Both the position numbers and the translations under genes were made by a program. The notes under the pieces were generated by a model, which made no database searches, was not told the DNA's origin, and worked only from the letters and a program-made list of their open reading frames with translations. Below are positions 1 through 64,000 of a stretch of DNA of 64,000 nucleotides, piece after piece. Source of the DNA: an uncultured Chloroflexia bacterium (GTDB lineage Bacteria > Chloroflexota > Anaerolineae > CG2-30-64-16); assembly GCA_963695715.1 (NCBI GenBank), contig CAVOHP010000003.1, positions 12,991-76,990 of the forward strand. Direction: 5' to 3'. Position 1 is the stretch's first letter; every line of letters begins with the position of its first letter.

Positions 1-3000
1 CTGATCCATGTAGGCCATGCCGTCCAGCCCGCGCGGCGAGGCTTCGGCGGAGAACCGGTCGCGGATTTTCGCCGGCGCGGCCGTGATGGGATAGAGCACC
101 GCGCCCGCGACCAGCACGCCGGTCGTCGCCCAGGCCAGCCAGCGCCACCCGATCTTCCACGACGACGCGCGGTCCGCCCAGAGGGCGAAGCCATAGGCGC
201 AGGCCACGCCGAGCAGCGTCCAGGCCTGCATGTAAAATTTGAACACCGTGTTCATGCGGCCGATGTCGTCCTTGAGGCGGATCACCTCGACGCCCATCGT
301 GATGGCGAAGGCGAGCGCCAGCAGCAGCAGTCCGAAACGGCGTACGGCGGGCAAATCACGGCCTGTCGGCAAGGAAGACCGCGAGGGCCAACAGCGGGAG
401 CGCAATCAGCCAGATTTTCGCGCCGATGAGCCAACCGAGACCCGCGCCTGCGACCACGAATACGGCGATTGCCGGGCCAAGTTCGGCCAACTCCGCCGGG
501 ATGCGCCCACGCCGCGCCTGATCGGCCAATTCGCTCAACAGGAAGATCGTCGCCAGCGCGAGGAACAGGCCATAGACGACGAAGTAATCGGTCAGCAGGC
601 TCCCGTCGCCTTGCCAGGATTGCAGCCCACCGTAAGCCGTGGCGTAGTGGGAGCTGAACGGATAGAACGACAGCGCCGCCACGGCGATCAGGAGAAGGCT
701 GCGCCACCCGATGGCGACGAGCCGGCGGAAGAAGAACGCCATCCGCTGATCGAGTTGTTCGGGCAGCGGGATCCGCCGGTGACGCACGAGCTCACCAATG
801 ATGATCGCGACGACGCCGATGATGAGCATCGTCGGAAAGTCCCAGGTGTTCGTCGCTCGCAGCGCACCGGCCACGAAACCCAGCCCGCCGATGAGCAGCA
901 ACTCATTGGGAGATACGTACCACGGCCCCATGTACGCTTCAAGCGATGACGGCGCGCGCACGGTGCGCACCAGCGCCGTCGCGGCGGCCAGCCCGAGCAC
1001 GAAGATCGGCAGCGCGATCATGTGCGCATGCAGGTCGGCATAGGTGAACGTGAAGAAGGGAAACTCGTTGATCGTATCCGGGATCACCCGCGAGGCGTTC
1101 CAGAACCACCAGTCGTTCGGGAAGCTCAGGGCCGCGTCGCCGCGCAACACCGCGCCCAGGCCGCTCAGCGCGGACCGGAACTGCGCCAGCGGCCCGGTCA
1201 CGCCGGGGTCAGGCGGAACCTGCACGGCGAACTGTTGGATGAGCAACCGCACGTTGCCCAGGTTGCCGACGATGACGACCAGCAGCACGCTCGCCAGGCC
1301 GGCCAGCAACCCGCTGCGGGATAGTCCGGGCGAGACCGCATCGTCATCCGGCGGGAGGTCGCTGTCGCCGTCGGTGAGGTTGTACGCCACACTGAACGCG
1401 CCCACGCCGACCAGCGCAAAAAGCGTCGGCACGGCCAGATTATAAGCCACCGCCGGCACGATGCCCGACAGCTTGACGAGCGTCCCGATGATGACGAAAC
1501 CGAAGTAGTAATAGTTGATGAAGCCGCCCGCGAACCACGGATCGTAGGGCGGAAACGTCGTGGACTTGATCACCGCGTTGAGATAGGCGAAGTCCATCGG
1601 CTTCTCGCCGCCCGCGCGCCGGGTGCCACAGGTCGGGGTTACCCCAGCGCACTGCCAGGAACATCACGAAGAGCATGAGGAATATGATTTCTTCCGTGGC
1701 GAGCAACCCCGACCGCGCCCGCACGAACCGGCCGATCTCATCACGATGACGCCATCCCAGGTAGGCAGACAGGGCCGCCAGCAGCAGCAGGCACAGGGCG
1801 ATGTAGGCGCGGCTGAACTCGGTGAGCTTGAGGCCGGGGCCAAGCCACGCCAGCCAGGCGAGCAGGAGCATCCCCAGCGTCTTGGCGACGCCGTAGCCCC
1901 GGTCGCCCAGGTTCCTTAACACGCCGAAAGCCAGCGGGAAGGCGATGACCCCCAGGATTTCCAGCAGCAGCAGCCAGATCAGGACGGCAATCACCGGAGA
2001 GCGGTTCACCACACTGTCCGGGTTGAAGATCTGCGCCCAACTGCCGCCGGCCTGCTGCTGCGCCGCCTCGTCCTCCGTCATCAGCAGTGCGGTGGGCGCG
2101 GCGCTGACCTGCTTGGGCCAGTACTGGATCGTGTGCTCCAGGTCAATGGGGTCGAAATAGCCGCGCGCCAGCTCCTCGCTGTACGCCGGCGTCTTCTTGA
2201 ATATTCTGACCTCGGGATGATCGTAGACGCTGAAGGCTTCTTCCGCGCCCGTATCGTTGAACTCGACGCCGAAGATCGTCGGGAAGGACACGCCGCGATA
2301 GACTTCCTCGAACCCCAACTCGCCGCTGAAGAGCAGGTCGTAGTACTTCACGGTCATCGGGTAGCGCAAAGGCAGGCGCGGGATGGAACCCCACAGCCGA
2401 TTCGACGAAAGCACGATGTAGTCGGCCTCGTTGAGCCATTGATAGAGTTGCTCGCGCTTCTCCGGCGTGTCCTCGTTGTACATCTGCATATTGCCGTCGC
2501 CGGAGGTGCTCAGCCCGCGATAGCCGAAAGAGCCGAACCCATCCTTCCCGTCAATCCGCAGGGGCAGGCCGTCATCCCAATGCTCGTTGGCGATCACGCT
2601 GCCCGGCGGCACGTTCTCATAGATCCACCGCGACGCCGTGACCCGGCTGAGCGGACGGCGATAAATCGCCAGGAAGCCCCACCCCCACAACATGGTCGCG
2701 ATGGTCACAACGACCATCAGACCGTACGCCAGCCCGGTCACTGCGGGGCGATGAATCCGGGCGCGGGCGCGATCCACGATCCACCACAGCAGCCATGCCG
2801 CCATCATCACCAGCGTCGGGTAGATGGGGAGCAGGTAGCGCATGGACTGCACGTATTGCAAGCCTTGCCACAGGAACATACCGCCGATCCACGCAACGGG
2901 CAGGATGTGCATCCGCACGGCCTTGCCGTCGGGCCGGAGGGTCATGCCGCGGATCACCTGCCACGCGCCCAGCGCCCACCCCGCCCACGCCGTCGCCCCC

Positions 3001-4120
3001 AACGGGACGCCCATCCCCCAGATCACCATATTCGTGAACGGGAAGACGAACGGCGTCCGGCTGGCCCACTGGTGGCCGGGCGGGTAATCGGCGTCGCCGC
3101 CGATGAGCAGCCGAATCTGGCGCATGTTGTCGCGCCACGCGTCCGCGAAACTGAAATCGAGCAGGCTCGTGCCGCCGAACGCATAAGGCTGCGCAACGCG
3201 GAACACCGCGATGGCCGTGACGCCCATCAAGAATCAAGCGGAAGAAGGTCGCCTGCAACAGCGTGTTGAGCCACGCGCCGTCGCGCACTGCGCCGCGACT
3301 ATCGGGCGATGCGTGCCAGTCATCCCACGCGCGCACGCCCGCGGCCAGCAGCACAATCCCGGCCATCGGCGCGAGATTGATGCGCGACGCGACCGTCGCC
3401 CCCAGGCTGGCCCCCATCGCGATGTACGTCGGCCAGCCGCCGCCCCGTCGGTCGGGTTGACCGCCCTGCATCACCCGCACGGCGAAGTAAAAAGTCAACA
3501 GCGCGAAGAACGTGCCAAAGGTGTCTACGGTGAAGAAGTGCGCCTGCTGCAACGGCAGCACGGCGAACGCATAGAACAGCCCCGCCAACAGCCCGACGCG
3601 TTTGTCATACAGGCGGCGGCTGATCAGGAAGATGAGCGGGATGCAGGCCAGGTCAAAGAGACCCGATAGCGCGCGCCCGACGAAATGCACACCGCTATAG
3701 CCCGCCAGATCAATCGGAATCCCCTCGACGATCGTCCACCACTGGGTGTCCTGGTTGATCTGATTGGCAAACTCCGCCGCCACCCGCACGATGAAGATCG
3801 GCAAGGTGCCGTAGACAAAGAAGCCATACCCCTTGTTATAGGGGCTCATCGGCGAGATGGTGCTGTCAATGAACTCGCTGAAGCTGGTCGGCAGATCGAG
3901 GGCGTCTTCGACCATCGTCAGGAACCGCTCATCCGGGTGGATGTGCGTCTCGGCATCCCAATTGAGGTGGCTGAGCCGCAGATATGCCCCCACGCCCAGA
4001 ATCAGGAGCAGGAGCAGCGGCGCGAGCCACCTCATTGCAGAGCGCGCCCGCGCCTGGCCCGGCTCGCCTTCCGGATGCTGTCGCAGTGGATGTCGGTTCG
4101 GTCATCGTCGAATCTTTCAT
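1..4120 (-). CDS. Large membrane GT-C glycosyltransferase (PMT/ArnT-like) fused to DUF2298 / Chlor_Arch_YYY domain; frameshifted, 3' end runs off the window
   Basis: Joined ORFs 3929-4120, 2617-4035, 1440-3230, 356-1597 and a further frame at 1-360. Motifs: HPDERF after the first TM helix, HFFTVD, EHWDD, NYYYFG, INEFPFFTF, DLHAH, NTWDFP, RMNTVFKFY. ATG overlaps the upstream stop (ATGA at 4117-4120). Confidence 0.85.
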
Positions 4121-4905
4121 AGCGGATTATCTTGCCGAATGGATGAATACCTGTTGCGCTCGCCCAGCACATTCCAATCCCACCAGAAGCGCCACATATC
4201 GCGGCCGGTGCGTGCGATCAGGCGCACGTTGGCCCCGGTCGCCTGTCCGCTGGTGCGCGGTAAATAGATTATGTCTACCTCGCTCAGCCTCGCTCCCATC
4301 GCGTGCAGCCGGATGAGGATCTCGGCGAAGAAGAAGGCGCTGCCCCAACTGCGCACGTCAATCCGCCGCAGATATTCCACCCGGTACATGCTGATGTAGT
4401 TGAACTGGCGCAACGGCATCCCGAAGAGCGCCTGAATCAGCCGGATGTTGGCCCATGAAACCACGCGACGGAACCGGCTATAATCGCGCCGATCCGACCG
4501 GACGCCCACGACGGCGTCCGCATCACGCGCGGCGTCGAAGTAACGGCGCAACTCTCCCAGGTCGAGCGCAAGGTCTGCGGGAATGAGGATCAACCAGCGC
4601 CCGCGCGCCTCCGCGATCCCCGTGCGCATCCCGCCGCCGATCCCCTGATTCACCGCGTGATGCACGACGCGCACCTCAGGATGCCGGGCCTGCAACCCGT
4701 CGGCGACCTCCGGCGTGCCGTCCGTGCTGCAATCATCCACGATCAGCAACTCGGCGCTGATATCGAATCCGTCGAGCGCGGCCAATACCTGCTCCACGGC
4801 GTCGGCCAGGCCGGCCGCTTCATTGTAGGCCGGCATGAGCACCGTCAGCCACGGACCGGCCTCATCTGATCTTGCGTTGTCATGCTGAACGGAGTGAAGC
4901 ATCAC
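4117..4905 (-). CDS. Glycosyltransferase family 2 (DPM1-like polyprenol-phosphate glycosyltransferase)
   Basis: VLMPAYNE, IVDDCSTDGT, NQGIGG, PADL motifs. Exact start uncertain because it overlaps a REP-like element. Confidence 0.9.
   Translation of the reverse strand: MMLHSVQHDNARSDEAGPWLTVLMPAYNEAAGLADAVEQVLAALDGFDISAELLIVDDCSTDGTPEVADGLQARHPEVRVVHHAVNQGIGGGMRTGIAEARGRWLILIPADLALDLGELRRYFDAARDADAVVGVRSDRRDYSRFRRVVSWANIRLIQALFGMPLRQFNYISMYRVEYLRRIDVRSWGSAFFFAEILIRLHAMGARLSEVDIIYLPRTSGQATGANVRLIARTGRDMWRFWWDWNVLGERNRYSSIRQDNPL
4879..4903 (+). repeat. REP-like palindromic element, copy 1
   Basis: GTCATGCTGAACGGAGTGAAGCATC; 22/25 identical to 40356-40380 with a compensatory stem change. Confidence 0.65.
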
Positions 4906-4937
4906 GGCAACTTAACCAGGAATTCTTCAGGGACGCA

Positions 4938-5976
4938 TCAGGCATCGGCCAGTTCGCGCCAGCCGCGCCGGGCAATCTCTCCTCTAACGTCCAGACGACA
5001 GCCGCTGTTCCCTGCATCGAGCAACAACGTCGCCAGCGCCACGGCGCCCAGACCATCCAGCCCCGTCACCAGCGGCTCACTGTTCCCACGCGCTGCTTCG
5101 ATGAACGACCGCAGCTCGGCTTCGAGCGGCTCGACCTTCGTGACGCGCAGCCGGGTGACGTTGCCCTCCTCGACCCCGCGGAAGAGCGCCATCGCATCCC
5201 ACCGGCTCGGCGCAATCCGATTCTCATAGAAGAACAGGTCCTGGGCGATATAGTCTACCACGAACATGCCCCGTTCGCCGGTTATGCGCAACTCACGCAC
5301 CTTCACGGGGCTTAGCCAGTTGATATCCAGCACCCCCAGCACGCCGTTATCGAAACGGAGCATCGCGGAGAGCAAGTCCTCGTGCGTCGCGTGTACGTTG
5401 CGCTCCACCTCCGCCGACACGTGCGCCACCGGGCGGCCGACCAGCCGGCGCATGATGTCCAGTTCGTGCGTCGCCAGGTCGAATACCACCCCGACGTCGT
5501 GGATGTAGGCGGGAAAGGGCGACAGTCGCCGTGCGTGCACCTGGAATATCTGCCCGATCTCGCCGCCCGCCAGTCGCGGTTGGAGCTCGATGATCGCCGG
5601 GTTGAACCGCTCGATGTGCCCCACGGTGAGCACGCGCCGCGCCGCGGCCGCGTGCGCGATCAATTCGCGTCCCTCCTCGTAGGTCGCCGCCATCGGCTTT
5701 TCGACCAGGACATGCGCCCCCGCATCGAGCGCCAGGCACGCAACTTCGAGATGCAGGGCGGTCGGCACGGCCACGGAGACCAGATCGGGTTGCGCCTCGT
5801 TCCAGCATCGTCTCTGCGTTCTCATATGCCGGGATGCGAAACTGGCGAGCTATGGCCTCACGTCGCCCTGCGTCCGTATCCGCAATCGCGACCAGTTCCA
5901 CGTCGGGCAGTTGCGAATAGACCCGAACGTGATGCCGCCCGATGGAACCGACGCCGATTACCGCGGCTTTCAACAT
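4938..5976 (-). CDS. Gfo/Idh/MocA oxidoreductase (WbpB/WlbA-like nucleotide-sugar 3-dehydrogenase); frameshift ~5815
   Basis: MLKAAVIGVGSIGRHH Rossmann start in one frame; VLVEKP, GHIERFNP, DLATHELD in the next. Confidence 0.85.
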
Positions 5977-5986
5977 CTTCACCTTC

Positions 5987-6565
5987 TTACGAGTGCGGCG
6001 AGAGAGTCCAATCGCACACGCGGCAACGCCAGAGGTCGCCATCCGCTTCGAGCGGCCTGCCGCAACGACAGGCCCACCCCACAAGTCGCGCCGGCGCGCC
6101 CAGCGCCAACCCGTGATCGGGAACCGAACGGGTGACGACCGCGCCCGCGCCGATCATGGCGAAGCGGCCGATTTCGATGCCGGGCAGCAGGATTGCACCG
6201 GCCCCGATCGAAGCTCCGGCATGCACCAGGATTTCCCCAACTTCCCAATCGTCGTCCGTCTTGAGACGACCGTCCGGCGTGACGGCGCGCGGATAGCGGT
6301 CGTTGCTCAGGCAAGCCTGCGGGCCGATGAAGACCCCATCCTCGATGCGGACGCCGTGATACACCAGGGCGTAATTCTGTATCTTGACATTGTCGCCAAT
6401 GCGGACGTTGAAGTCAACATAGACGCCCTTGCCCAGGATACAGTGTTGGCCGATGACGGCGCCTTCGCGCACCTGCGCCTGATGCCAGATGCGCGTCCCT
6501 GCGCCGATAGACGCCCCCGGCGAGACTTCGGCGGTCGGGTGAATCCGCACATCAGTCGCATTCAT
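5987..6565 (-). CDS. Hexapeptide-repeat N-acetyltransferase (WbpD/WlbB-like)
   Basis: IHPTAEV...IWHQAQVRE...KIQN...NDRYPRA; left-handed beta-helix repeats; C-terminal CxC...CxxC. Confidence 0.88.
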   Translation of the reverse strand: MNATDVRIHPTAEVSPGASIGAGTRIWHQAQVREGAVIGQHCILGKGVYVDFNVRIGDNVKIQNYALVYHGVRIEDGVFIGPQACLSNDRYPRAVTPDGRLKTDDDWEVGEILVHAGASIGAGAILLPGIEIGRFAMIGAGAVVTRSVPDHGLALGAPARLVGWACRCGRPLEADGDLWRCRVCDWTLSPHS

Positions 6566-8836
6566 GGCGTGAACTCCAGTTCGCGCACGTGAATCTTGGC
6601 GTCCGGCCCCGCCGTGAGGTGCAGCGCCTCGATCATCACTCGCTGCCACCTGCCCGGGGCCGCGGTCGAAACGCGACCTCGACGGTCGGGTCGGGCGGCA
6701 TATCGCGATACTCACGCGAATAGACCACCGGTTCCGTCGCGCCGGGCGCATAGGCGCTCACGTACAGGATGAAATCCATGCTGCCGAAGGTCGCCGCCAG
6801 CGTCTCAATCGGTCGCGGCCCGGCGAACGTGATATCGAAGACGATGGGATTCGCCTCCAGTCCGCGCACCAGCGTGAAGGGGTCGCCGTCGAACAGGTCG
6901 CTCACCTGCCCCGCCTCCAGCACCGAATGGGTGACTTGCGCCGGGCTGCCGTCAATCGCCGCCCGGTCGGTGACGGGTTGGCTGCGCTCGATGCGTTCCG
7001 CGGCCAGCAGTTCATCCAGGTTATCGGCGTAGGTCAGACGCGCAAAGTAGAACCCCGGCTTGCCGTCGGGATAGGGGACGATCCGATCCACGTCCACCGC
7101 TTTGAACTTCGGGCTGGCCAACGCCTCTTCATATTCCGCGGGCGTCATCACCAGCAGGGTATGGTCATCCAGCGTCCGGCGCGCGTCCATGTAGTGATCT
7201 ATGTTGAGCATCTGCACCCGGCGTTGCAGCACATTTGGGAGGAAGAAACGGATGAAGGTATCTGCGCCGTTGGCCCAGGTCGAGCTCACCATGATCTGCG
7301 TGTCGGGGTCCTCTGCGAGGTATTCCGGGATCGCCTCCTCGAAGAGCTGTCGCGCGCCGTACTGCATCCCATAGAGGCCATAGTCATTGAACCAGCGCGG
7401 CCCCTGCACCAGCGCATGGCGCAACAGCAACAGGCTCGCCAGCGCCATCACCGCGAACACGGCGACCGGCGCAGCGACCCGGATTCGCCCGCCGTGTGGC
7501 GGGGATCCGCTTCGCAAGGAACGCCAGGATCGTTTCCAACCCCAGGGTGCAGAACAGCGCGGCGGGCACGTTGAAGGCCATCACGCGGGTGATCGTCACA
7601 TCCACCAGCGCCGCCCCGGCCGGCGCAGCCAGCGCGCACAGCAACACCGCCCGATAGGTCGCCTGACGGACGCGGGCAAGGCTGACGCCCAACCCGACGA
7701 GGAAGAAGGGCAGCGCGAAGATGCCGAGATGCCCCAGCCCCCCGAAACCGATGCCGGGCGAGATCATGTTGATTGGGCAAGAACCAGTATTGCGGGCTGA
7801 GGCCGTATGCGTAGGTGCGAACAAACTGACGCAGCTTCTCGGTCAGCGAGATATCACGGAACCAGTAGGAATCAATCGCCCGGAGATGCTGAGGCAGCGA
7901 GTCGGGTTGCGTCAGGCGAAACCGCAGGATGGGAAGCGCCAGCACCGCAACCAGCCCCAGCCCGAGCAGCACGGTCTTCCAGTGACGCAGATGATAGGGC
8001 AGATCGCTGAGCAACAGCAAGACCGCGGTGGCGGCCATCACCATCTGCCCGTTGGAATAGGTGTAAAACGTGGCCGCGCCGAAGACCACCGCAGGATACA
8101 GATAGGCGGGCGCGCGCGTCCGGTAGAGCAGATAGAAGAGCAGGAAGAGGGCGTAGAACGACGCCATCATCACCGTCTCGAAGCCGGTGCGCGAATGCAG
8201 CAGCCAGTTGGGGGCCAGCGCCAGGAATAACACGGCCGTCCACCAGTAGCGGCAACGGAAGATCAGTCTGGCGGTGAGCGCCACGGCCGCAACCCCGGCC
8301 AACGTCACCAGCGCCGCAGTCGCGCGGGTGACGGCGATGCTCTTACCGAAGAGCGCGACCGGCAGCACATGAACGTAGACCGAGAGCAGCGGCGTCCAGC
8401 GCAGACCCGCGGCCTCGAAATAGAGGGGGAAGAGGCGACCGTGCATGTCGCGGAAGCCGTTCTGCAGCAGGTCAGACGCCAGCACGGCATGCGTGGCCTC
8501 ATCCGCGAAGAAGTAGATGGGGAAGCGCTCGAGGGCGTAGAGGCGGGTGAACGCATAGACCAGCAGCGCCAGCCCGAACAGGATCCACTCCAGCCGCGGT
8601 GCGCCCTGAGCATCGTCGGGCATCGCGGGCGGGTCATCCCCGCCCGGCGCGCCTTCTGGCATCACCTCGATGCGCATGCGGATCCGCGTATCATCCGGCA
8701 AGTCCAGGGGCGCATCGGGGCGAATCACCCCGCCCACATAGCGTCCGGTCGCGCCGGCGCCCTTCCTGCCGATGCGAACCGACAGGGCGGTAAAGCCCAT
8801 CCTGATCGAGTTGACGGGAGAGATCGTCATGCCCAA
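6562..8836 (-). CDS. GT-C (ArnT/PMT-like) glycosyltransferase with C-terminal beta-sandwich domain; several frameshifts
   Basis: FPIYFFADE after TM1, HSRTGFE, YTY, multiple TM helices; joined ORFs 7448-8836, 7384-7824, 6636-7517. Reconstructed stop at 6562 overlaps the next ATG. Confidence 0.8.
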
Positions 8837-8851
8837 AGCCTGACTACCCGA

Positions 8852-9631
8852 CTAGATCTTCCGGCACTGCACGAATTGATAGGCCCCGGCTGCGGGCAAC
8901 GGCTCCTCGTAGTACGGCCTGAGCCAGCGCTCATACATATCGGACTGCCATTTGAACAGCACCCAGCGCCCGAAAAGTCGCTTGGTGACCAGTTGCGGCA
9001 CGCCAAGATAGTGACTCAGATCGAAACGCCGGTGCGCCTCCGGGGAGAAGTAGTACGTCTGCTCCTCGACTTCAAACCCGGCGGCGGAGAGCCGCTCGCG
9101 CCAGACTTCCGGCGTGTAGACGTGGTAATGATGGGAGATGCTGTTGAAGAAGCGGCCATACGCCTCGCCCAGCCCGCGCAGGCCGATCTTGCGAAACGCC
9201 GTCGCGCCCAGCAGATATTCCGGGTAGTGCTCGCTCGGCAGCGTGGTCGCGAAGACGCCGCCCCGTCGCAGCACGCGCGCGATCTCACGCAGCACGGCCG
9301 CGTTATCGGGGATATGCTCGATGACGCAATTGCTGATCACGGTGTTGAACGCCGCATCGGGGAAAGGCAGATCGGTGGCGCTGGCGTACATCACTTGCCG
9401 GTAAACGCCTTCGCGGCTTGCCGCCTCCGGCAAGTCACGCGTCATCACGTCAATACCGATGTCAATGGGCAGTTGATCATACGCGATCGAGGCGAAATGG
9501 CCGTCGCCGCACCCGATGTCGAGCACCGGCGAGACCAGGGGCACGCGGTTCATGAATCGGCATTCCACCGCCCGCAGGATCGCCCGATGGGGCGCCATGT
9601 CTTCGAGTTGGCGTGAGAGATAATCGCTCAT
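8852..9631 (-). CDS. Class I SAM-dependent methyltransferase
   Basis: VLDIGCGDG, LPFPDAAFNTVISNCVIEHI, EIARVLRRGG. Confidence 0.92.
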   Translation of the reverse strand: MSDYLSRQLEDMAPHRAILRAVECRFMNRVPLVSPVLDIGCGDGHFASIAYDQLPIDIGIDVMTRDLPEAASREGVYRQVMYASATDLPFPDAAFNTVISNCVIEHIPDNAAVLREIARVLRRGGVFATTLPSEHYPEYLLGATAFRKIGLRGLGEAYGRFFNSISHHYHVYTPEVWRERLSAAGFEVEEQTYYFSPEAHRRFDLSHYLGVPQLVTKRLFGRWVLFKWQSDMYERWLRPYYEEPLPAAGAYQFVQCRKI

Positions 9632-10800
9632 GTGCGAACAACCTCGCTCGCTTGCACAACCAGGGAAGCGAACAGCGACTCGTACGCGTCCACGGTGCGC
9701 TCCAGCGCGAAGCGCTGCATGATCTCATCGCGCGGGCGAATGTAAGCGCCGCGATTCTGGAGCACCTTGATGATCCCGTCGGCCAACCCGTCGGCGTCGG
9801 CAATCGGCACGATCTCGCCCATCCCCGTCATGCGCACGGGCTGCCGGACGCCGGGCAGGTCGGTCGCAACGACGGGCGTGCCGCACATGAACGCCTCTAC
9901 CTGCACCAGGCCGAACGACTCCGTGTTGTTGATGGACGCCACGGTCACCACGTCGCACAGGGCGTAGAAGTCGGCCATCTCCGCCGGGTTGAGCGTGCCC
10001 AGGAAGGTCAGATACGGCTCGTACTGGCGGATCAACGGCTGCAAGTCATCCCAGATGGTCTCGCCGATCACACCCTTGTACGGCCCGGCAAAGACGAGGC
10101 GCACGTTGGGAATTTGTTCCAGAATCCGCGGGATGGCGTTGATGAGATAGCCCGCGCCCTTCTCATAGGCAAAGCGCGCGGCGAACCCGATCACGCGCTC
10201 ATCCGTCAGGCCAATACGCCGGCGCAACGCCGCCACTTCGGCGGGCCGCGGTTCGGGAATCGCCACGGGCGGCAGGATCACCTGCACCTTGCCTTCCGCC
10301 AGGAACCGCGACAGGAACGGGGAGTGCGAGGCGAAATCTTCCGTATACGCGACGATGGTCTCGGCCTCGCGCCCCGCAATCAGATTGTCCCAATACGTCA
10401 GCTTGTCCACAATGCGCCCATACCACACCGGCGGCATCTGGAGGTCGCAGTGATACGTCAGGATGGGGCGACGCCCGGCCCGGCGGGCCAGCCAGGTCGC
10501 CAGCGCGCCTTCCACCTGCGGCAGGTGGATGCTGACCACGTCATGCGCGCGAATTTCCCGCCACGCCACGGCGGCGAAGGAGGGCATCACGACGCCCTTG
10601 TTGAAGCGGAACAGCACCGGCACGCGCACCACACGCACGCCGTCCATCGTCTCTTCGGCGGGGAGCGAGTCCATGTATTGCGACGTCAGCACCGTGACCT
10701 GGTGTCCGCGGGCGGCCAGCGAGCGCGCGAGCCGCTCGACGTAGATCGTCAGGCCGCTGACGTGCGGGCGGTAATAGGTGAGGATGAAAAGGATCTTCAC
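9628..10800 (-). CDS. Glycosyltransferase family 4
   Basis: GTG start overlapping the upstream stop; EKG motif, ESFGLVQVEAFMCGTPVVATDLPG. Confidence 0.92.
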   Translation of the reverse strand: MKILFILTYYRPHVSGLTIYVERLARSLAARGHQVTVLTSQYMDSLPAEETMDGVRVVRVPVLFRFNKGVVMPSFAAVAWREIRAHDVVSIHLPQVEGALATWLARRAGRRPILTYHCDLQMPPVWYGRIVDKLTYWDNLIAGREAETIVAYTEDFASHSPFLSRFLAEGKVQVILPPVAIPEPRPAEVAALRRRIGLTDERVIGFAARFAYEKGAGYLINAIPRILEQIPNVRLVFAGPYKGVIGETIWDDLQPLIRQYEPYLTFLGTLNPAEMADFYALCDVVTVASINNTESFGLVQVEAFMCGTPVVATDLPGVRQPVRMTGMGEIVPIADADGLADGIIKVLQNRGAYIRPRDEIMQRFALERTVDAYESLFASLVVQASEVVRT

Positions 10801-11823
10801 TCGAACAATTCGCGATTGGCGCGCACCCACTCAACCAGCCGCCCGATGCCTTCACGGACGCTGACCTGCGGCAGCCAGCCGAGTTCGCGCGCCGCCTTGC
10901 GCACGTCGGCGACGAACACGGGTTGATCGCCGGGCCGCCAATCGCTGAACCGCGCCGGCTCGATCTCGCGCCCGACCAGTTCATTCAAGAGCGGACCGAA
11001 CTCGCGCCACACCGAAAGGGTGTTCTCCGGCCCGCCGCCCAGGTTATAGGCTTCACCCGCGGCAACGTCCATCCGGTCGGTGGCGATCTGGAACGCGCGC
11101 ACGAGGTCGTCCACGTGCAACAGGTCGCGCACCTGCTTGCCGTTGCCGTAGATGCTGATCGGCCGGCCCGTCACGGCGGCGATCACAAACCAGGCGACCC
11201 AGCCCTGATCCTCTACCCCCATCTGGCGCTGTCCGTAAATGCAGCTTTGCCGGAACACCACCGTGCGCAGCCCGTAGATGCGTGCATAGTCTCGCACATA
11301 CTGATCGGCCGCGCCCTTCGAGCAGCCATACGGTGAATGGAAATCGAGCCCGCGCTCCTCGGATACACCCAGCGGGTAATCGGGCAGCAGATAGCGCGTC
11401 TCGGTCTCGACGGCCTGCACGTCATCCATCCCCCCGTAGACTTTGTTGGTCGAGGAGTAGATCAGGGCGGCCTGCGGCGCATTCGCCGCGCACCGCCTCG
11501 AGGACATTGAACGTGCCCAGCGCGTTGACTTCGAAATCGTGGCGCGGGTCGGTGACCGATGTGGTGACGGCCGTCTGTGAGGCAAGATGATAGACCGCTT
11601 CCGCGCCCGCAACGGCCGCGAGCATCGCGCCGGCATCGCGGATATCCGCCTGGATGAACTCGAACCCCGCCGCGCCGAACATGTCGCGCAGCCAGCGCAG
11701 ATTGGCCTCGCTGCCACGGCGAGAGAGATTATCCAGCACGGTGACCCGGTGTCCGGCTTCGATAGAGGCCTTCGTCAGGTTGCTGCCAATGAAGCCGGCC
11801 CCGCCGGTGATGAGGATTCGCAT
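10797..11823 (-). CDS. NAD-dependent nucleotide-sugar epimerase (CDP-paratose 2-epimerase/RfbE-like); frameshift ~11480
   Basis: ILITGGAGFIG, HLASQTAVTTS, YSSTNKVYG, HSPYGCSKG, FRQSCIYG, EDQGWVAWF. Confidence 0.88.
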
Positions 11824-11828
11824 GAAGC

Positions 11829-12053
11829 TTACCGTCGCAATCTGAGCAGAACGTTCAAAATTACCGTCAATAAGATACTGAGGAGGATCATGGTCCCCAG
11901 CGGCATGAACAGCGTGAAATTCTCCCGCTGCACCACGATATTCCCCGGGAGTTGCTTGAACCCCGGCAGCTTCTCGATGAGCAGGAACAGAAGACCGACC
12001 AGGACGAGAGCGCCGCCCAACCCGATCAACAATCGCCCCATGGACCCAACCAT
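11829..12053 (-). CDS. DUF2905 small membrane protein
   Basis: Two TM helices around LPGNIVVQRENFTLFMPLGT. Confidence 0.8.
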   Translation of the reverse strand: MVGSMGRLLIGLGGALVLVGLLFLLIEKLPGFKQLPGNIVVQRENFTLFMPLGTMILLSILLTVILNVLLRLRR

Positions 12054-12062
12054 GCGCGTCGC

Positions 12063-13121
12063 TCAGTCTACCGGTTGCCCGGCCACTATGTCGCGCGTGC
12101 GAAACCGGTTGACGGCCTGGCCCAGCGATGTGCCATGAATCCACAACGCGATCAAACCGACCACGCACAGGGTGAGGTAGTTGATGCCATGCCACACGAT
12201 GGCAAATGTCAGCGCCGCTTCTTTCGGCACGCCAAACGGCCCCAGCGCGACGGTCGTCAGATATTCGAACACGCCGATGTAGCCGGGCGATGATGGCACC
12301 AGCATCCCCAACGTGGTGATGACCACCGCCATGATGATCGCCGTGAGCGGGGTCTCGAGATTGACCGCCATCGCGGCCGTCCACCCCATCGCGATCACGC
12401 CGACCCAGGCGATCAGCGACAACGCCATCTGGAGGAGGCCAAACCGGCCGCGCAGCGCCGCAAAACCGTCAATCAGGTTCTCGATGGCAGAGTAGATCGC
12501 AGGGCGGTCCAGGAATGAGATCTTGCCCAGGATGGCGTGCGCCCACCGCATGAGCCGGTCCTTCTGGTAAGACATCAGCGCCAGAACGCCCGCGCCCACC
12601 AGGGCCACCACGCCGATCGCCTGAAGGCTGCGCATCATCAGCGGCGGCAGGTCCACGAAGGGCAACACGAAGAGCATGACGATGAGCAGCGACAGGATAT
12701 CGAGGACCCGTTCGACGACGATCGTCGAGAGGGTCCGGGCGCCGCTCACCGGCTCATCGCTGACCAGCAGCACCAGGCGAACCAGCTCGCCCATGCGCGC
12801 CGGCAACACATTGCTCGCGAGATAGCCGCCGGCCATCGCCGTGAACACGGAGCTATAGCGCGGGTGATACTCGGGCAAGAACAGGAGCTGCCACCGCCAC
12901 GCCTTGAAAAAAAGCAGGGCGATCGTGGCGGCCACACACGCCAGCACCCAGCCCAGGTTGGCTGTGCGGATGCCCTGCCACAGGACGGCCAGATTGATCC
13001 CGCGCAACGCCAGCGCCAGAAAGCCCAGGCTGATGGTGATTTCAAGGGTGCGCTGCAAGATCGCGCGCCGCCGCGATCCGCCTCGCGCTGCGGGTTGTTC
13101 AGGACTGACGGGTGCGCTCAC
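12063..13121 (-). CDS. Flippase-like membrane protein (lysylphosphatidylglycerol synthase TM family)
   Basis: KAWRWQLL, NVLPARMGE, VVERVLD, PSSPGYIGVFE. Confidence 0.88.
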   Translation of the reverse strand: MSAPVSPEQPAARGGSRRRAILQRTLEITISLGFLALALRGINLAVLWQGIRTANLGWVLACVAATIALLFFKAWRWQLLFLPEYHPRYSSVFTAMAGGYLASNVLPARMGELVRLVLLVSDEPVSGARTLSTIVVERVLDILSLLIVMLFVLPFVDLPPLMMRSLQAIGVVALVGAGVLALMSYQKDRLMRWAHAILGKISFLDRPAIYSAIENLIDGFAALRGRFGLLQMALSLIAWVGVIAMGWTAAMAVNLETPLTAIIMAVVITTLGMLVPSSPGYIGVFEYLTTVALGPFGVPKEAALTFAIVWHGINYLTLCVVGLIALWIHGTSLGQAVNRFRTRDIVAGQPVD

Positions 13122-13162
13122 AATCTGACTTCCATTGACCCGAATTGACTACAAACGCCACG

Positions 13163-13191
13163 ATTATAGCATCGGGCGCGGGCAACGACAA
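13163..13191 (-). promoter_or_regulatory. Sigma70-type promoter of the glycosylation operon
   Basis: TTGTCG-N17-TATAAT with extended TGn on the minus strand. Confidence 0.6.
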
Positions 13192-13243
13192 AGACCATGC
13201 CCCCATGCTGCGCGCATCGAGACGTGAAACCTCACCATGAAGC

Positions 13244-14839
13244 TTATCGGTTATACGGGAAACCGGGCGGCGGGTAATTGGGAAGCACCCAGCGAATCTG
13301 CCGGGGCGCGGGGGGCGGGTCCAACACGTATACATCAACCCAGCGATGCCATGACTCGTAATCATGGTCCTCGAAGCCGAGATCAATCCACTTGCCGCGC
13401 ACACCGCCGCCGGTGTCGCCGGCAATCGCAATCCCATAGCCGGGGACGTAGACCTTGCTTCGCATCGGGATGACGCTGGTATCTACAGCGACGATGCCCT
13501 TGCGCAGCGGGAGGCCCAGGCGCGTGCGGCCATACCAGGGCGCGGATTTCGGCGTGCCGGAACGCTTGGGCGAGTAAGAGGTCGCGTACATCCGCATCTT
13601 GCGCCAGTAGGTGACGGGGCCTTCGGGCGTATCCAGGGGCTTCGAGACAAGTTTCCGACCGTAGGCGTTCATATGGGTGACCGGCTCGGCCGCGACCCAG
13701 GCGTCCGTCATCTCCCGGCTCACTTCGACGCCGTTCTCTTCCACCACTTTGTAGCGCGTTCGGAACTCGCCATCCTGCCCCTGTTGGGCGAGGCGCTTCT
13801 GATCGAGCTCCAGATTGTCATCCGGGACCATGATGGACTCGTAGGGGATGATCTCGCGTTCGACGAGGACGGATTCACGCACGCGGGTGACGGCGATCTC
13901 CATGTGGTCGGTCAGGCGGCTATCCAGCGCGGGCGAGACCCGGTCGGACCCGGCAACGTAGAGACCCAGATCCACCAGCGCGTCGCCGACGCTCTTGCCG
14001 CGGGTGCGCGTGCGGACGCGGTGACCATCGGCGTCAACGACCACCGACTTCGAGCGTGAGATGAACACGCGCTGCCCGGCGGTGACGGGTGTGCCTAACG
14101 CCGGTTCAACCTGATCGCCAAGATAAAGCGTCAGTTCCGCGTCGAGCAGCGCCTCGCCAATGGTGGGCGCCGTCGTGTAGAGCGTGTAAGGCACCGTCCC
14201 GTCATCCACTGTGATGGGGACGGAGCGGAGGACGGAGACTTTCGGCCCGACGGGCAATGCCGCTTCCCAGGCGCGCGCCGGCACAGCAGAAGAGGCTGTC
14301 GTGACCTCGCTGATCTTTTGCCCGCCCAGCGGCGTGGCAAGCGTCGCGGCGTGCGATCCCAATCGAACCTGGTCGCCCGATTTGAAACGGATGCCCGCCT
14401 CGGCCAGCAGTTCGCCGACCGTCGTCGCGTGGCTGTAAACCTTATGCGCCGCGCCGTCCGCCTCGATGACAACCGGGCGGGCGCGCCGAATGGTGATGCG
14501 CATATCCTCGTCGAGCGGCGTATCTGCCGCCGGTTGGAGATGATCTTCGGGGCGCAACTCGATCCCCAGGTCGGACAAAAGCGCGCCGACGGTGGGCCGG
14601 AACGATGTGACCACGTCGGTCTGCCCGTCAACGCTGACGATCACCGATAGCCGCTCGGCGGTCGTCCAGCGCACGGCGATGACTATGGCCAGCGCGAACA
14701 CGCCGACCGCCGCCAGCCGCATTAATAGCAGCCACGGAACCTGAGCGACGATGGAGGGAACTTGAGGCGCAGCAATGCCATGACTCTGGCCTTGCTCAAC
14801 GCTGACCGCATACGCGGTTTCTTCGGAAGTCGAATACAT
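13244..14839 (-). CDS. YabE-like cell-wall protein: TM anchor, repeated ubiquitin-like DUF348 domains, G5 domain, 3D domain
   Basis: Repeated TVGxLLxxxGI units; ATSYS...VAVD...IP...YVPGYG...AGDTGG...WIDL 3D motif. Confidence 0.88.
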   Translation of the reverse strand: MYSTSEETAYAVSVEQGQSHGIAAPQVPSIVAQVPWLLLMRLAAVGVFALAIVIAVRWTTAERLSVIVSVDGQTDVVTSFRPTVGALLSDLGIELRPEDHLQPAADTPLDEDMRITIRRARPVVIEADGAAHKVYSHATTVGELLAEAGIRFKSGDQVRLGSHAATLATPLGGQKISEVTTASSAVPARAWEAALPVGPKVSVLRSVPITVDDGTVPYTLYTTAPTIGEALLDAELTLYLGDQVEPALGTPVTAGQRVFISRSKSVVVDADGHRVRTRTRGKSVGDALVDLGLYVAGSDRVSPALDSRLTDHMEIAVTRVRESVLVEREIIPYESIMVPDDNLELDQKRLAQQGQDGEFRTRYKVVEENGVEVSREMTDAWVAAEPVTHMNAYGRKLVSKPLDTPEGPVTYWRKMRMYATSYSPKRSGTPKSAPWYGRTRLGLPLRKGIVAVDTSVIPMRSKVYVPGYGIAIAGDTGGGVRGKWIDLGFEDHDYESWHRWVDVYVLDPPPAPRQIRWVLPNYPPPGFPYNR

Positions 14840-14968
14840 ATGTGGAGTTTAGATTACGTGCTCAACAGCCGCCGGCCGCGATAATGAGGGCACGGCAGAC
14901 TGCCGGGTCGCCGACGCCGGTCACACATTTGCTTGCGTCGGGGGCCAATCATACCTCAGGAGCAAATA

Positions 14969-15250
14969 ATGGACAAGTTATCTCATGTCGAGATCGAAAC
15001 ACGCCTGGCGAAGATCGAAGGCTGGCAGCGTGAAGGCGATGCGATCACCCGCACGTTCACCCTGCCGGGCTTCCCCGCCGCCCTGCTCTTTGCCTCGGCG
15101 GTCGGCCAGTTGGCCGAGCGCCGAAATCACCATCCCGACATCCTGATCAAATATCGCGACGTCACCCTGACGCTCTCCACGCACGACGCCGGCGGCCTCA
15201 CGGTCAAAGATTTCGAGCTGGCGGGCGACATCAACGCCATCGCAGCGTAA
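14969..15250 (+). CDS. phhB: Pterin-4-alpha-carbinolamine dehydratase
   Basis: AERRNHHPDI...LSTHDAGGLTVKD; AGGAG RBS upstream. Confidence 0.92.
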   Translation: MDKLSHVEIETRLAKIEGWQREGDAITRTFTLPGFPAALLFASAVGQLAERRNHHPDILIKYRDVTLTLSTHDAGGLTVKDFELAGDINAIAA

Positions 15251-15260
15251 TCGAACGAGC

Positions 15261-16196
15261 TCATGTGAAGTAGAAAATGAGGATGACGACGAGCCCGAAA
15301 AGCACGACATCCATGAGCAGCGGGCGGTCTTTGAGCAGCACCGCATCGGGCGGGTCGGTCTCGCCCTTCACGTGGATGAGATAGAGATACCGAAACAGCC
15401 CGTAGAGCACGAACGGGATCGTCAGCATCATCAGATGGTTGGGCGGCAGGTTCGGCGCGGAAAACGTATAGAACGAATAGGCCATAATCGTGCTGGAACT
15501 GACCAGCGCCAGCATCTCGTCGAGGAAGCGCAGATTGTATTCCTGCAAGATAGCGCGCGTTTCGACGCTCGATCCTTCAAGGAGCACGATCTCTTGCCGG
15601 CGCTTCCCGATGGCGAGGAACAGCGCCAGCAGCACCATGCAGACGTAGAGCCACGGCGAGAACCGCTCGGCGTCAATCGCGACCACGCCCGCCGCTACCC
15701 GCAGCACGAACCCCGCGGCCAACGTCAGCACATCCACGATCACGATATTCTTCAACCGGAACGAGTAGGCGATCATCAACACGAGATAACCGTAGAGGAT
15801 CAGCGCGAAATCGAGGCCGAGCCAGAGCGCACCGGGAATCGTCATCAGGAAGAGAATGACCGCCCCGATGATCGCCAACTGAGGATTCAGTGCGCCCGAA
15901 GCCAGCGGGCGATTGCGCTTGGTCGGATGCTGTCGGTCTTTCTCGATGTCTACCAGGTCGTTGATGATATAGACGACGCTGGTGACCACGCAGAACAGGA
16001 TGAACGCGACCAGGGTCTGCAAGAATGGCAGCGGCTGAAACAGCTTACGGTCGAAGATCAGGGCGGCCCAGACGAAAAGGTTCTTCGTCCATTGCTTCGG
16101 GCGCATGGTGCGCAGCAACAGCACGGCCTGGGAAGAAGCCGCGCCGGCGGGTTTTTCGGTTTCACGCACGTCTGTCGCCTCGTTCATGCCAACCAT
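15261..16196 (-). CDS. UbiA-family decaprenyl-phosphate phosphoribosyltransferase-like protein
   Basis: RPKQWTKN, YIINDLVDIEKDRQHPTKRNRPLASG, GFVLRV, KRRQE. Confidence 0.9.
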   Translation of the reverse strand: MVGMNEATDVRETEKPAGAASSQAVLLLRTMRPKQWTKNLFVWAALIFDRKLFQPLPFLQTLVAFILFCVVTSVVYIINDLVDIEKDRQHPTKRNRPLASGALNPQLAIIGAVILFLMTIPGALWLGLDFALILYGYLVLMIAYSFRLKNIVIVDVLTLAAGFVLRVAAGVVAIDAERFSPWLYVCMVLLALFLAIGKRRQEIVLLEGSSVETRAILQEYNLRFLDEMLALVSSSTIMAYSFYTFSAPNLPPNHLMMLTIPFVLYGLFRYLYLIHVKGETDPPDAVLLKDRPLLMDVVLFGLVVILIFYFT

Positions 16197-16213
16197 TGCT
16201 CCATCATGTGGGG

Positions 16214-16242
16214 ATGATACCCCAGCGAAATCCCGCGGTCAA
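16214..16242 (-). promoter_or_regulatory. Sigma70-type promoter of the UbiA-family gene
   Basis: TTGACC-N17-TATCAT. Confidence 0.55.
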
Positions 16243-16357
16243 CTGTCAATCCGCGCTTTTCCCGGATTTGGGCCTTAGCCGCTTTGGCGCATTGCGCAGG
16301 CCACCCGTGTGACCGCCTGAAGGCTCAAATCCGGCGGCGCATTTCTCCGCATCACCT

Positions 16358-16386
16358 TTGACACTTGCGTGTCGCACCGCTAGAAT
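16358..16386 (+). promoter_or_regulatory. Sigma70-type promoter of tlyA
   Basis: TTGACA-N17-TAGAAT. Confidence 0.65.
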
Positions 16387-16402
16387 CACTGAGACGCCAA
16401 TC

Positions 16403-17236
16403 ATGACAGACGAACCCCTGCCCCCGACCCCACCCGGCCCGGCCAGACGCAAGGCCATGCGTCTGGATGAGTTGGTCGTCGCGCGCGGGCTGGCGCCGAC
16501 CCGTTCGCAGGCGCAACGCCTGATCATGGCCGGCGAAGTGAGCATCGAAGGCCAGGCGGCCGCCAAACCCGGCATGACGGTCGCGGAAGACGTGGCGCTC
16601 ACCGTCAAGCAGCCGTTGGCATACGTCAGTCGCGGCGGCCTGAAGCTCGAAGCAGCGCTCGATGCCTTCGGCCTCGACCCGACCGGCTGGGTCTGCGCCG
16701 ATATCGGCGCGTCCACCGGCGGCTTCACCGACTGTCTGCTCCAACGCGGCGCATGCCGCGTCTACGCCATTGACGTGGGCTACGGGCAGCTTGCCTGGTC
16801 CTTACGACAGGACGAACGCGTCATCTCCATCGAGCGCACCAACATCCGACATCTCGACCCTCTGCCCGAGCCGGTGCGCCTGGCGACGATTGACGTTTCC
16901 TTCATCGGCCTCCAGCTCGTGCTGCCCCATATCGCAACCATGCTGACGCCTGACGGGCACATTGTCGCGCTGATCAAGCCGCAATTCGAAGTGGGCAAGG
17001 GGCAGGTGGGCAAGGGAGGAGTCGTGCGCGATCCGGCCTTGCACCGGCGGGTGCTGACCGACCGGCTGCATGATGCGAGCGGGCTGGGGCTAAGTCCGGG
17101 CGGGTTGATTCGCTCTCCCATCAAAGGCCCGGCCGGCAACGTTGAGTTCCTGACCTGGCTGCGATTGGGCGACGCGCCCCCCGGCGAGGATACGATCAAC
17201 GGCTGGATTGCGGCATGTCTGGCGGATGACGCGTAA
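16403..17236 (+). CDS. tlyA: TlyA family rRNA (cytidine-2'-O)-methyltransferase
   Basis: S4 domain RLDELVV; [39 protein letters not shown]. Confidence 0.95.
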
Positions 17237-17276
17237 GTGCGACGCCCGGATCGAGCGCCGCACCGGATCAGATAGT

Positions 17277-17705
17277 TCAGTCGGCGACCGGCGCAGGTCG
17301 CAACCCCATGTACACCGTGCCGCTCGCCACAGTGCGTAAGATCGTGCTCGCCTCACTCCACGGCAGTTGCTTTTCCAGATCGAGCGGCGACAGGGGCTGA
17401 TTGCCGTTCAGCAGGAAGATGCGGAACAGATTGGTGACCAGCGGGTTGCCGCGTCCGATGAAATCCGGGATGGTCGCGCATTCGGTGCGCAGGCATTGCA
17501 TCAACGCATCGCCCTGGATGACTTCCGCAGTCTGCGGATCCACCCAGTCGACCATTTCCGTGTTGCGATGATCGGGGAAACGATCCTGGCACGCCTTGCA
17601 CAACTGTCCGCGCACGGCGACGCGCACATCCTTACCGTTCGCTACCCACCAATCGTAATCTATATGGTACTTCGTCTCGACCGAAGGTCGTTTCCACACA
17701 GCCAT
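17277..17705 (-). CDS. Hypothetical protein with Cys cluster and possible C-terminal winged helix
   Basis: Clean 142-aa ORF with RBS; YHIDYDWW, LCKAC, VDWVDP, FRIFLLNGNQPLS. Confidence 0.7.
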   Translation of the reverse strand: MAVWKRPSVETKYHIDYDWWVANGKDVRVAVRGQLCKACQDRFPDHRNTEMVDWVDPQTAEVIQGDALMQCLRTECATIPDFIGRGNPLVTNLFRIFLLNGNQPLSPLDLEKQLPWSEASTILRTVASGTVYMGLRPAPVAD

Positions 17706-17731
17706 GTTGATTCTCTTTTCCGGGACAGGCC

Positions 17732-19311
17732 CTATACTGCGAGGCGGAACTCATCCTGCCCCACCGACTGGTACCGAGCATCGGTCGCAAGAGACGCAAA
17801 AATCGGGCCGGGCGTACACCGGCGCACGACGTTGAGCGTGCTGTAGATCGTGCGGGCGTTGACGCTGCCCTGTGTGCTGAGGCCGGCAAGCTCAGTGAAC
17901 ACTTCATACACGAGATCGTCTATCCGCGCATTCGCATACGTCGGGGTTTCGCGCAGCCTCGCGATTTCGGCGGGTGACTCATCGCCGATGATCATCAGTT
18001 CATCATGCTCGCAGGCGACTTCCTGCTTGCGCGGCTGGATGTCGAGCCGGCCGTCAACCACGTGCGCCCAACGCGTCCACTCACGCCGCATCCGGCGTGG
18101 GCGGAAATCAACCACGATCTCGTTCGAATCATCGCGCCGCTCCAGCACGATATACGCGCCCGCGGGGATCTTGTGCTGCTCGAACCAGCCTCGCAACCCG
18201 GCAATATACCTTCCCTCATGCACGACCCACGCCGGGAATCGTTGGCCCCACCGCCCATCAATGAGAGTGACCATGGTGCGCTCGCCGAAACCGCGCGGGA
18301 AGAAGGCTCGAGTGTGGCGATTCAGGGGCAATGTCCCGGCCACCAGGTGCGGATAGATCAACCGGATGGTCGGCGCTGGGTGTTGAGGGGCGAAGGCCGG
18401 ACGAGTCTACCTCAGCCACGCTCCACTCGTCGTCCAGGTCCCATTCCAACTGCTGTAGTGCGCCGCTCAACGCCGCCTTATCATACGCAATGGGAACATA
18501 CCGCAACGACGCCGGCATTTCCATCGCCTCGGCGGGTTCGAGGCGTTTGAGATACCACATCCGCTTGTCGCCGGGGCCAACCTGATCGAACCGGCCGTCC
18601 GCCTCCAACACGCTCTGCAAGGAGAAGGTCGCGATATCGTACGACAGCTCAGCCGGCAGCTCGATCTCTTTGAGCAATGCGTCCGTGTCAAGGGGCGCGT
18701 TACGCAACTCGATCAGGGCTTCGGCGATATTGAGATGGCCCACGTGAACCTCGGCCAGCAGATCGCGCGGGAGCCAGCGATCCTCGAACTGCGCGAACTC
18801 GTCGCGGCCGGTCAGCGCCTCTGCGAGCATTGCCGGCACATCTGCGGCGACGCCCCGCAACAATTCTTCAGGCGTCGCAAGATCGCCGGCAATGGCCTGG
18901 TCAACCAGGATCAGCATTCAGCTTATGGGGAGCCGCAAGCCGGGCGGCAAAGCTGCGCTTACGTCGGTCGGCCCCAAAATCCACCGTGATCACGTCGAAT
19001 TCGCCGTATTCGGGATTCTGGCCCGCCCGTGTCTCCACGACCTCGCCCAGCCTGTAATCCAGCGCGGGGAAAATCACCTTTGCGCCGATCGCGTAGGTTT
19101 TCTTCGGTTGATAGAGCTCGCCGCGAGACAACTCACTGCGTAATTGCGCTTCTTCTCGCCGGCAGCGCTCAGCGACCAGCTTCTCCGCCAACTCACGGGT
19201 GGTGAGCGGGGCGCCGGCGTCGAGAATCAAAGTATGGAGGAATTCAATATCATCCTGACTCAGGGTGGGGTCTTGCCAGTATTCCGGGGTCTGCGTGTTA
19301 CGTTGAATCAC
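17732..19311 (-). CDS. Hypothetical cytoplasmic protein (~525 aa) with repeated winged-helix-like segments; frameshifts ~18915 and ~18365
   Basis: Joined ORFs 18901-19311, 18258-18917, 17732-18361; GAGGAG RBS and extended -10 TGcTATAAT at 19367-19375. Confidence 0.7.
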
Positions 19312-19434
19312 CCAACGGTTCTCCTCTTCATCATGCCATAAATAATTCGTTTTGATCTAACGCATTATTATAGCAAGTTTTGTCTGCTTCACCAAATGAC
19401 CGGAAATTAAACGTGACTGCCCCCGCCGGCCGCG

Positions 19435-19698
19435 TTAGTGTTCTTCGTCTTCAGAATCTTCGACGTCTCCAGCGTCTTCTTCGTCTTCGGTGATCAGCGC
19501 CAGCGCCGCTTCCGCCGACTCCTCCGGGACCTGCACCTCCACAAGCCCCAACCCATCCACCGTCAGCCCCAACACCTGACCCACCGCTTCGTAGCGCAGA
19601 TAGGCCGGGATGCCGGCAAGCTCCAGTTTTCCCTTGATGACCTGCGCACCCAACATACCCTGTGAACGATAGATCGTGACGAACTGAGTTTCTGCCAT
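19435..19698 (-). CDS. DUF2007 (putative signal-transducing) protein with acidic tail
   Basis: AQVIKGKLELAGIP...VEVQVPEESAEAALALI; promoter TTGACA-N17-TATACA at 19740-19768. Confidence 0.8.
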   Translation of the reverse strand: MAETQFVTIYRSQGMLGAQVIKGKLELAGIPAYLRYEAVGQVLGLTVDGLGLVEVQVPEESAEAALALITEDEEDAGDVEDSEDEEH

Positions 19699-19835
19699 CG
19701 TGTCCTCCCTGAAACGCGTTTGCCCGTGGCCTCTACCCATGTATACGGTCTATGAGTCCCCCTGTCAAGAAACGCGCGGGGTTGGGCTGCAGATACGATT
19801 TTGCCCGCCTGTCGAACACGTGGGAAAATGGCGGC

Positions 19836-20306
19836 ATGGAACCGAACTTCCCCGACACGCCGGACACACGGTCCGACGATATTTATATCACGCCGGAGCT
19901 TACGATTCATCCTGATGAGTTGAGATACCGCTTCAGCCGCAGCGGCGGGCCGGGCGGGCAACACGTCAACCGCAGCGAAACCCGCGTCGAGTTGTTGTTC
20001 GACATCGCCAACTCGCCAAGCCTCACCGAAAGTCAACGCCATACCCTGCTGCACCGCCTGAGCAACCAGGTGGACACGAATGGGATGCTCCGTATCGTGT
20101 CATCGGCCACGCGCAGCCAGACCGAGAATCGCGAAGACGCGCTACGGCGGTTCCAGGCGCTGCTCGCCGGCGCGCTGAAGGAGCGTCGCCGCCGCGTGGC
20201 GACCCGCCCAACGCACGCCGCGCGCGAACGTCGCCTGCAAGAGAAGCGTCAGCACAGCACGGTCAAATCTACCCGCCGCAGCGTACGTGGCTTCGAAGAC
20301 GAGTGA
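19836..20306 (+). CDS. arfB: Alternative ribosome rescue peptidyl-tRNA hydrolase ArfB
   Basis: FSRSGGPGGQHVN (GGQ), RSQTEN, basic C-terminal tail. Confidence 0.95.
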   Translation: MEPNFPDTPDTRSDDIYITPELTIHPDELRYRFSRSGGPGGQHVNRSETRVELLFDIANSPSLTESQRHTLLHRLSNQVDTNGMLRIVSSATRSQTENREDALRRFQALLAGALKERRRRVATRPTHAARERRLQEKRQHSTVKSTRRSVRGFEDE

Positions 20307-20414
20307 GGCTTCTCTGATGCCCCCCTTGCTCCGGGAACATCGCCATCCTGGAATCGCCCATGCCGGGGCCGGCCACGAATTCGACGCCCAGGACCGCGCC
20401 TATACACACCGAAC

Positions 20415-20452
20415 AAAACACGGCCCGAACACGCCTGCGCGTTCGGGCCGTG
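20415..20452 (-). terminator. Intrinsic terminator downstream of fba (possibly bidirectional with arfB)
   Basis: 12-bp inverted repeat CACGGCCCGAAC/GTTCGGGCCGTG followed by a T-run on the minus strand. Confidence 0.7.
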
Positions 20453-20501
20453 AGTCTCTAACTTATATGATGGCGGGGTAGAGAAACCCACGTTTCCGTG
20501 C

Positions 20502-21458
20502 CTATTTGCCGGCAATTGCGGCGCGCACTTCGGACAGACGCCCGGCACACCCCAGTACCTCGCTCTTGTGAACGATGAAATCCGCATAGGCCGCCACGAA
20601 CTCTTTACCCGGCTTGCGGAAGTCAATCAACTCGGGCTGCGCCTGCATGCTCTCGCGGTGCACGCGATACCAGACGAGCCGCCCATCGGTGTCGATGTTC
20701 ACCTTCGTCACGCCCAGCGGCACGGCCCGGGCGAAATCCTCTTCTTGCACACCGCTGGCCGACGGATCGAGCTTGCCGCCCGCGGCATTCACGCGGATCA
20801 CTTCGTCCTGAGGCACCGACGAGGAGCCGTGCATCACGAGAGGGAAACCGGGCAACTCGGTCTGAATCTCGGCCAACCGGTCAATGCGGAGGCTTTGCTT
20901 GCCCTTGAACTTATATGCGCCGTGGCTGGTGCCGATGGCGACGGCCAGCGAATCGCAGCCGCTCTGCTCGACAAACGCTTTCGCCTCATCGGGATCGGTG
21001 AGGTGCGCGTTCTTCTCATCCACGTTCACGTCTTCTTCCACGCCGCCCAACTGGCCCATTTCCGCTTCGACGCTCAAGCCTTTGGCGTGGGCGCGCTCGA
21101 CGACACGGCGCGTCGTCGCCACGTTGCCCTCGAAAGGCTCATGCGACGCATCAATCATCACCGAGCTGAAGAAACCGGAATCAATGCAGTCGTAGCAGGT
21201 CGCCTCATCCCCATGATCGAGATGCACCGCGAAGATGGCTTCGGGGTACATCTGTTCGGCGGCCCGGATGATGGCTTCGATCATCGTCGCGCCCGCGTAC
21301 TGGCGCGCGCCCTTGGAGAGCTGAATGATGAGCGGCGCTTGCGCCCGGATGCTGCCCTGGAAGAGGCCCAACGCCTGTTCCATGTTGTTGATGTTGTACG
21401 CGCCGACGGCGTAGTTCCCGTAGGCCAGCTTGAAAAGATCAGCAGTTGTAACGATCAT
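20502..21458 (-). CDS. fba: Class II fructose-bisphosphate aldolase
   Basis: AVHLDHG, SVMIDAS, VEAEMG, AIGTSHGAYK, LVMHGSS, KVNIDTD. Confidence 0.95.
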   Translation of the reverse strand: MIVTTADLFKLAYGNYAVGAYNINNMEQALGLFQGSIRAQAPLIIQLSKGARQYAGATMIEAIIRAAEQMYPEAIFAVHLDHGDEATCYDCIDSGFFSSVMIDASHEPFEGNVATTRRVVERAHAKGLSVEAEMGQLGGVEEDVNVDEKNAHLTDPDEAKAFVEQSGCDSLAVAIGTSHGAYKFKGKQSLRIDRLAEIQTELPGFPLVMHGSSSVPQDEVIRVNAAGGKLDPSASGVQEEDFARAVPLGVTKVNIDTDGRLVWYRVHRESMQAQPELIDFRKPGKEFVAAYADFIVHKSEVLGCAGRLSEVRAAIAGK

Positions 21459-21521
21459 CCTCTTCCTAACTCCTTTGCGGCCAGTGCGGCCGATGATTAC
21501 GTGACTTCCAAGTCAGCTTGC

Positions 21522-21550
21522 AGTATACGCATCATGCGAGGCTCGCGCAA
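21522..21550 (-). promoter_or_regulatory. Sigma70-type promoter of fba
   Basis: TTGCGC-N17-TATACT; palindrome TGACTT-CC-AAGTCA just downstream at 21502-21515. Confidence 0.55.
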
Positions 21551-21570
21551 TTTCGCACGAGACGTTCATC

Positions 21571-24500
21571 TCACGGGTTCTGTATCGCGCAGTAGCCGCC
21601 CGCATCATCGAGCATGTCGTCCAGCGGCGTCGCCCGCCCCAGGCGCAACGCCGCATCGCGTTCAGCGGCCGAAAGCGCCACGGTTGCCGATTGCAGGTTC
21701 GCATCGAGCGCCGCCTGCTCAGACTGCGAGCGCGGCGCGCCGATCACATCACGCAAAGCGGTCGCCGCACCGAACAACCGCAATGCGCGCCCCGGTTGGG
21801 CATCACGAGCCGCCAGTATGCCGATGTCTTCCATCAAGTAGGCCAGTTGCCAGGCGTCTCCCAACTCGCGGTTGATGGCAAGGCTCTCCGCATAGAGCGC
21901 CCGCGCCGCCAGGTGATCGCCCTGATCGCGCGCCACGTTGCCCAGATTGTTCAACGCGTTCGCCAGATAATGCCGGTCGCCCACCTCACGTTGCAAGATC
22001 ACCGCCTCTTCGAGCCGAACGCGGGCCTCTTCGTAATTCTCCCGGTGGCGCGCCAGGTTACCCAGGTTATTCAACGAAACGGCAATCGCCCGGCGGTCGT
22101 TCAACGCCCGGCGGATCGCCAGGCTTTCTTCATAGAGTCGCTGGGCCAGGTCGAAGTCACCCAGCGAACGCGCCACGATGCCCAGATTGTTCAGGAGGTT
22201 GGCGATTTGCGGGCGATCATCGAGCCGGCGACGCACCGCCAGACTCCGCTCGTATAGATCGCGCGAGCGCAGGATAATCGCCCTGCTGCGCCGCGATAGA
22301 GCCTTCGATGTGCAAGACCTGGCCGATCCCCGCGGCGTCGCCCACCGACTCGAATTCCCCGCGGGCGCGCTCCAGCCACTCCACGGCGGCATCATACGCG
22401 CCCTGCTTGCGATTCAGTTCACCCAGCGCAATTTCACAGCGCGCTTGCCCCAACCGGTCGCCAAGCTGCACCGAGAGATCCAGCGCCTGGTTGTAGGCCG
22501 TTTCGGTCTCCGTCCACTTCCCCATGATCTCCAGCACTTGCCCCAACCGTAACAGCGTCTCCACTCGTTCGGAATCCTGGAGCAAGGGCAACGCCCGGCG
22601 ATAGTAATCCACGGCCACCGCCCCGGCGTAGTTCTGCTGCGCAGACCTGCCGGCGCGCAGCAAATACTCGCGGCGCTTCGGATCGTTGCCCGTGCGGTCG
22701 AAGTGAAAGGCCAACAGATCGAGATGCTGATCGCGCTCCTCCGCGAAGAATTCTTCGAGATATTCGCCGATCTGATTGTGCAGTATGGCCCGCATCGCAT
22801 AGGTCAGGCTCTCGTATGCGACTTCCTGCGTGACGATGTGCTTGAACAGATAGGTCAGGTCGGGTTCGCCCTCCAACAATGTCAGCTCGAGCCGGCTCAA
22901 CACGCCCAGGTCTTCGGTGATGCCTTGCAATTCCCCGCATTGCGGGCACGCCCCCCAGATGACCGCCGCGCGAAACTGCCGCCCCACCACGCTGGCTACA
23001 CGCAAGGTCGTCCGTTGGCTGTCGGTAAGCTGATCAATACGGGCCAGGATCAACCGGTGCAGGCTGGCGGGCAGATCGAGTTGCGCCAGCGCCGCCGTAT
23101 CATGGGGATCAATGCCGCGGTCTTGCAGGTAGTTCAGCAACTCCGCGATATAGAAGGGGTTCCCCTCGGCCCGCTCGGTGACCCTCCGCACCAGATCAGC
23201 GGGCACAGCGAAGCGCGAGCCGAAAAACTGCTCCAGCTTGAGCCCGATGAGCTCTTCGGCCTGCGCGGGGGTGAAACCGGTCAGGCGAATCTCGTGGAAA
23301 TTCGGCAGGCGACTGACGCGCAGCCCTCCCGCTTCGCCCGCGCCCTCCGCGGCGGCCGCAAAGCGATGCAGCTCCGGGGGACGGTAAGCGGTCACCACGA
23401 GGATCGGGAGACGTGCGGAAAGCCGTCCCGCGATCTCGAGCAGGTCATGCGATAGCGGGTCAATCCAGTGACATTCGTCGAGCACCAACATGATCGGCGC
23501 TTCGCGGGCGCGGGCGCGCAGGCAGTCGGCCAGCAGAGCCTCCAGCGAAGTCTTGCGGAGCTTGGCGTCGAAGGTCTCCGTCAACTCGTTGTCGGGGAGC
23601 GGGAGATTGAGGACGGCGCCGAGCAGCGGCACGCGGGGCACGAGCCGTTCATCAATGGCCGCAAGCTGCGCTTCGAGATGTTGCATCACGCGTTCCGGGC
23701 CGACCGGCGCGTCGCCCACACTCAGCAGTTGATCTATCCCGAAAAAGCCGCGCCAGATCGTCTGCCACACCAGATAACTGGTGTTCGTGCCATAGGATTC
23801 GGCCTGTCCCCACAGCAACGTCATGCCGCGTCTCGCGCCCCAACCGCATCGCCTCAGACACCAGGCGCGACTTGCCCATGCCGGCCTCACCCGTCACGCC
23901 GATGATCTGCCCCTCAGACTCGAGCGCCAGGGCCAGCCGATCTTCGATCTGTTTGAGCTCGATATCTCGCCCAACCATCGGCAACCGGGCGGCCGTCTCC
24001 GGCGCATCCGCGCCGCGCGCCCGCGGCCCAATGAGCGCACGCACCGCCACGGTCGCTTGCTTGCCCTTGACGGAAATATCGGGCAGCGTCTGCCAATCGA
24101 ACTCCTGGAGCGTCGAATCAACCAGTTTCTGCGGGGCCAACACCTGGCCCGGTTCGGCGGCCTGCATCAAGCGGGCGGCCAGGTTGACGCTATCGCCCAG
24201 CACATCATACGTGCGGCGCGTCCGACCGCCATACGCGCCCGTCCGCATCACGCCCTGGGCGACGCCGAGTTTCACCCCCGTCACAAGACCCTCGCCGGCG
24301 CGCCGCAACTCCTCTGCAGCGGACACCGCCCGAATGACGTCATCCTCATGCGCCTGCGGCGCGCCGAACGCAGCGTAGATATAGCTGCCCTTGTCGCCCA
24401 TCGCAAGCTGAATCAGATTCCCCTCGTAGCGACCCAGGATTCCCTGCACGCGGCGCACAAAAGCGTCCAACCGCGCGGCGGCGTCCGGGTCATGGTCGTA

Positions 24501-25304
24501 ATCAATGCCCCCGAATTGCAGGAAGAGCGCGACCGCCGGGCGCAATTCCGCCAGGAAATCGCCCTGCCCGCTCCGCAAGCGCTCGTAGACCGGGGGCAAC
24601 AGGAAAGGGCGCACCGTCTGGTCATCCAGATTGCCCGCAGCAGCCGCATTCCAGGGCGCGGGCCACACGGGCGCAAGGAGGCGGCCGGCGACGCCAAACC
24701 GCTCACCCTCGGCGCTCGTCCGCCATTCGCGGATCTGAACCTGCGAGGCCAGATGCTCCGCGGTGATCGGATCGAGCAGGGTTTCGCCGCGCCGGGCCTC
24801 GTGCTCGGCGGACGCCAACCGATCCAGGATCGAGCCGGCGAGCACATCGCGCACCTGCACCTGCGGGTCGCCGATGAGAAAACGCCGGGCGCTGCCCGTC
24901 GCCACGGCGACCTTCATCCCCAGCGAGACCACGCCGCCCGATGGGATCGTGACCGCCGAAAAACGCTCCATCACCCGATGCATATCGAGCGCGCAAGCCG
25001 TTGCGCGCAGTCCATCATCGCCGTCGAGCCAACACGTGATCGCGTCGCCCGCAAACCCGATCACGCTGCCGCCGTATCGGTCGAGCTCGCAGATCAGCGC
25101 GTCATACACGTTGCTCAGATGGATCGTCAGCTCTTCGGCGCCCCGCTGTGGCCCCAGATCGCGCGCGAGCGCCTCCGTCAACGCGGTGAAACCCGAGATG
25201 TCGGCGAAGAGCGCTGCGCCATCGGCGCGATCAGGGAGCGACAGGCCCTTTGCCAGGGCCTGTCGGCGATCCATGGGGATGTAGAGGGAAAGCGTCTCGT
25301 GCAC
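21571..25304 (-). CDS. Tandem class III adenylate/guanylate cyclase + STAND-type NTPase + TPR repeats; frameshifts ~23830 and ~22270
   Basis: LFADISGFT, FAGDAI, GDKG, VLGDSVNLAARL; Walker A GEAGMGKS; Walker B LVLDECHW; GNPFY; LNNLG TPR repeats. Confidence 0.9.
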
Positions 25305-25326
25305 GGGCGGCCCCCGGCCTGAGTGG

Positions 25327-25707
25327 TCAGGCCTGCGGCTGAAGGAACCCGCGTAAGCGTTCCGCCATCACGTGCATGACTTCGAGAGAGAAGAAGGGAG
25401 TTTGCTGCACCAGGAAGGTGAATCGCCTGCGGTCAACCTGAGCCACGCGGCAGTCGGTGTTGGCGATGGCCGAGCCGCTGCGCGGCCGATCATCAATCAG
25501 CGCCATCTCGCCGAAAATCTCGCCGGCGCGCAAGGTGTTGATGTGCCGACCCTGCGCGTAGATGTCTACTTCGCCATCGAGTAGCACGTACATGCAGTTG
25601 CCTTCATCTCCCTGACGGAAGATGGTCTCACCGGCCTTGAAAATCTCGATGTTCCTCTCGTTCCGAAACAATTCCAAAGTGCTGTGCATTGTGGGCGTCT
25701 CCGTCAT
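25327..25707 (-). CDS. Stand-alone cyclic-nucleotide-binding domain protein (no HTH)
   Basis: IFRQGDEGNCMYVLLDG...FGEMALIDDRPRSGSA phosphate-binding cassette; 126 aa. Confidence 0.92.
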   Translation of the reverse strand: MTETPTMHSTLELFRNERNIEIFKAGETIFRQGDEGNCMYVLLDGEVDIYAQGRHINTLRAGEIFGEMALIDDRPRSGSAIANTDCRVAQVDRRRFTFLVQQTPFFSLEVMHVMAERLRGFLQPQA

Positions 25708-25726
25708 CTGCGCTATGGGTTACGGG

Positions 25727-28700
25727 TCAATCGGGAATCGTCGAGTCATAGATCGGGCCGCCGTCAATTGCATCCAACGACACGCCCTGATCGTGCGTCA
25801 CGCCGACGCGGACTTCACCGCTGCATGAAGCGCCTGCGGTATCCGTCGCCGTGAAATAGATGTGATAGACGCGACCGTCGCCCTTGCCGGAGCGCTCCGA
25901 ACGAACCTGCGCTATCGCAGTTCCAACGCCCTGCCCATCGGGGCTGAGGGCGCCTCGCCCGACCGGCTCATCCTGACGGATGCCGGTGATTGTCATTGTG
26001 ACAGGATCGCCGTCCGGGTCTGTGATGCCCATGACAGAGATCGCATGAAATTCCTTATCCGGGGGCCACAGATAGCCGGGAACCGCATAGGCCGCATCGC
26101 AGTTCGGGGCGGCATTCTCGGTGATCGTGAGGGAGCCGGTCGTCATCGAAGGTTCGTAACGCTCGTCGGTCAACACCAGGGTGGCCGACGGCAAGGGAAC
26201 CACGCCGCTGAAGTAAGCGGTCACGGTATAGTCGCCGGGAGGCAGCGGCGCGCCCGGCAATGAAGCCTCGCCGACATAGTCGGTGATTTCGGCCGCCGCG
26301 TAGCTGCCGCCCGCGCCGTTGATCACGAAGAAGATGGTCTTTTCCCCCATGCGGCGGCCGGCCCCATCCGTCAACGTCGCCGTGACGAGCGAATCGCCGC
26401 CGGACAGATCGAGGGTCAACACCGTGGGTTGCCGTTTGTATGTCGAACGGCGTAGTCGCCGACGACGCGATATATTGCGCGGTTCCCGCAAACGAGGCCC
26501 GCAGCACGTTCGGCCCCGGAATGCCCAGCAGCGAGAGCGTCGCCGTGGCGCGCCCGTTAGCATCGGTGAACCCCAGCCGGCTCTGCGGGCCGAGGCGGAA
26601 CGTCACCGGCAGCCCCGGCCAACGGCGCACCGCCGGCCGTCAGCACGGCGCTCGCCGTGATTTGAGAGCCATAAAGTCCGGTCGAGGCGGGCGCCTCCAC
26701 CGTTATGGTCGTCGGCTCGGTCGGTTGATCGACGCGCCCGGGCACGTAATAGGCGCCCATATTCGCGTCCAGCGTCACCAGTCCGACGCCGTTCACCGCC
26801 TGGACGATGAAGCGCACCGCATCCGCAGGCGTCGCGCCGAGTTCCAGAACGCCATTCCAAAGCGATGAATCGGCGGCGCTCTGCGCCAGATCCAGCGATT
26901 GCCACGTTCCGGCAAACGGCCCTTCGCTCGCCGTGTAGGTCACCCAGACGCCCTGGATGCCTGCTGCGGGGTTGCCCGCCGCGCGCACCTCGATCTGCGC
27001 CTGTGACCCGCTCACGTCCGAAGTCACGGCCACGATGGCCGGCGCGCCCGCCAACGCAGGCTGACTGCCGCCGCCGTAAACCGCGGTATTGCTGCTGTAG
27101 AACAGCCGCATATCCACACGATCATAGCGCCGCAGCGTCCCGGTCTGCGAGCCGGGCGAAGACGATTTGAATTGAGCCGGCGTCAGCATCAAGCGGGTTT
27201 CGCCGGCCGGGTTGACCAGCGCGTCGAAGTAATTCGGGTTCGCCAGGCGCACCGGATAGAAGATATCAATCGGGAAGGGCGCATGCACCCCGCGCACTTC
27301 GGTCGTCGCCGCATTCACCAGCGGCAAGATGTCCTCCAGATCGGCATACGCGCCGCCCCGGAAGCCGACGCCGCGCAACACGGTGTTCGGGACACTGACG
27401 TTGTAGATTTCCAGCGGCAAGACCGGCTCCGTGGGGCCGCCGGTGACGCCATCTGAGCCGCTGAGGTAGGTCGCGGCGATCAGCCCGCCGTCCTGGACGT
27501 TCGTCAGTTGCACGGTCTGTTGCGTCAGCGTCGGCGCCAGCGAGACGTCACTGTAAGCCAGGCCCAACGTTGCGCCAGGATTCGACGCATAGCCGTTGAG
27601 GCCGCCAATGATCGGCGCATCACCGTCTACCGGCAGCCGCTCGCCGGGCAGGTTGATGCTGAGCATCGGCAGGCCGAAGAGGGTCGCTTCGAGCAGCGCC
27701 TTCTCGTCAATGCCGCGCAATTGCGAAGCGTTTGCCAGATAGTTCTGCTTCGCAGCCGTCAGCGCCTTGCCCACCGCGACCGGGCCGGAGCCGGTGCGCA
27801 GCTCGCGGCTGAACTGATAGTACAACTCCTCGCTATACCGCAAGAAGTCCGTGTCGCCGTATTGATAACCCGTCCCGGCAATCAGGGTCGCCCCCTTGCG
27901 GGCGAAGGCCTGCGCCCAATCCGGCTCCTGCGTGACGCCGGAGACGCCGTGCGCGTTGACGATGTTATACCCCGAATGACACCCTGCGCTGAAGATCAGC
28001 GCATTACGCAAATCCACCGGCGAGGCCATCAGGTCGGAGGTGCGCAACCGCGTCGAGTAGTCGGCGGCCAGCGCGCTGGAGGCCGAGAAGTGACCGGCCA
28101 GGAAGACCAGGTCATTGCGTTGACCCAACAGCGCCGCGCTCAAGTCCTGGGCGGTCCAGGCCGCGGGATCCAGCGGTGAGAGGTCGCGCGGCGTGATCAG
28201 CGTATCCGCCGCAAAACCGGTCGCCGCCTCGAACTCGGTCTGCACGGCCCGCGCCGCGTCTTCGAGAAAGTCATATCCCGTGACCAGCGTGCGCTGCGGA
28301 GTCGGGGCGACGCCGTCGGGTGTGGCGAGATATGCCTCAAGCATCCCGGTCGCTTCGCCCGCCGTCTCTACCAGGCGTCCCACGGCAAGCCCCGGCACAG
28401 GGAACGCATCATCCTTGACGGCGATCTCCGCCGATGCGCCATAGTCATCCTGGCTCAACACGTAGTTCTGGCGCAGGCTCGCCTGTGACGCCGTGCTGTC
28501 CAGCACCGGCGGGACATAGTTCACCTCGCCCGCCAGGAGCGCCTGATCGGGATGGCGGAAGAAGGGGATCACATCGTCGCCGCCGACGATCACCACGTAT
28601 TCCAGCGGGTTGACGCCGCGATACACGTCCACGATCTCGCGCACGGCCCCGGCGACCTGGTTCTTGGCATAGGGGCACGCCGGATAGAGATCGGCCTGTG

Positions 28701-31683
28701 CGTTGGCTGCGGCGACGCGCGCGTCGCCGCTCACATCCACCACTACACCCCGCACTTCGGGGCGGGCGATGAATTCAGCGAGACGCGCCTGGAGCGCAGC
28801 CTGCTCCGCGCCGCTCCCTTCGAGCCGCTGGGGATCCATCAGCACGATCGTGCGATAGCCGCCCGCGACAGGGGTCGTGGACGAAGGCACAGCGACCGGT
28901 GCAACGTCCCGGCAGACGCCGGTCAACAGGGCGACGCCAAGCGTGAACGGCGTAACGGGATTGAACGCCCCGCTCCGCCCACGCACCCGCACATAGTAAT
29001 CTCCCGTGTTAAGGTGCGTGTTCAGCGAGACCCCTTCACCCGCCGTGCCACCGAACGCCGATACGGCGATCAGGCTGCGCATCTGGGCGCTGGAGAAAGC
29101 ATCCGGGCTGAAGGCGTCGGGCGAGAACGCGTCCGGGCTGAACGCATCCGGCGAGAACGCGTCGGGGCTGAACGCGTCCGGCGAGAACGCGTCCGGGCTG
29201 AACGCATCCGGCGAGAACGCATCCGGGCTGAACGCATCCGGTGAGAACGCGTCCGGGCTGAACGCATCCGGTGAGAACGCATCCGGGCTGAACGCATCCG
29301 GTGAGAATGCGTCCGGGCTGAACGCATCCGGCGAGAACGCGTCCGGGCTGAACGCATCCGGCGAGAACGCATCGGGCGCGAATTCGGCGCCCAGTTGCAC
29401 CAGGTCGGCCTGCGACGCGACATCATCGAACGCCGCCGCGATATCGCGATACACCGTAAGGTCATAATTGGCGGGCAGATCCGTCAGCGTGACGACCAGC
29501 CGGCTCTCCGGCTGCACCGCAAAACGATACCAGCGCGACTGTCCCTGTTGATCGAGATATTGCTGATAGGTCGCCGAGAGCGGGTCGCCGCCCAGGCTCA
29601 GATCGAGCGCCGCCGGCCACGAGTCATTCGCCGGGCCGATCCGGGCGCAGTTCGAGAATTCGGACGTATCCCCGCCAGGCCCCGTAGCCGTCGCAGTGAT
29701 GAACCCGACCGCGGGCGCGCCGGCCAGCGCCGGTGTGAAGATCGCATCGCCGGTCGCGTCTGTCGTGACCAGTATCTGATCCAGGAAGGTCTGCCCTTCG
29801 CCCGCGCCGCTCGGATCGCAGGTTGCGCCGGCAAAGAACTGAATCTTGACGATGCTATCGGCGTGTCCGTTATAGCGCCCCGCCACCGTGACCGCCCCGG
29901 CCTCAGGAGCCGCGCGGATCAGATACGGCGCATTATTGAGGGTATTGGCCCCTTCATCGGGGTCGCCGGTGTCGTTCGGCGTGGAGCCGTCGCCCGCCAG
30001 GTCAATGCCCAGGCCGCCGTTGTCGTAGATTGCGTTCGACAGAACGCTGTTGGCGACGCCCGCCAACACTCGCACACCATCGCCGCCGTTGCCGAAAATC
30101 GTGTTGGACTCGATCAAGGCGCCGTCGGAGCCGTGCACGACCACGCCGTGACCACCGAAACCGGTGATCACGAGGCCCCGAATGGTGGAACCCGCCCCGA
30201 CATCAACGGCGTCCTCCATCACAGGCGCCGCGCCGCCCTCGATGACCAGCCCATCCACGCCGGCTCCCGCATTCGCGCCGTTCAGCACGAGGACGCCCCC
30301 CGGCTGGGTAAAGCCGTCAATCACCACCGGATCAGTCATGGCAGGCAAGGCGGAACCGACCTGAATCGTCGTTGGCCCGCCTGAGGAGTCCACCAGGTTG
30401 AAGTTGATCGCGTCGGGCGCGGCATCGTTGGGTCGGTTGTTGGCCGCGCGGATCGCCTCGCGGAACGAGCAATGCGCGTTGCTGCAAACCCCATCATCCA
30501 CGTCATCATTCACGCCGACGGTCGCGATCACCCGATAAATCGGGCCGGTCTGCGCGCCGTCCTGCCCTTCGAACGCGCCCATGTCACAGCGCGGCCCTGC
30601 CGGTCGAGGGAACCCGCGCTGATCCACGGCGGCGCAGGCCAACCCGCCGCTTCCGGGGACGAGGGGATTCGCCGCATCGAGCGCCGGGCTGCTCGCCGCC
30701 AACGCATGGGTGTCCGTAGGTCCGCCGTTGTCCTGTAGCGGCCCCAGCGCAGGGTCCTGACCCGTGATGTTGCCCGCCGTACGCCCGCCGACCGTGCAAC
30801 CGGCGCTATCCGCAATTAAGTTATACCCCTGTGAGGCCAACACACCGCTGCAATCGGGGGAGCGCGTCGCGGGGCTCGCATCGAGATTCCGTCCGATGAT
30901 GCTGTTGCCCACGCCAAACGTGCCCTTGATGATCGCAACGCCGCCGCCATCGCCTGCGCCGTCCTGATCTGCATCGGCGGTGTTGGCGGAAACCGTCACA
31001 TTATTCAGCTTGGCGGACCCGGCCCCGTTCGCGATGCCGCCGCCGGAGCCGCCGGCGAAGTTGCCGCTCACGGTGACGTTGGTCAACACAGCGACGCCGC
31101 GATTGAATAACCCACCGCCCGCCATCATCGCGCGATTGCCCGTCAGCGTGACGCCCTCGAGCGTCAACATGGCGCGATTCGAAACGCCGCCGCCGTCCAG
31201 GGCCGTATTCCCCCCGTGGATCGTCACATCTTTGATCGTGACGTTGCCTGTGATCGTCTCCAGGATGCGGTCATTGAAGCCCGACCCGGCGCCGATGCTC
31301 ACCCGTCCCTGACCAAGCAGGCTGACGCTCTCCCGGATATCCAGGTCGCCTGTCGCGCTCGCATCTTCTGCAGCGACATGCACGCGCGTAAGAAGGTATG
31401 CGCCCGCCGGCAAGAGGATCGTGTCCTCGCCCGATCCGGCAGGGCACTCACCGGCCAGGCCGCCGGAAGGCATATTCGTATTCGCAGCAATGACGGCCTC
31501 GCGCAGCGAGCAGCGCCCGTCATCGGCGAGGGTATCGTCAACGGTGTTCACGGTGATCGTCGTTGCGGCGACCACTGCTTGCGGCGCATAAGCCATCGGC
31601 GCGAGGAGGGAGATGATGAGGAGGATGGTCGCCCAATGAGGTCGGATGCGCGGGATACGACGGGTTGATACAGCTTGTCTCAT
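25727..31683 (-). CDS. Giant secreted protein (~1980 aa): signal peptide, 2 CSLREA motifs, beta-helix and choice-of-anchor-Q-like region, PPC-like domain containing (PDAFS)19, peptidase C25/caspase-fold domain, Ig-like repeats, C-terminal LWPP domain; frameshifts ~26620 and ~26435
   Basis: CSLREA and CSFREA; LQDNGGPTDTHAL...DQRG...CDMGAFE; YVVIVGGDDVIPF, LAVGRL, LAGHF, SAGCHSG; LWPPDKEFH...ERSGKGDGRVYHI. Confidence 0.85.
29092..29376 (-). repeat. Coding tandem repeat, 19 x 15 bp (PDAFS) with a 30-bp higher-order period
   Basis: 285 bp counted directly; the Ser codon alternates AGC / TCN in successive units. Confidence 0.97.
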
Positions 31684-31821
31684 GTCTTCTCTCCGACCAA
31701 CAGGATGCCTGTTCAAAACCCACAAGGGGCGAAACTGTAAATATCCGAATAGACTTTCGGTCAACAATACAACCGAGGACGGGCCATTAATCGATGGACC
31801 GCCTTCGGTGTGGCAAAGATG

Positions 31822-31850
31822 ATTGTACTCTATTTGATACTGTTTCGCAA
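31822..31850 (-). promoter_or_regulatory. Sigma70-type promoter of the secreted protein/cNMP/cyclase operon
   Basis: TTGCGA-N17-TACAAT in an AT-rich intergenic region, ~130-nt leader. Confidence 0.55.
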
Positions 31851-31871
31851 GACGAGCGTAGATTGATTGCG

Positions 31872-32615
31872 TCAGACCGGCGGCCAGGGATAGGCCCGGC
31901 GGTCTTCCGGTGGATCGGGGAAACATCCGCCGTCGGTCAGCGATGCCAGGCGCGAACGAAAAGCCCGCAATTCATTGGTGGAAAGCAGACTACGCAATTC
32001 CCGCACCAGCGGGTGCGCGGGATCAGCCAGATTTTCTTCGAGACGCCACAGATCGCGCATGAGGTCGGGGGGAATCTCCTCGCCTGCGAAGTCCCAGATC
32101 ACGGTGCGAAGCTTTGGCTCGACGTTGAAGCAGAGGCCCTGATCTATGGCGACTACGCGCTCGTCGCCGACGCGCAAGCAGTGACCGCCCTTCCGGTCGG
32201 CGTTATTCGTAATGGCATCGAACAGGGCCAGCGCTTGCAACGCGCGCCGGAAACCCGGCTCTTCGTGGAACGTGAAAAAGTGATCGTCCTGCTCCGCCTC
32301 GACGAACAATTGCACCGAGCCGACGCCGTGCGGCCCATCGCGCAAAACGGTTGGCGGCACAAGATTCCAACCCAGTTCCTTGCTGACGAGGTAAGCAGCC
32401 GTCTCGCGTTTCGCCAGCGTGCCCCGCGGGAAATCCCAGAGGGGCCGCTCGCCGCGCACCGGTTTATAGACCACCGGCGCGCTGATCTCCTCATCCGCAA
32501 CCTGCCCCAGGAACGTGTAGTTGGAACTCCACGGCAACAATCCCTTCAGGGTCATCTCGCCATCGCGCAGAAGTTCCAGCAAGGCTTCGGTTTGTGGGAG
32601 GTCTGGCAGTGTCAT
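31872..32615 (-). CDS. SCO1664 family protein (PI3/4-kinase-like fold)
   Basis: SSNYTFL, VYKPVRGERPLWDFP, REtAAY, NNADRKGGH, AIDQG. Confidence 0.92.
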   Translation of the reverse strand: MTLPDLPQTEALLELLRDGEMTLKGLLPWSSNYTFLGQVADEEISAPVVYKPVRGERPLWDFPRGTLAKRETAAYLVSKELGWNLVPPTVLRDGPHGVGSVQLFVEAEQDDHFFTFHEEPGFRRALQALALFDAITNNADRKGGHCLRVGDERVVAIDQGLCFNVEPKLRTVIWDFAGEEIPPDLMRDLWRLEENLADPAHPLVRELRSLLSTNELRAFRSRLASLTDGGCFPDPPEDRRAYPWPPV

Positions 32616-32637
32616 TCTTCACCCGTGGCGAGCGCGC

Positions 32638-33213
32638 CTATTGCAAAAATAGATTGCCGCGCGTGCTGCGACGCGGCGAAGCCGGCAGGCAGAAGTGTCC
32701 ATAGTCGTCTATCGGCTCACCACACGTCGGACAAAGCGGTCGCCCCGCCGAAACGACATCTTCCGCCTGGCGCGCCAGCAATAGAGCCTGGCCGCGGGTC
32801 GTATAGATGAGCAACTCGACGCTTTCCGATAGGTCAACCTCGACCTCTTCCAGGCTATCAAAATCCTGGGGCGTAGCGTCCACCAGGGTGATGACAACCA
32901 GATCATGCAGCCGGTCGTAATCCAGATCAATGCCGCCGACCCGGAATTCAGGCATCAGGGGTTCACGCAGGCCCAGACTCGGTTCGGCCGCCATCAGCGG
33001 GGCGCGCAATTCGGGGAAATCCTCGTGGACGCCGGCAAGCAACCGCGGGATGGCCCGGCTGAGGTTGATCACTTGCGATTTCTCGACGACCCAGGAAACG
33101 ATCTCCTCGCCATAGTGCGCTTGCAGTATGAAGATGCGCATGCCCGGTTGGCCCACTGCGCCGGCTGTGATGCGGGTCACGGGCAGCGCCTCGCCTTCAT
33201 CATAGTGCGCCAT
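32638..33213 (-). CDS. DUF3090 family protein
   Basis: ITAGAVGQPGMRIF.LQA, EKSQV, VSAGRPLCPTCGEPID..GHFC. Confidence 0.9.
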   Translation of the reverse strand: MAHYDEGEALPVTRITAGAVGQPGMRIFILQAHYGEEIVSWVVEKSQVINLSRAIPRLLAGVHEDFPELRAPLMAAEPSLGLREPLMPEFRVGGIDLDYDRLHDLVVITLVDATPQDFDSLEEVEVDLSESVELLIYTTRGQALLLARQAEDVVSAGRPLCPTCGEPIDDYGHFCLPASPRRSTRGNLFLQ

Positions 33214-33220
33214 ACTGCTC

Positions 33221-33913
33221 CTATTCAACCTCCGTCGCAACCGGCTCGACCACAACCGAAGGTTCGCCGTCTTCCTGAGGCTCTTCCGCCTTCGGCTCAG
33301 GGGGCAGATGCGCGCAATCATCGCAGCGAATCAACCGGGGCATCATCGAGTTGAACTCCAATTCGGTGATTGACGCCGGCTGAATCACCAACCGCTGAAA
33401 CAGATCGAGCGGTTGCCCGATGTAGAACGCGACCGCCAGCTTGATCGGGTCGCTGTGCGACACCACCACGATCGTCTGTTCCGGGTGATTGGCGACCAGC
33501 GCGTCCAGCGCCGCCACCATACGACCCTGGATCTCTGCGAAACTCTCGCCGCCCGGAAAGCGCGCCCGGCTCGGCGCACCCTGGATCACTTTCCAAAGGT
33601 CGGTTTTGGTGAGGTCTTCGACGAGCAGCCCGGTCCACTCGCCGATGTGCGTTTCACCGATGCCTTCGACCGTAACGACAGGCAGTTGGTGCCGCAGCGC
33701 AATCGCTTCCGCCGTCTCAACCGTGCGGTCAAGCGGGCTTGAATATACCGCAGCGATCGGTTCCGGGGCCAGTCGCTCGGCGACCGCCTCGGCCTGCAAT
33801 CTGCCGTGATCGTTGAGATGCACGTCCGGCGTCCACCCGGCCAGGCGATGCGTCTTCACATAGTCATTCATGCCGTGCCGTATCAGCAATACGCGAGTCG
33901 GTTTCTCCGCCAA
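33221..33913 (-). CDS. MSMEG_4193-family histidine phosphatase / phosphomutase
   Basis: LIRHG, YSSPLDR, VSHSDPIK, LDLFQRL; TTG start after GGAGGAG. Confidence 0.9.
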   Translation of the reverse strand: MAEKPTRVLLIRHGMNDYVKTHRLAGWTPDVHLNDHGRLQAEAVAERLAPEPIAAVYSSPLDRTVETAEAIALRHQLPVVTVEGIGETHIGEWTGLLVEDLTKTDLWKVIQGAPSRARFPGGESFAEIQGRMVAALDALVANHPEQTIVVVSHSDPIKLAVAFYIGQPLDLFQRLVIQPASITELEFNSMMPRLIRCDDCAHLPPEPKAEEPQEDGEPSVVVEPVATEVE

Positions 33914-33914
33914 G

Positions 33915-34955
33915 TCAATCTCCTCCAGCTTCTGAGCTTCGTGAATTGTCGCCCCATTCGAGCGAGGGTTGCGCCCATTCGGGAATTTCATCCTCCAGGC
34001 GCGTTTCCGGCGTCCTGGGAGCGCCGCCCAACCGGCCCATCAGGTCCTGCACGGCCTGCCGGAATGTCTGCGGCGCACGAATCTCCAGCAACGCCGCGCC
34101 TTCGTCAGCCGATATTCGCTCCCCGAATAGACCATACATCTCGCGCACCGCATTCCAGACCCAGGTGTACAGGTCCGCCGCCGTCTGTCCGGGAAATCGC
34201 TCCAACAATCTGCGATTCCGAATGGCCACGATGATGGGCAGATAGCTCGTATTGTACCAGTCCAGGGCGGCATCTTCCAGGCTCACCGTCGCGTCGGGTT
34301 GCGCCTCCAGCATCTGATGGCGATGCGCCTCGACGTGGGCGAGCAACTGGCGATACCCGCCGGGCCGGGTCAGATAGATATCGAGGTTCGGAACCTGGTT
34401 GCCGAGTTGCGTCTCCGCCAGAAACCGGGCGCGCCCGGCCTTGATCAGCGCCTCGTCCAGGGTGTCGCCGGGCTCGAGGCCCGGATCAATCGGGTACTCC
34501 GTCACGTACGCTTCGATCTGGTCGAAGCCGTTGGCGCGCGCCACCGACACGCGGTGATTGCCGTCGGCGACAAAATACACCTCACCGACCTTGAACACAT
34601 CAATGGGCGGCAGGCCCATCGGGTCCTCCATATAACGCTCGACGCGCGCCCACCGTTCCGACATCGCCGAACTGCGCGGCAGGAACGAACTGGTGAAATC
34701 CTTATATCGCCCCACGCTGCCGACAATTTTGTCCAGCGGAATCATCTGCGGCTCGCGGTGGGTAATCTGTTCGAAGGTTTGCAGCATCTTCATCAGTTCG
34801 TCAAACGGCAGCAGATCGTTCTGCTTGCCGCTCAAGCGCGCGGCCAGATCTTCGCGTAACGCCTTGCGGTGCGCCGCGATGAAATGCTCTTTGGAATTGA
34901 TGCGTTCAGCAGCCTTGTTGTCGAACGCCTCAAGAAGCAGTGGACTCATAATCAT
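33915..34955 (-). CDS. ParB/Srx-fold protein (DUF4032-like)
   Basis: IPLDKIVGSVGRY.DF...FLP, LPPIDVFKVGEVYFVADGNHRVSVAR. Confidence 0.8.
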   Translation of the reverse strand: MIMSPLLLEAFDNKAAERINSKEHFIAAHRKALREDLAARLSGKQNDLLPFDELMKMLQTFEQITHREPQMIPLDKIVGSVGRYKDFTSSFLPRSSAMSERWARVERYMEDPMGLPPIDVFKVGEVYFVADGNHRVSVARANGFDQIEAYVTEYPIDPGLEPGDTLDEALIKAGRARFLAETQLGNQVPNLDIYLTRPGGYRQLLAHVEAHRHQMLEAQPDATVSLEDAALDWYNTSYLPIIVAIRNRRLLERFPGQTAADLYTWVWNAVREMYGLFGERISADEGAALLEIRAPQTFRQAVQDLMGRLGGAPRTPETRLEDEIPEWAQPSLEWGDNSRSSEAGGD

Positions 34956-34960
34956 TCACC

Positions 34961-34996
34961 AAAAAAAGCGCCCCGGGAACCACTTCCCCGGGGCTG
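34961..34996 (-). terminator. Intrinsic terminator of tRNA-Glu
   Basis: GCCCCGGGGAA-GTGG-TTCCCGGGGC hairpin followed by T7. Confidence 0.85.
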
Positions 34997-35005
34997 CTTG
35001 CTTGC

Positions 35006-35081
35006 TGGTAGCGGATACGGGATTCGAACCCGTGTCTCCGCCTTGAGAGGGCGATATCCTGGGCCTCTAGACGAATCCGCC
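35006..35081 (-). tRNA. tRNA-Glu (anticodon CTC)
   Basis: GGCGGATTCGTCTAGAGGCCCAGGATATCGCCCTCTCAAGGCGGAGACACGGGTTCGAATCCCGTATCCGCTACCA; cloverleaf, encoded CCA. Confidence 0.97.
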
Positions 35082-35095
35082 ACACAATTACCCCG

Positions 35096-35123
35096 ATTAT
35101 ATGTACGATCTGCCGTCTGTCAA
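35096..35123 (-). promoter_or_regulatory. Consensus sigma70 promoter of tRNA-Glu
   Basis: TTGACA-N16-TATAAT. Confidence 0.8.
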
Positions 35124-35239
35124 GTTGACGGCATGCGCAACTCTTCACACGATGCACTTACTCTACTGCACATGGCGCACGTTTTCCGTGAGCTTAACCA
35201 CCACCGGGGCAAGATCGCCCCGCAGAACGCGAACCGGGC

Positions 35240-35269
35240 TTGCCGTCGGGCGTTTATGTATGCTAGAAT
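35240..35269 (+). promoter_or_regulatory. Promoter of the radical SAM operon
   Basis: TTGCCG-N18-TAGAAT with extended TGn. Confidence 0.6.
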
Positions 35270-35270
35270 A

Positions 35271-35327
35271 CGCGCAGCCTTTCAGCCCGGCTCATACAGA
35301 CCAGCGGGTTCAAATCCCGCCTCGCAA
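35271..35327 (+). pseudogene. Degenerate tRNA-fMet-like sequence with intact T-arm
   Basis: GCAGCCT..AGC, CGGCTCATA, perfect T-arm GCGGG-TTCAAAT-CCCGC, CGCAA; acceptor and anticodon stems cannot form. Confidence 0.45.
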
Positions 35328-35377
35328 GTCATCGCAGGATAGCGCATGCAGCAGTGTTGCGGGAACAAGGAGAACTC

Positions 35378-37336
35378 ATACTGAACACCCCACAACAAAT
35401 CTCCAGAGCCCTCGACAGGGTCCTGCCGTTTGTTCAAAAGCCCGCCCGCTACACCGGCGGCGAGTACAACAGCATCGTCAAAGAGTGGGACGACATCCCC
35501 TATCGGCGTCGCGCTCGTCTTCCCCGATATTTACGATCTCGGCATGTCGAACCTGGGGCTTGCTATCCTCTATGACACGGTGAACAGCCGGCCCGACATG
35601 CTGGCCGAGCGCGCCTATGTGCCCTGGGTAGACATGATCGCCGCGATGCGCGGCGCGGGCATCCCGCTCTACTGCACTGGAGTCGCGCCGCCCGCTCGAC
35701 CAGTTCGACGTGATCGGCGTTTCCCTGCCCTACGAGCAACTCTACACCAACGTCCTGACCATCCTCGATCTTGCCGGCATCCCGCTGCGCGCGGCGGACC
35801 GGACGGACGAGCCGCTGATCCTCGCCGGAGGTTCGGCCTGCCTGAACCCCGAGCCGATGCACGCCTTCTTCGATGCCTTCTTCATCGGTGAGGGCGAAGA
35901 GGCGATCACCGAGATCGTGCGCACCTGGACCGACGCGCGACGCGCGGGCCTCGACCGGACGGCCGGCCTGAAACGCCTGGCGCAGATCGAAGGCGTCTAC
36001 ATCCCGTCATTCTATGAAGCAAGCTATCTACCCGGACGGCATACTGGCCGCGACCGACGGTACGACCGGAGTACGCGGGCGTCGCCCCGCCGGTCGTCAC
36101 CAAACGCATCGTGCCCACGCTGCCGCCGCCGCCCACCCGCTTCATCGTCCCGTTCATCGACATCGTTCACAATCGCGCTGCGCTCGAAATTCAACGCGGC
36201 TGCACGCGCGGTTGCCGCTTCTGCCAGGCGGGCATGGTTTATCGCCCCGTCCGTGAGCGCCCCATCGAAGAAGTGCTGGCCGCGGTGGATGAGATCGTCC
36301 GGCAGACGGGATTTGAAGAAATCGGCTTCCTCTCGCTCAGTTCATCGGACTACAGCGCCGTAGGTGAGCTGGTGAAGGAAGTGGGCGCGCGACACGGCGA
36401 AAAGAAGCTCTCCATCGGGCTGCCGAGCCTCCGCATCGAAACCTTCAGCGTTGATCTGATGGACAGCCTGGAGAACGGGCCGGCGACGGTCGGGGTTCAC
36501 CTTTGCGCCCGAAGCGGCGACCGACCGGCTGCGCGACGTGATCAACAAGCCGATTGCCACCGAGGCCCTGCTCGATGTCGCGCGTGAGGTATACGTCGCG
36601 GCTGGACGACCATCAAGCTCTACTTCATGATCGGGCATCCCACGCAGACGCTTGAAGACGTGGAGGCGATTGCCGATCTGGTGCATGAGGTGCGCAAGAT
36701 CGGCTTCAACACGCTGGGCCGAAAGTCGAGCGTGCGGGTTGGCGTCAGCACGTTGGTGCCGAAGCCGCACACGCCGTTCCAATGGCTGGCCGTCGCCGAT
36801 GAGGCGACGCTATACGATCAGATTCACCTGCTCGAACGCCGGCTGCGCGGGCCGGGGATCGAGTTCAGTTGGAACAGCCCGCGCGAGACGATCCTTGAAG
36901 CCGCCTTGAGCCGCGGCGACCGCCGGCTTGCCGATGTGATTCAGCACGCATGGGAGGCGGGCGCGGGTTTTGACGGCTGGGGAGATCAGTTCAAAGAGTC
37001 CGCCTGGCGTAACGCGTTCGCCCGGCATGGCCTCGAACCGGACTGGTACGCACGCGGCGCGAACGTGCCACCGATGAGGCGCTGCCGTGGGATCACATTG
37101 ACGTCGCCGTGACGAAGCGTTTCATGGTGCGGGAATATGAGGCCGCGCTGGCCGCCGAATCTCTGGCCGACTGCCGGCGCTATCCCGAAGATAGCGGGCG
37201 CGAGCAGGGCAAATGTTACGCGTGCGGCATCCTGACCCAGTTTCGCGACGAACGGCGTGAGACCGACGCGGACGCCTGGGGCTGCCCGCCCCTGAAACCG
37301 CGACGCGCGCCGGTCACGCTTCTCGCGGAGACCTGA
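35378..37336 (+). CDS. TIGR03960-type B12-binding radical SAM protein; multiple frameshifts, start codon uncertain
   Basis: VQKPARYTGGE.N, FPDIYDLGMSNLG, NPEP, IGEGEE, EIQRGCTRGCRFCQAG (CxxxCxxC), FAPE, KLYFMIG.P, PKPHTPFQW. Confidence 0.9.
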
Positions 37337-37396
37337 AAGCCTGGTCGGGATCGGGTCGAACCCGCCCGCAGGCGTTCTCTGTGATCGGAGTTCTAC

Positions 37397-38209
37397 GTGG
37401 AGAGCAATGGCGTCATGACAGTGAATACGGCGTTTGGTGATCGGGTCGCCGTCATTACGGGCGGCGCAACGGGCATCGGGCGGGCGACGGCGCTCGCGCT
37501 CGCCCGAAATGGCGCCGATATCGCGCTTGCAGGTCGGCGCGCTGCGGAGCTGGAAGCGACCGCCGAAGCCGTCCGCGCGCTGGGCCGCCGCGCCGTCGCC
37601 ATCCCCACCGACGTGACCGACCGCCAACAGGTCGAGCATCTGATCGGCGAGACTCTGGCGACGCTCGGCAGGCTCGATATCGTCATTGCCAACGCCGGGC
37701 AGTACGTGCGCTCGCCCATCGAGCCGGGATGCAGCGATGCGTTCGAACAATCCATGGCCGTGAATTTCTACGGCGCGCTCTATCTGATCCTCGCCGCCCT
37801 GCCGCACCTGAAGGCGCAGCGAGACGGCCATATCGTGATCGTTTCCTCCGTGGACGGCAAGAAGGGGCTGCCGACGGATGGGCCTTACGTCGCCGCGAAA
37901 TTCGCACAGGCGGGGCTGGGCGATGTGTTGCGGCAAGAGGTCCGCCCCTACGGGGTGGGCGTCTCCGTGATCTTCCCCGGACGCGTGGATACGCCCATGA
38001 TCGAAACGCTGGAAGTTCCGAAGATTTCGGCCAAGGCTTCACCCGAGATCGTGGCCCAGGCCATCGTCAAGGCAATCCGGCATCGCACGCCGGAGGTCGT
38101 CTTGCCCATGAGTTCCCGGCTGTTCTTGTGGGCCGATCGCCTATCCCCTCATCTCAGTGACTGGATCATCCGGTTTTTCCGCCTTGAAGGTTGGGAGAAA
38201 GCATCATGA
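37397..38209 (+). CDS. Short-chain dehydrogenase/reductase
   Basis: ITGGATGIG, IANAG, VSS, YVAAK (YxxxK). Confidence 0.93.
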   Translation: MESNGVMTVNTAFGDRVAVITGGATGIGRATALALARNGADIALAGRRAAELEATAEAVRALGRRAVAIPTDVTDRQQVEHLIGETLATLGRLDIVIANAGQYVRSPIEPGCSDAFEQSMAVNFYGALYLILAALPHLKAQRDGHIVIVSSVDGKKGLPTDGPYVAAKFAQAGLGDVLRQEVRPYGVGVSVIFPGRVDTPMIETLEVPKISAKASPEIVAQAIVKAIRHRTPEVVLPMSSRLFLWADRLSPHLSDWIIRFFRLEGWEKAS

Positions 38210-39675
38210 CTGCCTTGAACCGATCCGTTGCGACACAGTGGTCTATCGGGGAAACCCATGCCTGGCTGAAGCGGCTTAATGTCGCCTTCCTCCCCGAACC
38301 GGTCACGCCGGTGCAAGCGGCGCTCGCCGAGGGTATGCGCGCAGCCTTTACGGCGCACGGCCATACGGTGCAGACCGCCCCGGATGATACAACGGACCTG
38401 CTGTTCGCCTTTGCGCGTTTCGGCGAGCCGTTGTCGTGGCGCGAAGCCCCGTTCCTCCAGGCGCGGCGGCTCTATCGTTTGCAGCGCCAACCGACCGTCG
38501 TGATGATCCTGCACGCCGGGCGCGATGAGTGGGATCGTTTGCTGGATCACCTGGACGCGGCGATCCGCGTCGAGCCGCCCGACCCGCAAGACTTCGATTA
38601 CCCGGGCCTCGCGCCCTCGGCCTATCGGACGCTGGTCGAACAGGGGCGCCGCGGCGGCCCGGTGCTTGCCGCGCAACGTCTGCTCCAGGCGCAGGTGATT
38701 TGCCTGCGCATCCTGCTGATCGTTGGGGATGCCCGCCCCGACCGCGTGTACCACTTCGATCTGGTCGGCTCACTGGCCTACAGCGAAGGATCCGACGTCA
38801 CCCTGTATGACGACATCATCATGCGCGTCGCCACGGCCGCCAGCGCCGAAGAGATCGGAGCTTACACCGTGACCGGCGAGCCGATCTCGGCTGAAACCTG
38901 GAGCCAGTTGAGCGCGCCGCCTGCCATGCGCCGCGCCAGCCTGGAACTCGACCGGCGCAATTTCTTCACCGAGACGGTCCGCGTTCACGACCTCGTCCAC
39001 GTCCCGGCCTTGTCGGGCGCGATCGCCAATCAGTACAGCGAAGGTTGCTTTGCGACGTGGGAATCGGAAATCGGCGCGCTCATTTCGACGATCACCGGCA
39101 GCGCGCGGCCTGTAGATAAAGGCAACATCACCGATGACGAGCTTGCGATCGTCGTGGGCGTGCGCGCCGACGACACAGGCGTGAACGTCCGCACCGTCGC
39201 CGGCAAACGCAACGATCCGCCCAGCTCCGAAGCCTTCGAGATGGCCGACATAGACCGGTCGTTGCCCTGGGTGCAACCGGACCCGTCGTTCGGCATTTCG
39301 CAACTCGCGCCCATCGTCCGCTCGAAGCTGCACGGCCATCGCGGCATCGCGGCCTATAACCCCGATTGCGTGGAGTACACGCCGATGGACGCGGCTTTCT
39401 CTCGCTATCCGGTCACGTGCGGCACGCGCGGCCAGGCCGAGGGCGTCAGGGCGGCGTTCGCCCGCTCTGAAGCGCTGCGCAACCCGCATGACCCCCGCCG
39501 GCTCGTCTTCACCTTGCTCCCCACCCACGGGCTGTTCATCGTCGAAAAATGGGTTCCCGGCAAGGCCCCGCTCCAGGCGATCTGGGAGGCGATGGACGCC
39601 GGCGATATCGTGATCGAGTCCCGCGTCCCGCAAGGGCCTGACCCATTCATCCCGGAGGCGCGACGTGGCCGCTGA
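38206..39675 (+). CDS. Uncharacterised protein with a probable class II aldolase/adducin-like C-terminal half
   Basis: ATGA-coupled to the SDR; ITGS, PPSSE, KLHGH, LPTHG motifs in aldolase-II order. Confidence 0.6.
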   Translation: MTALNRSVATQWSIGETHAWLKRLNVAFLPEPVTPVQAALAEGMRAAFTAHGHTVQTAPDDTTDLLFAFARFGEPLSWREAPFLQARRLYRLQRQPTVVMILHAGRDEWDRLLDHLDAAIRVEPPDPQDFDYPGLAPSAYRTLVEQGRRGGPVLAAQRLLQAQVICLRILLIVGDARPDRVYHFDLVGSLAYSEGSDVTLYDDIIMRVATAASAEEIGAYTVTGEPISAETWSQLSAPPAMRRASLELDRRNFFTETVRVHDLVHVPALSGAIANQYSEGCFATWESEIGALISTITGSARPVDKGNITDDELAIVVGVRADDTGVNVRTVAGKRNDPPSSEAFEMADIDRSLPWVQPDPSFGISQLAPIVRSKLHGHRGIAAYNPDCVEYTPMDAAFSRYPVTCGTRGQAEGVRAAFARSEALRNPHDPRRLVFTLLPTHGLFIVEKWVPGKAPLQAIWEAMDAGDIVIESRVPQGPDPFIPEARRGR

Positions 39676-40345
39676 ACCCGATACCACGGGCCTGCCGGCA
39701 ACGCAACGCCTGCGGGTGACGTTCGCCACGAACGACGAAGTCAAGTACGTAGGGCATCTCGACATGGCCCGCACCTGGGAGCGCGCCATCCGGCGCAGCG
39801 GGCTGCCGCTGGCCTATAGCCGGGGCTTCAATCCCCAGGCGCGCATCCAATTCGCCGCCGCGCTCCCGTTGGGGTTCACCGGTATGGCCGAGATCATAGA
39901 CATCTACCTGACGGCAAACGATGATCCCGATGAGGCGCTGGCACGTTTGCGCGGGGCTTTGCCGCGCGGGATCATCCCGGTCAGCGCGCAGAGCGTCGAA
40001 CTGGGGCTGCCCGCTTTGCAGGCGCAGACCGTCCAGGCGCACTATTGCGTCGAGGTCGAGACGGATGAAGACGACGATGCGTTTCGCCAACGGCTGACCG
40101 ATTTCATGGCGCGGCCGGAGGCATGGCGCGAACGGCGCAAGGGCAAGGACACCGTCCGCTACGATCTGCGCCCGCTGGCGCTGGAACTCTCGTATACCGG
40201 GCCATCCGAGATCGGCCAATCGTTCGAGGCGTTGATGAGCAATGCGCCGGGCGCCACCGGGCGACCCGACGAATTGCTGGCGGAGTTGGGATACGGCGAA
40301 GCGGCGCGCAAGATCATCCGGACGCGTCTGATTTTCTCGGATTAG
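39665..40345 (+). CDS. TIGR03936-type radical SAM-linked protein (DUF2344)
   Basis: KYVGHLD...WERAIRRSGLPLAYSRGFNP.ARIQFAAALPLG. Confidence 0.92.
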   Translation: MAAEPDTTGLPATQRLRVTFATNDEVKYVGHLDMARTWERAIRRSGLPLAYSRGFNPQARIQFAAALPLGFTGMAEIIDIYLTANDDPDEALARLRGALPRGIIPVSAQSVELGLPALQAQTVQAHYCVEVETDEDDDAFRQRLTDFMARPEAWRERRKGKDTVRYDLRPLALELSYTGPSEIGQSFEALMSNAPGATGRPDELLAELGYGEAARKIIRTRLIFSD

Positions 40346-40355
40346 CGCACACATC

Positions 40356-40380
40356 GTCATTCTGAACGCAGTGAAGAATC
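40356..40380 (+). repeat. REP-like palindromic element, copy 2
   Basis: GTCATTCTGAACGCAGTGAAGAATC, intergenic. Confidence 0.65.
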
Positions 40381-40444
40381 TCGCCTGCCCCGGCAGCGTT
40401 CTGCGCTATGCGTCGGCAAAGTCGAATACATCACAGGAGACAAC

Positions 40445-41326
40445 ATGAAACTACTGACCTTTGAGCGAGACGGAGAGATGCGGGCGGGCGTGTTGATCGA
40501 AGACCAGGTGATTGATCTGGCCGCCGCGCAGCAGGCGCACACCGGCGCGCCGCCCACCTTGACCGGCGTGCGCGAGATCATCGAAGCCGGCCCGGCGACG
40601 TGGGCGCGCCTGGCGGCGGACCTCAAGCATACCGACTTCTCTGCGTTCGCCTGGCCGCTCAAGGGTCTGAAGCTGGCCGCGCCCGTCACCCCGTCCAAGG
40701 TCGTCGCCATCGGCCAGAACTACGCCGATCACGTCAAGGAGCAGGGCGGCAAACTGCCGGAGCGTCCCATCGTCTTCGCGAAGTTCCCCACGACGATCAT
40801 CGGCCCGGAAGATGAAATCCGGTGGGAGCCGGCGCTCTCAGACAAGATTGACTGGGAGGCCGAACTGGCGGTCGTGATCGGCCGGACGGCCCGGCAGGTA
40901 GCCGCCGCAGACGCGTATGACTACGTGTTCGGCTACACGTGCGCCAACGATGTCACGGCGCGCGACATCCAGCGCGATGACGGCCAGTGGGTGCGCGGCA
41001 AGTCGCTGGACACTTTCTGCCCGCTCGGCCCGTGGATCGTCACGCGCGACGAGATTCCCGAACCGCACGGGCTGCGCATCCGTTGCCGGGTCAACGGCGA
41101 GACGGTGCAGGATTCGCACACCGACCAGCTCATCTTCGACATCCCGACCCTGATCGAGTTCCTGTCGCGCTCGTTCACGTTGCTCCCCGGAGACATCATC
41201 CTGACCGGCACGCCGCCGGGCGTGGGGCACTTCCGCAACCCGCCGCGTTATCTGCAGGACGGCGATACGGTCGAAATCCAGGTCGAGCGCATCGGCGTGC
41301 TGCGCAATACGTGTCGAACCGAATGA
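40445..41326 (+). CDS. Fumarylacetoacetate hydrolase family protein
   Basis: IGQNYADH, DWEAELAVVIG, NDVTARD, GKSLDTFCPLGP, GDIILTGTPPGVG. Confidence 0.95.
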   Translation: MKLLTFERDGEMRAGVLIEDQVIDLAAAQQAHTGAPPTLTGVREIIEAGPATWARLAADLKHTDFSAFAWPLKGLKLAAPVTPSKVVAIGQNYADHVKEQGGKLPERPIVFAKFPTTIIGPEDEIRWEPALSDKIDWEAELAVVIGRTARQVAAADAYDYVFGYTCANDVTARDIQRDDGQWVRGKSLDTFCPLGPWIVTRDEIPEPHGLRIRCRVNGETVQDSHTDQLIFDIPTLIEFLSRSFTLLPGDIILTGTPPGVGHFRNPPRYLQDGDTVEIQVERIGVLRNTCRTE

Positions 41327-41357
41327 AACGCACACAGAGATTAACTTCTCTTAATAT

Positions 41358-41386
41358 TTGCAAAATAGTGTAAATTACTTTACATT
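41358..41386 (+). promoter_or_regulatory. Promoter with an overlapping palindromic operator
   Basis: TTGCAA-N17-TACATT; TGTAAA-TTAC-TTTACA at 41369-41384 in an AT-rich patch. Confidence 0.6.
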
Positions 41387-41443
41387 CCAATCCGGCCCTA
41401 ACGTCGCCTCTGCGGCAAAGTCGCACCCAGAGGGTGTTCCGGT

Positions 41444-44373
41444 ATGAACTTGATTTCGCACATTCGAGCCGTGATCGTGGTCGCCACAAAACACCTGCTC
41501 TCGCAGGTGGGGTTGACGCTCGCGACCGTGCTCGGCCTGATCAGCGCCGTGGCGTTGATCATGAGCATCCCGCTGTACACCGACGGCGTCTATTACCGAC
41601 TCTTGAATCAGGGTTGGGCGACGCCGGCGGATGCGGGCGCCCCGGAACACACGCTCCCCCCGTTTCGCTTCCTCTTCCGTTACGTGGGACGGCCCAACAA
41701 TCCCCACACCTGGGAGCAAGTCCTCCCCGTTGATGACTACCTGATGCGCTCCGTCTCGCAAGAGCTTGGGCTGCCGATGCAAACCGCCATGCGCGCCTTC
41801 AGCACGGACAACGTGCAACTCTTCGCGCGCGACGATGCCCAGTACGCCAGCAGCCGGGAGCCGCTCACCTGGAGTTCATTCGGCGCATTCACCGGTTTCG
41901 AGGATCACATCACACTGGTCGAAGGCGCCTTGCCGTCCGTGGTGGGGTATGCGGCGGATCAGCCGGTGGAGGCGCTCATCGGGGAGGAACTGGCGCTGAA
42001 GGTGGGGCTGCAACCCGGCGAGGAATTCGTGGCCTTCGCGCGCCGCCAGGGCGACCGCAAGCAGCCGCAAATCCCGGTCCGCATCACCGGCATCTGGCGC
42101 GCCGCCGATCCGGAAGATCCCTACTGGTTCTACAGCCCGGCCACCCTGGGCGAGCAACTGATGGTTCCCGAGGAGACGTTCCTCGGTCGCGTGGCGACCG
42201 ATCTCGATGAAGACGCCTACCTTGCGGCCTGGTATCTGGTGCTCAACGCCTCGCAGGTGCACACCGGCGATGTGCCGGGCATCCTCGCGCGGATCACCAC
42301 CATGCAGCAACGCGCCTCGGCGCTCTTGCCGGGCGCCTCGCTCGGCCTCTCGCCGGTCAGCCCGTTGCAGCAATATCTTCGTTCCAGCAGACTGCTAACC
42401 TTCCTGCTCTACGCGTTCAGTGTGCCGATCGTCGGATTGCTGCTCGGTTTCGTCGTTCTTGCGGTGAGCCTTTCCGTCGGCACACGCAGGAATGAAATTG
42501 CCGTGTTACGCAGCCGCGGCGCGACCGCCCCACAGGTCATCGGCATCGTCGGGTTGGAAGGTCTGATCCTCGGGCTCATCGCGCTGGCCGCCGCCGCGCC
42601 CTTGAGCCGATGGATCGCCCGCAGCATCGGCAGGGCCACGAGCTTCCTGGTCTTCACCGGCCAACCCGACCTGCGGGTGGATATGACGCCGGCGATCTGG
42701 CGTCTTGGCGTCATCGCCATCGCGTTGATCATGTTCGCCCAGATCGTGCCGGCGCTCGGCGCATCCCGGCATACCGTCGTCACCTACAAACGGGATCGCG
42801 CCCGTTCGGCGACGCGGCCCTGGTGGCAGCGCGCCTGGCTCGACGTGCTGTTGCTGATCCCGGCCGGTTATGGCATCTACCTGTTGCGCAACCAGGGCAG
42901 CATCGCTGCGCCCGGCCTGGACGAAGCGACCCGATCCGACCCCTTCAGCAACCCCCTGCTGTTGCTGGTCCCCGCGCTGGCCGCGCTGGCGATTACGCTG
43001 CTGCTATTGCGGGTTCTCCCCTTCGTCATGTCGGCGATGGCCGGGCTTCTCTCGCGGGTCGGGGGCAACGTCGGGCCGCTGCTGGCGACGCGCTATCTAT
43101 CTCGGACGCCGGGCTACTACTCGTCGCCGCTGGTGCTGCTGGTGCTGACGCTCAGCCTTTCGGCGTTCACCGCCTCGCTCGCACAGACCCTCGATACGCA
43201 CATCTACGACAAGAGTTTTTACCAGGTCGGCGCGGATTTGCGGATCGTGGAACCCGGCGAAAATGCCGCGCCCATGAATACGTCGGGCTCGGCGGGGGGC
43301 CTCACCAGCGCCGACCTCACCACCGACGCGACCGAACAGGAAACGGAACTCGAAGGCCCACGCTGGGAGTTCATGCCGGTGGGCGAGTATATGGAATTCC
43401 CCGGCGTCACGGCGGCCACCCGCGTCGGGCGCTATGCCGGGTCATCCGAACTCGGCGGCGCGTTGCGCACCGGAGTATTCCTCGGCGTGGATCGGGCAGA
43501 CTTCGCGCGCTCGGCCTTCTGGCGACGCGACTTTGCAGCGCAGCGCCTGGGGACGTTGATGAACAACCTGGCCGTCACGCCCAACGGCGTCCTCATTCCG
43601 AGGCGAGTTCGCCGGCCGGTTCGGTCTGCGCACGGGCGACACGATCAATGTCACCGTCATCACCGGCGGGCAGCGCAACCCGTTGCCGATGAAGATCGTG
43701 GGGACTTTTGATCTGTTCCCCACCTGGTACTCCGGAACAGGACGGCCCGCTGTTCGTGGGCAATCTGAATTATCTCTTCGAGGAAGCGGGCAATCAATAT
43801 CCTTACGAAGTCTGGCTGAACCTCGCCGGAGACGCCAACGCGCGGACGGTGCTGGAGGATATCCGTGAGGCCAACCCGCTGGTCGGCCAGTGGGAGATCG
43901 CCGCATCGGAGTGGGCCGGTGAACGCGACCGGCCCGAGCGCCAGGGGTTGCTCGGCTTCCTCTCCATCGGATTCGTCGCCGCGGCCCTGCTGACGGTGCT
44001 GGGCTTCTTGCTGTATGCCCTGTTCTCGTTTCGCCAGCGTTTCATCGAGCTGGGCATCTTGCGCGCCATCGGGCTGTCGTCGGGCGGGATGACCGTCTTC
44101 CTTGCGTGGGAGCTGGCGTTTCTGATCATCGCCGGGCTGGGGCTCGGCACGTTGCTGGGGGTGTGGATCAGCCAGTTCTTCATCCCCTATCTGCAAGTGG
44201 GTTCCGGGCCAAGCGTGCGCACCCCGCCTTATGAGGTGCAAATCGCCTGGCCCGCCATCTATCGCATCTGGGCGCTCTTCGGCGGGCTGTTCGTCATCGC
44301 CCTGGCAGCGCTGGCCGCGCTTTTGCTACGCATGCGCGTCTTCCAGGCCGTCAAGCTGGGTGAAACCACCTGA
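41444..44373 (+). CDS. Large FtsX/MacB-type ABC permease; frameshifts ~43600 and ~43730
   Basis: Two FtsX motifs, RRNEIAVLRSRGAT and RFIELGILRAIGLS, with large extracytoplasmic loops. Confidence 0.88.
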
Positions 44374-44562
44374 CGGCTGACCGGATCGCGTCTCCGATGT
44401 TCGAGACGCCGACCGAAGAAAGCAGCAAAGCGGAAGCTTTATCGGGTTCGCCGAGAGGCAACCACCCGGAAAGGAGGGAAGCAAAGACACAGAGGGAATC
44501 ACGTGCAGTCTCGCAATCGTCGCGAGCAATCCGATCAGTGAATTGATTATGGAGGATCAAAG

Positions 44563-46189
44563 ATGAAGTCCAGGCACGTTTCTCGTCGTGAGTTTTTGAG
44601 ATTAGCCGGTATCGCCTCAGCAGGCGGTGCATTGGCCGCATGCCAGGCCCAGGCTCCGGCCCCGGCTGAGCCGGCCGCTGAGGCGCCCGCCGCAGAAGCG
44701 CCGGCGGCGGCTGAAGCGCCCGCCGCAGCTGAAGCGCCCGTCGCAACCGAAGCGCCCGCCGCAACCGCAGCCGCGCCGGCCGCCGAAGCGAAAGTCGTCA
44801 GGCACTATGCGCAGGGCCTGACCCCGCGGGAGAAGGGCGAAACAGATCGCTGGGATCCACCGAAGGAAATGTGGAACCAGGCAGAGATGTTCAAAGAAGC
44901 CCATCCCGATGTCACCATCGAATTCGTCCCCGAAATCCCGACCGGGTACGAAGAGTGGCTGGTGACCCAGATGTCGGGCGGGGTATCTCCCGAAATCGTC
45001 TGGTATCAGCGCGGCTACATCGCCCGTGACTATGAGAAGGGCTGGTTCGTCAACCTCGACCCGTACCTCTCCGAGCCCAACCCGTACTGGGACGGCCAAC
45101 CATCCTGGAAAGAAGGCTTCCAGGGCCCCGTCATCGCCAGCGGCACCGCGCCCGACGGCCATATCTACATGATCACCGGCGACATCGTCGGCACGGGCTT
45201 CTTCTACAACAAGACGGAGTTCGACAAGCTGGGACTGGAAATACCGGAGACCTGGGAGGAGTTCACCACGGTTCAGCAGGCCATCAAGGACGACGGGATG
45301 ACGCCCGTCTCCATCAGCTATGGACCTGTCCGGCGGCGTCCAGCTCTACGGCTCGTGGACCACGCGCATCTTCCAGGATGTGCTCTACGACAAGCGGATG
45401 AGTTCGATCAAATGCACCACCGATCCGGTGGAACGCACCTGGAAGCCCGGCGAGAACCTGCCGCCGCCGGTCATGGTCAACGCGATCAAGGACGGGCGTT
45501 ACGCCGCCACCGATGAAGAGTGGGGCGAGATGCTCCGCATCATGAAGGACTGGACGCAGTTCTGGCCCGAGGGCTTCTGGTCACTGCCGGTATCGCCAAC
45601 CGATGACGTTTACCGCCTGTGGGCCGAGGGCAAGGCGGCAATGGCGTGGCAGGGAAGCTGGATGAACAAGCCCATCCGCAACGACCCGCTGATCACCTTC
45701 GAATGGGGCGTCCTGCCGAAGATCCCGCGCTTCACTGAAGAGACGTCTCCCTTCGGCGGCGTAGACTACCCGGCCATGGCCGGCGTCGGCGGCGTCTTCC
45801 AGTACGCTATCGCCGCCGAATCCGAGAAGCGCGGCGTGCTCAACGAGACCGTGGACTGGATGCGTTGGATCACGGCCCCGGCGAATAACGTCGCCCTGCT
45901 CAACGACCACGGCGGCTTTGCGCCGGGCGTGATTGACACCACGGGCGCCGACCCGACGCTGGGCGTCTACACGGACATGATGGTTGAATTCGGCACCGAA
46001 CGCATCGAGCCGTTCGACAGCATGTTGACCCGCGAATTCGTGGACGTCATGTGGAACACCCTCCAGCAGTTCCTGGCGGGCCAAATCGAACAGAGCGCCA
46101 TGCAGGAGACGATCCAGGCTGAGATGATGACTGCGGCCGATCAGCTCCTCGCCGAGAACCCGGACTGGCGCAAGGAATGCGCGCTGTAG
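44563..46189 (+). CDS. Carbohydrate ABC transporter substrate-binding Tat lipoprotein; frameshift ~45320
   Basis: SRREFLR twin-Arg, LAAC lipobox, AEAPAA linker, FFYNKTEFDKLGLEIPETWEEF. Confidence 0.9.
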
Positions 46190-46203
46190 TCTAGGTCCGA
46201 GCC

Positions 46204-46235
46204 TGTGTGCGCCCCGGCGCGCCGGGGCGCACACA
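46204..46235. repeat. Perfect 32-bp palindrome between the SBP and permease genes (mRNA-stabilising stem-loop candidate)
   Basis: TGTGTGCGCCCCGGCGCGCCGGGGCGCACACA equals its own reverse complement. Confidence 0.85.
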
Positions 46236-46255
46236 ATCAGACAGGGAGAACGAAC

Positions 46256-47211
46256 ATGACGCAGCTTGCCGCTGACGTGAAGCTGAAAGCGACCCCCCAG
46301 GAGAAAAGCAAGAGCCTGGGACAGCGCATCTGCAAAGAATTGGTTCTGCTATGTGTGGATCTTGCCTACGTTTTTGCTCTTGCTGCTGTTCAACTACTAT
46401 CCGGCGGGTTCGGCGCTTTATCACAGCTTCTTCAGTTGGAACGGCGCCAACATCAAGCAGTTCATCGGGCTGGATAATTTCACCCAGTTGGTGACCGATT
46501 CGACCTTCTGGCTCTCCATGCGGAATATGGTCAAGTTGACCATTGCGTCGGTCATCATCAACCTGACCTTCCCGCTCTTCGCGGCCGCGCTGATCTTCCA
46601 CCTCAAAAACTTGCGCATGGCTTATGGCTACCGGGTGATATTCGTCGTCCCGATGGTCGTGCCCGGCGTCGTCATCTTGATGATCTGGAAGTTCATCTAC
46701 AGCCCCAACATCGGCGTGCTCAACCAGTTCCTCACCGGCGTCGGGCTGGAGCAGTTCACACGGCCCTGGCTGGGTGACTTCAAGCTGGCGCTCTACGCCA
46801 TCATCTTCATCGGCTTCCCCTGGATTGCCGGCATCGGCACGCTGATCTATCTGGCCGGTTTCCAGGCGATCCCCGAAGAGCTGCTGGATGCGGCGGCGAT
46901 TGACGGGGCCAGCACGTGGGGGCGTTTCTGGAAGATCGAAATACCCGCTGGTCGCCTCGCAGATCAAACTGCTGGTCATCCTGACGGTGATCGGCGCATT
47001 TCAGGGCTTTGCCACCATCCTGATCATGACCAACGGCGGGCCGGGAACGACGACCATGGTCCCGGGGCTCTATCTCTACCGCAATGCCATGTATTACAAC
47101 AAGATGGGCTATGCGTGCGCGCTCGGCACGGTGATTTTCATCATCACTCTGGTGCTGACCTATATCAACACGCGCTACCTCAAGTCCAGCGTCGAATTCA
47201 CCGGGGCTTGA
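46256..47211 (+). CDS. Carbohydrate ABC permease (MalF-like); frameshifts ~46345 and ~46945
   Basis: FIGLDNF, IYLAGFQAIPEELLDAAAIDGAS (EAA loop), MGYACA. Confidence 0.92.
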
Positions 47212-47224
47212 TTCGGAGGCTACC

Positions 47225-48052
47225 ATGCGAAGCACTTTCAAACACGACTTGCCCATCAACATCATCCTGATGGCGGCGGCAATCGTGACATTCTTTCCCT
47301 TCTTCTTTCTCCTGATGTCGTCGCTCAAGACGACGCCGGAGTTCATCCACAACTTCTGGGGGCTCCCCATTCCCCCGGAGCTTGCCAACTATCGCGACGC
47401 CTGGACACGCGTCAGCCCGTTCGTGTTGAACAGCCTGTTCGTCTCCATCGTTTCGATGCTCGGCATGGTGCTGGTCTCCAGCCTCACGGCGTTCATCTTC
47501 GCGCGCTACAACTTTCCCGGCCGCGAGTTCCTTTTCTTCGCCGTCCTCGCGCTGTTGATGATCCCGTCCGTGCTCACGCTGGTGCCGGCGTTCCTGCTCA
47601 TCAAGCGGTTTGGGCTGCTCGACACCTATTGGGCGCTGATCTTACCCTACATTGCCGGGGGGCAGGTGCTCTCGATTTTCATCTTGCGCAGTTTCATCGC
47701 CGGGCTCCCGGAAGAGCTATACGAATCGGCGCGCCTGGACGGGGCCGGCGTGTGGCGACTCTACGCTAACATCACCGTGCCGCTCTCCAAACCGATCCTC
47801 GTCACCGTCGCGATCATGAACATCCTGTGCACCTGGAACGATTACATCTGGCCGCTGGTCACCATCCCCGACCCTAATAAGTGGACCGTCTCGGTGGGCA
47901 TCGTGAGCTTCGGCAGCACCTACGCCGGGTTGCAGAACTATGGGCCGATGTTCGCGGGCTACGCTATCGCGTCCGTCCCGCTCATCATCCTGTTCCTGTT
48001 CACCATGCGCTACTTCATCGCCGGGTTGACCTCCGGCGCGATCAAGGCGTAA
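47225..48052 (+). CDS. Carbohydrate ABC permease (MalG-like)
   Basis: LPEELYESARLDGA, WNDYIWP, GLTSGAIKA. Confidence 0.95.
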   Translation: MRSTFKHDLPINIILMAAAIVTFFPFFFLLMSSLKTTPEFIHNFWGLPIPPELANYRDAWTRVSPFVLNSLFVSIVSMLGMVLVSSLTAFIFARYNFPGREFLFFAVLALLMIPSVLTLVPAFLLIKRFGLLDTYWALILPYIAGGQVLSIFILRSFIAGLPEELYESARLDGAGVWRLYANITVPLSKPILVTVAIMNILCTWNDYIWPLVTIPDPNKWTVSVGIVSFGSTYAGLQNYGPMFAGYAIASVPLIILFLFTMRYFIAGLTSGAIKA

Positions 48053-48056
48053 CGCG

Positions 48057-49161
48057 ATGACGACGCTGACCAAACGCGAACGTGTGTTGCGCACCGTCCG
48101 TTTCGAGGAGACGGACCGCATCCCACTCTATGACATCCTCGAGAATGACGCCGTCATCGAGCACTACGCCGGTGAGCGGCTGACCGTCGAGAACGGCGAT
48201 GTCGTCAAGGGCCGCGCCATCGGGCGCGTCCTGGACATGACGCGGATGCCGAACGGCCCCTCGGCGCCGGGCCACTATCGGCAAGAGAACGGCATCGAGC
48301 TGGACCGGGAACGCTGGACGACCTGGATCGTGACGCGCCCGTGGAGCGACACGCCCGGCCTGCTGGACTGGATCCGGGGTGAGATACGCCGGGCCGATGC
48401 GCTCACCTACGACCGCGCGTACGGCGAAAAGGTGCATGAGAACATTCGTTGGCGACAGGGCTTGTTCGCCGCCGGCGACCCGACCGGGCGGGACGACCCG
48501 ACGGTGCTGATCCTCGAGAGCGGCGTCGGCCTCACCGAGATGTACTGGCAGGTCGGCATGGAAGATTTCGCCTACCTCATGGCCGACCAGCCCGATCTCG
48601 TGGAAGAATGGCTGGACGCGCGCCACCGCGCCGAGTTGCGGCGCGTCGCCGCCATCGCCGACCCGGCGCTTATCCCCATCGCCCTGACCTACGACGACAT
48701 CGCCTACAAGAACAGCACCCTCTTCTCGCCGGCCTGGCTGCGCCGGCTTGTGGGCGCCGCGGCTGGCCCGGCTGGTCGCCGCCTGGCACGATCGCGACGT
48801 CTATTGCCTGTTCCACTCCGACGGCAGGCTGTGGGGCGTGCTGGACGATCTCGTCGCCGCCGGCATTGACGGGCTGAATCCCCTCGAAGTGATCGCGGGC
48901 ATGACCGTCGGCGAGGTGCGCCGGCGCTACCCCCGGCTCTTCCTGACCGGCGGCATAGACGTGAGCCAGTTGCTGCCCCTGGGGACGCCGGAGGAGGTGC
49001 GGGCCGCGTGCCGCACGGCGATTGCGGAGGCCGACGGACGCGGCTATTTTCTCGGTTCCAGCACGGAGTTGCATTGGGACGTGCCGCTGCACAACGCCGC
49101 CGCCATGTTCGAAACCGCCTGGGAGACCGAGTCAACCCCTACACCATTCGAAGCCGCCTGA
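48057..49161 (+). CDS. Uroporphyrinogen decarboxylase / MtaA-CmuA superfamily protein 1; frameshift ~48750
   Basis: TKRERV...EETDRIP, YDDIAYK..TLFSP, FHSDG, LNPLE, GGIDVSQLLPLGTPEEV. Confidence 0.85.
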
Positions 49162-49178
49162 ACCAAGAAAGGCATCTC

Positions 49179-50257
49179 ATGAAGCAGAGCATGACCTCCA
49201 AAGAACGCGCCCTGACCGCCCTTGCCCGCCAGGAACCCGACCGCGTGCCGGTGGATTATCTCTACAACCCCGGCATTGACGCCCGCCTGAAAGACCACTT
49301 CGGGCTTGCCCCCGACGACGACGAGGGCCTGCGTCTTGCGCTGTGCGTGGATTTCCGATCCGTCGGGCGCGCCCTACATCGGGCCGAAAGCTTCACCCCG
49401 ATGCGCCCGGCGTCGTGGTAGATACCTGGGGCATTCACCGGCGCTGGATCGAACACGAAACGGGCGGCTACTGGGACTACTGCGATTTCCCGCTCCAGAA
49501 CGCGACGCTCGAGGAAATCGAGGCATGGCCGATGCCGTCGCCCGATGATTTCGATTACAGCCGGGTCAAAGAGGCCTGCGCGCACTGGGCCGACTATTGC
49601 CTGATTGCCGGGGGCGCGGGCACGGGCGACATCATCAACAGCACCGGCATGATCCGCAACATGGAGCGCGTGCTGGTGGACCTCATCAGCGATGACCCGG
49701 CCTGTCTCCGCTACATCGAGCGCAAAGTCTCCACCGATATCGAGGTGATGTATCGCACGCTGGAGGCCGCAGAGGGCGGCATTGACATGCTGATGATGGG
49801 CGAAGACCTGGGCACGCAGATCGCCCCGATGATCAGCCCCCGGCTCTATCGCAAACACCTACGCCCGCTGCATCAGCGCATCGTGGACGTCGGCAAGCAC
49901 TTCGGCGTCCCCGTGATGATCCACTGCTGCGGTTCCAGCAGTTGGGCCTTCGACGACTTCATCGAGATGGGGATCACCGTGGTGGATACGCTCCAGCCGG
50001 AAGCGAAGAACATGGCCCCGCGCTATCTCAAAGAACGGTACGGCGATCGGCTGGCATTTCACGGCGCCATCTCGACCGCGGGGCCGCTGGCCTACGGCAC
50101 GGTCGAAGACGTGGTCGCCGACGTCATCCAGACCCTCGAGATCATGATGCCGGGGGGCGGCTATGCCCTCGCGCCCACGCACCAGATCCAGGATAACTCT
50201 CCGACCGAAAATGTCGTCGCGATGTACGAGACCGCGCGACGCTATGGGAATTATTAG
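49179..50257 (+). CDS. Uroporphyrinogen decarboxylase / MtaA-CmuA superfamily protein 2; frameshifts ~49370-49390
   Basis: MTSKERAL...QEPDRVP, GEDLGTQ..PMISP, IHCCG, LQPEA, APTHQIQ. Confidence 0.87.
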
Positions 50258-50307
50258 GTTTGGCTCCACCCCTCGCGGAGTAAGGCTCCCAGAAAGGCAG
50301 AACTCAC

Positions 50308-53195
50308 ATGTCTGAGATTTCAACGCCGCACTGGACGGGTTCGTGGATATGGTGCACCGAGGAAACGCCGGCGCGCAATGCCTTCGTCCGTTTCCGGCGC
50401 ACGTTCCACTATGCCGGCGGCCCGGCCGAGCTCAACATCACCGCGGACGCACGGTATGTGCTCTGGATCAACGGCGAATATCTGGGGCAGGGTCCCGTTC
50501 GAGGCTGGCCGGCTCACTGGCATTACGATACCTACGATCTCACCCCGTATCTCAGGCCCGGCGAGAACGTGATCGCCGTCGAGGCCAATCATTACGGCGA
50601 ATCCACCTTCCAGTATCTTCACCAGCCGCCCGGTCTGCTGGCGCATCTGGCGCTGGCAGATCAGGAATATCGTCACCGACGCCGGCTGGCGCGCCGCGCC
50701 CGACCCCGCCCTCATCAGCGCCGTGCCGCGCATCAGCGTGCAAGAAGCCTTCGAAGAACAGTTCGATGCACGCCTGGGCGACGCCTGGACGCTGCCCGGC
50801 TACGATGACGCCAACTGGCAGGCCGCTGTCGCCCTGCGGCCCGCCGACGATGGCGCACATCAAGACCTCACCCCGCGCGGCATCCCCTGGCTCACGCTGG
50901 AACCTGTGCTGCCCCAGCGCATCGTCTCCGCCGAAGCAGTGCGCTCTGTGCCTTATCGCCATACGATTTATGTCAAGCCCTATCTGGCGCCGGACGATTT
51001 CTCTTCCAACGCGAACGCGGCGCACGCCTATCTGGCGACGCAGGTCTGGTCGCCCATCGGATACGGAAGTGCGGCTTCTCGCGCCGCATAAGGTACCGTG
51101 GGGTCTCGATCGGCGCGTCTTCAAGGTCAACGGCAAGGCGGTCGAAAATGGGACGGCCCGTCTCGAGCGTGGGTGGAACAGCCTGATCGTTAACATCGCC
51201 GGAGCGTATCACCTGGCCGAGTTTGTGGCGTGCGTTGACGGGCCGCCGGGGTTGCGCTTCTGCGCGGCAGGCGACGCCGGAGGTTCGCCCTGGGCAGTGG
51301 TGGGGCCGTTCGTCATCCCGGACGAGATGCAGCAGATCATCCGCGACACCATCTTCGGCGATACGGCGATCATCGCACAACCGCGCGATAACATGAAGCG
51401 ACGGCGGAACGCGGTGAGGCATTCTGGAAGGCGGGCGTGACGCCGCCCGTCGTCGGCGCGCCGTACTTCCAGCCCGTCGCCGCCGAGCATCTGCCCGCCG
51501 CCGATGTGTTTCTCCAGGCTTACACCGATCAGGTCGCCGGCCCGCCCGTGCGGCTGACCGAACCGGAAGGGTTGCTCTCCGGCGCGGATTGGACGACCAT
51601 TCATCTGCCCGCAGACGGCGGCGATGTGCGCCTGCTGCTGGACTTCGGGCGCGAGGTGGTGGGGTTCCACGCGTTCGAAGTCAATGCCCCCGCCGGGACG
51701 GTGCTGGACTGGCACAACTTCGAGTTCATCCAGCCCGATGGCCGTTACAATTTCGCCGAGGGGATGAACAACTCCTTCCGCTACGTCTGCCGTGAAGGTC
51801 GCCAGACATACCAATCTTTCGTCCGCCGGGGCTTCCGCTACAGCTATCTGATCCTGCGCAACCTCACCGGGCCGGTGCAGTTCCGCGGGGTGCGGCTGAT
51901 CTTCAACACATACCCGCAGATGCGCCGCGGGGCCTTCGCCTGCTCGGATGCGCGCCTCGAACAGATCTGGGAAGTCGGCGCACACACGTTGCGGTGCAGC
52001 GCCGAAGATACTTACGTGGATACGCCGATCTACGAGCAGACGCACTGGGTGGGCGATGCCCGCAACGAAGCGCTGGTGGATATCGTCGCCAACGGCGACC
52101 CCCGTCTCTGGTTCCGTTGTCTCGAACAGGCGGGGCAGAGCCTCGAACGCTCGCCGCTGGTCGAATCGCACGTACCCAGCGGGTGGCAGAACATCATCCC
52201 GGCATGGAGCTTCCTGTGGGCGCGCTCCTGTCGTGAGTATCTCCTCTATACCGGCGACCTCGCGGGCACGCGGAGCCTGCTCGATGACATCGAGCGCAAT
52301 GCCGCCGGCATCAAGGCGCACCTCAACCCGCAGGGCCTCTTCGACATCCACGCGTGGAACCTGTTCGACTGGGCCGCCATGGACACCCCCAACTTCGGCG
52401 TCGTGACGCATCAGAACTGTCTGGCCGTCCAGGCGTTGCGTGATGCGGCGGAGCTGGCCGGGTGGCTGGAGCGACCGGACCTCGCCTCAGATTGGTTGGC
52501 AACGGCAGACGCCCTCGCGGCCGCGATCAACGCGCACCTGTGGAACGATGCGCGCAGGGCCTACACGGATTGTCTGCGCGACGGCAAACACAGCGAAGTC
52601 TACAGCCAGCAGACGCAGACCGCCGCGTTGATCTCCGGCGTGGCAACCGGCGCGCGGGAAGAACGTTGTCGCGATCATCATCGAGAACCCGCCGGAAGGC
52701 TTCGTGCTGGCCGGCAGCCCCTTCTTCGAGTTCTTCCTCCTGGAAGCCTATCAGGATGAAGGTCGCACGCTGGAGCTCGTATCGGCCATCCGGCGCGATT
52801 GGGGCTGGATGGTGGAAATGGGGGCCACCACCTTCTGGGAAAGCTGGAGCGGCGCTGGAGCAGCCGAAGAAGGCCGCCTGACGCGCAGCCATTGCCACGG
52901 CTGGTCGGCCGCGCCGACCTATTTCCTCAGCACCTACGTGCTGGGCGTGCATCCCGGCGGCCCCGGTTTCGATCCTGTCGTGGTCGAGCCGCACCCCGCC
53001 GATCTCACCTGGTGCCGCGGCGTCGTCCCGACGCCGCATGGCGATGTAGAGGTCCAGTGGGAGAATCCGCAGGACGGTGACTTCGCATTACGGGTACGCG
53101 CGCCCGAAGGGACGAAGCTGGACATACGGCTGCCCCGACCGGGGCAGGTGGATCTCAACGGCCGCAATACGACCCCAGGACGCCATACCGCATGA
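50308..53195 (+). CDS. Glycoside hydrolase family 78 (alpha-L-rhamnosidase-like); several frameshifts
   Basis: ITADARYVLWING, LLDFGRE, DTPIYEQTHWVGD, DW, GATTFWE, SHCHGWSAAP, VPTPHG. Confidence 0.88.
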
Positions 53196-54346
53196 AACTG
53201 ATGGAGCCCACCACTATGACAGACGCTATGACCCCTCTCGCGCGCTTTCTTGCCTCGATGGAGTATCAGCCCGTAGACCATGTCCCCAACTGGGAGCTGG
53301 GCGTGTGGCCGCAGACGAGAGACATCTGGGAAGTCGAAGCGCCGGAGACCCTGCACTTCCACTGGGATTGGTTCGCCGGGGAAGCCGCCCTGGGCATGGA
53401 TCCCAAGGAGTTCATCCGCTTCAACGACGGCCCGGTGCCGAGCTATGAAGAGGAGACGCTGGAAGAAGACGAACGCACCATCACGTTCCGCGACGGGCTG
53501 GGGCGCGTCCGCAAGGCGTTGAAAGAGGGCACGCGCCACGGGGGCCGGCTCTCCATGGACACCTATATCAGCTTCCCGGTGAACAACATGGCCGATTGGG
53601 AGCGGATGAAGCGGCGCTATGAGATCAGCCCGCGACGCTACGAACCCAACTGGCCCACCACCCGGCTGAACGGCTGGCGACAGAGAGAGCATCCGCTGAT
53701 CTTCGGGCCGAACTGCTCCACCCTCGGCTTCTACTGGTTTGCGCGCGATATGATGGGCACGGAAGGGCTTTCGTATGCCTTTTTCGATCAGCCCGACCTC
53801 GTGCATGATATCATGGAGTTCCACGCCGACTATCTGATCGAAGCCGCGCGCCCTGTCCTGGCGCAGACCGACGTCGAATATGTCTGTTTCAGCGAGGACA
53901 TGGCGATGAAGACGGGACCGCTGCTCAGCCCGAAGGCCTACCGCACCTTCATCCTGCCGCGCCTGCGCCGGGTCATCGAGTTCTACAAGGGCCACGGCAC
54001 GCGCTACATCGCCGTTGACACCGACGGCAACCCCGAAGTCCTGGTGCCGATGCTGATGGACGCCGGCGTGGACATCCTCTGGCCGCTGGAGCGCGCCGCC
54101 GACCAGGACCCGGTGCGGTTGCGACGCAAGTTCGGCAAATCGCTGCGGCTGTGGGGCGGCGTGGACAAGCGCGTGCTGGCGGAAGGCCCGGCGCAAATTG
54201 ACGCGCACCTGCGCCAAATGGCGCCGGTCGTCGCGGAAGGGGGCTACGTGCCGACCGTGGACCACACCGTCCCGCCGGACGTGAGCTGGCCGAACTTCAA
54301 GCACTACATGGAGAGCAAGGCAAAGCTGCTGCGCGGCGAACTGTAA
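53192..54346 (+). CDS. Uroporphyrinogen decarboxylase / MtaA-CmuA superfamily protein 3
   Basis: SEDMAMKTGPLLSP, VDTDG, WPLE, WGGVDKR, TVDHTVPPDVSW.NF. Confidence 0.87.
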   Translation: MKLMEPTTMTDAMTPLARFLASMEYQPVDHVPNWELGVWPQTRDIWEVEAPETLHFHWDWFAGEAALGMDPKEFIRFNDGPVPSYEEETLEEDERTITFRDGLGRVRKALKEGTRHGGRLSMDTYISFPVNNMADWERMKRRYEISPRRYEPNWPTTRLNGWRQREHPLIFGPNCSTLGFYWFARDMMGTEGLSYAFFDQPDLVHDIMEFHADYLIEAARPVLAQTDVEYVCFSEDMAMKTGPLLSPKAYRTFILPRLRRVIEFYKGHGTRYIAVDTDGNPEVLVPMLMDAGVDILWPLERAADQDPVRLRRKFGKSLRLWGGVDKRVLAEGPAQIDAHLRQMAPVVAEGGYVPTVDHTVPPDVSWPNFKHYMESKAKLLRGEL

Positions 54347-54354
54347 CAAAATCA

Positions 54355-55402
54355 CTATCCGAAGACGTAACGATAGGCGCGCCGGGTCGGCAGGCGCGCC
54401 GCCCAGGTTCATCACCGTCAGCGGAACCGCCAAGCCCAGCGCGACCAGCAGCGGCGCGACCAGGATCGGATAGTTCAGCGCGCCCGGAATCACCGCCGTG
54501 ACGGCCCACAGCGTCAGGTCGAGCACCAGCAGATGCGTGAGGTAGACGCCATAGGAATGTTTCCCGACGGCTTCGAACTGGCGCACCAACGGGATGGACT
54601 GGCGCTGGATGAGCGGCAAACACAGCACGAAGGGGACAGGACAAAGATACTTCCCCAGCTCCAGCCCCCGGCCCACACTGAAATAGAGCGTCGCCAGGGC
54701 AAACAGTACAACGGTCGCGCCCACCAGGAGGAAGCGCAAACGCTTCAACACCGGCAGCCACGTGCGCGCGTGCATCCCGTACACCAACCCCAATGGGAAA
54801 TAGATCGCCCACTCGGAGAGCGTGCCGCCGATGACCGGCGGCATCAGCGCGCGCGCCTGAGCCGGAAAGACGAATCCCAGACTCCCCTTATGCAGGATGC
54901 CGATCAACAGCAATTGCACGAGGCCGATGGCCACAAGCAGTAACAGGCCGCGCCGCCGCGCGGCGATCACGAGCAGCGGCGATACGAGATAGGAAAGCAT
55001 GAGCAACGGCACGAAGTGATAGGGATACCCGGTCAGCAGATTCCTGGCATAGCCTGCGACTCCATATCGTTCGCCATAATGCAGCGCGACAAGGAGATAG
55101 AAAGCGGCCGACCAGATGAGGTACGGCCACAGGATGTGCGTCACGCTGCGCAGGACAAAGCTTCGCGAGAGGCCGGGCGGATCGCCGCGCGCCGCGTAAG
55201 CCACGAACGCGCCGGCGATGAACAAAAACGTGGGCACCGCGAAGACGCCCAGATCGCGCAGCACCACCAGGATCGCCCCGACCAGCCCCGCGGGCGGCGC
55301 GAAGCCCAACCGTTGGCCCGCCCCCAGCGTCAGGGTGATGGAATGATTCAGCACCATCAGGACGATAGCCAGGCCGCTCAGCGCCGGAAACTGACGGTTC
55401 AT
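54355..55402 (-). CDS. Acyltransferase-3 family membrane O-acyltransferase; frameshift near the 3' end
   Basis: LSGLAIVLMVLNH, FAVPTFLFIAG, PYLIWS, GKHSYGVYLTH; ~10 TM helices; own RBS GAGGAAG. Confidence 0.85.
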
Positions 55403-56410
55403 GTCACGAGCTTCCTCAACCACAGCGCCCCCTGCGCCGAAGCCAATCGCCCCGCGGCGCAGATAGTCGGTCGTCCGCTCTTTCCGCACGATGTCTGCGA
55501 TCACGCGCGACACCTGCTCAGGCTTCAGGTCGAGGCTGGCTGCAATCTCCTCGATGGCGACGCCGCGCTCGTAGCCGTACCACACCGTATCCAGCACGGC
55601 GAAGGGCAAGCGGAAGAAGAACTCCTCCTGGGTGCTGCCCGCGCTATAGGTGTCCGAAGTCGGCGTGCGCTCTTGCACTTCGCGCGGGATATCCAGCGCC
55701 GCCGCGAGTTGATACACCTGGCTCTTGAAGAGATGCGCGATCGGCTGCACATCTACGCCGCCATCGCCGTGTTTCACGAAGAAACCCAGCGCATGTTCGT
55801 TCTTGTTGGCCGTCCCCACCACCGCGTAGTTGCGCGCCTCCGCGTGATAATAGAGCATCGCCATCCGCGTCCGCTGTTTGAGATTCGACGCCGCGACGAT
55901 CTGGTAATACTCGCGCGGCGGCATGCGCCGGGTCTGCTCCTCACCCTCCGGCGACGCCACGGTCAGGTAGAACACGTTGAGCGTGTCCTCGTCCAACAGG
56001 TTGCCCGGCAGCGTGATCTTGGAGGTCCAGCCCGGCCCGAACTCCGGGAAGAGCCGCAGAATCGCCGCATCGCGCCGTTCGTAGCAGCCGAACCCGTCGA
56101 GCGCGGCCGTGATCTCCTCGGTGATGGTCTGCACGCCATAGCGCGCCGCGACCTCCGTTGCGAGCCGGGCGCTGTCGGGGCTGGAGTCGCGCTCCGGCAA
56201 CAGCACCCCAAGCACTCTCTCCGGCCCGAATGCCTGCGCGCACAGCGCAAGCACCACCGATGAATCCACGCCGCCGCTGATCCCCACCACCGCGCCCGCA
56301 CGCCGTAGCTCGCGATGAACGGCCTGATGCAGCGCGGCCGTCAGACGGGCGACCTCGGCCGGTGCGTCCAGTTCCAGCGCCGTGCCGTCAAATTGATCCG
56401 ACCCTGTCAT
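55399..56410 (-). CDS. nadE: NadE-like NH3-dependent NAD+ synthetase family protein (reads in frame into the acyltransferase in this assembly)
   Basis: GISGGVDS PP-loop, NLKQRTRM, GTANKNE, GFFVKHGDGGVD, PTSDT. Confidence 0.85.
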
Positions 56411-58384
56411 ACGTGCTCGCTCGCTTCCTGGGTGCGATCCACAATCTTCAGGCGCGCATGCGCAGCCGGCGCGCCGGGCCTGAAGTCTTTGACAAACTGC
56501 CGGTAGACGAGTTGCGTGGATAATATCCCCGCCAGCGCCATATCTTCCACCTCGCTAAGCGGTCTGCCGGAAGCCGCCTTGCGCGTCAACTGCTCGACTG
56601 TGGCCGGGACGAAGATGCCGCTCTCTCCCAGCGCGCCCGGCGACAGCAGTTCCATCACATATGCGGGCGCGCCCTCGCCGAAAAAGCCGGCATGAATCGG
56701 CGCGCGATAGGGGCGCTTCGGGCGTCGCCAGATTTCCGCGGGCAGATGTTTGCTGGCGACCCGCCGCAACAGCCATTTCTCCATCAGACCCCGCAGCTTC
56801 ACGCCCGGAGGCAGCCGGTTACAGAATTCTATCACGCGGAAGTCGAGGAACGGGTAGCGCCCCTCCACCGAGTGCGCCATCGCCACGCGATCGCCCTGCG
56901 ACGAAAGGAGATACTGCGACAGGAATATCGTCATCTCCAGATATTGCGCCTGCCCCAACGCCGGCCACGCGTCGAAATCTGCGGGCAACGCAATGGCATC
57001 GGCCCACGGTTGCGCGCCATCGTCCGCAGCCGTCGTCTTCAGGAATCGGCGGTTGCGCCCGGTGTTCGACCAGCGCAGCGCGTGCGAATAATACGGCGAA
57101 TCGGTCATCTCCAGGTCGCGCCGGAAGAAAGCGTTCAGATAGGCGCTGCCCGAACGGCTGAGCCCTCCGATATCCGGGTACAATCGCCGCAGCAGCAACG
57201 GGCGCATCTCCGACTCCGGGTTGCGCGCCCAAAACCGCCGGATCGCCATTTCCTTGAAGATGTCATAACCCGCCAGCACCTCGTCTGCCCCTTCGCCCGT
57301 CACCACCACCTTCAGGCCGTGGTCATGGACGAGCTCCGACAGCATGAAGAGCGGCGCAGGGGCCGTGCGCAGGATGGGCGTCTCCGTATGCCAGATCACG
57401 TCGGGAAAGACGCGCCCCACGTCGGCGTCGCTGCACTTCACCACGTGATGCTGCGTCCCCAGATAATCCGCCATCCGATACTGGAAGACGCTCTCGTCGA
57501 AGTCAGGGTTCTCGAACGCGATGGAGAAGGTTTCGAGCCGGCTGTCGGTGTAGTCGCGCACGATCGCCGTCGTCAATGACGAATCGAGGCCGCCGCTGAG
57601 ATACGCGCCCACCGGCACATCCGCGCGCATGCGGAGGCGCGCGGCGTCAATCAGCAGGGCCTCCAGTTCCTCCGCATAAGCGGTTTCCGAGCCGTGAGTT
57701 TCCGGGGTGAAATCGGGCTGCCAGTAACGCTCGATACGCACATCGCCCCGTTCGGCCAGCATGTAACTGCCGGGCGGCACTTCGCGCACGCCCTGGAATA
57801 CCGTGGTCGGCGTGAGGGTGCTCCAGTACGTGAAGATCTGCTCCACCGCGCCCGGATCGAGCTCCGCGCGGACGCCCGGAACCGCCAGGAGCGCCTTCAC
57901 CTCGGAACCGAAGATCAACCGCCCCTCGCTGACGGTATAGAAGAGGGGGCGTATCCCCACCCGGTCGCGCGCCAGGAAAGAGCCGCCCCGCCTTCGCATC
58001 CCACAGCGCCAGGGCGAACTGGCCGTTGAGATGCCGCAGGCAATCGGGGCCGTATTCTTCGTACAGGTGGACGATGACCTCGGTGTCGCTCTGCGTGGTA
58101 AACCGGTGGCCGAGCGCCTCGAGTTGCGGGCGCAGTTCGACGTAGTTGAAGATCTCGCCGTTGTAGACGATCCAGAGCGAACCGTCCTCGTTGCTGATCG
58201 GCTGATCGCCGCCGGCCAGGTCAATGATGCTGAGCCGCGCGCTGCCCAGGCCAATCCGGTCATCCCGGTAGACGCCGTATCCGTCCGGCCCGCGATGCCG
58301 GAGCATCCCCAGCATCCGCAGCAGGGCATCGCGTTCCGGCGCGGGCCTTTCGGCCAGGTTGAGGACGCCTACAATGCCGCACAT
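56407..58384 (-). CDS. asnB: Asparagine synthase (glutamine-hydrolysing) family amidotransferase; frameshift ~57985
   Basis: MCGI N-terminal nucleophile, HRGPDG, RLSIID, NGEIFN, LSGGLDSS, TGEGADE, EGRYPFLD. Confidence 0.92.
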
Positions 58385-58403
58385 GAGTGAGTTCGCCTTG
58401 AGA

Positions 58404-59936
58404 TCACGCCAGCCCCGTCTTCTTGATCTTGCCCGATTCCGTCTTCGGGAGTTCCGTCAAAAACTCAACCTGCCGGGGAACCATGAAGTCTTCCAGGTTC
58501 GCCCGGCAGTGCGCCAACACCTCCGCCGCCGTCAGCTCGCGGCCGTCGGTCACGACGAACGCCTTGATCGCCTCGCCCAGCACCGGGTCGGGCACGCCGA
58601 TCACCGCCGCTTCGGCGACGCCATCCAACGCATACAAAATATTCTCGACCTCTTTCGGCGCGACCTTCTCGCCCCGGCTCTTGATGATGTCATCCTTGCG
58701 CGCAACGAAATAGAGATAGCCCTCATCATCGGCCCGGAACAAATCGCCGGAATAACACACGCGCTCGCCGGGCAGCGGGCCGGGCCGATAGCGCCGGGCC
58801 GTCGCCTCCGGGTCGCCCCAGTAGCCGCGCATCACGTGCCGCCCACGGATGACCAGTTCGCCCACCTCCCCCGGCCCCAGCCGATTCCCGGCCTCATCCT
58901 CCAGCCACACCTCCGTGCCCGGAATGGCGATGCCCACCGAGCCGGGTCGCCGGTCGAGTTGCTCCGGCGGCAGATAGAGCGTGCGCTTCGTTTCGGTCAG
59001 CCCGTACATAGAATAGAGCGTAACGCCGGGGAACGCGCGGCGCAGCGCCTCGATGTGGCTGGTGGGCAGGGCCGCCGCCGTATTGCTCAGGTAACGCAGA
59101 CTGGAGAGATCGTACTGGCTGAGATCGAGCTTGAGCAGGACGGCGAAGATCGTCGGCACGCCCGGCAGCCCCGTCACGCGCTCCTCTTCGATCCGCTTCA
59201 GCGTCGCCGCGGGGTACGCGAAACCCTTCTCCAGCACCAGCGTCCCGCCGAATCGGAAGGTCATCAGCAACTGATACAGCCCGTAATCGAACGCCAGAGG
59301 CAACAGGCCGATGACGATATCCGCCTCGGTGTTCTCCAGATAGGAGATGATCGAGCCGCTGGCGAAAACGACGTTGCTGTGATCCGACATCACACCCTTC
59401 GGCTCGCCGGTGCTGCCGCTGGTGTAGATCAGGCACGCGAGATCGAGGTCAATATTCACCGGCGCAGGCCGGCGGGGCGAGCCATGCGCCTGGATCTGCT
59501 CGTACCACAGGACGCCGGAGAGATCGTCGGGGGCTGTTGGGGCGCCGGTGAGGATGATCACACCGGGCGCGGACAGCCGTCCCTGCTCGCGCAGCCGCAG
59601 CGCGAGCGCCTGCTGCCGCGCGCCGGTGATCAAAGCGACCGCGCCGCAGTTGCTCACCATATAGGCCAGCTTGGCCTCTTTGGTGGCCGCGTTGGCGACC
59701 ACGAATACGCCGCCGGCTTTCAGCACCCCGAAAATCGCGACCACCGCCTCGACGCAATTCGGCAGGTAGATCACCGCGCGATCGCCGCGCCGGAATCCTG
59801 CCTCTCGCAGCGCGTGCGCGAGGCGGTTAGCCTGGGCATCCACCTCGGCGTAAGTCAACCGCTGCCCATCGCATACCAGACACGTCTTGTCGGGCAGCCG
59901 TTCGGCGCTTCGCTCCAAAAATTCCTGGACCAGCAT
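58404..59936 (-). CDS. Acyl-AMP / acyl-CoA ligase (ANL adenylating enzyme)
   Basis: IYTSGSTGEPKG, YGLTE, SGDL, RKDDIIK, LPKTESGKI. Confidence 0.93.
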   Translation of the reverse strand: MLVQEFLERSAERLPDKTCLVCDGQRLTYAEVDAQANRLAHALREAGFRRGDRAVIYLPNCVEAVVAIFGVLKAGGVFVVANAATKEAKLAYMVSNCGAVALITGARQQALALRLREQGRLSAPGVIILTGAPTAPDDLSGVLWYEQIQAHGSPRRPAPVNIDLDLACLIYTSGSTGEPKGVMSDHSNVVFASGSIISYLENTEADIVIGLLPLAFDYGLYQLLMTFRFGGTLVLEKGFAYPAATLKRIEEERVTGLPGVPTIFAVLLKLDLSQYDLSSLRYLSNTAAALPTSHIEALRRAFPGVTLYSMYGLTETKRTLYLPPEQLDRRPGSVGIAIPGTEVWLEDEAGNRLGPGEVGELVIRGRHVMRGYWGDPEATARRYRPGPLPGERVCYSGDLFRADDEGYLYFVARKDDIIKSRGEKVAPKEVENILYALDGVAEAAVIGVPDPVLGEAIKAFVVTDGRELTAAEVLAHCRANLEDFMVPRQVEFLTELPKTESGKIKKTGLA

Positions 59937-59962
59937 CGGTCTCCCCTCCAGCCGGAATACCA

Positions 59963-60217
59963 TCAGGCCGCGGGCTGCTTGCTTCGGACATACGCCGCAA
60001 GCCGGGCCACCGAATCAAAGTTATCGGGGACAATATCGCGATCATCCACCTTAACTCCGTATCGCTCTTCGACGAAGTTCACGAGTTCCAGGACGTTCAT
60101 CGAATCCACGATGCCCTGATCCAGGAAGGAAACATCATCTGCATAGGGGTAGTCATTGCCGGTGAAGAGGATATTCTGAGCAATATACGTGCGAATCTGC
60201 TTTTCAACCGTGTCCAT
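59963..60217 (-). CDS. Acyl carrier protein
   Basis: GIVDSM phosphopantetheine Ser motif, PDNFDSV; extended -10 TGtTATAAT at 60288-60296. Confidence 0.92.
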   Translation of the reverse strand: MDTVEKQIRTYIAQNILFTGNDYPYADDVSFLDQGIVDSMNVLELVNFVEERYGVKVDDRDIVPDNFDSVARLAAYVRSKQPAA

Positions 60218-60351
60218 TCCAACTCCGTCTTCGTATGAACTCACAAGAAGCTCGCGCCTCTCACCACGCGAGCCGAACAATACAACGATTATAACACTGG
60301 AAACGTGTTTGTCTGTGTCTTGTATTTCTTTTGCTGCGAACCCCGCCTGCA

Positions 60352-61382
60352 TCAGCGCAACAACATCGGCAAATAGGCTCGATAGGGACCGGCGCGGGAG
60401 GACGAGGCGTTGGCGGCGGCAGCCCCGGATTCCAGCCCGAAAGCTGCGCCATCAACACCCAGAACGCCTTGGCCGCGCGGATCTTGCCGAGGGAGACGCT
60501 GCCCAGATGCCCGCCATCCACCTCGGTCGTGTAGTGCGGACAGATGGCCGGAGTGTTCCGCCCATCATCGGGATAGTTTTCGCTTTCGGTTTCGCCCACA
60601 TAGGGCCGCCCGTCCCGGTTGTCATAGCATGGATTGCCGTCCGGGTCATGCGACAGGATGTCGGCCACATCGAACAATGGCTTGCCGTTTGCGATGGCAT
60701 ACTGGCGCATCTGGTCGTTGAACGATTCGGCTTCCGGCGATCCAATCGCTCGAGACAGGCTCGTCGTCCAGTAGATGAACTCCATCTCGGGATGCGCCGC
60801 TTCGTAGGCCTCCAGATCATACACATCCAGCTTGCGTGCGCGTTATCCCAGAAGAAACCGCCGGGCCGATTCGCGATATCGGAGCCCTGCTGGACCTCGA
60901 GATAGCTGAATTGATACGAAACGACCTTGTACTCTGCTCGAGATGCTGATTCACATGGTCGAAGAAACAGCCGACCTCGATGTCTCCAGTTCGAGCAGCC
61001 GCCGGGCCAGAAGACGAAATCCCAGTTGGCGCGGCTATAGCCGCCGGGGCGACTCCAGTTCAGGTCGTCGCGGCTCACCGAGAAGTCGGGGTCCACATGC
61101 ATATAGCGCACACAGTGATTCCTGGCCTACTCGTCGGTCGGGATAACTGAGACAGTCGAGACCCACGCTGATGTTGCCGCCCACCGAGCGATCCATGTAG
61201 AGCATCGAGGTCGCCTGCGCCGCGAGGAGGTAGTTTTCGGGGATTTGCTCGAACAGGGCGACCGAGTTGTGGTCTACGACGATGGGCGCCTGCGGGAGAG
61301 CAGACGGCTGCGTGGTTGCGTAGGCCGGGATCGTCGCGGTCAGCAGGAGCAAGCCCAGCGCGAGCATCCTTAAGGTTGACAC
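60352..61382 (-). CDS. Secreted SGNH-hydrolase-like protein with Pro-rich linker and C-terminal YLPMLLR; several frameshifts
   Basis: AAGGAG + GTG, signal peptide; DRSVGGNI, FNDQMRQY..ANGKPLFDVADI, DGGHL. Reconstructed end GPYRAYLPMLLR-stop. Confidence 0.65.
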
Positions 61383-61420
61383 AACGCGTCTCCTTGTAAG
61401 AAATTTTGTCGCTGTTACGC

Positions 61421-61455
61421 AAAATTCCCGGGGAGGCTGACATCCCCGGGAATTT
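61421..61455 (-). terminator. Terminator hairpin after tRNA-Sec
   Basis: AAATTCCCGGGGA-loop-TCCCCGGGAATTTT. Confidence 0.8.
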
Positions 61456-61463
61456 GTTGCCAG

Positions 61464-61557
61464 CGGGAGTGGATGGGAGTCGAACCCACCCGGGACGGGA
61501 TCACCGCCCCGCACCAGTTTTGAAGACTGGGGCCGCCACCAGGCGACAACCACCCCC
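61464..61557 (-). tRNA. selC: tRNA-Sec (anticodon TCA)
   Basis: 8-bp acceptor stem GGGGGTGG/CCACTCCC, 6-bp D stem GTCGCC-TGGT-GGCGGC, CCAGT-CTTCAAA-ACTGG, long variable arm, GTTCGACTCC T loop; CCA not encoded. Confidence 0.95.
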
Positions 61558-61600
61558 ATAAAGGCGCAGTAAACTGCGCACACACGAATGATGCTGTAGG

Positions 61601-61629
61601 ATAATATGCAGAATGTCGGCGCGGGTCAA
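61601..61629 (-). promoter_or_regulatory. Promoter of selC
   Basis: TTGACC-N17-TATTAT. Confidence 0.6.
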
Positions 61630-61740
61630 GTGTGACCGGGTCTGCGCACAGGCCTGGAGTCGAGGCTTCAGCCGGTTTTTGCGGTAATCAGGGATCATCC
61701 GCCCAACCGGCTAAAGCCTCCAAGTCCGGTATCGCTGAGT

Positions 61741-63705
61741 CTATGTCCGATCTTCTTCCAACAGGAACTGCACCCACGGCCCGGACATCCCGTCCGAAGT
61801 CACACCGTAGAAGATGCGAATGTTGCCGTCCGGCTCACGCAATACGAGGTCATAGCGCAGCCGGCGCGCCCGCTTGGCGACCTGCCACAGCCCGTAGCTG
61901 CCGCTCCAGGTGACGCCTGTCGGGTCCACCGGTTTCGTGGCCGCCTGGTTGATCGCATAGCTCCACAACTTGCGCGCCGATGACTGGGTGACGTTCTGCA
62001 CCATGTTGCCGTTGCGCAGATCGCGAATCGCAAAGTACTTCGTCCCCTTGCGTTCTTCCACCGAGACGATCTCGACGCCCAGACGCGGGGACGACGAGGG
62101 AAGACGCCTCGGCTTCCGCAACCGGGGCGACCATCGCCTCGGCTTCCGGCCACAATTCCGGCTCCGCGGCAACCGGGGCCTTGACCGCCGGGGCGCGCCG
62201 AGAGCGCGTTGCGCGCGGTTTGACCGGCGCCGGAACCGACGGCTCGGCCACCGGCGGCTCGGCAACAACAGGTTCGACCGCCGGAGTTTCGATGACGACG
62301 GGGGCCGCGACCGTCACAGGGGTTTCGATGACGACGGGCGCTGCGACCGCCACAGGCGGCGCAGAGGTCACAGGCGCCAAAGCGTGCGTCGCCAATACCA
62401 GATTGACGATCTCATCGCGCACAGCCTCGGTGCTATCGGTTTCCTCGCGCACGTAAATGCGCGTCTGATCCAGCGCATAGGGTTTCTCCGTACCCCTGGG
62501 CACGGTGATCCGCAACACAGGGACGCCGGCGGTCTCCACAACGTTGACGTTGGCTTCCAGCGGCGGCGTGATGTGTCGTTCGATCTCGCGCTTGAGCGTG
62601 ATCGCGTTCTCCGCAGGGTTCTCCACCCCGCGCGGCTCGCCCTTCTTCGCCACGCTCAGGCCCACGTAGACCGTGCCGCCCTGCGTGTTGGCCATCGCCA
62701 CCACATCGCACAGCACCTTATGCAGGCGTCCGCCCTGCCGGCTCATGCTCTCATGAAACGACTGGACGATGGTGTTGCCCTGCTCGCGGGCTGCCTCGAT
62801 ATGATCGAAGGGCTTTTCGGCCAACGGGCGCGAAGGTCGCGTCCGCGAGAAGTCATCGCCTTCGAGCACTTCACGCAGCGCCTCAAAACTTACCTCAGGC
62901 AGCAGGATTTCCGAGGCGCGGTCGCCGATGCCCATGCGCGCCTTATCCCTCAGGTCGCGGGTCAGGCGATGCGCGTCCGAACCCTGGATGCAGTGCATCC
63001 GCCGCGGATATTCGGGCTTCGATCCGTCGAAGAAACGCGCCGTCGAACGTCGGCCGGGGTCGTCCAGATCGGTTACTTCGAGCGCGTCCAGATATTGATC
63101 CTGGGTGAAGGCGATCTTGGTCTGGCCGCCGAAGCTCACGCCGCGCATCCCGACGCCGTGCGTCGTATTCGCGTGCGCGGCAATGACCAGGCCGCCGGCC
63201 TCGTGGATCAGCCGGTACGCCGTGAGCACGTCGGTAGACGCGCCGATTTCGGTGCTGCCGTCGGTGAGCCGATCCACCGGCACATTCAGGCGCAGGAGTA
63301 ACAACTCCATCGCGCGCAGCGGGGTTTCGGGGGGAAAATCGCCAGGATATGGAACCCGAAGGTCGCTGTGAACTCTACCCCGGGCAAAACCAGTACTTTA
63401 TCGCCAATCCGGCGATACTCATCGAGGTCCCGTCGTTCCTGAGGCCGCAAACGATCATTCGCCTCTAACCATGTGAGGCGTTCGATCTCGGCTCTCAGCC
63501 GGGCAATCCCTTCCACGGTGTTATGGTCGGTAATCGCCACAATGTCCAGCCCACGGGATTCGGCTTTCTGTAGCCATTGCAGGTAGCTGACACCAGGCTC
63601 CTGCCAATCCGCCGATGCGGGGGTGTGCAAATGGAGATCCACCCGCCGCCAATCGCCCTGTACGGGCCGGACGGTACTTCTTATTCTATTTCGTGTTTCT
63701 ACCAC
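61741..63705 (-). CDS. PHP-domain phosphoesterase fused to a Schlafen/AlbA_2 domain, Pro/Ala-rich linker and unknown C-terminal domain; frameshifts ~63330 and ~62090
   Basis: [31 protein letters not shown]; [16 protein letters not shown]...GV...[12 protein letters not shown]....IYVR. Confidence 0.8.
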
Positions 63706-63898
63706 TGAGTGTTCTCAACACTCCTTTCATGTAGGCCGGTATGCTAAACCATGTCAATATTCATCCACATGGAGCGCAAACTCGGTGCATTTGCCTGACA
63801 TCTAAACATACATACAGTGATGCCAGCTTTATATCAATCATTATGTTGACAATCTCGTTATTTGTCAAATGAGGACGCGAATCTCCCGCCGATTAAAC

Positions 63899-63938
63899 GA
63901 TCAAGGCTCCGACCACTCTTGCGCTCGGAGCCTTGATC
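63899..63938. terminator. 14-bp inverted repeat, probable terminator of a gene entering from the right edge
   Basis: GATCAAGGCTCCGA-N12-TCGGAGCCTTGATC just past TGA TAG stops on the minus strand; no clear T-run. Confidence 0.55.
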
Positions 63939-63948
63939 CATGTCTCTA

Positions 63949-64000
63949 TCAGATGGTTGCTTCGAGAACCGGCTCTGCGCCCGGGCTCTCCGCCTCCATT
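63949..64000 (-). CDS. 3' end of an unidentified gene truncated by the window edge
   Basis: Open frame ...EAESPGAEPVLEATI ending in TGA TAG, followed by a hairpin. Confidence 0.35.
   Translation of the reverse strand, partial: MEAESPGAEPVLEATI

Follow-up and report, generated by a model that had tools for sequence, protein, structure and literature searches.

A gene for a giant secreted protein with a gingipain-fold module and a gene for a cyclase resembling soluble adenylyl cyclase (sAC), fused to a STAND NTPase and TPR repeats, constitute a conserved unit across Anaerolineae-type Chloroflexota, with the orthologous cyclase encoded beside the gingipain-fold module in 38 of the 53 related loci that bear the module. 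The recurrence of this protease-cyclase pairing suggests an undescribed signalling module. Each of its parts comes from a known family, whether the clan CD peptidase fold, the sAC-type cyclase, the STAND-TPR switch or the cNMP domain of CRP type. Their conserved pairing, which joins a cytosolic sAC-like enzyme, an extracellular protease-like giant and a species-variable loop of identical short peptides, is absent from the literature searched. An earlier note on this DNA had stated that no characterised system with this combination was known, and a literature search for the giant protease together with the cNMP-binding and the cyclase-STAND-TPR protein equally gave no paper describing it.

In the window, i.e. 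the whole stretch of 64,000 nucleotides analysed from an uncultured Chloroflexia bacterium, the three genes are co-oriented on the minus strand with intergenic gaps of 19 and 22 nt, as the earlier note had described with a spacing of about 20 bp. The giant gene (25727..31683; approximately 1985 aa after removal of the extra bases near 26617 and 26434, each a +1 insertion error) most likely starts with the ATG at 31683 (MRQAV..., a hydrophobic signal segment) and stops at 25727, and is followed by the gene for a stand-alone cNMP-binding protein of 126 aa (25327..25707) and by the cyclase gene (21571..25304; approximately 1243 aa with the +1 errors near 23831 and 22272 likewise removed). A sigma-70-like -35/-10 element (TTGCGA-17-TACAAT; 31822..31850, minus strand) within the 188 nt that precede the giant gene is a consensus match and, as such matches occur in the region at chance frequency (2 found versus 2.4 expected from shuffles), is regarded as no more than a candidate for the one promoter that the earlier note placed ahead of the three genes. 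No terminator-like site was detected between the cyclase gene and the downstream class II aldolase gene (20502..21458), and a strong terminator-like site is located after the aldolase gene at 20452..20419.

The giant protein, with all features on the minus strand, begins with a predicted signal peptide (MRQAVSTRRIPRIRPHWATILLIISLLAPMAYA; 31585..31683), in which the hydropathy of the whole protein peaks (19-residue windows starting at residues 20-22). Subsequently, two CSLREA N-terminal motifs, a choice-of-anchor Q domain and right-handed beta-helix repeats (29638..31566; TIGR04214 E=1e-14, NF041518 E=3e-20, PF13229 E=3e-10) precede a PPC-like beta-sandwich domain (28915..29637; weak PF04151 match at E=3e-4, below the cut-off), which is split by the repeat loop and modelled by AF2 with a pLDDT of 85-89 on either side of it. 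The region 26745..28914 comprises a 723-aa gingipain-fold (clan CD) module and subsequent beta-sandwich domains, as assigned by AF2 and Foldseek, while Ig-like (Big_3_5/Big_1) domains and a C-terminal domain without family match (25727..26744), a region containing both insertion errors, complete the protein. The 723-aa module is modelled with a pLDDT of 87.9 and a pTM of 0.87, and its best Foldseek matches against the PDB are the gingipains RgpB and Kgp (E 2e-11 to 2e-8), followed by PorU, separase, caspases and CHAT; matches to 4ief, 1cvr and 4rbm have a probability of 1.00, E values of 2e-11 to 8e-9 and target-normalised TM scores of 0.50-0.59. In the AF2 model a caspase-haemoglobinase fold with gingipain-type N- and C-subdomains is followed by an Ig-like domain. 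The putative catalytic residues His275 (AGHFS; codon 28090-28092) and Cys312 (SAGCHSG; codon 27979-27981), at least 90% conserved and invariant, respectively, among 29 sequences, are each located after a beta-strand of the model (E269-273 and E306-310), the His-then-Cys order of clan CD/C25. The predicted structure thus supports the assignment as a clan CD/C25-like, putative cysteine peptidase, and the giant secreted caspase/gingipain-fold protein of the earlier note is recovered with both its signal peptide and its fold. The gingipains RgpB and Kgp and PorU of Porphyromonas gingivalis (MEROPS C25, clan CD) share with the module the succession of N-terminal subdomain, caspase-like subdomain and Ig-like beta-sandwich, the dyad after beta-strands and the secreted multidomain nature. 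On the other hand, the sequence identity of the module to gingipains is 13-14%, Pfam Peptidase_C25 (PF01364) is not matched at E<=1 by the orthologues P0001 and P0002 or at E<=0.01 by the window open reading frame, a PDB sequence search gives no match at E<=10, no type IX secretion C-terminal domain is detected, and the module resides in a protein of approximately 2000 aa that also comprises CSLREA/beta-helix regions, a PPC domain and the loop of peptide repeats. The module family comprises 3073 representative clusters at 50% identity.

The repeat loop (29092..29377, minus strand) repeats PDAFS 19 times without deviation, using 11 distinct 15-nt DNA units, and is predicted to be unstructured and exposed, with AF2 modelling the approximately 95 residues as a low-confidence loop (pLDDT 34-42) inside the confident beta-sandwich. 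Exactly 19 exact PDAFS units are present in 14 of the 53 loci, and the DNA of the arrays is synonymously scrambled, with 11-17 distinct 15-mers per array and Ser encoded by both AGY and TCN codons. As read from the codons, a perfect peptide on scrambled DNA demonstrates that the repeat is under strong selection at the peptide level. An exact pentapeptide array of at least five copies is found in 108 of 150 family representatives, which together display approximately 54 unit types of the pattern P-x-x-[FYW]-x, and further relatives carry hexapeptide arrays; the unit varies from species to species, and one locus (L039) possesses the pair of giant protein and cyclase with the array absent. In the Ser-Asp repeat regions of staphylococcal surface proteins, too, short repeats are perfect while their codons are scrambled, and these regions are glycosylated spacers.

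The cyclase, equally encoded on the minus strand, combines tandem class III cyclase homology domains (24015..25232; C1 approximately 24771-25232, C2 approximately 24015-24614), a STAND/AAA_16 P-loop NTPase with helical arm (22634..23978; Walker A GEAGMGKS, Walker B LVLDECHW) and a TPR sensor domain of the TPR_12/TPR_10 type (21571..22633), in which divergence with the repeat unit is located in the last approximately 200 residues. In the intact orthologue of the same-genus genome G001, PF13191 AAA_16 is matched with 73.5 bits (cut-off 32.6; E=4e-20) and TPR_12 with 146 bits. A hydropathy scan found neither a signal peptide nor a clear membrane segment in the cyclase. Among PDB sequences, human sAC is matched best (E=9e-24), with both catalytic domains aligned in one chain as in the sAC-type pseudo-heterodimer (residues 25-178 with sAC 37-190 and residues 231-390 with sAC 265-427; structures 4clf/4oya). 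Of the catalytic residues, the metal-binding Asp pair of C1 and the Asn/Arg pair of C2 at the positions of sAC Asn412/Arg416, which we take to be the transition-state residues, are all four kept in 35 of 35 orthologues. The position of sAC Lys334, presumably the adenine-specifying residue, is occupied by Gln in 32 of 35, and that of the adenine-contacting Thr405 by Gly in 33 of 35 and by Asp in the lineage of the present genome (G000) and G001; the Lys334/Thr405 pair is thus not kept. Asp47 and Asp99 of sAC are given as metal-binding and Lys95 and Arg176 as bicarbonate-binding residues in the account used here (PMC12250328). Lys at the Lys95 position (Ser, Gly, Ala, Val, His or Tyr instead) and Arg at the Arg176 position (Ala, Val, Gly, Ser or Ile instead) are found in none of the 35 orthologues. 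The likeness to mammalian sAC (ADCY10) proposed in the earlier note therefore holds for the two class III domains in one chain followed by a P-loop NTPase and a TPR-type region and for the alignment, but does not extend to the bicarbonate site or, in most orthologues, to the adenine-specifying Lys. To our knowledge, a sAC encoded beside a giant secreted protein has not been described, and we know of no established function of the C-terminal NTPase/TPR half of sAC even in mammals. The fusion of a class III cyclase to an AAA/STAND ATPase and helical repeats is also a feature of mycobacterial cyclase-ATPase-TPR(-LuxR) proteins such as Rv0386, which carries Gln/Asn in place of Lys/Asp at the substrate-specifying positions; these proteins, however, have just one cyclase domain and end in an HTH, whereas the cyclase described here has tandem sAC-type domains and no HTH. 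Bacterial sAC-like cyclases have been reported from Chloroflexus (Kobayashi et al., as cited in PMC11006738).

The product of the middle gene matches the cNMP-binding beta-barrel PF00027 (85.4 bits, cut-off 27.5; E=2.6e-24) and resembles the N-terminal domain of CRP, with a phosphate-binding cassette (G-E ... R-S/T; FGEMALIDDRPRSGSA) conserved in three orthologues, and is thus predicted to bind a cyclic nucleotide. Domain searches give only this barrel and no second domain, in agreement with the cNMP-binding domain without output domain seen before, and a C-terminal HTH is absent from the 126 aa (CRP model positions 8-130 of 214, 51 bits versus a cut-off of 266). The earlier note had described a three-gene operon. 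The trio does recur in the same-genus genome G001 and in G031 of another family; besides the window, however, these are the only two loci with a stand-alone cNMP gene between giant gene and cyclase, so that it is the giant protein and the cyclase that form the conserved part. Genes with a cNMP domain, in seven architectures, are found beside the cyclase in 13 of the 53 loci, and the cNMP reader is an accessory to the unit of giant protein and cyclase.

The co-occurrence of a class III cyclase and a cNMP-binding-domain protein recalls Pycsar, and a Pycsar/Avs-like system for phage defence or conflict, with a STAND sensor, a cyclase signal, a cNMP relay and a caspase-like executioner, would agree with the STAND-TPR architecture, the non-canonical substrate-specifying residues and PADLOC matches at the domain level, to PycTIR for the cNMP protein (E=5e-18) and to PycC for the cyclase (E=2e-10). 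These matches, though, extend only over the generic cyclase and cNMP domains, and no PADLOC model is matched by the giant protein; the protease bears a signal peptide besides beta-helix, PPC and Ig-like domains of extracellular type and consequently cannot act inside the cell; the cNMP protein lacks an effector domain; and the module, unlike patchily distributed defence islands, is conserved throughout the class. We consider this explanation very unlikely. Membership in Pycsar itself was rejected, as in place of a compact cyclase with a cNMP-TIR or cNMP-transmembrane effector the class-wide locus encodes a cyclase of 1243 aa with STAND and TPR regions and a cNMP protein without second domain.

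Conservation of the pair was equally observed among 401 evenly drawn genomes of the class, in which 27 of 33 matches to the gingipain-fold module (at least 42% identity) have the cyclase within 12 kb (28 of 34 with an unpublished genome included); of these 28 pairs, the cyclase is located 21 times downstream on the same strand, four times upstream and three times convergent. Gene order that was simply inherited without functional coupling, the cNMP gene and cyclase being an ordinary cAMP circuit beside a surface protein, might account for such counts, since nearly all loci come from one class and shared ancestry inflates the pairing counts, and since some genomes hold one partner without the other. 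Thus, 13 of 40 cyclases (at least 54% identity) have no module nearby, some of them on short contigs; the lineages G210, G344 and G370 possess the cyclase without a detectable module; and five module loci (L040, L051, L053, L060, L067) show no cyclase despite at least 7.7 kb of downstream DNA. Nevertheless, flanking genes are not conserved, with the next commonest neighbour cluster after the cyclase present in at most 23 of the 53 loci, and the orientation of the pair varies (downstream, upstream, convergent, divergent) while its closeness is kept. Furthermore, the pairing persists in divergent modules of approximately 35% identity (G381, G259, G282, G364, G114, G152), and in L062-L064 a distant module is paired with a different cyclase-STAND-TPR paralogue. 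Inherited order alone is in our view distinctly improbable.

A further connection between the partners emerges from the divergence of the cyclase. The cyclases of L050 (unit PDAFA) and L056 (unit PEAFS) share 91% identity over residues 1-1030 but 55% over the C-terminal 200 TPR residues, a contrast not due to any frameshift, and the respective giant proteins are 80-97% identical outside the array; the contrast could stem from a recombination event. When nearest-neighbour pairs, each sequence used once, were compared for the identity of the C-terminal TPRs minus the identity of the rest, the mean difference was +0.003 for nine same-unit pairs and -0.122 for ten different-unit pairs (Mann-Whitney one-sided p=0.0008, with phylogeny not fully corrected and same-unit pairs on average closer kin); the different-unit pair L080 (PDMFA) and L079 (PDSFA) displays no TPR acceleration (+0.019). 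On the strength of these aligned pairs, the C-terminal TPRs of the cyclase are demonstrated to diverge faster where the repeat unit differs. The TPRs are closest in sequence to those of LGN/Pins and kinesin light chain, which bind short linear peptides.

Although we hold it tentatively, the reading we favour is a coupled module in which the TPR sensor of the cyclase would be tuned to the repeat peptide and the cNMP signal would be read locally. The giant protein, presumably exported by Sec, would display the approximately 95-residue loop of 19 PDAFS units on the PPC-like domain preceding the gingipain-fold module, and the C-terminal TPRs of the cytosolic cyclase would bind the repeat peptide that the same cell makes as part of its giant protein. 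With the giant protein exported and neither a signal peptide nor a clear membrane segment in the cyclase, contact would need either fragments cut from the loop and taken up or recognition of the precursor prior to export. Binding would flip the STAND switch, upon which the tandem cyclase would produce a cyclic nucleotide to be read by local cNMP-binding proteins, in this lineage by the stand-alone CRP-type protein inserted between the genes. Peptide binding by the TPRs, proteolytic release, the identity of the nucleotide and the role of the reader are the parts of this scheme that we infer.

Information might instead flow in the reverse direction, with the STAND-TPR cyclase sensing an unrelated cytoplasmic cue and the cNMP controlling expression, export or activity of the giant protein, whose loop would be a display, modification or autoinhibitory element unrelated to the TPRs. 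The conserved adjacency with the cyclase mostly downstream on the same strand would agree with such control, as would Crp-type regulators adjoining the module in G031 and L062-L064, the varied cNMP readers near the pair and genes for PMT-like O-mannosyltransferase-type membrane proteins approximately 17 kb away on the same contig, with which Ser glycosylation of the loop would be possible. Left unexplained, however, are the faster divergence of the C-terminal TPRs with differing repeat unit and the peptide-level identity of all units in a loop, and in most loci no transcription factor adjoins the pair. This reverse flow appears rather unlikely.

Going beyond the coupled module, the giant protein could be a secreted poly-precursor with its own processing enzyme serving peptide quorum or kin sensing in Chloroflexota, an extension that we regard as improbable. 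The gingipain-fold module would cut the loop, in cis or between molecules, into approximately 19 identical penta- or hexapeptides, which as a species- or strain-specific signal ('pherotype') would be imported and bound by the C-terminal TPRs of the STAND cyclase, with the peptide concentration translated into a cyclic-nucleotide pulse and perceived by local cNMP receptors. RRNPP signalling of Firmicutes (Rap/NprR/PlcR/PrgX; PMC4873490), with a cytosolic TPR receptor tuned to a short processed secreted peptide of 5-7 residues and 'pherotype'-like diversification of peptide and receptor, serves as a working analogy only. In contrast to RRNPP, 19 tandem copies of the putative peptide lie within a 2000-aa protein with its own protease module, the proposed output is a cyclic nucleotide via a STAND switch rather than DNA binding or phosphatase activity, and no peptide importer is conserved among the neighbour genes of the 53 loci. 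If the TPRs read the repeat, a sAC-type STAND-TPR region would acquire a concrete testable ligand, and filamentous Chloroflexota, abundant in activated sludge and sediments, would possess a new way to sense self, neighbours or secretion state; if they do not, the repeat loop stays an unexplained, widespread feature.

Both large genes are broken in the present assembly, which the earlier note had passed over, the giant gene by the two frame shifts given above and the cyclase gene likewise, resulting in three open reading frames for the latter. Four frame breaks within 9.7 kb might be taken as real frameshifts that turned both large genes of a decaying operon into pseudogenes, a possibility we consider scarcely credible. 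Each break is one extra base relative to G001, where the orthologues are intact (giant protein of 1999 aa as open reading frame, cyclase of 1243 aa), and contigs from four other public runs of three studies each lack one base at 22270, 23829/23832, 26434 and 26617. Moreover, 53.8 kb aligned with G001 contain 42 frame-breaking indel clusters inside long open reading frames of this assembly, 34 of them net +1 and three net +2; the +1-type insertions affect 13 long open reading frames along approximately 54 kb of contig sequence and are at least as dense there as within the operon. Neither deletions nor stop-rich degeneration are seen. Because insertions of this kind occur contig-wide and the extra bases are absent from G001 and the four runs, the frame breaks are, as judged from the aligned sequences, assembly artefacts attributed to sequencing error, with the genes intact in the organism. 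The genome itself has a completeness score of 63% despite just 38 contigs, a low value that would fit marker genes broken by the same errors.

The region 21571-31926 of the window is coding on the minus strand, as seen from the ORF listing and translation, and contains a trio of genes spaced by 19 and 22 nt. The giant gene appears as an ORF of 1789 aa (26557..31926, minus strand), after which reading resumes in two other frames up to a stop at 25727; a cNMP-binding ORF of 126 aa (25327..25707, minus strand) follows and subsequently three overlapping minus-strand ORFs (23652..25304, 22217..23890 and 21571..22395), which according to Pfam form one cyclase-AAA_16-TPR protein. The giant gene likely starts with the ATG at 31683 with a hydrophobic signal segment right after; the longer ORF version would overlap the upstream gene. 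The genes upstream of the trio (31872-34955, minus strand), coding for two unassigned proteins of 247 and 346 aa, a DUF3090 protein and a histidine-phosphatase-family protein, are collinear in G001, a genome of the same genus, and are not conserved with the giant protein elsewhere. A promoter/terminator scan of the region gave promoter-like matches at chance frequency only, and no RNA run is listed among 23 runs, each of which has a word share of at most 0.20.

The interrupted reading frames could be taken as a sign of pseudogenes, which is unlikely. In G001, collinear with the window over ~54 kb at ~84% nucleotide identity, all three genes are unbroken, with an ORF of 1999 aa for the giant gene and 1243 aa for the cyclase gene, and compared to these copies the window harbours single surplus bases at about 26616, 26434, 23831 and 22274. 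Within the 53.8 kb aligned with G001, 42 frame-breaking indel clusters (34 net +1, 3 net +2) are located inside long ORFs and strike 13 of them across the aligned contig, with the trio no more error-laden than its neighbouring genes. Equally, contigs from four further public runs out of three studies, for the most part 90-99% similar to the window, possess one base fewer at 22270, 23829/23832, 26434 and 26617. Because G001 is unbroken, the errors are contig-wide and the surplus bases are absent from the four other runs, we conclude that the trio is intact in the organism and that the frameshifts are assembly errors rather than real breaks. Full-length protein analyses have been performed with the orthologues from G001 or G031, a genome of another family, as substitutes. 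The insertion rate of the source contig amounts to approximately one +1 per 1.3 kb coding sequence compared to the congener, leading to apparent gene splits, for example, at 1440..4035, 4938..7517 and 35276..37413. The latter corresponds to a radical SAM protein of 711 aa (Radical_SAM_N2 and Radical_SAM; ~35276-37413, minus strand; orthologue L013:4352-6487), the gene of which has eight frame-breaking errors in the source assembly. The same insertion errors may also be the cause of the completeness score of 63% of the source genome (2.99 Mb, 38 contigs).

A locus scan with the alignment of the gingipain-fold module of the giant protein against one genome per species identified 53 loci, nearly all from Anaerolineae-type Chloroflexota MAGs. 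The catalytic part of an orthologous cyclase is present in 35 of these loci, in 25 of the 35 on the strand of the giant gene and at most 800 nt downstream of it, and inclusion of three loci with the cyclase severed by a contig end or frameshift (L032, L044 and L061, with the L044 cyclase also close downstream on the same strand) raises the pair total to 38/53. Giant homologues with 45-48% identity and PDAYS-type arrays (L062-L064; for example, L064:4185-8438) are accompanied by a distant, single-matching cyclase-STAND-TPR paralogue of 27% identity that is encoded on the opposite strand, and also by a Crp-type regulator; these loci thus have a comparable pair with another cyclase. Among the other 12 loci, seven end at most 275 nt past the giant ORF, and the cyclase is absent despite at least 7.7 kb of downstream DNA in L040, L051, L053, L060 and L067. 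Upon clustering of all ORFs, no neighbour family apart from the cyclase exceeds 23 of the 53 loci, and the neighbourhood is therefore not one frozen block.

Equally, in a class sample of 401 evenly drawn genomes (module at an identity of at least 42%; cyclase orthologue with E <=1e-90 and at most 12 kb away on that contig), 34 module matches were recovered in 31 genomes, 28 of the 34 with the cyclase nearby (27/33 upon removal of one unpublished genome). The cyclase is located downstream in 21, upstream in four and convergently in three of the 28 pairs, and the six unpaired modules derive from assemblies of 20 to ~1060 contigs with matches on other or short contigs. Divergent modules (~35% identity) also adjoin the cyclase in the genomes G381, G259, G282, G364, G114 and G152. 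The pairing is not a strict rule: starting from the cyclase, 13 of 40 sequences with at least 54% identity, some of them on short contigs, lacked a module at a distance of up to 12 kb (E <=1e-60), and in three genomes with cyclase (G210, G344, G370) no module was detected even at E <=1e-5. Module contigs have also been found within MAGs labelled Verrucomicrobiales, Burkholderiales and Dormiibacterota (L045, L059 and L068, with the cyclase in L045 and L059), to be explained by mis-binning or else by the pair having been transferred as one unit.

The N-terminal part of intact orthologues of the giant protein contains, as identified by NCBIfam and Pfam, two CSLREA motifs, a choice-of-anchor Q domain and right-handed beta-helix repeats, while a weak Pfam match to PPC (pre-peptidase C-terminal) is interrupted by the repeat; Ig-like Big_3_5/Big_1 domains are located toward the C-terminus, and the terminal ~137 residues matched no family. 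The protease module, 723 residues after the repeat (26745-28914, minus strand), matched neither a PDB sequence nor a Pfam peptidase model and was placed by fold search alone. With the AlphaFold2 model of the module (pLDDT 87.9, pTM 0.87; 29-row alignment), Foldseek against PDB placed 4ief and 1cvr (both gingipain R; E ~2e-11) and 4rbm and 6i9a (both gingipain K) at the top, with PorU, separases, caspases and CHAT proteases on the next ranks. Within the module alignment, SAGCHSG has an invariant Cys and AGHFS a His with at least 90% conservation, and, as in clan CD, both residues come directly after a beta-strand. The caspase/gingipain fold proposed in the earlier note is backed at fold level because of this Foldseek ranking and the conserved clan CD-type His and Cys; membership in C25 could not be upheld by sequence. 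The module family is very large and comprises 3073 representative clusters with a cut-off of E <=1e-3 (1401 with E <=1e-30), with the best 150 of the 3073 representatives all being proteins of 491-5322 aa.

Immediately before the protease module, 19 exact PDAFS units are found. AlphaFold2 models a beta-sandwich from both flanks of this array (pLDDT 85-89), with the 95-residue array itself at pLDDT 34-42. As the array leaves and re-enters one domain in the model, it is predicted to be a loop within a single beta-sandwich domain, and an inter-domain spacer or linker, with both ends rejoining the same beta-sandwich, is disfavoured. Equally unsupported is a beta-solenoid or pentapeptide-repeat fold, considering the low pLDDT of the array and the D-A-F order, which is off the register A-[DN]-[LF] of pentapeptide-repeat proteins.

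The position of the array is constant among the 53 related loci, with exactly 19 exact PDAFS units in 14 and with the array absent at L039. On the DNA level, the units are unlike, with 11-17 distinct 15-mers per array and use of both AGY and TCN serine codons; as the DNA units differ although the peptide units are identical, unit identity is kept at the peptide level. Other species have homogeneous arrays of PDAFA, PEAFS, PSAFS, PDSFA, PDVYS, PDAYS, PDMYS, PAAFS or PDIFS. Of the best 150 representatives of the family, 108 possess an exact array of at least five copies, with ~54 unit types of the pattern P-x-x-[FYW]-x, and 42 are array-less, 20 of which have the module near the N-terminus and may be truncated. 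Hexapeptide arrays occupy the same location as the pentapeptide arrays in L087, L091, L092, L089, L095, L097, L098, L100 and L101, with the units NPDAFS (16 copies), NPDAYT, NPDVYS and NPYDIS among relatives and DIAQLS, IGQMSN and IGSLNG adjoining divergent modules.

The best PDB sequence matches of the cyclase are structures of human soluble adenylyl cyclase (sAC; E=9e-24), of which residues 37-190 align with C1 and 265-427 with C2. All of 35 orthologues keep the pair of metal-binding Asp in C1 as well as Asn and Arg in C2; different from sAC, none of them carries Lys or Arg at the positions that correspond to the bicarbonate-site residues Lys95 and Arg176. The Lys334 position is Gln in 32/35 and the Thr405 position Gly in 33/35 orthologues, with Asp in the lineage of the source genome and G001. 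In sAC, Lys334 contributes to adenine specification, and Asn412 and Arg416 are transition-state residues. For Lys95, Arg176, Asp47, Asp99 and Thr405, residue roles have been taken from PMC12250328. Because the catalytic residues are kept and the bicarbonate-site, Lys334 and Thr405 positions changed, the cyclase is expected to be active, to make cAMP or possibly another cyclic nucleotide, and to operate without mammalian-type bicarbonate gating; bicarbonate sensing as in mammalian sAC is disfavoured by the missing site residues. C2 is followed by an AAA_16 domain with Walker A GEAGMGKS and Walker B LVLDECHW and, subsequently, by a long TPR_12/TPR_10 region closest in sequence to the TPRs of LGN/Pins and kinesin light chain, with neither a signal peptide nor a convincing membrane segment found in the cyclase. 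Sub-threshold NCBIfam matches to 'TOMM system kinase/cyclase fusion protein' and a RiPP-associated TPR protein give only a hint that STAND-TPR cyclases of such type associate with peptide systems. sAC-like cyclases exist also in Chloroflexus, as cited in PMC11006738.

The repeat unit and the TPR end of the cyclase co-vary. In the close relatives L050 (PDAFA) and L056 (PEAFS), the cyclases are 91% identical at 1-1030 and 55% identical at 1040-1242, with the TPR scaffold residues kept and no frameshift in the alignment, and the giant proteins show 80-97% identity along their length with 59-62% in the array. Considering all pairs, identity in the C-terminal TPRs, taken against that of the remaining protein, is lower in different-unit than in same-unit pairs in every bin of equal divergence. 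A first test with 27 sequences (7 same-unit, 6 different-unit pairs) was weak. The test was enlarged by 29 class-sample loci to 39 unit-labelled sequences, with 12/51 without a recognised unit excluded, and nearest neighbours were paired off-tree by greedy choice, each sequence once, with same-unit pairs on average closer kin. The mean C-terminal TPR identity minus the rest was +0.003 for nine same-unit and -0.122 for ten different-unit pairs (one-sided Mann-Whitney p=0.0008, for greedy pairs of uneven kinship), with the different-unit pair PDMFA/PDSFA as an exception without effect.

These observations are consistent with a coupled module: through its TPR end, a cytosolic STAND cyclase would be tuned to the short peptide of which its partner displays numerous identical copies beside a protease domain. 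The peptide might meet the TPRs as cleaved fragments taken up into the cell or, alternatively, the precursor might be recognised by the TPRs prior to export. As the main rival explanation, the cyclase would control the giant protein instead of sensing it and the loop would be a modification or display element, in line with genes for PMT-like O-mannosyltransferase-type proteins in the same contig, which could glycosylate secreted proteins; beside the module at other loci, PMT/DUF2298 genes are not conserved. The respective genes, at ~1-9000 of the window and continuing upstream on the contig, code for a series of membrane proteins as large as 842-1568 aa with DUF2298 and PMT_2/PMT (protein O-mannosyltransferase-like) domains; they are located ~17 kb downstream of the cyclase, with orthologues at L017:595-19640. 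A role of the trio as a defence system is unlikely; PADLOC reported generic domain matches only. In the searched literature, Chloroflexi, gingipain and adenylate cyclase were not found together, nor was the doubled repeat peptide, and CSLREA led to papers on unrelated Acinetobacter proteins. New are the conserved pairing of giant protein and cyclase, the peptide-repeat loop and the loop-TPR co-variation, built from components of known kinds.

The cNMP protein matches PF00027 far over the cut-off and corresponds to the N-terminal two thirds of CRP with the HTH absent; the cassette FGEMALIDDRPRSGSA is conserved across the three available orthologues. A three-chain complex prediction of the cNMP protein with the cyclase catalytic core and the TPR region scored 0.00, which weighs neither for nor against an interaction. 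An iterated profile search over all ORFs identified cNMP domains in 13/53 loci, with a stand-alone gene between giant gene and cyclase only in G001 and G031; the reader, which the earlier note had regarded as part of a three-gene operon, is an accessory part and not core. Neighbours in the remaining loci with cNMP domains are cNMP-HAMP, HEAT-cNMP, cNMP-HD and HD-cNMP-SpoIIE (PP2C) proteins and Crp-type regulators, and this variation in architecture argues for the cyclase as a putatively active writer, the output of which would be read locally through interchangeable receptors. SulP-STAS-cNMP transporters adjoin the pair in three loci (L047:6419-8788, L059:1175-3658, L069:7286-9541), possibly representing a cyclic-nucleotide-gated anion transporter near an sAC-like cyclase. 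A further writer-reader pair on the same cyclase type is present in genome G009 at L016:745-4497, where a protein of 1079 aa with a response-regulator-like N-terminus and an sAC-like tandem cyclase part (47-69% identity) is encoded, in a locus without giant protein, beside a 154-aa cNMP-binding gene product.
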